Positions 1 through 64,000 of a stretch of DNA of 64,000 nucleotides are shown here, piece by piece (positions within the stretch are counted from its first letter, which is position 1; the number at the start of each line of letters is the position of its first letter). The translations under genes and the position numbers were made by a program. Origin of the DNA: Macrostomum lignano (taxonomy: Eukaryota); assembly GCA_002269645.1 (NCBI GenBank), contig NIVC01002335.1:62001-126000 (forward strand). The letters run 5' to 3'. The notes under the pieces were generated by a model. That model was not told where the DNA came from. It did not search any database and saw nothing but the letters and a program-made list of their open reading frames with translations.

Positions 1-251
1 CCATAGTGTAACAGGTAGCTTTTATCCCATAGTGTAACAGGTAGCTTTTATCCCATAGTGTAACAGGTAGCTTTTATCCCATAGTGTAACAGGTAGCTTT
101 TATCCCATAGTGTAACAGGTAGCTTTTATCCCACAGTGTAACAGGTAGCTTTTATCCCATAGTGTAACAGGTAGCTTTTATCCCATAGTGCAACAGGTAG
201 CTTTTATCCCATAGTGCAACAGGTAGCTTTTATCCCATAGTGCAACAGGTA
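1..251. repeat. 26-bp minisatellite
   Basis: (ccatagtgtaacaggtagcttttatc)n. Confidence 0.95.
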
Positions 252-775
252 GGTTCTACCACTATCAGCATGCTCAGTTTCTCATTAGATCTAACCTAAC
301 AAAGCATTAGGCTTTGGAAAAAATTAGCGTTCTGGGACTGTGCCGCTGCTGATTCGGTCTGAATTTCCTGCAAAGTCTGGCAGCCCTGCTGGTGTGTAGC
401 GAATATAGCGAGGTCACAGGGCTACTGCCGCACTTCGGAATGACTTAAATTGCCTTCTTTGCCTGCCTGTAGAGATTGTGATTGGCCTGAAAGATATATA
501 TTTGTTTGCAGTAATATATTACTGTGCCTTACTGTGCCATGTGCATAAGTCACGAATGCTGCTGCCTTCTGGTCTGCAGCTGTTCACAGGGGGGGTGGGT
601 GCAGTGACTAAAACTGACTGACTGTGTGTGTGGGCGGTGGGTATTCAGTCAGCTCGGCAGTTGAGCTGCCTCATTGATTTGACTTTGAAACCGATTCTCT
701 GAATGGCATTGTTGCTTAAATTTCATAGAGCACTTTTGTTTTATTCTATCTTGTCGTGTTTGTGGTACTTTATGT

Positions 776-886
776 AGGTCTGAGCACACCAGCAGATGCA
801 TGCAGATAACAGGTCTGAGCACACCAGCAGATACATGTAGATAACAGGTCTGAGCACAACAACAGATACATGCAGATAACAGGTCT
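776..886. repeat. 35-bp tandem repeat, ~3 copies
   Basis: aggtctgagcacaccagcagatacatgtagataac. Confidence 0.85.
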
Positions 887-953
887 AGACACTCAAAGAG
901 GTACTCATGGCACCAACTAATCGATATCCCCATATAATCACTGCCCTCTCCAG

Positions 954-1273
954 ACGAGCAAGGCCACATCAAACTAACCGACTTTGGCCTGAGCAAGGAG
1001 TCAATATTCGATGACGAGTCGAAGACTTACTCATTCTGCGGCACTGTTGAGTACATGGCCCCGGAGGTTGTCAACCGGAAGGGTCACGGTACCGCCAGCG
1101 ACTGGTGGAGCTACGGCGTGCTGATGTTCGAGATGCTGACCGGCCAGCTGCCCTTCCAGGGGGCCAATAGGAAAGATACAATGCAGCAGATTCTCAAGGC
1201 TAAGCTCGGGATGCCTCAGTTTTTGTCGCCGGACGCGCAAAGCCTGCTTAGGGCGTTGTTTAAGCGCAATCCG
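954..1273 (+). CDS. RPS6KA: RSK exon: N-terminal kinase subdomains VII-XI
   Basis: ctccag|AC GAG CAA GGC CAC ATC ([12 protein letters not shown]...LFKRNP)|gtaagt. Confidence 0.95.
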
Positions 1274-4200
1274 GTAAGTAAATCTTGTGTACATTGAAGC
1301 TAATTTAGGTGTTTGCTATGTTTTAGTCAGGAATTAGCCAGGCATTAGTCATTAGTCAGACATAAACTAGGCATTAGCTAGGCATTAGTCTAGAATTAGT
1401 TACTTATTCTGACATTAGCCAGGCATTAGCCAGGCATCAGGCATTAGTCAAGCATTAGCCAGGCAATAGTCAGGCATTAGTCAGGCGTAAGCCAGGCAAT
1501 AGTCAGGCATTAGTCAGGCGTAAGCCAGGCAATAGTCAGGCATTAGTCAGGCATTAGTCAGGCATTAGTCAGGCGTTAGCCAGGCGTTAGCCAGGCGTTA
1601 GCCAGGCGTTAGCCAGGCGTTAGCCAGGCGTTAGCCAGGCGTTAGCCAGGCGTTAGCCAGGCGTTAGCCAGGCGTTAGCCAGGCGTTAGCCAGGCGTTAG
1701 CCAGGCGTTAGCCAGGCGTTAGCCAGGCGTTAGCCAGGCGTTAGCCAGGCGTTAGCCAGGCGTTAGCTAGGCGTTAGCCAGGCGTTAGCCAGGCGTTAGC
1801 CAGGCGTTAGCCAGGCGTTAGCCAGGCATTAGCTAGGTATTAGTCAGGAATTAGTTACTTATTCTGACATTAGCCAGACATTAGCTCGGCATTAGCCAGG
1901 AATCAGGCATTAGTCAAGCATTAGTCAGGCATTAGCCAGGCATTAGCCAGGCATTAGCTAAGCATTAGCTCGGTATTAGCCAGGCATCAGGCATTAGTCA
2001 AGCATTAGCCAGGCAATAGTCAGGCATTAGTTAAGTATTAGCCAGGCAATAGTCAGGCATTAGCCAGCAATAGTCAGGCATTAGTTAAGTATTAGCCAGG
2101 CAATAGTCAGGCATTAGTCAGGCATTAGCCAGCCCGCATCAACCCGCAGGCCAACCGCCTGGGCTTCGGCGCCCACGGCATGGCCGAGCTGAAGGCGCAC
2201 CCGTTCTTCGCCAGCCTGCCCTGGACGGAGCTGCTCAACAGGCGGTTCCAGCCGCCCTTCAAGCCCGTGTGCACCAGGCCGGACGAGACCTTCTACTTTG
2301 ACAACGAGTTCACCAATAAGACGCCCAAGGATTCGCCGGGAGTGCCGCCGTCTGCTACGGCGCACGAGTTGTTCAGGGGATTCTCTTACGTGGCCCCGAT
2401 GCTGCTGCAGCAGACTGAGCAGCAGGCTGGAGACGCCGCTGCTGCCGCTAGCGACACCGCGCCCGCCGGTGGCGCCGCTGCGACAGCCGGCGTCGACGCC
2501 GCCGCCGCCTCCGCCGTCAATCCCGGCGTGAGAGCGGCCAAAAATGTTTCCCGACTGCCTGGCGTCCGGCCGGGGGAATTCCTTCAAGATTACGAGCTCA
2601 AAGAGCAGCTTGGCGTCGGATCCTTCGCCATCTGCCATCGCTGCGTGCACCGCGCCACAGGAGCCAGCTTCGCTGTCAAGGTAAAGAGGCGTTTTCCTCT
2701 TGAGATTCAGATGCCATCTGTAGGAGAATTTTCCTTGAGGTTCAGATGGTATCTGTAGGAGAATTCCCCTTGTTGTAGATTATACCATTAGGAGAATTTC
2801 CCTTGAGTTTCAGATGATACCAGTAGGAGAATTCCCCTTGATGTAGATTATACCAGTAGGAGAATTCCCCTTGATGTAGATTATACCAGTAGGAGAATTC
2901 CCCTTGAGTTTCAGATGGTATCTGTAGGAGAATTCCCCTTGTTGTAGATTATACCAGTAGGAGAATTCCCCTTGTTGTAGATTATACCATTAGGAGAATT
3001 TCCCTTGAGTTTCAGATGATACCAGTAGGAGAATTCCCCTTGATGTAGATTATACCAGTAGGAGAATTCCCCTTGGTGTAGATTATACCAGTAGGAGAAT
3101 TCCCCTTGATGTAGATTATACCAGTAGGAGAATTCCCCTTGATGTAGATGATTCCAGTAGGAGAATTCCCCTCTAGATTCAGATGGTATCAGTAGGAGAA
3201 TTCCCCTTGAGATTCAGATGGTATCAGTAGGAGAATTCCCCTTAAGATTCAGATGGTATCAGTACTAGAATTCTCCTTGAGATTCAGATGGTATCAGTAC
3301 TAGAATTCCCCTTGAGATTCAGATGGTATCAGTAGGAGAATTCCCCTTGAGATTCAAATGGTATCAGTAGGAGAATTCCCCTTGAGATTCAAATGGTATC
3401 AGTAGGAGAATTCCCCTTGAGATTCAAATGGTATCAGTAGGAGAATTCCCCTTGAGATTCAAATGGTATCAGTAGGAGAATTCCCCTTGAGATTCAGACG
3501 GTATTTATTATTGCCAAGAAACCCGCAGGAAAGGTGTAGAATTAATATTTTGTTCTGAAAGTTTAAATTAGCTTGATTTTTATTCAAGTTTGAGCAGTTT
3601 GGACATGCACTGTTGTAGAGTAGCATTGGGTTCTCATTTTTAATTAATTCTGTTCTTAATCCCCAATAATCCTTTCATTCGGAGGCGCAGCTGCTCCCTC
3701 CCAGATCCTCAGGGCCGGGGTTTTGCTGTCCTATGAAAAATATTTTCCCCAACAAATATTATTGCACATTGTAGATAAGTTCAACTTTCAAGAGATTTAA
3801 CTAATCCTATTTTTCATTTCTCACTCCGACCCGCTCCAACCCCGAGTGTCTGCGCAGCAAAATGCATCTAATAAATTTCTAAAGCTAAAGAGAAAACTTC
3901 TCTTAAAGTGGACAATGGACACACTGCGAAGCCCTGTCTGTCAGGGGCTTGGCTGTCTCTCTCTCCCTCTCTGACCAGCACCCTGCCTTCTCTCCGCCTC
4001 ACTCAGTATTTGAGCAGCGAGAATATGCAGTGACATCTTTAGACCTGCATTTAAATGATATTTGCCCTCAGCACCTGGCTACCTGCCTATCTGTCTGTCT
4101 CAGTCTCAGTCTGCATTGCCGTTCTCTTTTTTTAGAGTTATAATTCCATCTTAATAATACTAGGTGTCTTTATAGAGGCTTCTACTAACTAATGTGGCCC

Positions 4201-7200
4201 GCTTGCTGCCAAGCCAGGGACATCTTCAGCTGCAATCTGGACTGTCAATGTTGTTGTCCTTGGCCAATGTCTGTCTCGGTGGCTAACTCTCTCTGTCCTT
4301 GCATCATTCTTTTCTGCGTCAATGCCCCTCTGATTTGTACTTTTGTTAGTAAATTTAGTATTCACTATATATATATATATTTATGCAGATGCAGCCGTAG
4401 ATACAGAATCTCAGGCTTGCGTTTTCTGTGTAAAACCCCCTACATGTGTATATAGTATACCTCGCAGATCCCCTTGACACTCCCAAAAGCCCAAAAGACA
4501 GAGAGAGGATGAAAGGGAAGACGATAAGGCTGTGCTGATCATGGGCTGACAGAAACTCCCCCCACCCCTAATTTCTACTAATCTGTTCCAAAACCGACAC
4601 CCTAAACCGTATTGGCGCGAATGTCACTGGCCGCTGACCATGCACCCTTTTGGACGTTGAATTGTGGTAGCTGGGGTAGATTTGTGGTAGCTGGAGTAGA
4701 TTTGTGGTAGCTGGGGTAGATTTGTGGTAGCTGGGGTAGATTTGTGGTAGCTGGGGTAGATTTGTGGTAGCTGGAGTGGATTTGTGGTAGCTGGAGTAGA
4801 TTTGTGGTAGCTGGAGTAGATTTGTGGTAGCTGAAGTAAATTTGTGGTAGCTGAAGTAAATTTGTGGTAGCTGGAGTAGATTTGGGGTAGCTGGAGTAGA
4901 TTTGTGATAGCTGGAGTAGATTTGTGATAGCTGGAGTAGATTTGTGGTAGCTGGAGTAGATTTGGGGTAGCTGGAGTGGATTTGTGGTAGCTGGGGTAGA
5001 TTTGTGGTAGCTGGAGTAGATTTGTGGTAGTTAGAGTAGATTTAGGGTAATTGGGGCAGATTTGGAGTAGATGGGTTAGGTCCACTTCAAGATGGGGCAG
5101 ATTTGGAGTAGATGGGTCAGGTGCACTTCAAGATGGGGCAGATTTGGAGCAGATGGGTTAGGTCCACTTCAAGATGGGGCAGATTTGGAGCAGATGGGTT
5201 AGGTCCACTTCAAGATGGGGCAGATTTGGGGTAGATGGGTTAGGTCCACTTCAAGATGGGGCAGATTTGGGGTAGTAGCAGCAGATTTAAGCATTAAAGG
5301 TGGCATGGGAACAGCTGCGGTGAACTTGGAGTCCATGCAAATCTCGCATACACTCTGGTCGTCTGCAGATCATCGACTGTTCCAAGCGGGACCCTCAAGA
5401 GGAGGTGGAAATCCTGTTGCGATTCTCCGAGCACCCAAACATCGTGTCGCTGCGGGATGTGTACACCTCGGTGTCCACCGGCCGCGTCTACCTGGTGATG
5501 GAGCTACTGCGGGGCGGCGAACTGCTCGACAGGATTCTGCGCCAGAAATTCTTTAGCGAACGCGAAGCCTCCGCCGTTATTGAGGTTGTCTGCCGGACCC
5601 TCGCTTTTCTGCACAAGAATGGCGTTGTGCATCGCGACTTGAAGCCTTCCAACCTGGTGTACGCCAGCGACGACTGGGCACCCGAGAGCTTGCGGGTGAG
5701 TGAGACTGTTCGTGATTGTAGCTGGGTGTCTGACTGGGTACCTGGGGTCTGAACGGGTATCTGGATGTCTGAGTGGGTATCTGGGTGTCTGAGTGGGTAT
5801 CTGGGTTCTCTGAGTGGGTATCTAGGTGTCTGAGTGGGTATCTGGGTTCTCTGAGTGGGTATCTGGGTGTCCGAGTGGGTATCTGGGGTCTCTGAGTGGG
5901 TATCAGAGTTCTGAACGGGTATCTGGATGTCTGAGTGGGTATCAGGGGTCTGAACGGGTATCTGGATGTCTGAGTGGGTATCTGGGTGTCTGAGTGGGTA
6001 TCTGGGGTCTCTGAGTGGGTATCAGAGGTCTCTGAGTGGGTATCTGGGTGTCTGAGTGGGTATCAGGAGTCTGAAAGGGTATCTGGATGTCTGAGTGGGT
6101 ATCAGGGGTCTGAACGGGTATCTGGGTGTCTGAGTGGGTATCAGGGGTCTGAACGGGTATCTGGGTGTCTGAGTGGGTATCTGGGTCTCTGAGTGAGTGT
6201 CTGAGTGGGTATTTGGGGTCTCTGGGTGTCTGAGTGGATATCTGGGTCTCTGAGTGGGTATCTGGGTCTCTGAGTGGGTATCTGGGTCTCTGAGTGGGTA
6301 TCTGGGTCTCTGAGTGGGTATCTGGGTGTCTGAGTAGATATCTGAGTTTCCGAGTGGGTATCTGGGAGTTTAAGTGGGTATTTAGGTGTCTCTACTTATC
6401 TGAGCTATATCTCAACCCTTGTAAGTGCTTCTATTTTTAGTGCATGGAAATTGCCAACAGTTCCTATACATGCTGACTTTTGCGCTGCAAGACAGACAGT
6501 AATAAGATTTTTTGGCATTTAAGCATCAGCTGAGGCAAGCCTTTCTTAGAATGCGGCGACTGCGGCTAAGGAAGCTTTAGCTAGATAGAGAAAAGCAAAT
6601 AGAGAGAGAGTGATTAGTCTGTCCCCCAGATCTGAATGTACTTTTATGTTAACCGCGGCCGTGTCGTGCAAATATTATTATTGACAGAGTTCACTGGGTG
6701 GCTCTGGGAAGAATAGGAGGTAGAAGAAAGGGATTTGCATTACAGAGCTTCACCATCCTTGCTCTCCGAGGCCTTCTGTAATATTAAAGCTAGCTATTTC
6801 CTAACAATAGGATTCAAACCTCGAAAAATCGTGCTTATAAATGCAAAAATTCTGTCTACTTTGGGATTTTGAAATGTATTGGAGGCATTCTCGTATTCTG
6901 TTTGGGGATTCCCATGTTGCTAGGGATTTTTGTCTGATTGGTATGTTTAATCAGCTGGGGTTTTTTGTCTGATTGGGATGTTTAATCTGCTGGGGATTTT
7001 TGTCTGATTGGGATGTTTAATCAGCTGGGGATTTTTGTCTTATTGGGATGTTTAATCTGCTGGGGATTTTTGTCTTATTGGGATTTTTAATCAGCTGGGG
7101 TTTTTTGTCTGATTGGGATGTTTAATCAGCTGGGGATTTTTGTCTTATTAGGATGTTTAATCAGCTGGGGATTTTTGTCTTATTAGGATGTTTAATCAGC

Positions 7201-10200
7201 TGGGGATTTTTGTCTGATTGGGATGTTTAATCAGCTGGGGATTTTTGTCTTATTAGGATGTTTAATCAGCTGGGGATTTTTGTCTTATTGGGATTTTTAA
7301 TCAGCTGGGGTTTTTTGTCTGATTGGGATGTTTAATCAGCTGGGGATTTTTGTCTGATTGGGATGTTTAATCTGCTGGGGATTTTTGTCTGATTGGGATG
7401 TTTAATCAGCTGGGGATTTTTGTCTGATTGGGATGTTTTATCTGCTGGGGATTTTTGTCTGATTGGGATGTTTAATCAGCTGGGGATTTTTGTCTTATTG
7501 GGATGTTTAATCAGCTGGGGATTTTTGTCTGATTGGGATGTTTAATCAGCTGGGGATTTTTGTCTTATTGGGATTTTTAATCAGCTGGGGTTTTTTGTCT
7601 GATTGGGATGTTTAATCAGCTGGGGATTTTTGTCTGATTGGGATGTTTAATCTGCTGGGGATTTTTGTCTTATTGGGATGTTTAATCTGCTGGGGATTTT
7701 TGTCTGATTGGGATTTTTAATCAGCTGGGGTTTTTTGTCTTATTGGGATGTTTAATCAGCTGGGGATTTTTTTCTTATTGGGATGTTTAATCAGCTGGGG
7801 ATTTTTGTCTGATTGGGATGTTTAATCAGCTGGGGATTTTTGTCTTATTGGGATGTTTAATCAGCTGGGGATATTTGTCTTATTGGGATTTTTAATCAGC
7901 TGGGGATATTTGTCTGATTGGGATGTTTAATCAGCTGGGGATATTTGTCTTATTGGGATTTTTAATCAGCTGGGGATATTTGTCTGATTGGGATGTTTAA
8001 TCAGCTGGGGATATTTGTCTGATTAATCAGCTGGGGATTTTTGTCTGATTGGGATGTTTATTCAGCTGGGGATTTTTGTCTGATTGGGATGTTTAATCTG
8101 CTGGGGATTTTTGTCTGATTGGGATGTTTAATCTGCTGGGGATTTTTGTCTGATTGGGATGTTTAATCTGCTGGGGATTTTTGTCTGATTGGGATGTTTA
8201 ATCTGCTGGGGATTTTTGTCTGATTGGGATGTTTAATCTGCTGGGGATTTTTGTCTGATTGGGATGTTTAATCTGCTGGGGATTTTTGTCTGATTGGGAT
8301 GTTTAATCTGCTGGGGATTTTTGTCTGATTGGGATGTTTAATCTGCTGGGGATTTTTGTCTGATTGGGATGTTTAATCAGCTGGGGATTTTTGTCTTATT
8401 AGGATGTTTAATCTGCTGGGGATTTTTGTCTGTTTGGGATTTTTAATCAGCTGGGGATATTTGTCTGATTGGGATGTTTAATCTGCTGGGGATTTTTGTC
8501 TGATTGGGATGTTTAATCAGCTGGGGATTTTTGTCTGATTGGGATGTTTAGTCAGCTTGGGATTTTATCTGATTGTTTTTTATGATTTTTGTTTCATTGG
8601 GACTTTGCATTTGACTAGGGGGGGGGGGTATTTGGGAATCTGTTGATCAGGCGGCAGTCGACGCACGGATTCGAACCCCCACCTACTCTGGCACCTCTGC
8701 TCTCTGCACTGCAGGTGTGCGACTTCGGTTTTGCTAAACAGCTGCGGGCGGAGAACGGCCTCCTGATGACGCCGTGCTATACAGCCTCCTTCGTGGCTCC
8801 TGAGGTGCTCAAACTGCAGGGCTACTCAAAAGCCTGCGACGTCTGGAGCGCCGGGGTGCTGTTGTACACCATGCTGGCCGGCCGCACTCCGTTCGCCCAC
8901 GGGCCCAACGACCCGTCCGAAGAGATTCTGAGCCGAATCGAGTCCGGGACCGTTGTTCTCGATGGCGGCAACTGGGACTCGGTGTCCGCGCACGCCAAGG
9001 TGAGCTGAGGCTTCGATTGACGGCTTTTGGTTGTTGAATAGCAATCCGATTGTTGTTTGTTGGTTGTTGAACTGCAGCAATCCAATTGTTGTTTGTTGGT
9101 TGTTGAATAGCAATCCGATTGTTGTTTGTTGGTTGTTGAACTGCAGCAATCCAATTGTTGTTTGTTGGTTGTTGAATAGCAATCTGATTGTTGTTTGTTG
9201 GTTGTTGAATTGCAGCAATCCGATTGTTGTTTGTTGGTTGTTGAACTGCAGCAATCCAATTGTTGTTTGTTGGTTGTTGAATAGCAATCCAATTGTTGTT
9301 TGTTGGTTGTTGAATTGCAGCAATCCGATTGTGGTTTGTTGGTTGTTGAATAGCAATCTAGTTGTTGTTTGTTGGTTGTTGAATAGCAATCCGATTGTTG
9401 TTTGTTGGTTGTTGAATTGCAACAATCCAATTTTTGTTTGTTGGTTGTTGAATAGCAATCCAATTGTTGTTTGTTGGTTGTTGAATAGCAATCCGATTGT
9501 TGTTTTTTGGTTGTTGAATTGCAGCAATCCAATTGTTGTTTGTTGGTTGTTGAGTAGCAATCCGATTGTTTTGTTGTTTGTTTAATAGCAATCCGATTGC
9601 TGTTTTGTTGGTTGTTGAATAGCAATCTAGTTGTTGTTTGTTGGTTGTTGAATAGCAATCCGATTGTTGTTTGTTGGTTGTTGAATTGCAATCCGATTGT
9701 TGTTTGTTGGTTGTTGAATTGCAGCAATCCGATTGTTGTTTGTTGGTTGTTGAATTGCGACAATCCAATTTTTGTTTGTTGGTTGTTGAATAGCAATCCA
9801 ATTGTTTGTTTGTTGTTGAATAGCAATCAAATTGTTGTTTGTTGGTTGTTGAATTGCAGCAATCCAATTGTTGTTTGTTGGTTGTTGAATAGCAATCTGA
9901 TTGTTGTTTGTTGGTTGTTGAATTTCGACAATCCAATTTTTGTTTGTTGGTTGTTGAATAGCAATCCAATTGTTTGTTTGTTGTTGAATAGCAATCCAAT
10001 TGTTGTTTGTTTGTTGTTGAATAGCAATCCAATTGTTGTTTGTTGGTTGTTGAATAGCAATCCAATTGTTTTGTTGTTTGTTTAATAGCAATCCGATTGC
10101 TGTTTTGTTGATTGTTGCATTAGCAATCAAAGTGTTGATTGTTGTATTAGCAATCAGTGTTTTTGATTGTTGCATTAGCAATCAAAGTGTTGTTGATTGT

Positions 10201-10651
10201 TGCATTAGCAATCAAAGTGTTGTTGATTGTTGCATTAGCAATCAAAGTGTTGTTGATTGTTGCATTAGCAATCAAAGTGTTGTTGATTGTTGCATTAGCA
10301 ATCAAAGTGTTGTTGATTGTTGCATTAGCAATCAAAGTGTTGTTGATTGTTGCATTAGCAATTTGCCAACCAATCCGGCAGGACTTGGTCCGCCGCATGC
10401 TGCTCGTGGATCCAACCCAGCGCATCACCGCTGCGCAGGCGCTGCAGCACACCTGGGTGGCCAGTCGGGCGGTGCTGCCGCTGTACCGGCTGGCGGTGCA
10501 CCAGGAGGCCGGCCAGATGCGCGGCGCCATGCGAGCAACATTCGCCGCGGTGAACAAGCCGCCGCCCTTGCCGGCCCTGCAGAGCGTGGCGGCATCGGGG
10601 CTGGCAAAGCGACGCGGCAAGCAGCTGCTGAAGGTGTCCACTGAGGTCTGA
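954..10651 (+). CDS. RPS6KA: p90 ribosomal S6 kinase (RSK), 5'-partial; join(954..1273,2150..2680,5369..5695,8715..8999,10382..10651)
   Basis: All junctions are GT-AG and in phase. N-terminal kinase motifs [12 protein letters not shown] and [13 protein letters not shown]; linker TPKDSP and LFRGFSYV hydrophobic motif; C-terminal kinase [29 protein letters not shown]; ERK-docking LAKRR; ends STEV*. Two kinase domains are diagnostic of the RSK family. Confidence 0.96.
1325..2132. repeat. 11-bp minisatellite (RSK intron)
   Basis: (gccaggcgtta)n with degenerate flanks. Confidence 0.95.
2150..2680 (+). CDS. RPS6KA: RSK exon: AGC C-tail, linker and start of C-terminal kinase
   Basis: ccgcag|ANRLG...FRGFSYV...GVGSFAIC...FAVK|gtaaag. 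Confidence 0.95.
2698..3500. repeat. 33-35-bp minisatellite (RSK intron)
   Basis: aggagaattccccttga...agt units. Confidence 0.95.
4662..5272. repeat. 20-bp then 41-bp minisatellites
   Basis: (gtagatttgtggtagctgga)n followed by (ggggcagatttggagtagatgggttaggtccacttcaagat)n. Confidence 0.93.
5369..5695 (+). CDS. RPS6KA: RSK exon: C-terminal kinase subdomains II-VIb
   Basis: ctgcag|[18 protein letters not shown]...HRDLKPSN...PESLR|gtgagt. Confidence 0.95.
5725..6390. repeat. ~20-bp minisatellite
   Basis: (tctgagtgggtatctgggtg)n. Confidence 0.93.
6920..8575. repeat. 35-bp minisatellite
   Basis: (ttgggatgtttaatcagctggggatttttgtctga)n. Confidence 0.96.
8715..8999 (+). CDS. RPS6KA: RSK exon: C-terminal kinase activation loop
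   Basis: ctgcag|[23 protein letters not shown]...SAHAK|gtgagc. Confidence 0.95.
9025..10362. repeat. 33/36-bp then 30-bp minisatellite
   Basis: ttgttgtttgttggttgttgaatagcaatccga units, switching to ttgttgcattagcaatcaaagtgttgttga. Confidence 0.95.
10382..10651 (+). CDS. RPS6KA: RSK terminal exon
   Basis: cggcag|[11 protein letters not shown]...[16 protein letters not shown] (TGA at 10649-10651). Confidence 0.95.
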   Translation, partial: DLVRRMLLVDPTQRITAAQALQHTWVASRAVLPLYRLAVHQEAGQMRGAMRATFAAVNKPPPLPALQSVAASGLAKRRGKQLLKVSTEV

Positions 10652-10739
10652 CTGTCCCGCTTTGGGGGAGGTCGTGAAAATAATGTCAAATTTTTGCTCT
10701 CGTGGCTTCAACTTCCTCAGCTGGGATTTCATCTGTTTC

Positions 10740-10745
10740 AATAAA
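10740..10745 (+). promoter_or_regulatory. Candidate polyadenylation signal for RSK
   Basis: First AATAAA, about 90 nt after the stop codon. Confidence 0.5.
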
Positions 10746-12811
10746 ATTGTTCAAAATCAGACTAGTAAACAAAGTTCTTCGTATGTCTACTAATAGTACA
10801 GATTTGTTTCTTATTAAGAAACTTGAACTCAAAATAGAGAATAATACAGTACCGCCCTACTGCCAGTACCTGCTCGTAGTTAGTAGTATCGAACGCGTTT
10901 TTCTTTTCGAAAACAACAGAGACCCAAGTATTGCTGTTATCTTACCATTATTAATTGATATGCCAGCGTGTTCTATACCTTTTTACATTATAATCGAATT
11001 GTTTTGTGAACTGTTTTTCCCAGTCTTTATTCACTTGTTAATCTTCTTTAATGCCAGTAAGCTCGCAGGTTCTGTCTGTCTCTTTTTAAAAACTTATTTA
11101 TTAACTTTAATTTGCATGCCTTTTACTATATGCCTGTGTTTCTTTTTATATATGGATAAATCTTTCGCGTACACACACACTACTTTTTACAAGAAGTACA
11201 TAGTTGCAGAAATCTTGCTGCCTATCTGATCTGATATTTTCTCCCGTTCACCTGGTTGCTGACCCCCTCTATCAGTTCCTATTTTGCAGGTGTCGGTGCT
11301 TCATGTTTGAAATATCGAATGAGAAAAATTAAAATTCTTTTCATTTACGTTGTCATTATATTATTGACAGGCCATTGGATTATAGGACAATACAATACTG
11401 AGTAAGCATTGCGCACAGGTCTATCTGGGGCGACTGTTGAGTCACGTGTTCGTCACGTGAGCTGCAGCGTTGCAGAATCGTAAAAAAGTCGCAAAAAAAG
11501 ACGTCCAAGACGTCAAGTGTTAGCGCTTAACTTTCTACTAACTCAAGTAGGCTAAACAGAGTTGTTGAAAATGCGAAATGCGATTCGAATTCATTAAGTG
11601 ACGCAGCTGCACTTTTTAGAACGCAACTCAGTGATTCTTAGGCAACTCGTGAACGACTTTTTGGCGACTTGTACCGTGCCTGGGTACCGTCTTCATCGGG
11701 TTAAACAAATCAAGTCTTCTATTGTTGTTTTTTAACCTGGCTAGCGTGTTGTTTTATAAAATAAGTGTGCGTGCGTTTCTAAAATCATTTGTTGCCTGTG
11801 ATCTCTGATATTAAACCGGATTGGAACAGCAGCGATGCGGGCATTCCGAAACCCCCAGTTTCTATTCGATCAATTTTGGCTCACTCTATCTTCATTATCA
11901 CATTTTATCTGTACAATTTAGAATTTGTTGTCCGCATATCAAACGATTTCAAACGAATTACATGGCAGTGTAATGTTGACAAAATTATTGAATCAAATAT
12001 AACTGCTATACTATTTCTAGGAATTCGATTAGTTGCGGTTCCCGCGCTGTTAAACACTGCCCGCCTTTGAAATTGCTTATTTATTGGTAGAATTATTTTA
12101 CGATAATAAATTTCAAATAGCTCTACTTGCAGTAGCTAAACTTGACCTGTTTGTCTCGTATGCACAATTTGCACCAGGTTGAGGTGTAGCAATGAAGTAA
12201 AAATAAATATGCAGAGTACCAATATTGGCCAGAATTATATGAGATGGCAGTCAAAGTAATTAATAGCAGAAGGCTGTGCGCGTATTACCTTTGTAAACAC
12301 GCTCTGTTCTCTCTGTAGCTGCGCATTTAACCCGCAGCTATCAACGCTAGCACGAACTTGCAGACCTGTTTTGCATCGTCTCTCTGTCTCAAGTGTACTC
12401 AAAATGTATAGATGAAAAGAAAATGCCTTTCGAAGCAGACGGCAGGGTTTATAGTTCTGAGAAAATGAAATAAAAATTCTTGTATTTTTCGTTTTGACAA
12501 AATTGGCTAAATAATTAATGAGTACTTTTTCACAGCCAGGTAAAATATTTGACGGAAAACTCAGAATACAGAATGACTTCTTTGTTTGAAAATATTATAT
12601 ATTGTGACCAAGAAGTTTTTCAACTGTTGTAATATTTGACTCCCCTGACACTATGGGCACGCGAAAGTGTGGGCGGATGAAGCTGTGTGCAGCTGTGAGC
12701 ATTGAAGGTACATGTACATTCAATCGTTGTTAGAAAGTTTTTGTTTTGATTTTCTTGCAAGCAAAACCAGGCAATGTAAGCACGCAAATATGAGAGCCTG
12801 ACATGCAATCT

Positions 12812-13252
12812 TAACTCTGACACCCAATCTGGACCCTGACACCCAATCTGAACCCTGACACCCAATCTGAACCCTGACACCCAATCTGAACCCTGACACC
12901 CAATCTGGACCCTGACACCCAATCTGAACCCTGACACCCAATCTGAACCCTGACACCCAATCTGAACCCTGACACCCAATCTGAACCCTGACACCCTATT
13001 ATGACTCTGACACCCAATCTGAAGCCTGACACCCTTATGTCCCTATCTTAACTCTGACAGCCAATCTGAACCCTGACACCCTATCTTGACTCTAACACCC
13101 AATCTGGAGCCTGACATCCAATCTGGAGCCTGACACCCTATCTTGACTCTCGGAAACCCCTATCTTGACTCTCTGACACCCCTATCTTGACTCCCTGACA
13201 CCCTATCTAGACTCTCTGACACCCTATCTTGACTCGCTGACACCCTATCTTG
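12812..13252. repeat. 19-22-bp minisatellite
   Basis: (ctgacacccaatctgaacc)n grading to ctgacaccctatcttgact. Confidence 0.92.
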
Positions 13253-13461
13253 GAATGAGCTCGATGCAGAGATCAAGAAAAGGTTGATTGAATCAGAATT
13301 ATAACGGCTCTCAATATGCTCTATGCTATGCAAACGTGGCGAGATTCTGGAATAAAAAATTGTCAACAAAAACGATAGCCGCTTGTTCAATAGAATGTTT
13401 CTTGGTTTCAAACAGAACCGATTTAAACGAAAACTTTGACAATTTCACGCATAGCCGAAAT

Positions 13462-13809
13462 TCACGTGTTGCTGAAATTCACGTAGGCATTCTCCGAGCT
13501 CACCTTGTAGCTCTCGCTGGCGCCGCCGGTTCCGCTGGCGCCGCCTCCGCTGGCGCCGAAGAATCGCTCCCGGTAGCGGCTGGGCCGGTGCTCAATCAGC
13601 CAGGCGCCCAGGCGGCTTCCCGGATGTCGGAAGCCGTACAGCAGGACGCCGGCCACTGTGGCGACCGCAGCCAGCGCAAGGATGCCCAGGCAGACGCCGA
13701 GTGCCACCTGACCGGCGCTGCGCCTGCTGGCTGCCTCTGGCGGCTGCTTCGTGCCGGTGCGACCGAGCGGCACAATGCTGCGGTCGCCGTCACCGCAGGT
13801 TCCGCCGGC
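13462..13809 (-). CDS. PLXDC: PLXDC terminal exon: TM helix and cytoplasmic tail
   Basis: ccgcag|AGGTCGDG...[29 protein letters not shown]...IEHRPSRY...YVNFSNT*. Confidence 0.92.
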   Translation of the reverse strand, partial: AGGTCGDGDRSIVPLGRTGTKQPPEAASRRSAGQVALGVCLGILALAAVATVAGVLLYGFRHPGSRLGAWLIEHRPSRYRERFFGASGGGASGTGGASESYKVSSENAYVNFSNT

Positions 13810-16800
13810 CTGCGGTTCATGGTGTCAGTGATGAATTTATTTGTGTCAGTGATGAATTGATTTGTGTCAGTGATGAATTGATGTGTGTCAGTGATGAATT
13901 GATGTGTGTCAGTGATGAATTGATGTGTGTTGGTGACTCAGTGATGAATTGATTTGTGTCAGTGATGAATTGATGTGTGTTGGTGACTCAGTGATGAATT
14001 GATTTGTGTCAGTGATGAATTGATGTGTGTTGGTGACTCAGTGATGAATTGATTTGTGTCAGTGATGAATTGATGTGTGTTGGTGACTCAGTGATGAATT
14101 GATTTGTGTCAGTGATGAATTGATGTGTGTTGGTGACTCAGTGATGAATTGATTTGTGTCAGTGATGAATTGATGTGTGTTGGTGACTCAGTGATGAATT
14201 GATTTGTGTCAGTGATGAATTGATGTGTGTTGGTGACTCAGTGATGAATTGATTTGTGTCAGTGATGAATTGATGTGTGTTGGTGACTCAGTGATGAATT
14301 GATTTGTGTCAGTGATGAATTGATGTGTGTTGGTGACTCAGTGATGAATTGATTTGTGTCAGTGATGAATTGATGTGTGTTGGTGACTCAGTGATGAATT
14401 GATTTGTGTCAGTGATGAATTGATGTGTGTTGGTGACTCAGTGATGAATTTATTTGTGTCAGTGATGAATTGATTTGTGACAGTGATGAACTGATTTGTG
14501 TCAGCGATAGATAGATTGTGTCAGTGATAGATAGATAGTGTTAGCGATAGATAGATTGTGTCAGTGATAGATAGATTGTGTCAGTGATAGATAGATAGTG
14601 TCAGCGATAGATGGATTGTGTCAGCGATAGATAGATAGATTGTGTCAGCAATAGATAGATAGATTGTATCAGCGATAGATAGATTGTGTCAGTGATAGAT
14701 AGATAGATTGTGTCAGCGATAGATAGATTTTGTCAGCGATAGATAGATAGTGTCAGTGATAGATAGATTGTGTCAGTGATAGATAGATTGTGTCAGCGAT
14801 AGATAGATTGTGTCAGCGATAGATAGATAGATTGTGTCAGTGATAGATAGATTGTGTCAGCGATAGATAGATTGTGTCAGTGTTAGATAGATTGTGTCAG
14901 CGATAGATAGATTGTGTCAGCGATAGATAGATAGATTGTGTCAGTGATAGATAGATTGTGTCAGCGATAGATAGATTGTGTCAGCGATAGATAGATAGAT
15001 TGTGTCAGTGATAGATAGATAGTGTCAGCGATAGATTTTGTCAGCGATAGATAGATTGTGTCAGCGATAGATAGATTGTGTCAGTGATGAACTGATTTGT
15101 GTCAGCGATAGATAGATTGTGTCAGTGATAGATAGATAGTGTTAGCGATAGATAGATTGTGTCAGTGATAGATAGATTGTGTCAGTGATAGATAGATAGT
15201 GTCAGCGATAGATGGATTGTGTCAGCGATAGATAGATAGATTGTGTCAGCGATAGATAGATTGTGTCAGTGATAGATAGATAGATTGTGTCAGCGATAGA
15301 TAGATTGTGTCAGTGATAGATAGATTGTGTCAGTGATAGATAGATTGTGTCAGCGATAGATAGATAGATTGTGTCAGCGATAGATGGATTGTGTCAGTGA
15401 TGAACTGATTTGTGTCAGCGACAAATAGAATGTGTCAGCGATAGATAGATAGTGTCAGCGATAGATGGATTGTGTCAGCGATAGATAGATAGATTGTGTC
15501 AGCGATAGATAGATAGATTGTGTCAGCGATAGATAGATAGATTGTGTCAGCGATAGATAGATAGATAGTGTCAGCGATAGATGGATTGTGTCAGCGATAG
15601 ATAGATAGATTGTGTCAGCGATAGATAGATAGATTGTGTCAGCGATAGATAGATTGTGTCAGTGATAGATAGATAGTGTCAGCGATAGATAGATTGTGTC
15701 AGCGATAGATAGATTGTGTCAGCGATAGATAGATTGTGTCAGCGATAGATAGATGGATTGTGTCAGCGATAGATGGATTGTGTCAGCGATAGATAGATAG
15801 ATTGTGTCAGCGATAGATAGATAGATTGCGTCAGCGATAGATGGATTGTGTCAGACAGAAACAAATCACAAAAACAGCAGCCCAATATCAATATTAGCTT
15901 TGGCTAAAGTGGCATGCAGAGCTGACGGGCGGCAAGGCAAACACATTCCGGCTGGTGAGAAACTGATGGATTTAACAATCGAGCACTCTGTATGATTTGC
16001 AGTTGCAACAACTGCAAGGCAATAAAATGAAGGCTGTTAAGAAACGATAAAAAGTTGATAAAAATGCTACTTAAAAGTGAAAGCAGTTCTGTGAAAATGA
16101 AACGCTTAAATAAGTGAAAGAAAGTGAATTATTGATTTGTGTTTTATTGTTGCCGTACACAGTCGTGGTCCACGACGACCACATCGACAGTGGTGGCCTC
16201 CGTGGCCTGGGTGCTGCGTTCGCGAGTAGTAGTAGTAGCAGTAGTAGCAGCGGTAGTAGTAGTTTCAACCCTACGAGTTGTGATGTCCTTCCAGCAGAGC
16301 CTTGTGAACTGAGATTACACGCGTTTGTGTTGCCCAGTCAGAACTCTATTAGCTACTTATTACTGAGGAACTTCTCTGATGCTGGCGCGATAAAAAGTTT
16401 TGGTTTGCAATAGCAAATTCTACAGATTGTATCAATTGTAAGTTGGTCAGCTTGATTTACATGAGGTAGAAGGGAAAAGTTTTAAAAATTAGATATGGGA
16501 GTGGGATACGGGAAGTGAGATATGAGAATTGAGATACGGGAAGTGAGATATGGGAAGTGAGATACGGGAAGTGAGATATGGGAATTGAGATACGGGAAGT
16601 GAGATATGGGAAGTGAGATACGGGAAGTGAGATATGGGAATTGAGATACGGGAAGTGAGATATGGGAAGTGAGATACGGGAAGTGAGATATGGGAAGTGA
16701 GATATGAGAAGTGAGATACGGGAAGTGAGATATGGGAAGTGAGATACGGGAAGTGAGATACGGGAAGTGAGATATGGGAAGTGAGATACGGGAAGTGAGA

Positions 16801-19800
16801 TATGAGAAGTGAGATACGGGAAGTGAGATATGAGAAGTGAGATACGGGAAGTGAGATATGAGAAGTGAGATACGGGAAGTGAGATATGAGAAGTGAGATA
16901 CAGGAAGTGAGATATGAGAAGTGAGATACGGGAAGTGAGATACGGGAAGTGAGATATGAGAAGTGAGATATGGGAAGTGCGATACGGGAAGCGAGATATG
17001 AGAAGTGAGATACGGGAAGTGAGATACGGGAAGTGAGATATGAGAAGTGAGATATGGGAAGTGAGAGATGGGAAGTGAGATACGGGAAGTGAGATATGGG
17101 AAGTGCGATACGGGAAGCGAGATATGAGAAGTGAGAGATGGGAAGTGAGATACGGGAAGTGAGATATGGGAAGTGCGATACGGGAAGCGAGATACGGGAA
17201 GTGAGATTTGGGATGTGAGATACGGGAAGTGAGATATGAGAAGTGAGATATGGGAAGTGAGATATGGGAAGTGAGAGATGGGAAGTGCGATACGGGAAGC
17301 GAGATACGGGAAGTGAGATATGGGATGTGAGATACGGGAAGTGAGATATGAGAAGTGAGATACGGGAAGTGAGATATGAGAAGTGAGATATGGGAAGTGA
17401 GATACGGGAAGTGAGATACGGGAAGTGAGATATGGGAAGTGAGATACGGGAAGTGAGATATGGGAAGTGAGATATGGGAAGTGAGATATGGGAAGTGAGA
17501 TATTAGAAGTGAGAGATGGTAAGTTTAAAAAGCCAACAGAGCCACTATGTAAATTAAAACACTCACCAAAACTGTCAATCTTTTGACCCAAATAAAAACA
17601 ATAAACAGACTGCAAAACCAGCATAACCCAAACTCACCGAATAGTGGCACTCGGAGTCGTGCCAGTCCTGTAGCCGACGGTCGACCCCGGAGCTGCAGCG
17701 GCCCAGATCGTAGCACCAGCTGCAGTTGAAGGCGGGGACTCGCGACCGGTCAGTGCAGTTGGAGCAGCTGGTCTGCTGGTTGCAGGCTGGGAATTGTGGG
17801 AGTGGAGAAGCTATTTGTTATATGATTGCTTTCTTGGGATAAATTTGTGTACAGCTAACCACAGCTCAAATTTAGTCTCAATGTGATCTTAATGTCACCC
17901 CAATGTGATCTTAATGTCACCCCAATGTGATTTTAATGTCACCCCAATGTGATCTTAATGTCAGTCCCTATGTGATCTTAATGTCAGTCTGAATGTGATC
18001 TTAATGTCAGTCTCAATGTGATCTTAATGTCACCCCAATGTGATCTTAATGTCAGTCCCTATGTGATCTTAATGTCAGTCTGAATGTGATCTTAATGCCC
18101 GTCTCAATGTCATCTTAATGTCACCCTAATGTGATCTTAATGTCAGTCCCTATGTGATCTTAATTCCAGTCTCAATGTCATCTTAATGTCACCCCAATGT
18201 CATCTTAATGTCAGTCTGAATGTGATCTTAATGCCCGTCTCAATGTCATCTTAATGTCAGTCTGAATGTGATCTTAATGTCAGTCTAAATTTGATCTTAA
18301 TGTTAGTCTGAATGTGATCTTAATATCAGTCTGAATGTGATCTTAATGTCAGTCTGAATGTGATCTTAATGTTAGTCTGAATGTGATCTTAATGTTAGTC
18401 TGAATGTGATCTTAATGTCAGTCTGAATGTGATCTTAATGTTAGTCTGAATGTGATCTTAATGTCAGTCTGAATGTGATCTTAATGTTAGTCTGAATGTG
18501 ATCTTAATATCAGTCTGAATGTGATCTTAATGTTAGTCTGAATGTGATCTTAATGTCAGTCTGAATGTGATCTTAATGTCAGTCTGAATGTGATCTTAAT
18601 GTCAGTCTCAATGTGATCTTAATGTCACCCCAATGTGATCTTAATGTCAGTCCCTATGTGATCTTAATGTCAGTCTGAATGTGATCTTAATGTCAGTCTG
18701 AATGTGATCTTAATTTAGTCTTAACCCAAGATACCATTGAGTAAACCTAATTAAAGTCACCTCATCGTCACCTAGTCATGGTTACGAACTCGCACTAAAA
18801 TAACAACACAAGTGCAGCGCCACTTACTCGGCTGGTGCACCAGATGGATTATGCCGTCTGTGACAATTTGATCCCGTGGCACTCGCAGCTCGTGGTATCT
18901 CACAATCTTGCGCAACACGGTGCCTGAGGAAACAACTAATAAATTTAGAATGATGAATTATTTGACTGGTTAGTGCGTAAATTAGTGAAGGTTTATAGAT
19001 AGATTGACACGTACCTGGCAAACAAGATAATAAATTACAAGTCTAATAGATTAAAAGCAAAGTAGATAGTGGTGCAGTCAATCAGTTAGTTAAATAATGT
19101 TATTTATTACATGGTAAAGCGAAGGCTAAATTAAGTTAATTAGAATATACAGAGCAGTTATTAATTTTATATTATACACGCAGAGAAATAGCTTGTACAG
19201 GTTTCAGAAATAGTTTCTCAGCTCAAGACAGTAAGATAATAAGTTGATTAAGGTACAAGGAGCTAGTTTAAACAGGTAACACACCGAATAGCCTATCGAA
19301 CCTTCAGTAACAGGTTGTCTGAATACCCCAACAAACCTTCAGTAACAGGTTGTCTGAATACCATCAAACCTTCAGTAACAGGTTGTCTAAATACCATCAA
19401 ACCTTCAGTAACGAATAGAATTAATACCCCACCAAACCTTCAGTAAGGGTAGCCTGAATACCCCACCAAACCTTCAGTAGGGGTAGCCTGAATACCCCAT
19501 CAAACCTTCAGTAACAGGTTGTCTGAATACCCAATCAAACCTTCAGTAACAGGTTGTCTGAATACCCCATCAAACCTTCAGTAACAGGTTGTCTGAATAC
19601 CCCATCAAACCTTTAGTAACAAGTTGTCTGAATACCCCATCAAACCTTTAGTAACAGGTTGTCTGAATACCCCATCAAACCTTCAGTAACGAATAGAATG
19701 AATACCCCACCAAACCTTCAGTAAGGGTAGCCTGAATACCCATCAAACCTTCAGTAACGAATAGAATGAATACCCCACCAAACCTTCAGTAAGGGTAGCC

Positions 19801-22800
19801 TGAATACCCATCAAACCTTCAGTAACGAATAGAATGAATACCCCACCAAACCTTCAGTAACAAGTTGTCTGAATACCCCATCAAACCTTCAGTAACGAAT
19901 AGAATGAATACCCCACCAAACCTTCAGTAAGGGTAGCCTGAATACCCACCAAACCTTCAGTAAGGGTAGCCTGAATACCCCACCAAACCTTCAGTAGGGG
20001 TAGCCTGAATACCCCATCAAACCTTCAGTAACAGGTTGTCTGAATACCCAATCAAACCTTCAGTAACAGGTTGTCTGAATACCCCATCAAACCTTCAGTA
20101 ACAGGTTGTCTGAATACCCCATCAAACCGTCAGTAACAAGTTGTCTGAATACCACATCAAACCTTCAGTAACAAGTTGTCTGAATACCCCATCAAACCTT
20201 CAGTAACAAGTTGTCTGAATACCCCATCAAACCGTCAGTAACAAGTTGTCTGAATACCCCATCAAACCTTCAGTAACAAGTTGTCTGAATACCCCATCAA
20301 ACCTTCAGTAACAAGTTGTCTGAATACCCCATCAAACCTTCAGTAACAAGTTGTCTGAATACCCCATCAAACCTTCAGTAACGAATAGAATGAATACCCC
20401 ACCAAACCTTCAGTAAGGGTAGCCTGAATACCCATCAAACCTTCAGTAACGAATAGAATGAATACCCCACCAAACCTTCAGTAAGGGTAGCCTGAATACC
20501 CATCAAACCTTCAGTAACGAATAGAATGAATACCCCACCAAAACTTCAGTAAGGGTAGCCTGAATACCCATCAAACCTTCAGTAACGAATAGAATGAATA
20601 CCCCACCAAACCTTCAGTAAGGGTAGCCTGAATACCCATCAAACCTTCAGTAACGAATAGAATGAATACCCCACCAAACCTTCAGTAACAAGTTGTCTGA
20701 ATACCCCATCAAACCTTCAGTAACGAATAGAATGAATACCCCACCAAACCTTCAGTAAGGGTAGCCTGAATACCCACCAAACCTTCAGTAAGGGTAGCCT
20801 GAATACCCCACCAAACCTTCAGTAGGGGTAGCCTGAATACCCCATCAAACCTTCAGTAACAGGTTGTCTGAATACCCAATCAAACCTTCAGTAACAGGTT
20901 GTCTGAATACCCCATCAAACCTTCAGTAACAGGTTGTCTGAATACCCCATCAAACCGTCAGTAACAAGTTGTCTGAATACCACATCAAACCTTCAGTAAC
21001 AAGTTGTCTGAATACCCCATCAAACCTTCAGTAACAAGTTGTCTGAATACCCCATCAAACCGTCAGTAACAAGTTGTCTGAATACCCCATCAAACCTTCA
21101 GTAACAAGTTGTCTGAATACCCCATCAAACCTTCAGTAACAAGTTGTCTGAATACCCCATCAAACCTTCAGTAACAAGTTGTCTGAATACCCCATCAAAC
21201 CTTCAGTAACGAATAGAATGAATACCCCACCAAACCTTCAGTAAGGGTAGCCTGAATACCCATCAAACCTTCAGTAACGAATAGAATGAATACCCCACCA
21301 AACCTTCAGTAAGGGTAGCCTGAATACCCATCAAACCTTCAGTAACGAATAGAATGAATACCCCACCAAAACTTCAGTAAGGGTAGCCTGAATACCCATC
21401 AAACCTTCAGTAACGAATAGAATGAATACCCCACCAAACCTTCAGTAAGGGTAGCCTGAATACCCATCAAACCTTCAGTAACGAATAGAATGAATACCCC
21501 ATCAAACCTTCAGTAAGGGTAGCCTGAATACCCCACCAAACCTTTAGTAAGGGTAGCCTGAATGCCCCTCAAACCTTCAGCAAACTACAATTCTTCATTG
21601 GATTGTCAAATTTTAATAAGATTACGGAACCTGGCAACTAGGATTGCATTGAGCAAGGTCAAAATACAGGCCCTAGCAATGGTTTTTCTTACCTAACCCA
21701 GGAGCTTTCACTTCATAGTAAAAGGCATCTGACAGTCCAATTTTCAGCATAGACGAGGCTGACCTCAAGGCTTCCATGGTGATTGGGATCTGAATTATTC
21801 AGTAGGAATCGATTACTTATTATTAATCAATTTTAAGGCTAAACAAACCAGCACAACTATCAAGTCCGATGGCTCACCTTAATGTAGTCGAAGACGATAG
21901 ATCCGTTTGATAATATGGCGCATTGAAAGGAAAAGGTGCCCACTGTAACAGAGTTCAGAATTCTGCGCTAGGTGAGTGAGTATTATATAAATAGATTTAA
22001 GTGCAATGTTTAAAATGGATTCTGTGGTCTAATTTGACAAACTATACACAGAAAGTATCTTGTAAAGCGTGAACAGACAAGATTGAAGGAGTGTCAGTGA
22101 CCTCAAGTGAGAACAGACAAGATTGAAGGAGTGTCAGTGACCTGAAGTGAGAACAGAAAAGATTGAAGAGTGTCAGTGACCTGAAGTGAGAACAGACAAG
22201 ATTGAAGGAGTGTCAGTGACCTCAAGTGAGAACAGACAAGATTGAAGGAGTGTCAGTGACCTGAAGTGAGAACAGACAAGATTGAAGAGTGTCAGTGACC
22301 TGAAGTGAGAACAGACAAGATTGAAGGAGTGTCAGTGACCTAAAGTGAGAACAGACAAGATTGAAGAGTGTCAGTGACCTGAAGTGAGAACAGACAAGAT
22401 TGAAGAGTGTCAGTGACCTGAAGTGAGAACAGACAAGATTGAAGGAGTGTCAGTGACCTGAAGTGAGAACAGACAAGATTGAAGGAGTGTCAGTGACCTG
22501 AAGTGAGAACAGACAAGATTGAAGAGTGTCAGTGACCTGAAGTGAGAACAGACAAGATTGAAGGAGTGTCAGTGACCTGAAGTGAGAACAGACAAGATTG
22601 GGTGTCTATATGCAAAGCACAAGATCAAGAGACCACGCAGTTCAGCCCCTCATCACAATCAGCAGTCAGAGAGAACTTACAAGAATAGTTTGAGCTCACA
22701 AACAGATTCTCCCAGCGCACCCAGAAGGCGTCCTCAGCTTCGACATACTTGATAGCGGACACCGACCTCCTGGTCTCGAAGTCGGCCATCATTGGTGCAA

Positions 22801-25800
22801 TGTATTGCGAGAAAGTCAAGTAAGGATGCGTCAGATCGTTTACGTAGATGAACCCTGCGTGTTGGGGATTGGGCGTGCAACTTCGATTATTTTTGTTTTA
22901 TTCATTTTTATTTTCAGACAAAAAAGCGCAGAAAGCTTGATTAATAATAATAATAACTGATTACACCTGCCTTGACGGGCAGATGAGCAACCGACAGCTC
23001 AGCCGCAGCTATTGCGCGGCGCATCTGAAGGCTGCGTACGGCTGTTCAGTCCAAGGACTGGGGGGTCGCCACACACACCCTCAATTACCCCAGCTAATGC
23101 TGGCACCCATTTTACAGCTGGGTGAACTGAAGCAATGCAGATCGTTAAGTGTTTTGCTCAAGGACACAAACTGTTCCGAGTGGGATCGGGAATCGAACCC
23201 CCGACCTTCAAGTCGTGAGTCCGACGCTCACATTAAACAGGGCTGATTAAACAGGTATCAGCAGGTTGATAGATTAAATAATTCAATAGGGCACACCCCA
23301 GCGACTCAGTGGCAATAAAATCAGGCACTAACATTGCGAGGACTACGCACACGTATCTGAGCTAAAACCAATTGGAAAGAGTCGGAATGTCAGGACAGGT
23401 GGGTGCACTGTTCAGAAAAAAAAATTATGGCAAAACCTGGGACCGCGAAGGGGAGGAAGAGCTGTTACAACAGGATGGGGAGATGCGGACTCCACGCATG
23501 TATTCCCAAGCCAGCCAGCCATGCGCAGAGCTGCATCAGTGCAGCTCCCAACAAGCGAGACAATAGTACAGCCTTCTCCTTACAGAGGCTGCTACGTTTT
23601 TAAGTCCTACGGGGAAAAGCAAACACAATGCGTTGTCATGGCAACCAGTGCCACGCCAGCCTCACCGCTAGTGGTAAGCACAATCGACTTGACTGAATGG
23701 CCGTAGAAGTCGAACGAAAAAACCAGTGGAATTGTCTGAAATACGAGTATTAGCGGCGGTTTTATAGGGTGGCCGGATCACTCGGTGCATAGTAGAACCT
23801 ATTTACCGCACAACTGATTTCCCAACGCAAGACAAAGCTCGAGGTCGAAAAGACCCAAGACTTACCAATGCCAGATTTTTTCCATTGTTCAAATTAATAT
23901 TGGAGCGAATCGAATAAGCTGAGAAGATTCGATCAAACTCGCCGGAATAGTACGTGCTCATGGGGTGACTCTTTGCTATAATCATATTGTAGTACACATG
24001 GTTATCCTGCAATTGTGTTTTTAGGATAATCTGTTGTACGACTTGCATTCGTGATAATAGCTCTTATAGTAGTCATAATTATTTAAACTTAACTTTGCCG
24101 TCACGCTGTCCATGCATGCTAAAGTGTGTCTGTCGCCCCAAGGTCATTTAATTCTAGTTAACTTTTCAGTCACGCTGTCCATGTATGTTAAACTGTGACT
24201 GTAGCCCCAAGGTCATTTAATTCTAGTTAACTTTTCAGTCACGCTGTCCATGCGTGCTAAAGTGAGGCTGCAGCCTTCAAAGTCATTTAATTCTAGCTAA
24301 CTTTGTAGTCACGCTGTCCATGTATGTTAAACTGTGACTGTAGCCCCAAGGTCATTTAGTTCTAGTTAACTTTTCAGTCACGCTGTCCATGTATGTTAAA
24401 CTGTGACTGTAGCCCCAAGGTCATTTAATTCTAGTTAACTTTTCAGTCACGCTGTCCATGCGTGCTAAAGTGAGGCTGCAGCCTTCAAAGTCATTTAATT
24501 CTAGCTAACTTTGTAGTCACGCTGTCCATGTATGTTAAACTGTGACTGTAGCCCCAAGGTCATTTAGTTCTAGTTAACTTTTCAGTCACGCTGTCCATGC
24601 GTGCTAAAGTGAGGCTGCAGCCTTTAAAGTCATTTAATTCTAGCTAACTTTGTAGTCACGCTGTCCATGTATGTTAAACTGTGACTGTAGCCCCAAGGTC
24701 ATTTAATTTCTAGTTAACTTTTCAGTAACGCTGTCCATGCACGCTACATTGCGACTGTAGCCCCAAGGTCATTTAATTTCTAGTTAACTTTTCAGTAACG
24801 CTGTCCATGCACGCTACATTGCGACTGTAGCCCCAAGGTCATTTAATTCTATTTAACTCTAGTTCATGCATATTCGGGGTAGCGCCCTCCAAGGTTATTT
24901 AACAGTAGTTTGTTTGGCTATTGCAAACACAGTCGAGCTGCATGTTTTGATGGCATGACTGTTAAAAAAATTTTATGGCTTAATTACGAGCATCGGTTGC
25001 TTGGAACAACTACAAATGACAATAATAGATAGCAAAGTTACCTCGGACAAGTCGGGCTCCCCGGAGTCGGATGTGTCTCGTCGAACAATACCATGCTCAA
25101 GGGTTGGCCGGTCCAACAGGCGGATAGTCGAAGTTACCGGCTTGTTAGCTGACTCGAATTCGAACACTTCGCCTTCTTGAGTTTTACGTGGAATAGGCGG
25201 AATAGAGAGTGAAAGCGTGTAGATGCAAAACTGATGCTAGAAATCCGTTAAATGAAGTTACCCTTCCAACTAATGAGATCTCCACTCATTGAATTATTAG
25301 TTTCCATCTCTGACTTTGAACTCCCCACCTTCCAACTTTGAGTTAAGCACTTCAGACTTCAAGTTCTCTAATTCAGAATATGTGGAGGAATTCCATATCT
25401 CTAAATTTCAGCTTCCACTGCTAAAATTGAAGTCTTTGTGACTCCCATAGATATTTTGAACTTCTCTAAAACTAAGGATAATGACAGGAGTTTCTAAATT
25501 AAATACTCAGGTAACAATTATTATATGCTAAATATTTTAAAATTCCTATAATCTTGAATTAAAAAATAAAAGTTCAAATCTAAAATTATTAAAGATATAA
25601 GCAGATAAGTGAAATTTTACATGCATTTGTTTTTCATCGAAATATTAAAAGAAGAGAGAAATTCTGTTTATATTTGTTGTAGTATTTGTATTTAAAACAC
25701 TGGATTTAAAATTTGTGGTATGCTTAAAATAAAAAAATAATAATTTCTAAGATAAAAGAATTTTTAGGCTTATTTTGTGTTAATGTTTATGTTTAACAAG

Positions 25801-26130
25801 TCTAAAAGCAGAATTCACTCTGAGACAAAAGCAACTTCTTCTTAATAGAAACTGATTCCTTTTAAAAAATGAGTACAAAAATCAGTGTACTGTAAGTTTT
25901 GTTATGAATTAGAGCATTTGGAATACTATAGGCGCGATGCATCATGCCTAAAAATAGCTAAATCGAACTGATCAGATAAGGTCAAGGAGGCTGAGAGATT
26001 TTAAAATTAAATTTGGACGCTTACCATCTTTAATAACTTGAGTGGGGTTAATCTCAGACAGCCCAACTGCAGAATGTAAAAGGACAAGGACAAAAGTCCC
26101 TATTGTCCATAAAATTGTACTTATTGTCAT
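13462..26130 (-). CDS. PLXDC: Plexin domain-containing protein (PLXDC/TEM7-like), ~509 aa; complement(join(13462..13809,16159..16308,17638..17786,18828..18923,21693..21789,21878..21942,22681..22854,23666..23735,23866..24006,25042..25175,26025..26130))
   Basis: Phase-consistent GT-AG exons. Signal peptide; family-like blocks [52 protein letters not shown]; PSI domain [10 protein letters not shown]...FNCSWC...RCSSGVDR...W...C; Thr-rich stalk; TM helix; juxtamembrane [18 protein letters not shown]. The exon-2 acceptor is uncertain. Confidence 0.9.
13822..15855. repeat. Compound minisatellite (gtgtcag core, ~51-bp higher-order unit, then GATA-expanded units)
   Basis: gtgtcagtgatgaattgattt / gtgtcagcgatagatagatt. 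Confidence 0.95.
16159..16308 (-). CDS. PLXDC: PLXDC exon: Thr-rich stalk
   Basis: tctcag|[34 protein letters not shown]...DHDC|gtacgg; phase 0/0 fits both neighbours. Confidence 0.8.
16495..17520. repeat. 14-bp minisatellite
   Basis: (ygggaagtgagata)n. Confidence 0.96.
17638..17786 (-). CDS. PLXDC: PLXDC exon: PSI domain
   Basis: tcccag|[49 protein letters not shown]|gtgagt. Confidence 0.93.
17875..18720. repeat. 23-bp minisatellite
   Basis: (aatgtgatcttaatgtcagtctg)n. Confidence 0.95.
18828..18923 (-). CDS. PLXDC: PLXDC exon
   Basis: cctcag|[31 protein letters not shown]|gtaagt. Confidence 0.9.
19290..21580. repeat. ~35-bp minisatellite with a higher-order duplication
   Basis: ccatcaaaccttcagtaacaggttgtctgaatacc and variants. 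Confidence 0.96.
21693..21789 (-). CDS. PLXDC: PLXDC exon
   Basis: attcag|IPITMEAL...[18 protein letters not shown]|gtaaga. Confidence 0.9.
21878..21942 (-). CDS. PLXDC: PLXDC exon
   Basis: ttacag|[21 protein letters not shown]|gtgagc. Confidence 0.9.
22070..22600. repeat. 39-40-bp minisatellite
   Basis: gaacagacaagattgaaggagtgtcagtgacctgaagtga. Confidence 0.95.
22681..22854 (-). CDS. PLXDC: PLXDC exon
   Basis: acgcag|[26 protein letters not shown]...WVRWENL...|gtaagt. Confidence 0.92.
22942..23243 (-). mobile_element. tRNA-derived SINE inside a PLXDC intron
   Basis: Minus-strand tRNA-like head with B box GGTTCGATTCC (23189-23199), a body containing the SINE-type segment acccattttacagctgggtgaactg...ttgctcaaggacac (plus-strand reading), and a (TTA)n tail at 22942-22956. 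Confidence 0.75.
23666..23735 (-). CDS. PLXDC: PLXDC exon
   Basis: tttcag|[24 protein letters not shown]|gtgagg. Confidence 0.9.
23866..24006 (-). CDS. PLXDC: PLXDC exon
   Basis: ttgcag|DNHVYYNM...KNLAL|gtaagt. Confidence 0.88.
24095..24850. repeat. 69-70-bp minisatellite with A/B variants
   Basis: gtcatttaattctagttaacttttcagtcacgctgtccatg... units. Confidence 0.93.
25042..25175 (-). CDS. PLXDC: PLXDC exon 2
   Basis: [12 protein letters not shown]...[17 protein letters not shown]|gtaact; the phase-1 acceptor tcaag| fits exon 1. Confidence 0.65.
26025..26130 (-). CDS. PLXDC: PLXDC first coding exon (signal peptide)
   Basis: [35 protein letters not shown] then G|gtaagc (phase 1). Confidence 0.7.
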
Positions 26131-27792
26131 TGATAATACATTTACCAGTAAAAATAATCAAAGAAATTGATATTTAGCACAATCCTTGTTCAAGGCTATT
26201 TTCCTTGATCGTTTTAAAGTTATTTTACTTTACTTTTAGACGTTTAAAATTTGAGACGTTACGGCCGCTCGCTCGTTGATCATCTTAAACAATCAGTGTA
26301 AGATTTAAAACGATGCAAATTAATGTTTCGTGGTTATTACTTGTTTAAACAAAGCAAAATAACCAAAATAATTGGTTTTACTACCAATTTCAACAAAAAA
26401 CACTTTGAAAAGTAATTTTTTTTTACTTTTAGCAATTATTTCAACATTAAATTACCCAGTCCTTGAAATTAACGAAAAACACTAGTTATAGAATGAAATT
26501 AACAAGGAATTAAATTATGCCCCTGGAACACTTTCCAAAAGCTTTTTACTTTTAATACTTCGTTTTTTTGTTAAAAAACAAAGAATATTTTTCCCAATTC
26601 TGTCATTATCCTGACTCCACTTACTCCGCTGGCTTTTTTAACTTCTTTCGAATTCGATTTCGGTTTCTTTCGAATTTTTTTCGCTATTGCTTTTATTTAT
26701 ATAAATTGTTATTGTTATTATTTCCTTCTCAAAAATTTTTTTCTTGCTACACGTTTGCTTTTGCATATTATAATTTGAATTGAATTGAACGGCTGCTTTT
26801 CTGTTTTGTTCAGAAATTCATCATCGGGGACATTTGTCCCAATTGGTGTTATAATTCGTCGTTTTCGCTTTGAGTGAATGTATATTAAAAAATCAATTTA
26901 ATTGGATCTTTTAATATCGAATCTTTTTGTAGCTCTGTGCGAGCTTTATACGTTTTTGTTTTAATTTCTGTCACGTGATTCTCATCAAAAGATTTAATTT
27001 CCGTTGCTACAGACATAATGAACATTTATGCGAGGACATGTACTCCTCGTATTGGAATACCTGTGCAACAGTGTCTAAATATCATCAGAACTATATTTTA
27101 ATTGACTTCCATTCCAAAAGATAAAAATCCTATCCAGTGCCTTTTACTCGCGATCTCGATGGCTAATTAATCTATCATACATGTAACTGCGTTATTACAT
27201 ATTTTACTGCGCTTTAATTAGAGATTCTCAAGCGCTTTACAGTGTATACCTGAATAGTCAGCAGGCATATTTAAGGATATAAATCTTATCGCTTCATGCA
27301 CCTGCCCTGAAACCCCCATCCAGCTTCACACACTGCTGATTCCCCTGAAAATCCACCTTTTCTTTCCCGATCGTCACGGCCTCATTTCGCGGGAGCACTT
27401 GAATCGAGGGCCTAGAATATGGTCCTCATATTTGCCGGGTGAAAAATGTGGGATAGAAGGAATAAATTCGTACCATATTTCTGAGCATTTCTAACTTAAG
27501 AGCCCTTCTGCAGAAACCTCGCTTTGACGAGCACACAGCGTATGCAACAGACTGGAGGTGGGGGAGGGGCGACCCTGATGGCACCGGCTGCAGGAAATGA
27601 GGCCAGAGGGGGGGGGGTCGAGAATGCCTCTGCTACAGCATTCTCCATCAGGCCAAATGTAGCCATATCCATGCAGCTCTCAGTCCCTTCTCTCCCTTCT
27701 CCCCTCTCTCTAGTTATTCTCATTCCACGTGGGCCCCGTGGTCTTCTTTGCCAGCTGCTTTATCGCTTAAAAAAGAGATGGAGGAGAAACAG

Positions 27793-27795
<3 letters not shown>

Positions 27796-27833
<38 letters not shown>

Positions 27834-27918
27834 AGGCTTGCGCGCGCGCAGTTCTCCCTGAAGACTTATCTTAGCGGCCAGCCATGCCACCTCTGTTTAC
27901 AAATGGGCTCCCTCCTAA

Positions 27919-27950
<32 letters not shown>
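27796..27950. repeat. (GA)n, (GC)5 and (CT)n microsatellite cluster
   Basis: GA tract 27796-27831, GC tract 27840-27849, CT tract 27923-27950. Confidence 0.9.
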
Positions 27951-27957
<7 letters not shown>

Positions 27958-28289
27958 TCCGTTCCCCTCCCAGTCTCCGCCCTCAGACAGCCAGGCGGCT
28001 CTGGTCTCTGGGGGGGACCGGATGGGAATGGGAACAGCAAGCTAGCGAGGCAAGTAGGGAAAAATCCCTTTTTCATCCCCGGTCTATTCGTCTTATCTTT
28101 CGGCTGTTTCCCGTCTCGCCTGAAACCGCGCTTCTCTCCCTCCCTGCTAAACCCGGAAAGCACGCAGGCTGTTGCAAATCTTGCACAGATCTCAGACTCC
28201 TTTTTAAGTGTTAGCCCTTAATACCTTTTTTGTGCCGCTATGCGCACACTAGTTTTGCATTGGTACAAGCTTAATTATGGGATTTATCA

Positions 28290-28540
28290 GGTGTCATTTT
28301 TGGCGCCAATTCAGCTTATCATCATTTTTGGCGCCAATTCAGCTTATCATCATTTTTGGCGGCAATGCGGCTTATCATCATTTTTGGCGCCAATCGAGCT
28401 TATCGTTATTTAAGGCGCCAATGCGGCCATCATCATTTTAGGCGCCGTTCGAGCTTATCATCATTTTTGGCGCCGATCGAGCTTATCATCCTTTTTGGCG
28501 CCGATCGAGCTTATCATCATTTTTGGCGCCGTTCGAGCTC
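28290..28540. repeat. 28-bp degenerate tandem repeat
   Basis: ggcgccaattcagcttatcatcattttt variants. Confidence 0.88.
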
Positions 28541-29059
28541 AGCTCCACTGCACCCAATGCCAGACTCCGTCATCAGCAGCCTCTCAGAATCTATATCAGA
28601 AGCCAAAAAGCCGCCTCTTGACGAGAGCGGAGTCCGGCTGGCAGAGCAGAAAAGATTTGGCAAGGAAAGAGCTGCGGCTAAAACTGGGACTCTCTCCGGA
28701 AATCAATTTTGTAGGCGCCTTAAAAATCCGAGGGGGTGGCTTTAGAGGGGGTGGGTGGTTTCTGACTGTGCCGACGACTTGACTCGACACTAAGCGAAGC
28801 CATTAGTAGCATGGGGGCACTCAATCCTGCTTCCTTTCTAGCAATATGCGGCTCAGAAGTTGTATTGATCCCCCGACTCGCATCTGCTCCCTGCTTTTCA
28901 ACCGTGCTCAAAATTGTCACCAAAAGGAGAGCTGCTAATTTTGTATGTCCTTGTTCCTCTCTCCGCTTAGGAATATTCCTTCTGTCACTGACTACCTGCT
29001 CAATTTCGGCTTAGACTAATATTCACTCACTCCTCTCCGCTCAATTTGTTTCCTCTGGT

Positions 29060-29750
29060 CTCTTCTCACTCTCCCAGTGTCACTCTCCCAGTGTCACTCT
29101 CACAGTGTCACTCTCCCTGTGTCTCACTCTCCCTGTGTCTCACTCTCCCAGTGTCACTCCCAGTGTCACTCTCCCTGTGTCACTCTCCCAGTGTCACTCT
29201 CCCAGTGTTTCTCCCCGTGTCTCTCTCCCAGTGTCTCTCTCCCAGTGTCACTCTCCCAGTGTCACTCTCCCAGTCTCACTCTCCCTGTGTGTCACTCTCC
29301 CAGTGTCTCTCTCCCAGTGTCTCTCTCCCAGTGTCACTCTCCCAGTGTCACTCTCCCAGTCTCACTCTCCCTGTGTGTCACTCTCCCTGTGTGTCACTCT
29401 CCCTGTGTGTCACTCTCCCTGTGTCTCACTCTCCCAGTGTCACTCTCCCAGTGTCACTCTCCCAGTGTCACTCTCCCAGTGTCACTCTCCCTGTGTGTCA
29501 CTCTCCCTGTGTCTCACTCTCCCAGTGTCACTCTCCCAGTGTCACTCTCCCAGTGTCACTCTCCCAGTGTCACTCTCCCAGTGTCACTCTCCCAGTGTCA
29601 CTCTCCCAGTGTCACTCTCCCAGTGTCACTCTCCCAGTGTCACTCTCCCAGTGTCACTCTCCCAGTGTCACTCTCCCAGTGTCACTCTCCCAGTGTCACT
29701 CTCCCAGTGTCACTCTCCCAGTGTCACTCTCCCAGTGTCACTCCCTCTCT
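29060..29750. repeat. 14/16-bp minisatellite
   Basis: (gtcactctcccagt)n mixed with ctcactctccctgtgt. Confidence 0.95.
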
Positions 29751-30149
29751 CTTTCGTCTCACTCTGAACTGAAATAGTGTAACAGCAGTATTCAGGTGCG
29801 CAGAATGTACAGAAGTATTTTTATTGTCATTTCCGTTACACATAACCCAACAGTCAAATGAATTTTCTATGCCCCTCCCCTCCAGAAACCGGCGCCACCT
29901 GTCAGGATGACTCACCGATCCTGCAGCCCGAGGCCAGGGAGGGGGACACACGCAGGTCCCGCTCTGTCCCTTCATCCGTTTGCCAGTTCATTCAGTAGCT
30001 ACAATGCAGTTATTCTTTTGCCATTTTCCTGCTGAAAGATGTACGTCGTATGTTTCAAAAAAGCAACAGAGTCAAAAAGAGAACACAGGGCTGAATCAGA
30101 GCATGAACTCACGCTTGTACTTGCTGATGGAGCCAGCTGGGAATTAATC

Positions 30150-32350
30150 CAAAATATTCAGGACCTCAGTCTACAGACGCTCCCAGATATTCAGGACCTC
30201 AGTTTAAAGACACCTCAGATATTCAGGACCTCAGTTTAAAGAAACCTCAGATATTCAGGACCTCAGTGCACAGACATCTCAGATATTCAGGACCTCAGGC
30301 CACAGACACTCCCGGATATTCAGGACCTCAGTTTAAAGACACCTCAGATATTCAAGACCTCAGTGCACAGACACCTCAGATATTCAAGACCTCAGTGCAC
30401 AGAAACCTCAGATATTCAGGACCTCAGGCCACAGACACTCCCGGATATTCAGGACCTCAGTTTAAAGACACCTCAGATATTCAAGACCTCAGTGCACAGA
30501 CACCTCAGATATTCAAGACCTCAGTGCACAGAAACCTCAGATATTCAGGACCTCAGGCCACAGACACTCCCGGATATTCAGGATCTCAGTTTAAAAACAC
30601 CTCAGATATTCAAGACCTCAGTGCACAGACACCTCAGATATTCAGGACCTCAGGCCACAGACACTCCCGGATATTCAGGACCTCAGTTTAAAGACACCTC
30701 AGATATTCAAGACCTCAGTGCACAGACACCTCAGATATTCAAGACCTCAGTGCACAGACACCTCAGATATTCAGGACCTCAGGCCACAGACACTCCCGGA
30801 TATTCAGGACCTCAGTTTAAAGACACCTCAGATATTCAAGACCTCAGTGCACAGACACCTCAGATATTCAGGACCTCAGGCCACAGACACTCCCGGATAT
30901 TCAGGATCTCAGGCCACAGACACTCCCGGATATTCAGGACCTCAGTTTAAAGACACCTCAGATATTCAGGACCTCAGGCCACAGACACTCCCAGATATTC
31001 AGGAACTCAGGCCACAGACACTCCCAGATATTCAGGACCTCAGTTTAAAGACACCTCAGATATTCAAGACCTCAGTGCACAGACACCTCAGATATTCAGG
31101 ACCTCAGGCCACAGACACTCCCGGATATTCAGGACCTCAGGCCACAGACACTCCCGGATATTCAGGACCTCAGTTTAAAGACACCTCAGATATTCAGGAC
31201 CTCAGGCCACAGACACTCCCAGATATTCAGGAACTCAGGCCTCAGACACTCCCAGATATTCAGGAACTCAGGCCACAGACACTCCCAGATATTCAGGAAC
31301 TCAGGCCACAGACACTCCCAGATATTCAGGACCTCAGGCCACAGACCTACAGCATCCCCGTCTAAAACCAATCACCTCCTGTCTCCTGCCAATGCCAAGG
31401 TGCAGGCTGAAGGCTTGACATTTTCGAATCCCACAGGGCAAGCTGCACTGCAATACACCAGGCTTGCTTCATTCCTTCTCTCTCCTATCTCCATGTTCCA
31501 CCCCCCCCCTATCTTCAATGAAAACAGCTACAAGCCTAACCCTGAATTTGGTTCGAATTTTCCTCGAGATTAAAGCTGATGGCTAAGGGGTTTACAGGAA
31601 ATCAGATTATGAACAGTTGGGCCCGGCTATTTGGGATGGGGGACGGGTTGGTGGATTATTTTTTGACATTTGATTCCCCTGCCTGATCCACTGAGCCTCG
31701 TCATGGGCGGTGACACTGACTTCCGCTTGGGGCTTCTTGGCGAGATGGAAGTGGGGCAGCCCTCGCGAGTCAGCAAGCTGTAATAGCCGCTGTGACTCGT
31801 TGTAGGATTACACTCGTGTCTGCAGAGCGAACTGCTAAATTATTGCGCTTATGCATGCGATACATTGAGTTGATGGGCTACTGTTCAGGGATGCACTCTG
31901 ATATTCAGGGCTTCGATCCCACACATTGAAAGCTGATATTCACCACCTCAGTTCATAGACACCTAAGATATTCAGGACCTCAGTTCATAGACAACTCAGA
32001 TATTCAGGACCTCAGGCCACAGACACTCCCAGATATTCAGGACCTCAGGCCACAGACACTCCCAGATATTCAGGAACTCAGGCCACAGACACTCCCAGAT
32101 ATTCAGGACCTCAGGCCACAGACACTCTCAGATAGTCAGGACCTCAGTTCATAGACACCTAAGATATTCAGGACCTCAGTTCAAAGACAACTCAGATATT
32201 CAGGACCTCAGGCCACAGACACTCCCAGATATTCAGGACCTCAGTTCAAAGACAACTCAGATATTCAGGACCTTAGTACAAAGACACCTCACCTCAAAGA
32301 CAACTCAGATATTCAGGATCTCAGTTCAAAGACACCTCACCTCAAAGACA
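30150..32350. repeat. 32/33-bp minisatellite in two blocks (30150-31350 and 31930-32350)
   Basis: agatattcaggacctcag...agacac units flanking a ~580-bp unique island. Confidence 0.93.
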
Positions 32351-32354
32351 CCTC

Positions 32355-33320
32355 TCCCTGTGTCTCACTCTCTCTGTGTCTCCCTCTCCCTGTGTCTCAC
32401 TCTCCCTGTGTCTTACTCTCCCTGTGTCTCACTCTCCCTGTGTCTCACTCTCCCTGTGTCTCACTCTCCCTGTGTCTCACTCTCCCTGTGTGTCACTCTC
32501 CCTGTGTCTCACTCTCCCTGTGTCTTACTCTCCCTGTGTCTCACTCTCCCTGTGTGTCACTCTCCCTGTGTCTCACTCTCCCTGTGTCTCACTCTCCCTG
32601 TGTCTTACTCTCCCTGTGCCTCACTCTCCCTGTGTCTCACTCTCCCTGTGCCTCACTCTCCCTGTGTCTCACTCTCCCTGTGTCTCACTCTCCCTGTGTC
32701 TTACTCTCCCTGTGTCTCACTCTCCCTGTGTCTTACTCTCCCTGTGCCTCACTCTCCCTGTGTCTTACTCTCCCTGTGCCTCACTCTCCCTGTGTCTCAC
32801 TCTCCCTGTGTCTCACTCTCCCTGTGTCTCACTCTCCCTGTGTCTCACTCTTCCTTGTGTCTCACTCTCCCTGTGCCTCACTCTCCCTGTATCTCACTCT
32901 CCCTGTGTCTTACTCTCCCTGTATCTCACTCTCCCTGTGTCTCACTCTCCCTGTGTCTCACTCTCCCTGTGTCTCACTCTTCCTTGTGTCTCACTCTCCC
33001 TGTGCCTCACTCTCCCTGTATCTCACTCTTCCTGTGTCTCACTCTTCCTTGTGTCTCACTCTCCCTGTGTCTCACTCTCCCTGTGTCTCACTCTCCCTGT
33101 GTCTCACTCTCCCTGTGCCTCACTCTTCCTTGTGTCTCACTCTTCCTGTGTCTCACTCTTCCTTGTGTCTCACTCTTCCTGTGTCTCACTCTTCCTTGTG
33201 TCTCACTCTCCCCGTGCCACTCTCCCTGTGTCTCACTCTCCCCGTGCCACTCTCTTTCTGTCTCACTCTCCCCGTGCCACTCTCTTTCTGTCTCACTCTC
33301 CCCGTGCCACTCTCTCTCTC
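32355..33320. repeat. 16-bp minisatellite (left arm of inverted pair)
   Basis: (ctcactctccctgtgt)n. Confidence 0.96.
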
Positions 33321-34169
33321 TCTCAGCATATCTGCTCCCAGCGACTCTTGCGAGAATTCAAATTCTATTCCAATCAATAAATTTGTTTCGTTTTCAAATT
33401 CGTTCGGAAACTCCCCAGCCGGACCCATCGAATCAAGCAGCTGCCCGTCTGTCAGGACTGCTCAGGGGCCCCGGCCTTCGCAGCTGCACCAGTGGCTAAT
33501 CAAATTAAGGAAAGTCACTTGACTGACCCTTGTCTCCTCTTTTTCTTTCGGCTTTCCCTTTCTCCTGATGAGTTAATCACATTTTCTCCGGACAGCGATA
33601 ATCCTATCTTCATCAAGCAGGCGATCCCAGCTTCCTGCCTCAGAGTTAGCAGTGCTGAGAAGTAGCCGGTCGCGGGTTCGTTTCAGTTCACACAAACAGC
33701 AAGGATTTCACACAAACCTGAGTCATTCGCTACTATAGTAATATAATACTTTTACTGCTGCACAATGATCTTAATTGTCTGCATTTTGAACATTCATAAA
33801 GAGGTGAAAAGCTTTTATGCGGTTTCTCAGAGGAGTTCGCGTTATAAATCAATCTAGCTACTCCCACCTGTCCTCGGGGCCATCCGGTGCAATAAAAAAA
33901 TTGTTTTACTAGGAGCGCATTGTACTTTCAGACATTTTACAAGGCGATTGCTGGAACTTCTTCTCTCGCCGACAGCTGACAGATCTCTGTCGATTCGCGC
34001 GCGGAATTCCGAATTCCGAAGCCGGAAGCCGCAGAATCGATTTTAGCCGGCTTCCCGCGCCCGGCTTTGGCAGTTGTGAGAGCTGGGTGGGGGATCAGTG
34101 GCATTCCTGGGGAACTGCGATGACGGAGCCTGGCATGGGGCCCATGCATCGGCACACAGGCGCTGGCGC

Positions 34170-34620
<451 letters not shown>

Positions 34621-35739
34621 ATTCCAATCTAAGCTCAGAAAATTGATGGGGAAATCCGAAGAGGTGAGGAAGCGGCCGCAGTTTCAGCAGTTCCGTCACG
34701 CCACCCGGCCTTCATTAGCAGGCAGCGGCTCCGGGACTCTCGGGTTGCACTCTGCTCAGGAAAATACGGTGGTGACAGAAGCTGGGGGGTGGTAGACGGG
34801 GGCGAATGCGAACTCAAATTCAATCCTAAATCTGTACAGAGAAGTCAGCTTCAATCACGCTAACAGATTTTATATTAATTTTGTCTAACCGGAACTTCGA
34901 AGCATTTGAATCCTATTTGTGTCTCTTGTTTCGAGTCCTGCTCCCCGAGACTCATGGTGAATTTCTGTGAAATTTCTGAGACCACGAAATTAAATCATTG
35001 AAAAGCCCAGACAGTCTGCTCAAATACAAAAATCGAACGCAACCACCATCAACCCCCCCCCGCGCCCGTCATCAGGCTGTCAGCGAATTCAGCTTGCTCA
35101 AAGTTGCGATTCCTGCATGCAGTTTGTGTTCACGGCCGCCTGTCTCTTTCCTTGGCTCTCCTGTATTGATTTTCGCATAAGCAGGGGCCGGAGCGGGAGC
35201 AGAGTGACTGAGCGAGAGAGACAGGCACACAGTGAAGCTGGATATCGGCGAATGTCTGCCCTGTTTATTTCGGCTGGGGGCATTCTGGGACCGACGGACC
35301 GACAGGAAGCTGCGGGACCGGCAGAAACCCGCCATCAACCCAACTGCTGTGCGCGGCCGGTGCAGGGCGGGGGCTGAAGCCCCCCCCTGTCAGTGACCCC
35401 CCGTTGGGGAGAGGAGCGCCGTCTGGCTTCATCTAGCTATAGCTCTCTTCTCCCCAATCCCCCAGAGCGGCAGAGTTTATTTGCCCAGTGTCAGCTTCCC
35501 AGCTTGCCTCATCCTTTCTTGCCCTGCGTGACATGGGGAAGGTGGATCTGCTGCGAGAGCCTCGTCCTGGGGAGGGGGAGGGCGTTTACCAAAAATCTAC
35601 GAAAATGGGAAAAGGGGAGAGTTTTACAAGCCAAGGCGGGATTCCGGAGGGCGGCGAAATGGGGATTTTGATGCGGTGAACTAGCTGAGGTGATGATGCC
35701 GAGTCAGTCTCAGTTTGATCCCAATGAAATAGCTGCGGG

Positions 35740-36746
35740 GAGAGTGACACACAGGGAGAGTGACACACAGGGAGAGTGACACACAGGGAGAGTGACACAC
35801 AGGGAGAGTGACACACAGGGAGATTGAAACACAGGGAGAGTGACACACAGGGAGAGTGAGACACAGGGAGAGTGAGATACTGGGAGAGTGACACACAGGG
35901 AGAGTGACACACAGGGAGAGTGACACACAGGGAGAGTGACACACAGGGAGAGTGAGATACAGGGAGATTGAAACACAGGGAGAGTGAGACACAGGGAGAG
36001 TGAAACACAGGGAGAGTGAGATACTGGGAGAGTGAGACACAGGGAGAGTGAGACACAGGGAGAGTGAGACACAGGGAGAGTGAAACACAGGGAGAGTGAG
36101 ATACAGGGAGATTGAGATACAGGGAGATTGAGACACAGGGAGAGGGAGACACAGGGAGAGTGAGACACAGGGAGAGTGAAACACAGGGAGAGTGAGATAC
36201 AGGGAGAGTGAGACACAGGGAGAGTGAGACACAGGGAGAGTGACACACAGGGAGAGTGAGACACAAGGAGAGTGACACACAGGGAGAGTGAGACACAGGG
36301 AGAGTGAGACACAGGGAGAGTGAGACACAGGGAGAGTGAAGCACAGGGAGAGTGAGACACAGGGAGAGTGAGACACAGGGAGAGTGAGACACAGGGAGAG
36401 TGAGACACAGGGAGAGTGAGACACAGGGAGAGTGAGACACAGGGAGAGTGAGATACTGGGAGAGTGAGACACAGGGAGAGTGAGACACAGGGAGAGTGAG
36501 ACACAGGGAGAGTGAGACACAGGGAGAGTGAGACACAGGGAGAGTGAGACACAGGGAGAGTGAGACACAGGGAGAGTGAGATACTGGGAGAGTGAGACAC
36601 AGGGAGAGTGAGACACAGGGAGAGTGAGACACAGGGAGAGTGAGATACTGGGAGAGTGAGACACAGGGAGAGTGAGACACAGGGAGAGTGAGATACTGGG
36701 AGAGTGAGACACAGGGAGAGTGAGACACAGGGAGAGTGAGACACAA
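35740..36746. repeat. 16-bp minisatellite (right arm, reverse complement of 32355-33320)
   Basis: (acacagggagagtgag)n. Confidence 0.96.
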
Positions 36747-37159
36747 TGAGAGTTAGAAAAGATTCTGGATAGGAATGACAGGTATTTCACCATCCCATGA
36801 GTCAAGCGGAAAGTCATGTATCCTTTAAGGCGAATCGAGCGAAAACAGAGTACCAAGAAAAGCATCGTCACTCTTCTACAGTGTGGATCTAGCCAATTAA
36901 ATAAACAAGTGTTAGCTTCTTAGTAAAACTACCTAGCATTGGCAGAATAGTTTATTTCAAAACGGCTATCCACAACCAGTTATCAACAGTTGCTTATCGC
37001 GTCTTTTCGACACCCTGCGCCGGTTAACATCAAAGCTGTCGGAGGGGGAAATTTGGAATAGTTGGGTGGGAGAAAGAGGAAAATAGTTAGGAGACAAGAG
37101 CAATGTAGATAGAGACAGAGAAAGAGAGGGAGATGAGAGGAAAAGGGGCATAGGGACAG

Positions 37160-38130
37160 AGAAGAAGGGATGAAGAGAAATGGAGACGGGGAAGACGGAG
37201 AGGGGGACGGAGAGGGAGACGGAGAGGGAGACGGACAAAGAGAGGGAGACGGAGAGGGAGACGGAGAGGGAGACGGAGAGGGAGATGGAGAGGGAGGACG
37301 GAGAGGGAGACGGAGAAAGAGACGGAGAAAGAGAGGGAGACGGAGAGGGAGACGGAGAAAGAGAGGGAGATAGAGAGGGAGACGGACAAAGAGAGGGAGA
37401 TGGAGAGGGAGACGGAGAGGGAGACGGAGAGGGAGATGGAGAGGGAGGACGGAGAGTGAGACGGAGAAAGAGAGGGAGATGGAGAGGGAGACGGAGAGGA
37501 GACGGAGAGGGAGACGGAGAGGGAGACGGAGAGGGAGATGGAGAGGGAGACGGAGAGGGAGACGGAGAGGGAGATGGAGAGGGAGGACGGAGAGGGAGAC
37601 GGAGAGGGAGGACGGAGAGGGAGACGGAGAGGGAGACGGAGAGGGAGACGGAGAGGGAGACGGAGAAAGAGACGGAGAAAGAGAGGGAGACGGAGAGGGA
37701 GACGGAGAGGGAGACGGAGAGGGAGACGGAGAGGGAGACGGAGAGGGAGACGGAGAAAGAGACGGAGAAAGAGAGGGAGACGGAGAGGGAGACGGAGAGG
37801 GAGACGGAGAGGGAGACGGAGAGGGAGACGGAGAAAGAGAGGGAGACGGAGAGGGAGACGGAGAGGGAGACGGAGAGGGAGACGGAGAAAGAGAGGGAGA
37901 CGGAGAGGGAGACGGAGAGGGAGACGGAGAGGGAGACGGAGAGGGAGACGGAGAGGGAGACGGAGAAAGAGACGGAGAAAGAGAGGGAGACGGAGAGGGA
38001 GACGGAGAAAGAGACGGAGAAAGAGAGGGAGACGGAGAGGGAGACGGACAAAGAGAGGGAGACGGAGAGGGAGACGGACAAAGAGAGGGAGACGGAGAGG
38101 GAGACGGAGAGGGAGACGGAGAGGGAGAGA
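37160..38130. repeat. 12-bp purine-rich minisatellite
   Basis: (gagggagacgga)n. Confidence 0.95.
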
Positions 38131-38679
38131 GGCACAACACAAAGTTATTTCAGGGTGCGAAATTCAGGCCTTATACAATAAACACACAACATACCACAGT
38201 GCGGCCGTCAATGCGCCGTTAGGCAGGCTGTAAAAGCGATGAAGTATTTCGCTAAGCGAGCTGAAAAACTGCGCAGAAGACTGCGATCGCGAGAGCATGC
38301 CCAGAACAGCGGCACTATGATAAATTTACTGTTCGGAATTGGCATCATTCGCAGAGAAAACTCTACTGTATATTTCATTTATAGCTTTCCTCTGCTTTTG
38401 CGAATAGAATAAGAAAGCTGCGAGTCACTGAGGCAGACGGCTTTTTCTTCTGTTGCTTTTTCCTGAATAAGCCAGCAGATTGTTCCATGGGAATAATCTA
38501 GAATTGAAAGATTGCTTGTTACTTCTTTGTGCGTGTCTTTTACGGGCCAGACAGGTAGGAAATGTGCTAGTTGAATAACTGATTAATTGTCTGAAAATGA
38601 AGATGAAGTTTTTTAGAGTAAATGTTATCGAGTAAGTTATATAGTTATAAACTATATATAGTTTTATATAGTTACCTTC

Positions 38680-39430
38680 AGAGACAAGATAAGAGTCGAT
38701 AGAGACTCAGAGAGTAGATGCAGAGTGAGAGAGTAGATGGAGACTGAGAGAGTAGATGGAGACTCAGAGAGTCGATGGAGAGTGAAAGAGTAGATGGAGA
38801 CTGAGAGAGTAGATGGAGACTCAGAGAGTCGATGGAGAGTGAAAGAGTAGATGGAGACTGAGAGAATAGATGGAGACTGAGCGAGTAGATGGAGACTGAG
38901 AGGGTAGATGGAGAGTGAAAGAGTAGATGGAGACTGAGCGAGTAGATGGAGACTGAGAGGGTAGATGGAGACTGAGCGAGTAGATAGAGACTGAGAGGGT
39001 AGATGGAGAGTGAAAGAGTAGATGGAGACTGAGAGGGTAGATGGAGACTGAGCGAGTAGATGGAGACTGAGAGGGTAGACGGAGAGTGAAAGAGTAGATG
39101 GAGACTGAGAGGGTAGAGTGAAAGAGTAGATGGAGACTGAGAGGGTAGATGAAGACTGAGCGAGTAGATGGAGACTGAGAGGGTAGATGGAGACTGAGCG
39201 AGTAGATAGAGACTGAGAGGGTAGATGGAGAGTGAAAGAGTAGATGGAGACTGAGAGGGTAGATGGAGACTGAGAGGGTAGATTGAGACTGAGAGGGTAG
39301 ATGGAGAATGAAAAGGTACATGGAGACTGAGAGGGTAGATGGAGACTGAGAGGGTAGATTGAGACTGAGAGGGTAGATGGAGAATGAAAAGGTACATGGA
39401 GACTGAGGGAATAGATGGAGGCGGAGGCTG
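38680..39430. repeat. 19-bp minisatellite
   Basis: (gagagggtagatggagact)n. Confidence 0.93.
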
Positions 39431-39901
39431 GAGAGACTGTGAGTTAGAGTTAACCACACGGGAAAGCAGGGTAAGAAATGATTGAGAATAGTTGCTAGCG
39501 GGGGATTCGTGCTTGAGCTCAGCAAAGGTCGCCCCCCATCAAAGGATTTTTCTCTTGTGCCCCCGCTTTTATGTCGATGCAAATTATGAAGAGCCGGGCG
39601 GGTCGGTCTGGGTTTGAGGGGGCGACCGCATCTTCGCTCCCCTTGGGGATCTCTAGAATTGCTTTTTTGGTCAAGATTTTCGGATCTCGCATCCCAATTC
39701 ACCAGCTTGCGCCCAGCATTATGGGATCCCCGCATACCCATACAGCAATCCCGCTGAGCTGATTGATGCGAGTCGTCGGCTGAGCTAAGGTGGACGGACG
39801 CACAGTAAAGGAAAGTAATGAGTTTCGCAGTTGCTGACTCCAGAGTCAGAATGGGCGCGGAGTTCTAGAACTAAACATCTGGTTTGTGATTGACAGCCAG
39901 G

Positions 39902-39980
39902 AGGGCCAACCCCCAAGGCTCAGAGAGTGTACATGCCTGACGATTAGAAAGTCAGGGTCGATGTACACCCTCTGTGCGCG
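39902..39980. repeat. Dispersed ~80-bp hairpin-forming repeat, copy 1
   Basis: agggccaacccccaaggctcagagagtgtac.tgcctgacgatt.ga.agtcaggg shared with 59193-59272. Confidence 0.85.
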
Positions 39981-40829
39981 TGAGTATGAGTGATTGCCTG
40001 CGTACAGTATTGCCGCACTTGTGTGTCCTCAGGAGTCAGCTCTGGTTTTGGGACGGTTGTCCCTCCTGCCGATATTATAATTGTTTTTGATCATCCAGTC
40101 TCCACTACCAGATATTCTACTTTAGAACTGCATGGCTTTGGGCATCGAACCAGAGGCCGAAACAAACAAGGCATCACCACCAGCCCCTGAGTATTAACAA
40201 TGCCCTCCGGTTCCGGAGGGGGGGGCGGTCGGTCCAATTAACTCTGTTTTAGTTGAAACATTTTCATTCAAGTTACTATGCCAGCAGTACGGTTGATCCG
40301 CCTGTTTACGGCCATTCAAAATGCTAATGAGGCCCGCGAAGTGTTGGCCTGTTTAAGGTCCTCTTGGGGTGTTGAAAAAATTGTTTTGAACTTTTCTCCG
40401 GTTAACAAGCGACCCCCGTTTAACTCCAGCATCCCCGAGGCAGAAATTTCCTGAGTGGAAAAGGAGAGAGAGGAAGGGGGCAAACAAGGCAGACAGGCAG
40501 AGAGCTGCTTTGCCTGTCACGTGACGGAGCGGAGGGGGTTCAATGTGAGTGGCGTCGCAGTGTCCCTGTCATCTCGGCAAACAATGCAGCAGCCGTAGCC
40601 ACAGATGGAAACGGCTTGGCAAGTCTCCTTTGAACCATGAATTCCTTTTTAAGCTTGCCTATTGCCGTGAAGCCTCGCTCAGAGGACTCGCCCTGTTCTA
40701 ATCCGTATTTGAAAGCCACTTGTGCCTTATTTGCCTTGTTTCCCTATGAGGACCCTGGATGCTTGGAAGTGCAAACAATTGAAAGGTGAATATGCGAGTG
40801 TGTGTGTGTGGGTGAGTGTGTGTGAATGA

Positions 40830-41750
40830 TTTTGTCGACGAATCGCTTGTGAATTAATGTGAATGATTTATGAAGGACTGTGAATGGTTTGTAGAGGATT
40901 GTGAATGGATTGTGGATGATTTTGAATGGTTTGTGGAGGATTGTGAATGGTTTGTGGAGGATTGTGAATGGTTTATGGAGGATTGTGAATGGTTTTTGGA
41001 GGATTGTGAATGGTTTGTGGAGGATTTTGAATGGTTTGTGGAGGATTGTGAATAGTTTGTGGAGGATTGTGAGTGATTTGTGGAGGATTGTGAATGGTTT
41101 GTGGAGGATTGTGAATGGTTTATGGAGGATTGTGAATGGTTTATTGAGGAATGTGAGTGGTTTGTGGAGGATTGTGAATAGTTTGTGGATGATTTTGAAT
41201 GGCTTTTGGAGGACTGTGAATGGTTTGTGGTGGATTGTGAATAGTTTGTGGGGGATTGTGAATGGTTTGTGGAGGATTGTGAATGGTTTGTGGTGGATTG
41301 TGAATAGTTTTTGGAGGAATGTGAATGGTTTATGGAGGAATGTGAATGGTTTGTGGAGGATTGTGAATGGTTTGTGGAGGATTGTGAATGGTTTGTGGAG
41401 GATTGTGAATGGTTTGTGGAGGATTGTGAATGGTTTATCGAGGAATGTGAATGGTTTGTGGAGGATTGTGAATGGTTTGTGGAGAATTGTGAATGGTTTG
41501 TGGAGGATTGTGAATGGTTTGTGGAGGAATGTGAATGGTTTGTGGAGGATTGTGAATGGTTTGTGGAGGATTGTGAATGGTTTGTGGAGGATTGTGAATG
41601 GTTTGTGGAGGATTGTGAATGGTTTGTGGAGGATTGTGAATGGTTTGTGGAGGATTGTGAATGGTTTGTGGAGGATTGTGAATGGTTTGTGGAGGATTGT
41701 GAATGGTTTGTGGAGGATTGTGAATGGTTTGTGGATGATTTTGAATAGTT
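40830..41750. repeat. 21-bp minisatellite
   Basis: (ttgtgaatggtttgtggagga)n. Confidence 0.95.
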
Positions 41751-42699
41751 TTTTAGTGATTTTTTATCATTTAAATCTTACAGCAAATTTTAAGTCAGTT
41801 GAGAAGCTCGCAGACAGCTCTAAGTGAACAGAGACTGTGCAGCAAAACAAAAGACCCTTGCAGAAATTTTTTCAGGGCGAGATTGGAATGCGTGAATCTT
41901 TGGTGGCCGCAAATGTTTGCTCTTCGTGACCCGACCGGCTGAAGGGTCCCGGATGTGTCCCAGCAAATGTGAGGGCATCCCGGTGCAGGTCCCTGCAGAG
42001 CGGGGAAGACGACAGCTGAAAGCCATTCTCCGAGTCAACAATGCCTCGTATCTGGGTAGAACTTTTCTGCTTCAACAAAACAATCTTTTAACAACGCTTG
42101 AGCTCTCAGGCAAGCGAGCTCTGGAATCAGGCAGCTTCCCAGAAGCCTCGCTGCTACACCCCCCCGCTGCCCAGCTTCCCAAACTGGGAGTCTATAGGTG
42201 AGCAGTGTGTGTGTGTGTGTAAGTGTGTGGAAAGTTCTCACTCTCAGTGCTAAATTGCTAGATAGACTAAAAGCGGGAACAATGGCCTCAGCAATGCTGA
42301 GTGACGCGTGTTACCCCAGCCTGGCCCTGTGTGTTATTTCCCACTTTCCCATTTCAGATAATGGGGAGCCTTGCCACCCAGCCTCACTCCTCATCAACTG
42401 TCAGGGTCTGGCCGGGACTCCGCATCCACCCTCCCCCCCTCTCTCTCTTCCCCTCTCTTTCATTCTTACTTGCGAAAAATTTTCTTCTGCTTTTTGCGGG
42501 TGCCATTGGCAACAAATTCTTCTCACCCCATCGATTTTCGCATCGCCTTGAACTGTATGAGGTTGAGCAGAATCTGTCTGGCCCAGCCTTGCCAGAGGGA
42601 GCGGGGGGAATTCCGCTTTCTTATTATTAAGGCTCCCCATCCTTGGCCGTTGTTTTGTTGCGACTGGACCCTGCGAAGGTTCCAAAATTTCTGTAGATA

Positions 42700-43200
42700 C
42701 CGAAGGTCCCGGAGGTCCCGAAGGTCCCGAAATTCCCGAAGTTCTCGAAGGTCTCGAAGGTCCCGAAGGTCCCGAAGGTCCCGAAGGTCCCGAAGGTCCC
42801 GAAGGTCCCGAAGGTCCCGAAGGTCCCGAAGGTCCCGAAGGTCCCAAAGGTCCCGAAGGTCCCAAAGGTCCCGAAGGTCCCAAAGGTCCCGAAGGTCCCG
42901 AAGGTCCCGAAGGTCCCGAAGGTCCCGAAGGTCCCGAAGGTCCCGAAGGTCCCGAAGGTCCCGAAGGTCCCGAAGGTCCCGAAGGTCCCGAAGGTCCCGA
43001 AGGTCCCGAAGGTCCCGAAGGTCCCGAAGGTCCCGAAGGTCCCGAAGGTCCCGAAGGTCCCGAAGGTCCCGAAGGTCCCGAAGGTCCCGAAGGTCCCGAA
43101 GGTCCCGAAGGTCCCGAAGGTCCCGAAGGTCCCGAAGGTCCCGAAGGTCCCGAAGGTCCCGAAGGTCCCGAAGGTCCCGAAGGTCCCGAAGGTCCCGAAG
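42700..43200. repeat. 9-bp minisatellite
   Basis: (ggtcccgaa)n, ~55 units. Confidence 0.95.
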
Positions 43201-44309
43201 GTTTAGTCTGGCATTTCAACCACAGAACAGCATTCTGTGTAAGTTCTGTGATTTCAACTGCCAACATATCTATTCAACCAGCAAAGCAGCTGTCCCGGAA
43301 GCCACAGTCACACGGTAACCAAGCGTAAACCGCACTATATGTCTATATTATCGACTTGAATCTCCCTTAATTTGATTCATGAATTTGTTCACCAAACCAG
43401 AAACTTTCGGCCCCAATATTATCTCACACACCTTGGCCGCCGCGCAGCTGGGCAAATGCAATATAGACACGGCTGTAGTTCAGCATTCAAGACACAAACT
43501 ACATATGGGATTAAATCCCCTTACCCTCCCTCAGTCACGGTCTGTTAATCTTCCTTACTTCTCTCCCCTCCTACCTTCCTTTTTCCTTCCCCTTACCTTC
43601 CTGTCCTGGCACTTGGTTTCTGCCCCTTCTCCTCTCTCTCTCTACACACACATTGGTTGCCCTCGGCAACCGAACGACAGTGGAGAGGCGTCAGGTCAGC
43701 CCTGGCCCAGTCGCGGGGCTGCATGGCTTAGAAGGATTGGAATCCCCCTCTCATCCCTCCAGGCCAGTGGGGAGCAGCTCAGCGGCTTACAGTCAGGCAG
43801 ATAAATTGCGGCAACCATGGCTGGCCCCCAATCATTTTACCCACTCCCCGGCCCAGCTGAATTTCAACTTTCAGTTTGCCTCACGAGTTTTAGAAGCTTC
43901 CGTAAGCAGCGGCAGCAGCAGCGGCTACGGCAAAACTGGTAAGTTCCTGTCCGGCCTAAAGTCCCAAATTTTAATCCCAAGCCTGAAACTCGAACTCCTG
44001 ACCACAAGCCGCCTGAACTTTTGTCTCAAACCGCAGAAGCAAAGAGAAATTGCTTTTATTTGCTAAAAGAAAGCGATGATTCGGTGAGCAAAATTTCAGG
44101 TTGCAAGCAGTCAGAGCAAGCCAAGGTTGTATTAACCCCCGATCTGCATGCTTTTTTCTCTTTATGATCTCACGCTGTTTAATTAACACTATGGGAGCTT
44201 GCTCTCAATACGTATTTTTCATGGCCAGGCAGGACTTTTCCAACTTCTTTCCTCACATCCTTCCATCACTACTCTTATTTGTACTCTCTTGGTTCAATAC
44301 TTGTTTTTC

Positions 44310-44960
44310 CCTCTCACATCATTCTCTCATCTCGCCCTCTCATCTCACCCTCTCATCTCGCCCTCTAATCTCACCCTCTCATCTCGCCCTCTCATCTCAC
44401 CCTCTCATCTCACCCTCTCATCTCGCCCTCTCATCTCACCCTCTAATCTCGTTCTCTTATCTCGCCCTCTCATCTCACCCTCTCATCTCACCCTCTCATC
44501 TCACCCTCTCATCTAGTTCTCTTATCTCGCCCTCTCATCTCACCCTCTCATCTCACCCTCTCATCTCACCCTCTCATCTCACCCTCTCATCTCACCCTCT
44601 CATCTAGTTCTCTTATCTCGCCCTCTCATCTCACCCTCTCATCTCGCCCTCTCATCTCACCCTCTCATCTCACCCTCTCATCTCGCTCTCTCTCATCTCA
44701 CCCTCTCACTTCACCCTCTCATCTCGCCCTCTCATCTCGCCCTCTAATCTCGCCCTCTCATCTCACCCTCTCATCTCACCCTCTCATCTCGCTCTCTCTC
44801 ATCTCACCCTCTCACTTCACCCTCTCATCTCGCCCTCTCATCTCGCCCTCTAATCTCGCCCTCTCATCTCGCCCTCTAATCTCGCCCTCTCATCTCACCC
44901 TCTCATCTCATCCTCTCATCTCACTCTTTCATCACACCCTCTCATCTCACTCTTTTTTAT
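44310..44960. repeat. 13-bp pyrimidine-rich minisatellite
   Basis: (ctctcatctcrcc)n. Confidence 0.93.
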
Positions 44961-45679
44961 ATTATTCTTTCATCTCGTGCTCCCTCATCTCACTGTCTCA
45001 CCTCAGCTTCTTATCTCAGTTTCTCATACTACCCTCTCTTCTCACCATCTACTTTCCATCTCACCATGCTCTTGTTTTCTCTCTCCGCTCTCACCTATTA
45101 TCCTTTGTCTTTGCCACCTTTCACTCAACAAAGTGACAGTAAACTCAACGCGTGCGAAAACTCGCCCAGATCCTCTGGAGCCAAGAAGGCTTGAAGCGGT
45201 CTGCAAGCCTCAGTAAATATTCCATCTGCATTGCTATCCCCCATCCTCTCTAGCCTTTCTATTTCTCAACTGGCTTCCCAGCCAGCCAGCCAGCCAGTTC
45301 CCACGCTGAATCCGCCCCCGGCAACCAACAGATGCTGGAGGCTTCATCTATTTGTTTCTCATTTCTGCGGTTAACAGCGGCAGCAGGGCCCGCATCCTCT
45401 GCAGCCTCCCTCCCTTACCCATCCACTTTCCCCATCTGAGAGGCGAACGGCGCACCTTCAGCGCGAGTCATCTGTGCCTTTCGTCCTAACCGGTGTTGCA
45501 ACCTGGGGTGGCATTCCGCTTTATTGACTCTCTGGCAGCCCTGCCCAGAGTGCTTAGCGTCTCTTCCCTGCCCTCTGCTTCTTTTGTCACCACATGGAAC
45601 AGGAACTCCTGACCGAATCAGCTCTTCCCGAATCCTCTTCTTTTTAGTCAGGCCAACATCCACATCAATACCAACTCGC

Positions 45680-46200
45680 AACCTCCACCTCCTCTCTCCC
45701 CACTCTTCTCTTTTCTCTCCTCTCTCCTCTCATCTATCTCTCCTCTTTTCTCTCCTCTCTCCTCTCACCCCCGTTTTCTCTCCTCTCTTTTCTCTCCTCT
45801 CTCCTCTCTCCCCCGTTTTCTCTCCTCTCTTTTATCTCCTCTCTCCTCTCTCCCCTGTTTTCTCTCCTCTCACCCCCGTTTTCTCTCCTCTCTTTTCTCT
45901 CCTCTCTCCTCTCTCCCCCGTTTTCTCTCCTCTCTTTTATCTCCTCTCTCCTCTCACCCCCGTTTTCTCTCCTATCTTTTCTCTCCCCTCTCCTCCCTCC
46001 CCTGTTTTCTCTCCTCTCTCCCCTGTTTTCTCTCCTCTCTTCTCTCTCCTCTCTCCTCTCTCCCTTATGCTCTCTCCTCTCCCCCCTCTTTTTCTCTCCC
46101 CTCTCCTCTCATCTATCTCTCGTCTTTTCTCTCTTATCTCCTCTCTTTTCTCTCTTATCTCCTCTCTTTTCTCTCGTCTCTCTTCTCTCCTCTTTCCTCT
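45680..46200. repeat. CT-rich low-complexity tract
   Basis: ctctcctctc/ttttctct mosaic. Confidence 0.88.
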
Positions 46201-46749
46201 CTCTTCTAGTCTTTTTCATGTCTCATATGTAAATTCTCTCATCTCTTCTCCTAAATGTATCTTTCCTATTTCAACTTTCCCATCTTATTTCTCATTTCTC
46301 TCTCATGCGCACATTGTTAGTCTCTATTCAATCTTTATTTTCCTAAAAAAATTGTTAGTTTCCAAATGATTCTAATCAATAAGCCGAAAACCATTGACTA
46401 GATCAAGTTTTCGGTGTGTATGAGCAATCCCTACTAAATAAAGATTAAAAACATGCAACTACATGTTAATTGAGCCATGTCAACAATGGACTGCTACAAG
46501 CGTACACACTTACTCAAAGTCGTTATTGACGAATTAATCAACTGAATGATAGCATTAAAAATATTTGATTGAGCTGGATTAGCTACTGCAAGTAGCATGG
46601 TAGGTTGCAAGGGGAACAAGGGCGAAATGTACGAGTATTTGTTAGTTTCAGCAGATTTTTATTGCTTATCTTGGCAGAAACGGCTATTAAGGCCATCAAA
46701 TAAGTATATCGGAACAATTAAGCTGAGATGAAGCTTGAAATTGAGTCTT

Positions 46750-49700
46750 GGCACCTCAGCAATTCCCTCTTGATCATTGGCACCTCAGCATTCCCCCCAT
46801 TGATCACTGGCACCTCAGCATTCCCCATTGATCATTGGCACCTCAGTATTCCCCCCATTGATCATTGGCACCTCAGCATTCCCCCATGTATTATTGGCAC
46901 CTCAGCATTCCCCCATTGATCATTGGCACCTCAGCATTCCCCCATTGATCATTGGCACCTCAGCATTCCCCTCATTGATCATTGGCACCTCAGCATTCCC
47001 CCATGTATCATTGGCACCTCAGCATTCCCCCATGTATCATTGGCACCTCAGCATTCCCCCATGTATCATTGGCACCTCAGCATTCCCCCATGTATCATTG
47101 GCACCTCAGCATTCCCCCCCATTGATCATTGGCACCTCTGAATTCCCCCATGTATCATTGGCACCTCAGCATTCCCCATTGATCATTGGCACCTCAGAAT
47201 TCCCTCTTGATCATTGGCACCTCAGCATTCCCTCTTGATCATTGGCACCTCAGCATTCCCCCATCCATGTATCATTGGCACCTCAGAATTCCCTCTTGAT
47301 CATTGGCACCTCAGCATTCCCCATTGATCACTGGCACCTCAGCATTCCCCATTGATCATTGGCACCTCAGTATTCCCTCTTGATCATTGGCACCTCAGCA
47401 TTCCCCATTGATAATTGGCACCTCAGCATTCCCCATTGATCATTGGCACCTCAGCATTCCCTCTTGATCATTGGCACCTCAGCATTCCCATTGATAATTG
47501 GCACCTCAGAATTCCCTCTTGATCATTGGCACCTCAGCATTCCCTCTTGATCATTGGCACCTCAGCATTCCCCCCATGTATCATTGGCACCTCAGCATTC
47601 CCCCATGTATCATTGGCACTTCAGCATTCCCCCATGTATCATTGGCACCTCAGCATTCCCCCCATTGATCATTAGCACCTCAGTATTCCCCCCATTGATC
47701 ATTGGCACCTCTGAATTCCCCCATGTATCATTGGCACCTCAGCATTCCCCATTGATCATTGGCACCTCAGCATTCCCCATGTATTATTGGCACCTCAGCA
47801 TTCCCCCCATGTATCATTGGCACCTCAGCATTCCCCCATGTATCATTGGCACCTCAGCATTCCCCCATGTGTCATTGGCACCTCAGCATTCCCCCCCCAT
47901 TGATCATTGGCACCTCAGTATTCCCCCCATTGATCATTGGCACCTCTGAATTCCCCCATGTATCATTGGCACCTCAGCATTCCCCATTGATCATTGGCAC
48001 CTCAGAATTCCCTCTTGATCATTGGCACCTCAGCATTCCCTCTTGATCATTGGCACCTCAGCATTCCCCCATCCATGTATCATTGGCACCTCAGAATTCC
48101 CTCTTGATCATTGGCACCTCAGCATTCCCCATTGATCACTGGCACCTCAGCATTCCCCATTGATCATTGGCACCTCAGTATTCCCTCTTGATCATTGGCA
48201 CCTCAGCATTCCCCATTGATAATTGGCACCTCAGAATTCCCTCTTGATCATTGGCACCTCAGCATTCCCTCTTGATCATTGGCACCTCAGCATTCCCCCC
48301 CATGTATTATTGGCACCTCAGCATTCCCCCATTGATCATTGGCACCTCAGCATTCCCCCATTGATCATTGGCACCTCAGCATTCCCCTCATTGATCATTG
48401 GCACCTCAGCATTCCCCCATGTATCATTGGCACCTCAGCATTCCCCCATGTATCATTGGCACCTCAGCATTCCCCATTGATCATTGGCACCTCAGCATTC
48501 CCCCATGTATTATTGGCACCTCAGCATTCCCCCCATGTATCATTGGCACCTCAGCATTCCCCCATTGATCATTGGCACCTCAGCATTCCCCCATGTATTA
48601 TTGGCACCTCAGCATTCCCCCCATGTATCATTGGCACCTCAGCATTCCCCCCATTGATCACTGGCACCTCAGAATTCCCTCTTGATCATTGGCACCTCAG
48701 CATTCCCCATTAATCACTGGCACCTCAGCATTCCCCCATGTATTATTGGCACCTCAGCATTCCCCCCATGTATCATTGGCACCTCAGCATTCCCCCATGT
48801 ATCATTGGCACCTCAGCATTCCCCCATGTGTCATTGGCACCTCAGCATTCCCCCCCCATTGATCATTGGCACCTCAGTATTCCCCCCATTGATCATTGGC
48901 ACCTCTGAATTCCCCATGTATCATTGGCACCTCAGCATTCCCCATTGATCATTGGCACCTCAGAATTCCCTCTTGATCATTGGCACCTCAGCATTCCCTC
49001 TTGATCATTGGCACCTCAGCATTCCCCATCCATGTATCATTGGCACCTCAGAATTCCCTCTTGATCATTGGCACCTCAGCATTCCCCATTGATCACTGGC
49101 ACCTCAGCATTCCCCATTGATCATTGGCACCTCAGTATTCCCTCTTGATCATTGGCACCTCAGCGTTCCCCATTGATAATTGGCACCTCAGAATTCCCTC
49201 TTGATCATTGGCACCTCAGCATTCCCTCTTGATCATTGGCACCTCAGCATTCCCCCATGTATCATTGGCACCTCAGCATTCCCCCCATGTATCATTGGCA
49301 CCTCAGCATTCCCCCATGTATCATTGGCACCTCAGCATTCCCCCCATTGATCATTGGCACCTCAGTATTCCCCCCATTGATCATTGGCACCTCTGAATTC
49401 CCCCATGTATCATTGGCACCTCAGCATTCCCCATTGATCATTGGCACCTCAGCATTCCCCCATGTATTATTGGCACCTCAGCATTCCCCCCATGTATCAT
49501 TGGCACCTCAGCATTCCCCCATTGATCATTGGCACCTCAGCATTCCCCCATGTATTATTGGCACCTCAGCATTCCCCCCATGTATCATTGGCACCTCAGC
49601 ATTCCCCCCATTGATCACTGGCACCTCAGAATTCCCTCTTGATCATTGGCACCTCAGCATTCCCCATTAATCACTGGCACCTCAGCATTCCCCATTGATC

Positions 49701-49940
49701 ACTGGCACCTCAGCATTCCCCATTGACCACTGGCACCTCAGCATTCCCCATTGATCATTGGCACCTCAGCATTCCCCATTGACCACTGGCACCTCAGCAT
49801 TCCCCATTGATCACTGGCACCTCAGCATTCCCATTGATCATTGGCACCTCAGCATTCCCCATTGATCACTGGCACCTCAGCATTCCCCATTGATCATTGG
49901 CACCTCAGCATTCCCCCATTGATCACTGGCACCTCAGTAT
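46750..49940. repeat. 28-30-bp minisatellite
   Basis: ttggcacctcagcattcccc(attga/atgta)tca units. Confidence 0.96.
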
Positions 49941-50574
49941 TTCTTCTTGAGTGCGTCTGAGAAGCCGAAGCAGTTATAGCTGTGTTATAATATCTAAACC
50001 AGCATGCAAAATCACGTGCAGTTTTGTAAGAAATTACGTGACTGAAAATGCATTCAAACATCAATTTCTGTAAGCAACACTATCGCAGACAAACTCGCCA
50101 CTCTAATGACATTTGTATGCGCAAGCAAAGAATGTTGATTGCTACGCTTCATTTAGCAAGAGTTGAGTAGAGATCACAGCGCAGCTAGATTGGTGTAAAA
50201 ATAGGCGTGCCATGGAGTGGCTTGCAGTAGCTTTCAAGCCAGACAATGGCTGTCTTCATAAACTAGTTGAGCAGGTCTCACTCAATGCAATCTAGCAGTG
50301 CGGCTCTAGTGGCTTGCGCCAGCCTCTCACTTCTATTAAGCCATCTATTTGGAAAGATGCTCTAAAAAGCTTCATGCTGTTGAGAGGGTCTGCCGAGTAG
50401 CAGACACGTGCGAACAAACCAGTGCAATAGTACCTTCCTACCAATTTTTGTTAGCAAAACGTGTGCCCAGTGGACGGTTAATGGAGTGCCATAAACTTAG
50501 ATATCTGGAGAGGGACAGTGGGACCCTTTTGCAGTGAGTTCTGTCACTAAGTCACTCACTCTGTCATCTCAGCA

Positions 50575-51970
50575 ACTCCCCATGAGCCTTGGCATCTCAG
50601 CAGTTGAGCCTTGGCATCTCAGCAGTTGAGCCTTGGCATCTCAGCAGTTGAGCCTTGGCATCTCAGCAGTTAAGCCTTGGCATCTCAGCAGTTGAGCCTT
50701 GGCATCTCAGCAGTTGAGCCTTGGCATCTCAGCAGTTGAGCCTTGGCATCTCAGCAGTTGAGCCTTGGCATCTCAGCAGTTAAGCCTTGGCATCTCAGCA
50801 GTTGAGCCTTGGCATCTCAGCAGTTGAGCCTTGGCATCTCAGCAGTTGAGCCTTGGCATCTCAGCAGTTGAGCCTTGGCATCTCAGCAGTTGAGCCTTGG
50901 CATCTCAGCAGTTGAGCCTTGGCATCTCAGCAGTTGAGCCTTGGCATCTCAGCAGTTGAGCCTTGGCATCTCAGCAGTTAAGCCTTGGCATCTCAGCAGT
51001 TGAGCCTTGGCATCTCAGCAGTTGAGCCTTGGCATCTCAGCAGTTAAGCCTTGGCATCTCAGCAGTTGAGCCTTGGCATCTCAGCAGTTGAGCCTTGGCA
51101 TCTCAGCAGTTGAGCCTTGGCATCTCAGCAGTTGAGCCTTGGCATCTCAGCAACTCCCCCATGAGCCTTGGCATCTCAGCAACTCCCCATGAGCCTTGGC
51201 ATCTCAGCAACTCCCCATGAGCCTTGGCATCTCAGCAACTCCCCTTGAGCCTTGGCATCTCAGCAACTCCCCTTGAGCCTTGGCATCTCAGCAGTTGAGC
51301 CTTGGCATCTCAGCAACTCCCCATGAGCCTTGGCATCTCAGCAACTCCCCATGAGCCTTGGCATCTCAGCAACTCCCCATGAGCCTTGGCATCTCAGCAA
51401 CTCCCCATGAGCCTTGGCATCTCAGCAACTCCCCATGAGCCTTGGCATCTCAGCAACTCCCCATGAGCCTTGGCATCTCAGCAACTCCCCATGAGTCTTG
51501 GCATCTCAGCAACTCCCCATGAGCCTTGGTATCTCAGCAACTCCCCATGAGCCTTGGCATCTCAGCAACTCCCCATGAGCCTTGGCATCTCAGCAACTCC
51601 CCATGAGCCTTGGCATCTCAGCAACTCCCCATGAGCCTTGGTATCTCAGCAACTCCTCATGAGCCTTGGTATCTCAGCAACTCCCCATGAGCCTTGGCAT
51701 CTCAGCAACTCCCCATGAGCCTTGGCATCTCAGCAACTCCCCATGAGCCTTGGTATCTCAGCAACTCCCCATGAGCCTTGGCATCTCAGCAAGTCCCCTT
51801 GAGCCTTGGTATCTCAGCAACTCCCTTTGAGCCTTGGTATCTCAGCAACTCCCCATGAGCCTTGGCATCTCAGCAACTCCCCATGAGCCTTGGCATCTCA
51901 GCAACTCCCCATGAGCCTTGGCATCTCAGCAACTCCCCATGAGCCTTGGCATCTCAGCAGTTGAGCCTTG
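50575..51970. repeat. 22-bp switching to 28-bp minisatellite
   Basis: gagccttggcatctcagcagtt then gagccttggcatctcagcaactccccat. Confidence 0.96.
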
Positions 51971-52103
51971 GCAAGTTATAATAGATATTTTAGAAGCTGC
52001 TTAAGTTTTTGAAGTACGATGGCTACTATTTGTTAAAGCTTAAACTGGTTTCCAATCCAGACGCTAGATCTGCATAGAGCTCCTTGAACGGTTGAAGGGA
52101 CGG

Positions 52104-52110
52104 TATTTAT
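52104..52110 (+). promoter_or_regulatory. Possible TATA-like box for the secreted-peptide gene
   Basis: TATTTAT in a GC-rich context upstream of the ATG. Confidence 0.35.
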
Positions 52111-52198
52111 GCGGCCCCCTCTCGCGCTGCCCCGAGCCCCTCTTCAAGGTCCCAGCAATCAGCGCCTCTCAGTCGAAACCAGTTGCTCACTGCCCATC

Positions 52199-52423
52199 AT
52201 GAAGCTGCACCTTCTCCTCGCCATCGTGGCCGTTGCTGTGGCCGCAGTCGCCGTGACTGGCGAGCGACAATTCGACGAAGATGTCGAGCAGCCAGACGAC
52301 TTCGAATCGGCTCTGGACGACATCGCTGGCGACAGCCTCGAGGAGCCGCTGGAGAGCGACGAGGACGACATCAGCCAAGTTGCCAGACTCGGGCGCCGGC
52401 GCACCTTCAATAAAAAGAAGTAG
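52199..52423 (+). CDS. Small secreted precursor, 74 aa (candidate neuropeptide or antimicrobial-peptide precursor)
   Basis: atcATGaag start; signal peptide MKLHLLLAIVAVAVAAVAVTG; acidic spacer; C-terminus ARLGRRRTFNKKK*. GC-rich codon usage like the true exons; TATTTAT about 95 nt upstream. Confidence 0.8.
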   Translation: MKLHLLLAIVAVAVAAVAVTGERQFDEDVEQPDDFESALDDIAGDSLEEPLESDEDDISQVARLGRRRTFNKKK

Positions 52424-52844
52424 AGGCGGGCGTGCTCGGCCTACTCGGAGGTCAACTGCTCAACCTGACACTTGTTTGCCAAGCTAATTATTGACTACGC
52501 ATTACTTTATTAAGTAACTGCTACTAAATATAAGCTCACACGGAGAATACATCAAAAGAAGCGGTTTTCAAAACCCGACAGTTTTTTATTTCTTCAGTTC
52601 AAATTTGCATTGAATTCGATATTTACTCAATAAGTTAAGGCTTATAACTAGGTATTGTACAATTTTGCATGATTATAACAAGTTTAATACCGGATGTGAC
52701 ATTTATACTCGTACATGACTTTCTGCTCTCTAGTGAGTCTTTGCCACCAGTCTGAGATGCTAATGTGCATGTGGTGAGCTAATCACATACTACACTCGTA
52801 GCTAATGTATGCCATTATTCACCGGTCTGTCTCAAGTGTCTGTT

Positions 52845-53600
52845 TCTCTTAGTGTCTGTCTTAGTGTCTGTCTTAGTGCCTGTCTTAGTGTCTGTCTTAG
52901 TGTCTGTCTTAGTGCCTGTCTTAGTGTCTGTCTGTCTTAGTGTCTGTCTTAGTGTCTGTCTTAGTGCCTGTCTTAGTGTCTGTCTGTCTTAGTGCCTGTC
53001 TGTCTTAGTGTCTGTCTGTCTTAGTGTCTGTCTTAGTGTCTGTCTTAGTGCCTGTCTTAGTGTCTGTCTGTCTTAGTGCCTGTCTGTCTTAGTGCCTGTC
53101 TTAGTGCCTGTCTTAGTGTCTGTCTTAGTGTCTGTCTGTCTTAGTGCCTGTCTGTCTTAGTGTCTGTCTGTCTTAGTGTCTGTCTTAGTGTCTGTCTTAG
53201 TGCCTGTCTTAGTGTCTGTCTGTCTTAGTGCCTGTCTGTCTTAGTGCCTGTCTTAGTGCCTGTCTTAGTGTCTGTCTTAGTGTCTGTCTGTCTTAGTGTC
53301 TGTCTTAGTGTCTGTCTTAGTGCCTGTCTTAGTGTCTGTCTGTCTTAGTGCCTGTCTGTCTTAGTGCCTGTCTGTCTTAGTGCCTGTCTGTCTTAGTGCC
53401 TGTCTTAGTGTCTGTCTGTCTTAGTGTCTGTCTGTCTTAGTGTCTGTCTTAGTGTCTGTCTTAGTGCCTGTCTTAGTGTCTGTCTGTCTTAGTGCCTGTC
53501 TGTCTTAGTGCCTGTCTGTCTTAGTGTCTGTCTGTCTTAGTGCCTGTCTGTCTTGGTGTCTGTCTCTCTTAGTGTCTCTCTGTTTGTCTGTCTGTCATTT
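52845..53600. repeat. 12/16-bp minisatellite
   Basis: tgtcttagtgyc(tgtc) units. Confidence 0.94.
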
Positions 53601-53999
53601 TGTCCGGCTATCTTTCTTACAAGAACGTTGCACAAAAAAGGACAGCAGAGGGCAGCCAGCCGCCCGCCATTTCATCCAATGCAGTTGAGCAGGTCTTACT
53701 TACTGTTTTGGGAGGGAGGGTGATTCAGAGCCGTGTGAGTGCCCCAGCACCAAACTGTATCTTAATTTACGAGTCAAAAATGCAACGCACGAACAGAGTT
53801 GACAGTCCTTAAGCAATAAGGCAGGACCATCCCATTGTTGCAGTGTAGTCTGAATTGCAGAGTATTCTAAACTGGTATTTGCTTTTTTACCAGTCTGAGA
53901 TCCCGCAGTACTGCTTTAGAAATGTGCTCCATAGCCAGTGCTTTTTATTAGGCTTGAAGTGCAGTATGAAATATCTTACAGAATATGTCTTGCGATGCC

Positions 54000-56280
54000 T
54001 GGCTTTGGTGTCTTGGTGTGTCTTGGTGAGTCTTGGTGTGTCTTGGTGTGTCTTGGTGTGTCTTGGTGAGTCTTGGTGTGTCTTGGTGAGTCTTGGTGTG
54101 TCTTGCTGAGTCTTGGTGTGTCTTGGTGAGTCTTGGTGAGTCTTGGTGTGTCTTGGTGTGTCTTGGTGTGTCTTGCTGAGTCTTGGTGTGTCTTGGTGAG
54201 TCTTGGTGAGTCTTGGTGTGTCTTGGTGAGTCTTGGTGAGTCTTGGTGTGTCTTGGTGTGTCTTGGTGTGTCTTGGTGTGTCTTGGTGAGTCTTGGTGAG
54301 TCTTGGTGTGTCTTGGTGTGTCTTGCTGAGTCTTGGTGTGTCTTGGTGTGTCTTGGTGAGTCTTGGTGTGTCTTGGTGTGTCTTGGTGTGTTTTGCTGAG
54401 TCTTGGTGTGTCTTGGTGAGTCTTGCTGAGTCTTGGTGTGTCTTGGTGAGTCTTTGTGAGTCTTGGTGTGTCTTGGTGTGTCTTGGTGAGTCTTGGTGTG
54501 TCTTGGTGAGTCTTGGTGTGTCTTGGTGTGTCTTGGTGTGTCTTGACGTGTCTTGGTGAGTCTTGGTGTGTCTTGGTGTGTCTTGGTGTGTCTTGGTGAG
54601 TCTTGGTGTGTCTTGGTGTGTCTTGGTGAGTCTTGGTGTGTCTTGGTGTGTCTTGACGTGTCTTGGTGAGTCTTGGTGTGTCTTGGTGTGTCTTGGTGAG
54701 TCTTGCTGAGTCTTGGTGTGTCTTGGTTTGTCTTGGTGTGTCTTGGTGTGTCTTTCTGAGTCTTGGTATGTCTTGGTGAGTCTTGGTGTGTCTTTGTGAG
54801 TCTTGGTGTGTCTTGGTGTGTCTTGCTGAGTCTTGGTGTGTCTTGGTGTGTCTTGGTGAGTCTTGGTGTGTCTTGGTGTGTCTTGGTGAGTCTTGGTGTG
54901 CCTTGGTGTGTCTTGGTGTGTCTTGGTGTGTCTTGCTGAGTCTTGCTGAGTCTTGGTGTGTCTTGGTGTGTCTTGGTGTGTCTTGGTATGTCTTGCTGAG
55001 TCTTGCTCAGTCTTGGTGTGTCTTGGTGTGTCTTGGTGAGTCTTGGTGTGTCTTGGTGTGTCTTGGTGAGTCTTGGTGTGTCTTGGTGAGTCTTGGTGTG
55101 TCTTGGTGTGTCTTGGTGTGTCTTGACGTGTCTTGGTGAGTCTTGGTGTGTCTTGGTGTGTCTTGGTGTGTCTTGGTGAGTCTTGGTGTGTCTTGGTGTG
55201 TCTTGGTGAGTCTTGGTGTGTCTTGGTGTGTCTTGGTGTGTATTGGTGAGTCTTGGTGTGTCTTGGTGTGTCTTGGTGAGTCTTGCTGAGTCTTGGTGTG
55301 TCTTGGTTTGTCTTGGTGTGTCTTGGTGTGTCTTGCTGAGTCTTGGTGTGTCTTGGTGTGTCTTGGTGTGTCTTGGTGTGTCTTGGCGTGCCTTGGTGTG
55401 TCTTGGTGTGTCTTGGTGTGTCTTGGTGTGTCTTGGTGTGTCTTGGTGTGTCTTGCTGAGTCTTGCTGAGTCTTGGTGTGTCTTGGTGTGTCTTGGTGTG
55501 TCTTGGTATGTCTTGCTGAGTCTTGCTCAGTCTTGGTGTGTCTTGGTGTGTCTTGGTGAGTCTTGGTGTGTCTTGGTGTGTCTTGGTGAGTCTTGGTGTG
55601 TCTTGGTGAGTCTTGGTGTGTCTTGGTGTGTCTTGGTGTGTCTTGACGTGTCTTGGTGAGTCTTGGTGTGTCTTGGTGTGTCTTGGTGTGTCTTGGTGAG
55701 TCTTGGTGTGTCTTGGTGTGTCTTGGTGAGTCTTGGTGTGTCTTGGTGTGTCTTGGTGTGTATTGGTGAGTCTTGGTGTGTCTTGGTGTGTCTTGGTGAG
55801 TCTTGCTGAGTCTTGGTGTGTCTTGGTTTGTCTTGGTGTGTCTTGGTGTGTCTTGCTGAGTCTTGGTGTGTCTTGGTGTGTCTTGGTGTGTCTTGGTGTG
55901 TCTTGGCGTGCCTTGGTGTGTCTTGGTGTGTCTTGGTGTGTCTTGGTGTGTCTTGGTGTGTCTTGGTGTGTCTTGGTGTGTCTTGGCGTGTCTTGCTGAG
56001 TCTTGGTGTGCCTTGGTGTGTCTTGGTGAGTCTTGGTGTGTCTTGGTGTGTCTTGGTGTGTCTTTTGTGAGTCTCGATGTGGCTTGGCGTGCCTTGGCGT
56101 GCCTTGGCGTGCCTTGGCGTGCCTTGGCGTGCCTTGGCGTGTCTTTGTGAGTCTCGATGCGCATTGGCGTGCTTGGTGTGCCCCAATTTGCCCCAGTGTG
56201 TCTTGCAATGCCTGGCTTTGGTGTCTTGGTGTGTCTTGACGTGTCTTGGTGAATCTTGGTGAGTCTTGGTGATTCTTGAT
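54000..56280. repeat. 10-bp minisatellite
   Basis: (tcttggtgtg / tcttggtgag)n. Confidence 0.96.
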
Positions 56281-56324
56281 GTGTGTTTGGCGTACTTTGT
56301 GTCCTAAAGTCAGTCTTCCTGAAG

Positions 56325-56770
56325 TCATTCTCCCAAAGTCACTCTTTCCCAAAGTCACTCTTTCCCAAAGTCACTCTTTCCCAAAGTCACTCTTTCCCAA
56401 AGTCACTCTTTCCCAAAGTCACTCTTTCCCAAAGTCACTCTTTCCCAAAGTCACTCTTTCCCAAAGTCACTCTTTCCCAAAGTCACTCTTTCCCAAAGTC
56501 ACTCTTTCCCAAAGTCACTCTTTCCCAAAGTCACTCTTTCCCAAAGTCACTCTTTCCCAAAGTCACTCTTTCCCAAAGTCACTCTTTCCCAAAGTCACTC
56601 TTTCCCAAAGTCACTCTTTCCCAAAGTCACTCTTTCCCAAAGTCACTCTTTCCCAAAGTCACTCTTTCCCAAAGTCACTCTTTCCCAAAATCACTCTTTC
56701 CCAAAGTCACTCTTTCTCAAAGTCACTCTTTCCCAAAGTCACTCTTTCCCAAAGTCACTCCTAAAGTCAC
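56325..56770. repeat. 16-bp minisatellite
   Basis: (aaagtcactctttccc)n, almost perfect. Confidence 0.96.
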
Positions 56771-57076
56771 TCTCTTCCGAATTCTCTCTTTCCTGAAGTT
56801 ACTTCTTCCTAAAGTTACTGTTTGCGAAAGTGTGATCAATCATAAGGTTTAAACGAAATTTTACCTCTTCAATAATTGCTGCAGTATCTCCCAAGCAGGT
56901 AGTTTAGTTTTCGTCAATCTATTTCAATCGCAGCGAAGCCAGGGGACTACAAATATGCAGACAAACAACGAACAGTAACATCAATAACTAAAGCGATTGG
57001 TACAGAAACAATGCAAAACAATAAGAATTGCATGCATACAATTTACAGCGCTTAGCTACTAATATACAATTTCAAA

Positions 57077-57082
57077 TTTATT
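57077..57082 (-). promoter_or_regulatory. Candidate polyadenylation signal for LDB
   Basis: AATAAA on the minus strand about 47 nt after the stop codon. Confidence 0.55.
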
Positions 57083-57128
57083 AGCGAACGATCGGAATGG
57101 CTCTGGTCGGTTTCCTATATATATAGCG

Positions 57129-57313
57129 TCAAGCCTTAATGGCTGTGTGCGACTTGTTTTGCTGCTGCTGCGGCGTCTGTTGCTGCTGTTGAATTGTCTG
57201 TGGCGGAGTCTGCGAGCCGCTTGCCTGCTGCTGCTCAACCATGGAGGAGAGAGTCGGCCACGCCTGGCTCGGCGTTCTCGGAGTTACGAACTCGAATCCG
57301 TTCTGAGGCGGGC
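57129..57313 (-). CDS. LDB: LDB terminal exon (Gln-rich)
   Basis: ccgcag|PPQNGFEFVTPRTPSQAW...QQQQNKSHTAIKA*; phase 1 matches the exon-6 donor. Confidence 0.8.
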
Positions 57314-60175
57314 CTGCGGGTGGTGACCGTTTGTTATTTTGTTAAAACACTGACCAACTCGACAACAACAGCACAGAACACTGACCAACTCGACAACAAC
57401 AGCCCAGAACACTGACCAACTCGACAACAACAGCCCAGAACACTGAGCAACTCGACAACAACAGCTCAGAACACTGACCAACTCGACAACAACAGCACAG
57501 AACACTGACCAACTCGATAACAATATCTCAGAACACTGACCAACTTGATAACAATATCTCAGAACACTGACCAACTCGATAACAAAAACAACTCGAACAC
57601 TGACAAACTCGACAACAGCTGCCCAGAACACTGACCAACTTGGCAACAACAGCTCAGAACACTGACCGACTCGACAACAACAGCTCAGAACTCTGACAAA
57701 CTCGATAACACGAGTTAAGAAAACGGATTAAATAAGTAAGCAGACTTCAAAGCAAACTCACAAGAATAAGCTGCATGCGGATGCTGCAACTGCCGTGACG
57801 GCTGTTTACTGCCGGTGAAATATCCCTGAGGTGGCAGCGGCGTTGGCGGCGGCGGCGGCAGCGGATTCGGGCAGTGCTGGCTCAGCATCGAGGCGAACCG
57901 GCCAACGGGTCGGCCAGTTGAGTCGCGCTCGAATGAATTCTCCAGCGGTCCGCAGGCGGGTATTTCGAAGCCACCAGGCCCCGATCGCAGACAACCGTTC
58001 GGTAGTGCGTTGGGGTTGAACTGGCGATTTTCTAGTCGCGTTATCAACCGCTCGTCCTCGGCCCCAAACTCGCCGCCCATGAGAGTGGGCTCACCGACTA
58101 TCATCACGTCCTTGTGCAGGAGGAGGGGGTTGCTCTATGCTAATAATAGTAATGTTTGTAGGAAGGCTGTTCACGGTCCAGCTCACTTGGATCACTTGGT
58201 CCAGCCCGTTTCAAAGGTAACGAGCTCGCTGACTCCCTCGCTAAGACGGGTACCCAGATTAATGACTGGGCGGATACCCTGCACCTGCGCACATGGGATG
58301 GCATTTCCGACTGCCGCCAATCCCGAGCGGCAGTGCCCAACCCGTCCCTCAAGCTGTGGAGAATCCTTTTGAACCAAAATCGAAAAGATATCCGCGATCT
58401 CACTATGACCTTCACAGGTCACGGTTGCTTTGCCAGGCACTGTTTCCTCCGAGGCGTCCCCCGGAGTGAACTTTGCCTCCCTTTGCAACCTCGAGAACGA
58501 AGACGCCAAGCACTTTGTCTGCTACTGCCCGGCCTTCAACCGAGACCGGCTCAACCACCTCGGGCCCAACCGGTCCCTGGATGACGTTTGCTGGCCAGAG
58601 AACATCCCACGGCTCATCCGGTTCCTCCGGGCTACCAAACGAGTCTCCGTCTTCCCCACCGAAGACAAGGCTGCAGACAGGACCGGCAGACCTCCCTGAC
58701 CGGCCCCGCGCCCTAGCTTTTGCGGGCTCTTTAGGGATTAGCGGAATGGGCGACGCTCGCCTCCCCGCTGCGTCTTCGGACCGCCCTGCAGCTAAGTCAG
58801 GAAGGCTGTTGGCACCCTGGAGCAACTTTTCCAGCAACATCGTCTCACAACCAGCGCTGACGGCAATTCTACACATTCCGCTGACCCCTGAGCACATACA
58901 AGAGCGCCAATGCTCCGCGTCAGTAGTATGGTTATACTACTGAGTAGAGGTGGCTTAGTAGCCATCAAATCATTTTATGGGAATATTTCAGAAGGACATT
59001 AAAGAAGCAAAAGATTACTGTACGCTCATTCCGTTGACTTCAGTGCACGAAACATGATGAGTACACACAGCCTCACAGTGGGCACTGTGTATTATTCTTA
59101 ATTACGTTCTTATCTTATTACATTCTCATCTTGTCACGTCGGGCTTGTGCACGAAAATTGACCGAAGGGCTGTACGGCGATTCACATCCGTCAGGGCCAA
59201 CCCCCAAGGCTCAGAGAGTGTACGTGCCTGACGATTGGAGAGTCAGGGGCCGCTGTGCACCCGCTGTGTGAGCGCGTGTGTATTGTCACAGCATTGCATT
59301 GCACAGCAAGCCCCAGGCCTGCGAACTCGGGACCTCAGATTCAAGAATTTGATCTGATCCAACTGCCCCTCTGTCTTTTCTGTCTTTGAGGAATTGCGTC
59401 TCTTTTTTATTTGAATTTGCGTCACACGGCAGTAGCTGACGTTTCTCTTTCTAGTTAATTGTCCTGCCGATTTCCCCGACAGCGGTTGGACCCTGATGGA
59501 ATTTTTTCGCGATCGCCAAAGCAAATCCGGATTGCCAGTCTGGCCAAAGTCGCGACAAAGGCGGGGCCCTCACCGGTGGCTAATGAAGGGCCGGGGGAGT
59601 CGCTTCCTCTTCTTCCCCGACAATTATCGTGAGCAATTTTCTATAGGGGAGAAAATCTCTAGAAACGTCTTCCCTGCTGCTCCAAAGAGTCCGAATCTCG
59701 AGAGAGGGGGGATGAGAGACGATTCGGTTAATGGAAAACTTCGATATGGAATTTCTGACAAAGACTGGGAGTGAACGGGCGGCCACTAATTTCATTAGTG
59801 ACCGGGTCGAATCGAGCTCGGGATCCTCCCAGACGGTGTCTCTACGTCTACGTCTTGGCTGGGGGTGAGCGGAAGGGATAAAAGATGGAGTCTCGGTGGG
59901 GGGGGAGACGGAAAATATGGGAGATTCAACAGCATCGCTGTTGACGGGACTGGCTTGCCCCGATGAAGGTTTGGGGGTAGAAAATACACATGTGCGGATG
60001 AAGCGAAGAGGCTGAGTCACTGCTCAATGCCCCCAGGCATCACAGGCTGCGCCTGTTCAGTCGCTGATTTCCCTGGCAGTATTCTCACCTTCTGGCGCTA
60101 TATCTGCGCGTCTTCTCTCTCTCGTCCAAGTGGTTTCATTCGATACCGATAAATTCCTTGACTCACCCCTTGCAA

Positions 60176-60226
<51 letters not shown>

Positions 60227-62294
60227 CTGCTTCTGTGCTGCGCCAGACGCTGCCCCTGTCGTCTTCTTCTTGCCCTTCTTGGCACGACCGACACTGGTAG
60301 CTGGCGTCGAGTCAGTTTCCGGGGCGTTGCCATGGATACCATTGTTATTGTTGTTGTTGTTGCCACTGTTGCTGCTATTCGTCTTTCTTTTGCGGCGTTT
60401 GCTTTGAGTTCGACTCGATTCTAAAATTTGAGAATTTGATGCGGAAATTAAGTTTTTACAAAAGAAATTTGATGCAGGTAGATTTGCAGGCAGGTCACAT
60501 TCCTATCTTGTCACATTCCCATCTTGTTACATTCCCAACCAGTCACATTCCCATCTTATTACTCATTAAATTCCCAATCAGTCGTATTCTCATCTTGTCA
60601 CATTCCTATCTTGTTACATTTCCATCTCATTACGTTTTTATCTCATTAAATTCCCAATCAGTCCCATTCTCATCTTGTCACATTCTCATCTTGTCACATT
60701 CCTATCTTGTCATATTTCCATCTTATTACGTTTTTATCTTATTAAATTCCCAATCAGTCCCATTCTCATCTTGTCACATTCCCATCTTGTCACGGCGACA
60801 CACCGGGAGGCGCCACCATGCGCTGCCACTTCTGAAACAGAGTTGTCTTCAAGCAGTCCCTGGGGTGCAGGCCGTAGGCCTTCTGCCGGCTCATCAGCTC
60901 CTGCATTGGCTCGAGGATGATGCAGAGGCGAAGAAAGTGCAGCGTGTGGTTCGTGATGCCCTGGCGAGTGATGTTGTGCGACATCTGATCCAGCACCTGG
61001 GGATCCTGGAGGATACGGTGGTGATTGGCTATCCGCTTTAACATTTCCCTCTCCCTCCGCCGCTTTGCCCCGCCCGCCCAACCTGATGAGAGCCGACCGC
61101 CTGTCTGGGCACCATCTCTCGGCAGCTGCGGATCTGGAAGAGCCAGCTCTTGATCCGCATCATGTCGTCGAAGGTGAACTCCAGCACCAGCCGGCCCTCG
61201 GTTACCACGTTGGTGAGCATCGGCCGGACGTGGGTCGCGTGCATCTCGCCTCGGTCGCAGTCCAGAGTCAAGCTGGTGTTGTGAAACGATTCCCGGGCGT
61301 TCTTTAGGAATATGTACATGTCGGCCACTCCTCCGTCAAAGATGCTGCGAAAGTACCGCGGGATCAGGGTGCGACCGATGGCTGCAATGGCGGCGAGATG
61401 TGAGGGGGTGTTCGGGCCGGTGCTTAATTAGTCGGCAACACTAAAGGCTCATTAATAAATTCACTAATGTTGGTAAAAACTTATCAGAGGACGAGACTTG
61501 ATGAACAAGGCTGAGGTCGGCAAGATCAAAGATATCAATACCATCAAACTGAGTGAACAGGGCAGAGGTCGGCAAGATCAAAGGTGGCATCAAACTGAGT
61601 GAACAGGGCTGAGGTCGGCAAGATCAAAGGTGGCATCAAACTGAGTGAACAGGGCTGAGGTCGGCAAGATCAAAGGTGGCATCAAACTGAGTGAACAGGG
61701 CTGAGGTCGGCAAGATCAAAGGTGGCATCAAACTGAGTGAACAGGGCTGAGGTCGGCAAGATCAAAGGTTAACACAAAAGCTTCAACACACAGGGTGGGC
61801 AGCGGAAAGTTAAAAAAAACAGTACTTGAGCTGTTAGATATCTTGTATCTTCCACTCACAATAGCGCTTCGGCCCGTCCTCCATCAGCAGCTGGATGGTG
61901 AGCACCGAGTCGTCCTCGAAAAACTCGGTGGCAAACTGGTCCCACCAGAAGTTCTGGCCGTCGCTTTCGCACTGTTATAAAAGTTAATTTTATAAATATT
62001 TGTCTATCGATGAAGACATTATATGCCAGAACAGTTTCCCCCACTGACCTCTGGCCGCTGCTGCAGTCGCTTGTTCATCTCATGGATCCGAACGTCTGGA
62101 GTTCCCATCAGGCAGTGCTGCTGCGGGGGCGGCGGCGGCGGCAGAGGTGTCCTAAAAAATGGTGGGTCTTGATAAAATGCCTGCTGCTGCGGTGGCGGCG
62201 GAGGTGGCGGTGGCGGCGGCCCGAGCATCGACATCATAGGTCCAGCCAACGGCGACATTCCCGACGGAGTTGGAGGCGGCGGCGGCGGCAGCAT
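57129..62294 (-). CDS. LDB: LIM domain-binding protein (LDB1/LDB2/Chip family), 548 aa; complement(join(57129..57313,57762..58110,60167..60420,60804..61005,61083..61381,61860..61971,62049..62294))
   Basis: Dimerisation domain (RIHEMNKRLQ, WWDQFATEFFEDD, IGRTLIPRYFRSIF), LCCD (LCIILEPMQELMSR, RDCLKTTLFQKWQRMVAPP), NLS KRRKRK, LIM-interaction domain DVMIVGEPTLMGGEFGAEDERLITRLEN. All junctions are GT-AG and in phase; an in-frame TAA lies upstream of the ATG. Confidence 0.95.
57345..57710. repeat. 31-bp minisatellite filling the last LDB intron
   Basis: aacactgaccaactcgacaacaacagcycag. Confidence 0.93.
57762..58110 (-). CDS. LDB: LDB exon 6 (LIM-interaction domain)
   Basis: cacaag|DVMIVGEPTLMGGEFG...HAAYS|gtgagt. 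Confidence 0.92.
58170..58699 (+). mobile_element. Decayed 5'-truncated non-LTR retrotransposon (end of RNase H plus CCHC zinc knuckle), antisense in an LDB intron
   Basis: VQLTWI...KGNELADSLAKTG (RNase H C-terminus), then TGHGCFARH...C-(frameshift)-LCNLENEDAKHFVCYCPAF...R. This is typical of ORF2 ends in I/R1/LOA/Tad1-type LINEs. Two frameshifts. Confidence 0.8.
59193..59272. repeat. Dispersed ~80-bp hairpin-forming repeat, copy 2
   Basis: 3 mismatches to copy 1 over the first ~55 nt. Confidence 0.85.
60167..60420 (-). CDS. LDB: LDB exon 5 (NLS, poly-N, poly-Q)
   Basis: ttttag|ESSRTQSKRRKRK...Q16LQG|gtgagt. Confidence 0.92.
60490..60790. repeat. 16-bp-based degenerate repeat in an LDB intron
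   Basis: cattcycatcttgtca units. Confidence 0.85.
60804..61005 (-). CDS. LDB: LDB exon 4
   Basis: ctccag|DPQVLDQMSHNITR...KWQRMVAPP|gtgtgt. Confidence 0.95.
61083..61381 (-). CDS. LDB: LDB exon 3
   Basis: ttgcag|IGRTLIPRYF...FDDMMRIKSW...GSHQ|gttggg. Confidence 0.95.
61510..61770. repeat. 46-bp tandem repeat, ~5.5 copies
   Basis: caagatcaaaggtggcatcaaactgagtgaacagggctgaggtcgg. Confidence 0.93.
61860..61971 (-). CDS. LDB: LDB exon 2
   Basis: taacag|CESDGQNFWWDQFATEFFEDD...GPKRY|gtgagt. Confidence 0.95.
62049..62294 (-). CDS. LDB: LDB coding exon 1 (Pro-rich N-terminus)
   Basis: MLPPPP...DVRIHEMNKRLQQRPE|gtcagt. Confidence 0.9.
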
Positions 62295-63319
62295 TGTCGA
62301 TTTTAGCGGTTGTTAGGGAGGCAAAAACTTCTGTTCAGACTCGAGCTCGAGTTGGCGATGAAGCCCGGTTAGGATGCTGGGCAGCCATGGAGATTAGTAG
62401 TATCTATCTGTGCCAACACGCCTATTGACTGTCCGAGACACTCGCGCCTCTCTCGGAAAATAATTCCGAATGGCTGCTTGTTGACTGGCAAGGTGGCGAT
62501 GGCTTTATGGGAGCCGAGGGGCTGGGAGTCAGGGGGGGGGGAGACGGCAGTGCGGGGAGGAGGGGGGAGACGTGTGAGAAGGTGGGAGCTGAGCAGCATG
62601 GTCTGGGGGTGGGGAGTTGGGGAGGGGAGGGCAGAAACTCTAGGCAAAGAGAGAAGAGCAGGGGCAGGAGGCCAGTGTGGACTGCACCGACCATGGCCCG
62701 GCAACCCTGCCTCGGGATTTAGAAAGTTTCAATTATTAGAGAGTGGCTTTGTCTTTTTAACCTTGTCACCAACCCCTCCCCTCAGACTTATTTCATAATA
62801 CTAGTATTATCAACAATTTTGTATTACTTCAGTACAATGCACTTATTTAGAAGATTATTGTTGGCCCAGAACAGTGTGTGTTCTGAGGCTGTCTACGCTA
62901 TCTCGTCTCTCCTCATCACCTCGTGTAGCAAGTGGAGTCGCCATGCACACACACAGCAGCAGCAGCAACATGCTGCACTAACAACAGTTTAAAACAGGTT
63001 GATTCTGAGCTGGAGAAAGCTGGAGAAGGGTGGCTGGTTGCCTTCTGCCGCCTGTCTGCCTCAGCATTTCTCTTACCGCACACCCAGTAAGAGAGAGATT
63101 TAGAGGAGGGCAAAGAGGAAGTGTTGGTGCTGGGACCGTCTGTCTCTCCTCCATCCCTCTATCCCAGTCAAGGACGCCTTGAACCAGAGTCTGGATTGGA
63201 CTACTAACTCGTCCACAAATTATCAGTTTTTGTTTAGGATGAAGCTAGGAGGACAGATACTGCGGATGCAACCAAAATTCTTTGATTAAATCAAATTGTT
63301 CAATTCAATTGCTCACTTT

Positions 63320-64000
63320 AGGTGTCAGGAGTGCCTCACTTTGGGTCTCAGCAGTGCCTCACTTTGGGTCTCAGCAGTGCCTCACTTTGGGTGTCAAGAG
63401 TGCCTCATTTTGGGTGTCAGCAGTGTCTCAATTTTTGTGTCAGCAGTGTCTCACTTTGGGTGTCTGTCAGGAGTGCCTCACTTTGGGTGTCAGCAGTGTC
63501 TCAATTCTTGTGTCAGCAGTGCCTCACTTTGGGTGTCAGCAGTGTCTCACTTTGGGTGTCAGCAGTGTCTCAATTTTTGTGTCAGCAGTGTCTCACTTTG
63601 GGTGTCAGGAGTGCCTCACTTTGGGTGTCAGCAGTGTCTCAATTTGGGTGTCAGAAGTGCCTCACTTTGGGTGTCAGGAGTGTCTCACTTTGGGTGTCAG
63701 CAGTGTCTCAATTTTTGTGTCAGCAGTGTCTCACTTTGGGTGTCAGGAGTGCCTCACTTTGGGTGTCAGCAGTGTCTCACTTTGGGTGTCAGGAGTGCCT
63801 CACTTTGGGTGTCAGCAGTGTCCTCACTTTGGGTGTCAGCAGTGTCCTCAATTTGGGTGTCAGGAGTGCCTCACTTTGGGTGTCAGCAGTGTCCTCACTT
63901 TGGGTGTCAGCAGTGTCCTCAATTTGGGTGTCAGGAGTGCCTCACTTTGGGTGTCAGGAGTGTCTCACTTTGGGTGTCAGAAGTGTCCTCACTTTGGGTG
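63320..64000. repeat. 23-bp minisatellite
   Basis: (cactttgggtgtcagcagtgyct)n. Confidence 0.94.

What the first reader, a model, noticed from the sequence alone, without database searches (positions are those of the whole stretch)
52199..52423. Orphan intronless secreted precursor with an acidic spacer and an RL-G-RRR amidation signal
Seen: a 21-aa signal peptide, a 40-aa stretch with 18 D/E residues (ERQFDEDVEQ...ESDEDDISQV), then ARL-G-RRR-TFNKKK*. It is a coding-like GC-rich island between two satellites with a TATTTAT upstream. Known: Gly followed by basic residues is the PC1/2-CPE-PAM amidation signal, and an acidic pro-piece followed by a cationic tail is typical of antimicrobial-peptide precursors. 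Inference: either a new ...VARL-amide neuropeptide/hormone (possibly pyroGlu-blocked if cut at ER|Q) or a small cationic defence or seminal peptide. I recognise no family.
Basis: partly seen in the sequence, partly recalled or inferred. Interest (0 to 1): 0.72.

Follow-up and report, generated by a model that had tools for sequence, protein, structure and literature searches.

The report
Small secreted acidic protein gene family
The open reading frame is a real, already annotated but uncharacterised gene of the flatworm Macrostomum lignano, one of a small family of secreted acidic mini-proteins; the glycine that suggested a new amidated hormone is not conserved even in the nearest copy.

Summary
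Window 52199-52423 (+) is a 74-codon intronless ORF: a hydrophobic N-terminus, 18 D/E in 40 residues, then ARLGRRRTFNKKK. It sits in a 61% GC island between two minisatellites, with TATTTAT 95 nt upstream.

The window is Macrostomum lignano Mlig_3_7 contig NIVC01002335.1. GenBank already has transcript-derived "hypothetical protein" models of this ORF (BOX15_Mlig003877g1 type), so "orphan" is only partly right. An exhaustive HMMER search found a second subfamily in the same genome (Mlig009355, Mlig030190, Mlig029420, Mlig015496). These are 72-73 aa, 40% identical, also intronless, and partly in tandem pairs.

Between subfamilies the acidic core is constrained: LDDIAGxSLxEPLExD is invariant, with pN 0.26 against saturated pS 0.80. 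RRR and the terminal KK are also invariant. The residues before RRR are free: LG, VA, W-R, G-Q, WG-R. The 97% identical copy on NIVC01001908.1 reads VARVARRR, with no Gly.

The amidated-neuropeptide reading is therefore not supported. My best reading is a lineage-restricted secreted pre-pro-protein, cut at RRR by a convertase, whose conserved acidic peptide is the functional part. Tissue and function remain unknown, and interest is modest.

The parts
52104..52110 (+). TATA-like box TATTTAT, 95 nt upstream of the ATG and about 30 nt upstream of the annotated 5' end
   Evidence: Position. The GenBank model on this contig (P0002) starts 60 nt before the ATG, at window 52139. The upstream in-frame ATG at 52109 overlaps the box and lies outside the model.
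52139..52198 (+). 5' untranslated leader. GenBank translates it as part of a 'partial' CDS because the frame is open. Kozak context is cccAtcATGa.
   Evidence: P0002 is 94 aa: 20 leader codons plus the 74-aa ORF. Bases 52157-52182 match -75..-49 of the group B paralogs at 21 of 26 positions, only marginally above shuffles.
52199..52261 (+). Signal-peptide-like N-terminus, residues 1-21: n-region MK, 17-residue hydrophobic run, small residues at -3/-1 (V-T-G|E or A-V-A|V)
   Evidence: The paralogs keep MK, a 12-residue hydrophobic run and the polar stretch SQLAAS despite pN 0.57 in this region, which is the behaviour of a signal peptide. SignalP was not available.
52262..52378 (+). Conserved acidic core, residues 22-60. 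It includes the invariant Q24, D26, VE.PD and LDDIAGxSLxEPLExD.
   Evidence: Invariant columns. Core pS 0.80 against pN 0.26 between subfamilies. Net charge of the part before RRR is -16. AlphaFold pLDDT is 56-60 and the model is mostly coil.
52379..52393 (+). V-A-R (conserved as VA[RK]) followed by the two free positions L64-G65, the supposed amidation site
   Evidence: 52388 C>G and 52392 G>C turn LG into VA in the copy on NIVC01001908.1. Paralogs have W-R, G-Q and WG-R here.
52394..52402 (+). Invariant RRR, a probable proprotein-convertase cleavage site
   Evidence: R66-R68 are invariant across both subfamilies while their codons differ (CGC CGG CGC against CGC CGC CGA). Cleavage itself is inferred, not shown.
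52403..52423 (+). C-terminal TFNKKK plus the TAG stop. The terminal KK is invariant and the three residues after RRR vary (TFN, LSY, YSY, YSS). AATAAA lies at 52409-52414.
50583..51959 (.). Upstream flanking minisatellites (22-bp and 28-bp units). They are context, not part of the gene.
   Evidence: The same arrays flank the copies L001 and L003.
52847..53583 (.). Downstream flanking minisatellite (12/16-bp units). It is context, not part of the gene.

Best explanation
This is a transcribed, intronless, TATA-driven gene of Macrostomum lignano. It encodes a 74-residue pre-pro-protein of a lineage-restricted family with two subfamilies and at least eight gene copies in the assembly.

Proposed mechanism:
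- The N-terminal hydrophobic segment directs the protein into the secretory pathway and is removed near G21 (inferred from sequence features).
- What remains is a disordered polypeptide of about 53 residues: a very acidic segment of about 44 residues (net -16) joined to a short basic tail (net +6).
- The invariant RRR is the likely target of a furin/PC-type convertase. Carboxypeptidase trimming would then release the acidic peptide (inferred).
- The acidic peptide, with its conserved LDDIAGxSLxEPLE core, is the part under selection and so the likely functional product.
- The basic tail probably serves as a charge-neutralising or sorting pro-piece.
- C-terminal amidation would happen only in copies that happen to carry a Gly before RRR. 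It is not a conserved property of the family.

The producing cell type (gland or neuron) and the target are unknown.
For: - Identity of the window: it matches NIVC01002335.1 of GCA_002269645.1 exactly.
- Gene models: GenBank models PAA62701.1 and P0002 cover the ORF. The Mlig_3_7 annotation was built from RNA-seq transcriptional units plus TransDecoder (PMC5730564), so a model implies a transcript.
- Family: exhaustive phmmer over 1.84 billion representatives gives P0006 as the only true distant relative. BLASTP gives 40% identity, E 3e-15, over the full length.
- Paralog loci: all are intronless and 219-222 bp, with a TATA-like TTTTAAAAG upstream. Tandem pairs lie 5.4 kb apart.
- Constraint between subfamilies: core pS 0.80 against pN 0.26.
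- Constraint within subfamilies: outside the last 14 codons there are 4 synonymous events and amino-acid changes in only 2 adjacent codons. Seven of 9 amino-acid-changing events fall in the last 14 codons (binomial p 2e-4).
- RRR and KK are invariant.
- The mature part is predicted disordered.
Against: - No expression, localisation or peptide data could be retrieved. Gene-identifier searches in the full text and in the supplements of eight M. lignano papers were empty.
- Signal-peptide cleavage and convertase cleavage are inferred from motifs only.
- The group A hydrophobic run is 17 residues long, which is long for a signal peptide.
- The counts of recent substitutions are small.
- A conserved acidic pro-region is also what conserved-propiece, variable-mature-peptide systems show, so conservation alone does not prove that the acidic part is the active product.
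Confidence: 0.45

Rival explanations
1. The protein is secreted and acts intact, without cleavage at RRR. It would be a small dipolar, disordered protein with a polyanionic body and a polycationic end. It could work as a charge-based component of a gland secretion, for example by binding cationic or anionic polymers or calcium. The invariant Ser46 in an acidic S-x-E context could be phosphorylated, and group B has a Tyr in the sulfation-like context DDDYDEE.
For: - Both charge blocks are conserved.
- The protein is disordered and has no cysteines.
- S46 is invariant within G[DE]SL[ED]E.
- M. lignano is predicted to secrete an unidentified small negatively charged factor that detaches the cationic glue protein Mlig-ap1 (PMC6410801).
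Against: - Three or four consecutive Arg residues in a secretory protein are a strong convertase substrate.
- Nothing links this gene to any gland.
- The releasing-gland vesicles were reported as protein-poor and polysaccharide-positive.
Confidence: 0.2
2. It is a defence-peptide precursor of the Hydra arminin or amphibian type. The conserved signal and acidic pro-piece would neutralise a cationic C-terminal peptide of the VA[RK]xxRRRxxxKK kind, which would be the active and fast-changing product.
For: - The architecture is signal, anionic pro-region, cationic C-terminus.
- Recent amino-acid changes cluster in the last 14 codons, and the tandem pair L004a/L004b differs by 4 nonsynonymous and 0 synonymous changes, all in the tail.
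- The family is lineage-restricted with tandem duplicates.
Against: - The cationic part is only 9-13 residues, and no conserved basic site upstream would release it.
- Its basic residues are invariant and only 4-5 positions vary.
- Tail dN/dS is about 1, which fits relaxed constraint rather than clear positive selection (my estimate).
- An internal RRR would be cut by convertases and would destroy such a peptide.
Confidence: 0.15
3. This is the first reader's reading: a neuropeptide or hormone precursor that yields a C-terminally amidated peptide (...QVARL-NH2) through Gly plus basic-residue processing.
For: - The window copy has L-G-RRR.
- P0009 has W-G-RRRR, and group B proteins end in G-KK, so some family members could be amidated.
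- The size of 72-74 aa fits small flatworm prohormones (general knowledge).
Against: - The Gly is replaced by Ala in the 97% identical copy and is absent in most paralogs.
- Group A lacks the terminal G-KK.
- No basic site delimits the N-terminus of a short peptide, so the product would be an acidic peptide of about 43 residues.
- The conserved stretch is the 'spacer'.
- The ER|Q site is not conserved.
Confidence: 0.1
4. It is not a functional protein-coding gene: a chance ORF in a GC-rich transcribed island.
For: - Other frames and the opposite strand of the island also carry ORFs of 63-93 codons.
- The nearest copy shows 2 synonymous and 2 nonsynonymous changes, which is uninformative on its own.
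Against: - A 40% identical paralog subfamily keeps the same frame, length, start context and architecture.
- Synonymous sites are saturated while the residues are conserved.
- All eight copies examined are intact.
Confidence: 0.03

Closest known systems
GenBank hypothetical proteins of Macrostomum lignano: BOX15_Mlig003877g1 (PAA62701.1) and paralogs BOX15_Mlig009355g2, Mlig030190g2, Mlig029420g1, Mlig015496g1/g2 (PAA48652.1, PAA52186.1, PAA85832.1, PAA85831.1, PAA88167.1, PAA78582.1)
   Same: P0002 is the model of this very ORF. The others are the homeolog or allele (97% identical) and the second subfamily (40-45% identical, same architecture).
   Different: None has a name, domain or published function. 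The group A models are 5'-'partial' because the leader was translated.
Hydra arminins and amphibian skin antimicrobial-peptide precursors (signal peptide, anionic pro-region, cationic C-terminal peptide). Recalled from general knowledge, not tested by sequence.
   Same: The order of parts is signal, acidic region, basic C-terminus. Both are taxonomically restricted, occur as tandem paralogs, and have a conserved pro-region with a variable C-terminal end.
   Different: - There is no sequence similarity to any protein outside M. lignano in the searches run.
- The basic part here is 9-13 residues, against about 20-30.
- No processing site lies between the acidic region and the tail other than the RRR inside the tail.
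Amidated neuropeptide prohormones of flatworms (npp/spp genes; Gly plus dibasic processing by PC2, carboxypeptidase E and PAM). General knowledge.
   Same: Small size, a signal peptide, a polybasic site, and a Gly before the basic run in some copies.
   Different: - The Gly is not conserved.
- No N-terminal cleavage site exists for a short peptide.
- The conserved part is the acidic region.
- There are no repeated peptide copies.
Granin-type acidic secretory proteins and acidic spacer peptides. General knowledge.
   Same: Acidic, disordered, secretory, with polybasic convertase sites.
   Different: Granins are several hundred residues long with many sites. No homology was detected.

Membership tests
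Amidated neuropeptide precursor | Gly immediately before a basic cleavage site, conserved among homologs | tested here: not met
   LG-RRR occurs in the window only. The other versions are VA-RRR (L001), W-RRRR, GQ-RRR and WG-RRRR.
Amidated neuropeptide precursor | The mature peptide is more conserved than the spacer regions | tested here: not met
   The invariant block is LDDIAGxSLxEPLExD in the acidic 'spacer'. Positions next to RRR are the most variable.
Amidated neuropeptide precursor | Basic site at the N-terminal side of the peptide | tested here: not met
   There is no K or R between R23 and R63 in group A. R23 is not conserved, since group B has SNQ.
Amidated neuropeptide precursor | Expression in neurons or endocrine cells, and detection of the peptide | not testable with these tools
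   No expression or peptidomic data were retrievable.
Secreted protein (classical signal peptide) | N-terminal n-, h- and c-regions with small residues at -3/-1, conserved in kind among homologs | tested here: met
   This was a manual check only. Both subfamilies have MK; the hydrophobic runs are 17 and 12 residues; the c-regions are VTG|E and LAAS|N. SignalP was not available.
Proprotein-convertase substrate | Conserved multibasic motif in a secretory protein | tested here: met
   RRR is invariant across subfamilies with differing codons. Actual cleavage was not tested.
Anionic-propiece / cationic-peptide defence precursors (arminin-like) | Signal peptide, anionic pro-region and cationic C-terminal region | tested here: met
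   Charge is -16 before RRR and +6 after it.
Anionic-propiece / cationic-peptide defence precursors (arminin-like) | A releasable cationic peptide long enough to act (about 20 residues or more), and antimicrobial activity | tested here: inconclusive
   The tail is only 9-13 residues, and no conserved cleavage site precedes it. Activity is not testable here.
Any Pfam or PDB family | Significant profile match | tested here: not met
   Pfam gives only DUF7289 at 15.9 bits, below its cut-off of 27, over the hydrophobic N-terminus. Group B gives nothing, and PDB gives nothing.

The most novel reading that the evidence does not exclude
The conserved polyanionic peptide of about 40 residues released from this family is the long-sought 'small negatively charged' releasing factor of the Macrostomum duo-gland adhesive organ. 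It would be stored neutralised by its polybasic tail, freed by convertase cleavage, and would detach the worm by competing with the cationic glue protein Mlig-ap1. A broader version is that this is a new class of charge-switch secretory peptides.
Probability: 0.04. Interest if true: 0.75.

Novelty: new member of a known kind. Interest (0 to 1): 0.3.

Why it matters
If the family is a gland or neuroendocrine product, it adds one more taxonomically restricted secreted peptide family to a transgenic flatworm model. Its conserved polyanionic core would be a defined candidate for charge-based functions such as adhesive release, granule packing or defence. For the scan, the main value is a caution. 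A Gly plus basic motif in a single sequence is not an amidation signal until homologs are checked. Here a copy from the same genome already contradicts it.

Tried and rejected
- Paralogs within the window: tblastn found none, only low-complexity noise.
- Exact look-ups of the 74-aa and 104-aa ORFs: not on record. The record holds the 94-aa 'partial' model.
- Other hits of the exhaustive search: P0003, P0004 and P0005 are long repetitive proteins that match through composition or repeats, and I do not count them as homologs. I read only the sequence of P0003. P0004 and P0005 were judged from the hit table: 4825 and 1367 aa, with 13 and 10 short stretches.
- Profile search with both subfamilies: it found nothing beyond M. 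lignano.
- Pfam, PDB, Rfam and tRNA scans: nothing relevant.
- Structure prediction: low confidence and mostly coil, so I ran no fold search.
- Literature: gene identifiers and peptide strings do not occur in the searchable full text. They also do not occur in the held supplements of PMC5730564, PMC5816591, PMC7336406, PMC5946080, PMC12896417, PMC5977470 and PMC12732829. PMC10786194 has no held supplements.
- Transposon or satellite-derived ORF: rejected. The island is unique in the window and the family has ordinary single-copy flanks.
- CpG hypermutability as the cause of tail variation: rejected. The changes are mostly transversions.
- Shared 3' motif CAGTTTTTTATTT between subfamilies: not above shuffles.

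Full report
**1. What is in the sequence**

Window 52199-52423 (+) translates without interruption to MKLHLLLAIVAVAVAAVAVTGERQFDEDVEQPDDFESALDDIAGDSLEEPLESDEDDISQVARLGRRRTFNKKK*. Residues 22-61 contain 18 D/E in 40 positions.

The ORF lies in an 887-bp unique island between two minisatellite blocks, 50583-51959 and 52847-53583. CDS GC is 0.61, against 0.49 upstream and 0.39 downstream. TATTTAT sits at 52104-52110 and AATAAA sits inside the last codons at 52409-52414. The start context is cccAtcATGa.

ORF length by itself proves nothing, because the GC-rich island also holds ORFs of 63-93 codons in other frames and on the other strand.

**2. Where the window comes from, and whether the ORF is already known**

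A protein search returned one cluster: [quoted passage not shown]. The cluster has two 94-aa members.
- P0001 (PAA62701.1) lies on NIVC01001908.1 (locus L001).
- P0002 lies on NIVC01002335.1 (L002) and NIVC01000598.1 (L003).

The window is identical to L002 at a constant offset of 42138, so it is part of contig NIVC01002335.1 of assembly Mlig_3_7.

The 94-aa models are the 74-aa ORF plus 20 translated leader codons. They start at window 52139, about 30 nt downstream of the TATA-like box, which is a sensible promoter geometry.

The Mlig_3_7 gene set was made from RNA-seq transcriptional units cut by trans-splicing and poly(A) evidence, followed by TransDecoder (PMC5730564). A gene model therefore implies a transcript. 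This is an inference from the method; I could not inspect any reads.

**3. Surroundings**

About 52% of the window is tandem repeat, in more than 35 different arrays. The GC-rich, high-GC3 islands between arrays at 1-10.7 kb are exons of an RSK-type S6 kinase on the + strand, so the arrays fill its introns.

On the - strand there are PSI-domain and transmembrane exons at 13.4-17.8 kb, and a LIM-domain-binding (Ldb) gene at 57.7-62.3 kb. The small gene is a separate unit about 5 kb from the 3' end of Ldb, in convergent orientation. It has no paralog in the window.

**4. The family**

An exhaustive phmmer search of 1.84 billion representative proteins returned five proteins at E <= 0.001: the gene's own cluster (P0001), three long proteins, and P0006. 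I attribute the three long matches to composition or repeats. P0006 is 72 aa, from M. lignano, and BLASTP gives 40% identity over the full length with E 3e-15.

Its 90% cluster holds four variants, annotated BOX15_Mlig009355g2/Mlig030190g2, Mlig029420g1, Mlig015496g1 and Mlig015496g2. A profile built from both subfamilies found nothing else in 5.8 billion clusters. Pfam and PDB give no significant match.

The group B genes are also intronless (219-222 bp) and have a TATA-like TTTTAAAAG upstream. At one locus they occur as a tandem pair 5.4 kb apart, seen on two contigs (L004 and L005). Single copies occur on L006, L007 and L008. All eight copies examined are intact.

**5. What is conserved and what is not**

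The alignment has these invariant positions: M1, K2, Q24, D26, V29, E30, P32, D33, the block L39-D-D-I-A-G44, S46, L47, E49-P-L-E52, D54, V61, A62, R66-R-R68 and the terminal K-K.

The residues just before RRR differ in nearly every variant:

| Variant | Residues before the basic run |
|---|---|
| Window, L003 | L-G |
| L001 | V-A |
| Group B | W-(R) |
| Group B | G-Q |
| Group B | W-G-(R) |

The three residues after the basic run also vary: TFN, LSY, YSY, YSS. Group B ends in G-K-K and group A ends in N-K-K-K.

Nei-Gojobori counts between subfamilies:

| Region | pS | pN |
|---|---|---|
| Acidic core | 0.80 (saturated) | 0.26 |
| Tail | 0.63 | 0.40 |
| Signal region | 0.41 | 0.57 (hydrophobic character kept) |

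Among closely related copies I count 9 amino-acid-changing events, and 7 of them fall in the last 14 codons (binomial p 2e-4). The 6 synonymous events are spread evenly.
- The window and L001 differ in the CDS at four bases. Two are synonymous (52234, 52339). The other two are the transversions 52388 C>G and 52392 G>C, which turn L-G into V-A.
- The tandem pair L004a/L004b is identical from -268 to +257 except for four nonsynonymous bases, all in the tail.
- My rough estimate is dN/dS of about 0.2 outside the tail and about 1 at the non-basic tail positions.

In short, the acidic core, RRR and KK are constrained. The pre-RRR position that carries the Gly in the window is essentially free.

**6.

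The RRR and the basic tail are conserved. The Gly is not, even in a 97% identical copy from the same genome.

The proposed ER|Q monobasic cut, which would give a pyroGlu end, has no counterpart in group B (SNQ). No basic residue delimits a short peptide, so any amidated product would be an acidic peptide of about 43 residues. The most conserved stretch is the presumed spacer.

This is the opposite of the pattern in neuropeptide precursors. The secreted-precursor part of the reading stands, and the amidated-neuropeptide part does not.

The defence-peptide alternative (anionic pro-piece, cationic tail) fits the order of parts and the concentration of recent changes in the tail. However, the tail is only 9-13 residues, it lacks a release site, it contains a convertase site itself, and its variable positions look relaxed rather than clearly positively selected.

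**7. Most likely mechanism**

Shown:
- A gene model exists for the ORF.
- The ORF is intact in two divergent subfamilies.
- The acidic core and the basic residues are under purifying selection.
- The mature part is predicted disordered (pLDDT 56-60; short helices at 35-42 and 58-63).
- The protein has no cysteines.

Inferred:
- It enters the secretory pathway through an N-terminal signal peptide. Both subfamilies have MK, a hydrophobic run and small -3/-1 residues. The group B run of 12 residues is too short for a membrane anchor.
- A furin/PC-type convertase cuts at the invariant RRR, and carboxypeptidase trims the basic residues.
- This releases an acidic peptide of about 40-44 residues (net -13 to -16), which is the conserved and presumably active part.
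- The basic tail (net +5 to +6) acts as a neutralising or sorting pro-piece.
- Amidation would occur only in copies that happen to carry a Gly.

My confidence in this overall reading is about 0.45. The rivals are an uncleaved dipolar secretion protein (0.2), an arminin-like defence precursor (0.15), an amidated neuropeptide (0.1) and no functional gene (0.03).

**8. Comparison with known things**

The gene and its paralogs are already in GenBank and UniProt as unnamed hypothetical proteins. No paper in the searchable library mentions their identifiers or sequences.

By architecture, the closest analogues are the anionic-propiece, cationic-peptide precursors such as Hydra arminins and amphibian skin peptides, and acidic secretory peptides of the granin type. 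These are resemblances recalled from general knowledge, and no sequence relationship to them was detected.

The family fails three defining features of amidated neuropeptide precursors that could be tested here.

**9. A speculative link**

Wunderer et al. 2019 (PMC6410801) infer that M. lignano detaches by secreting an unidentified "small negatively charged molecule" that competes with the cationic glue protein Mlig-ap1. A secreted polyanionic peptide family is a conceivable candidate.

Nothing ties these genes to the tail glands, and the releasing vesicles were described as protein-poor. I give this link about 4%.

**10. Verdict**

This is a real gene from a real small family. It is lineage-restricted as far as the databases reach, and its function is unknown. 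The eye-catching amidation signal is a feature of one copy, not of the family. Interest is modest (0.3). I classify it as a new member of a known kind: a small secreted pre-pro-protein with a multibasic site.

Noticed in passing
window 1-64000: About 52% of the window is tandem repeat, in more than 35 different minisatellite arrays with 9-139 bp units. The genome-wide figure reported for simple and tandem repeats is 15% (PMC5730564). Unique islands of 0.4-1.5 kb alternate with the arrays.
   Followed up: partly
window 1055-10651 (+): Exons of an RSK-type (two-kinase-domain) S6 kinase lie at about 1055-1297, 2180-2690, 5498-5720, 8766-9008 and 10397-10651. Each intron is filled by its own minisatellite array. 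The protein ends in ...KVSTEV.
   Followed up: partly
window 46740-51959: Three adjacent arrays (28-bp, 22-bp and 28-bp units) share the core TTGGCAyCTCAGCA. This suggests the arrays diversify in place from one another. The same arrays flank the homeologous copy L001, with different copy numbers.
   Followed up: no
window 13465-13824 (-) and 17578-17817 (-): High-GC3 exons on the minus strand encode a PSI (plexin repeat) domain, and a transmembrane segment with a short cytoplasmic tail. They look like a PTTG1IP-like small membrane protein gene.
   Followed up: partly
window 57715-62294 (-): Exons of a LIM-domain-binding protein (Ldb/CLIM) gene: the LID domain at 57715-58104, LIM_bind at 60790-61319, and a proline-rich N-terminal exon at 62019-62294. 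The gene is convergent with the small gene.
   Followed up: partly
window 52157-52182; L004 9926-9951: A 26-nt stretch of the 5' leader (AATCAGCGCCTCTCAGTCGAAACCAG) matches -75..-49 of the group B paralogs at 21 of 26 positions. The score is only just above 200 shuffles. It could be a remnant of a common leader or a shared regulatory element.
   Followed up: partly
L004 10001-10219 and 15370-15588; L005 9464-9682 and 14837-15055: The group B tandem pair shares a unit of about 700 bp (promoter plus CDS). The unit is identical from -268 to +257 except for four nonsynonymous bases in three tail codons (W>G, R>Q, L>Y). The second copy on L005 did not appear in the list of called genes.
   Followed up: yes
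group B proteins P0006-P0009; window residue S46 (52334-52336): Group B has a Tyr in DDDYDEE, a typical tyrosine-sulfation context, and ends in G-K-K. The invariant Ser46 lies in G[DE]SL[ED]E, a context for an acidophilic secretory-pathway kinase. Both are motif-level observations only.
   Followed up: no
L001, L002, L003: The assembly holds three copies of the locus. L003 is nearly identical to the window: a one-base length difference at 52115 and one further single-base indel at the upstream edge of the aligned island. L001 is about 1.5% diverged. This is consistent with the redundancy and hidden polyploidy reported for the DV1 line. I could not decide whether L001 is an allele or a homeolog.
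   Followed up: partly
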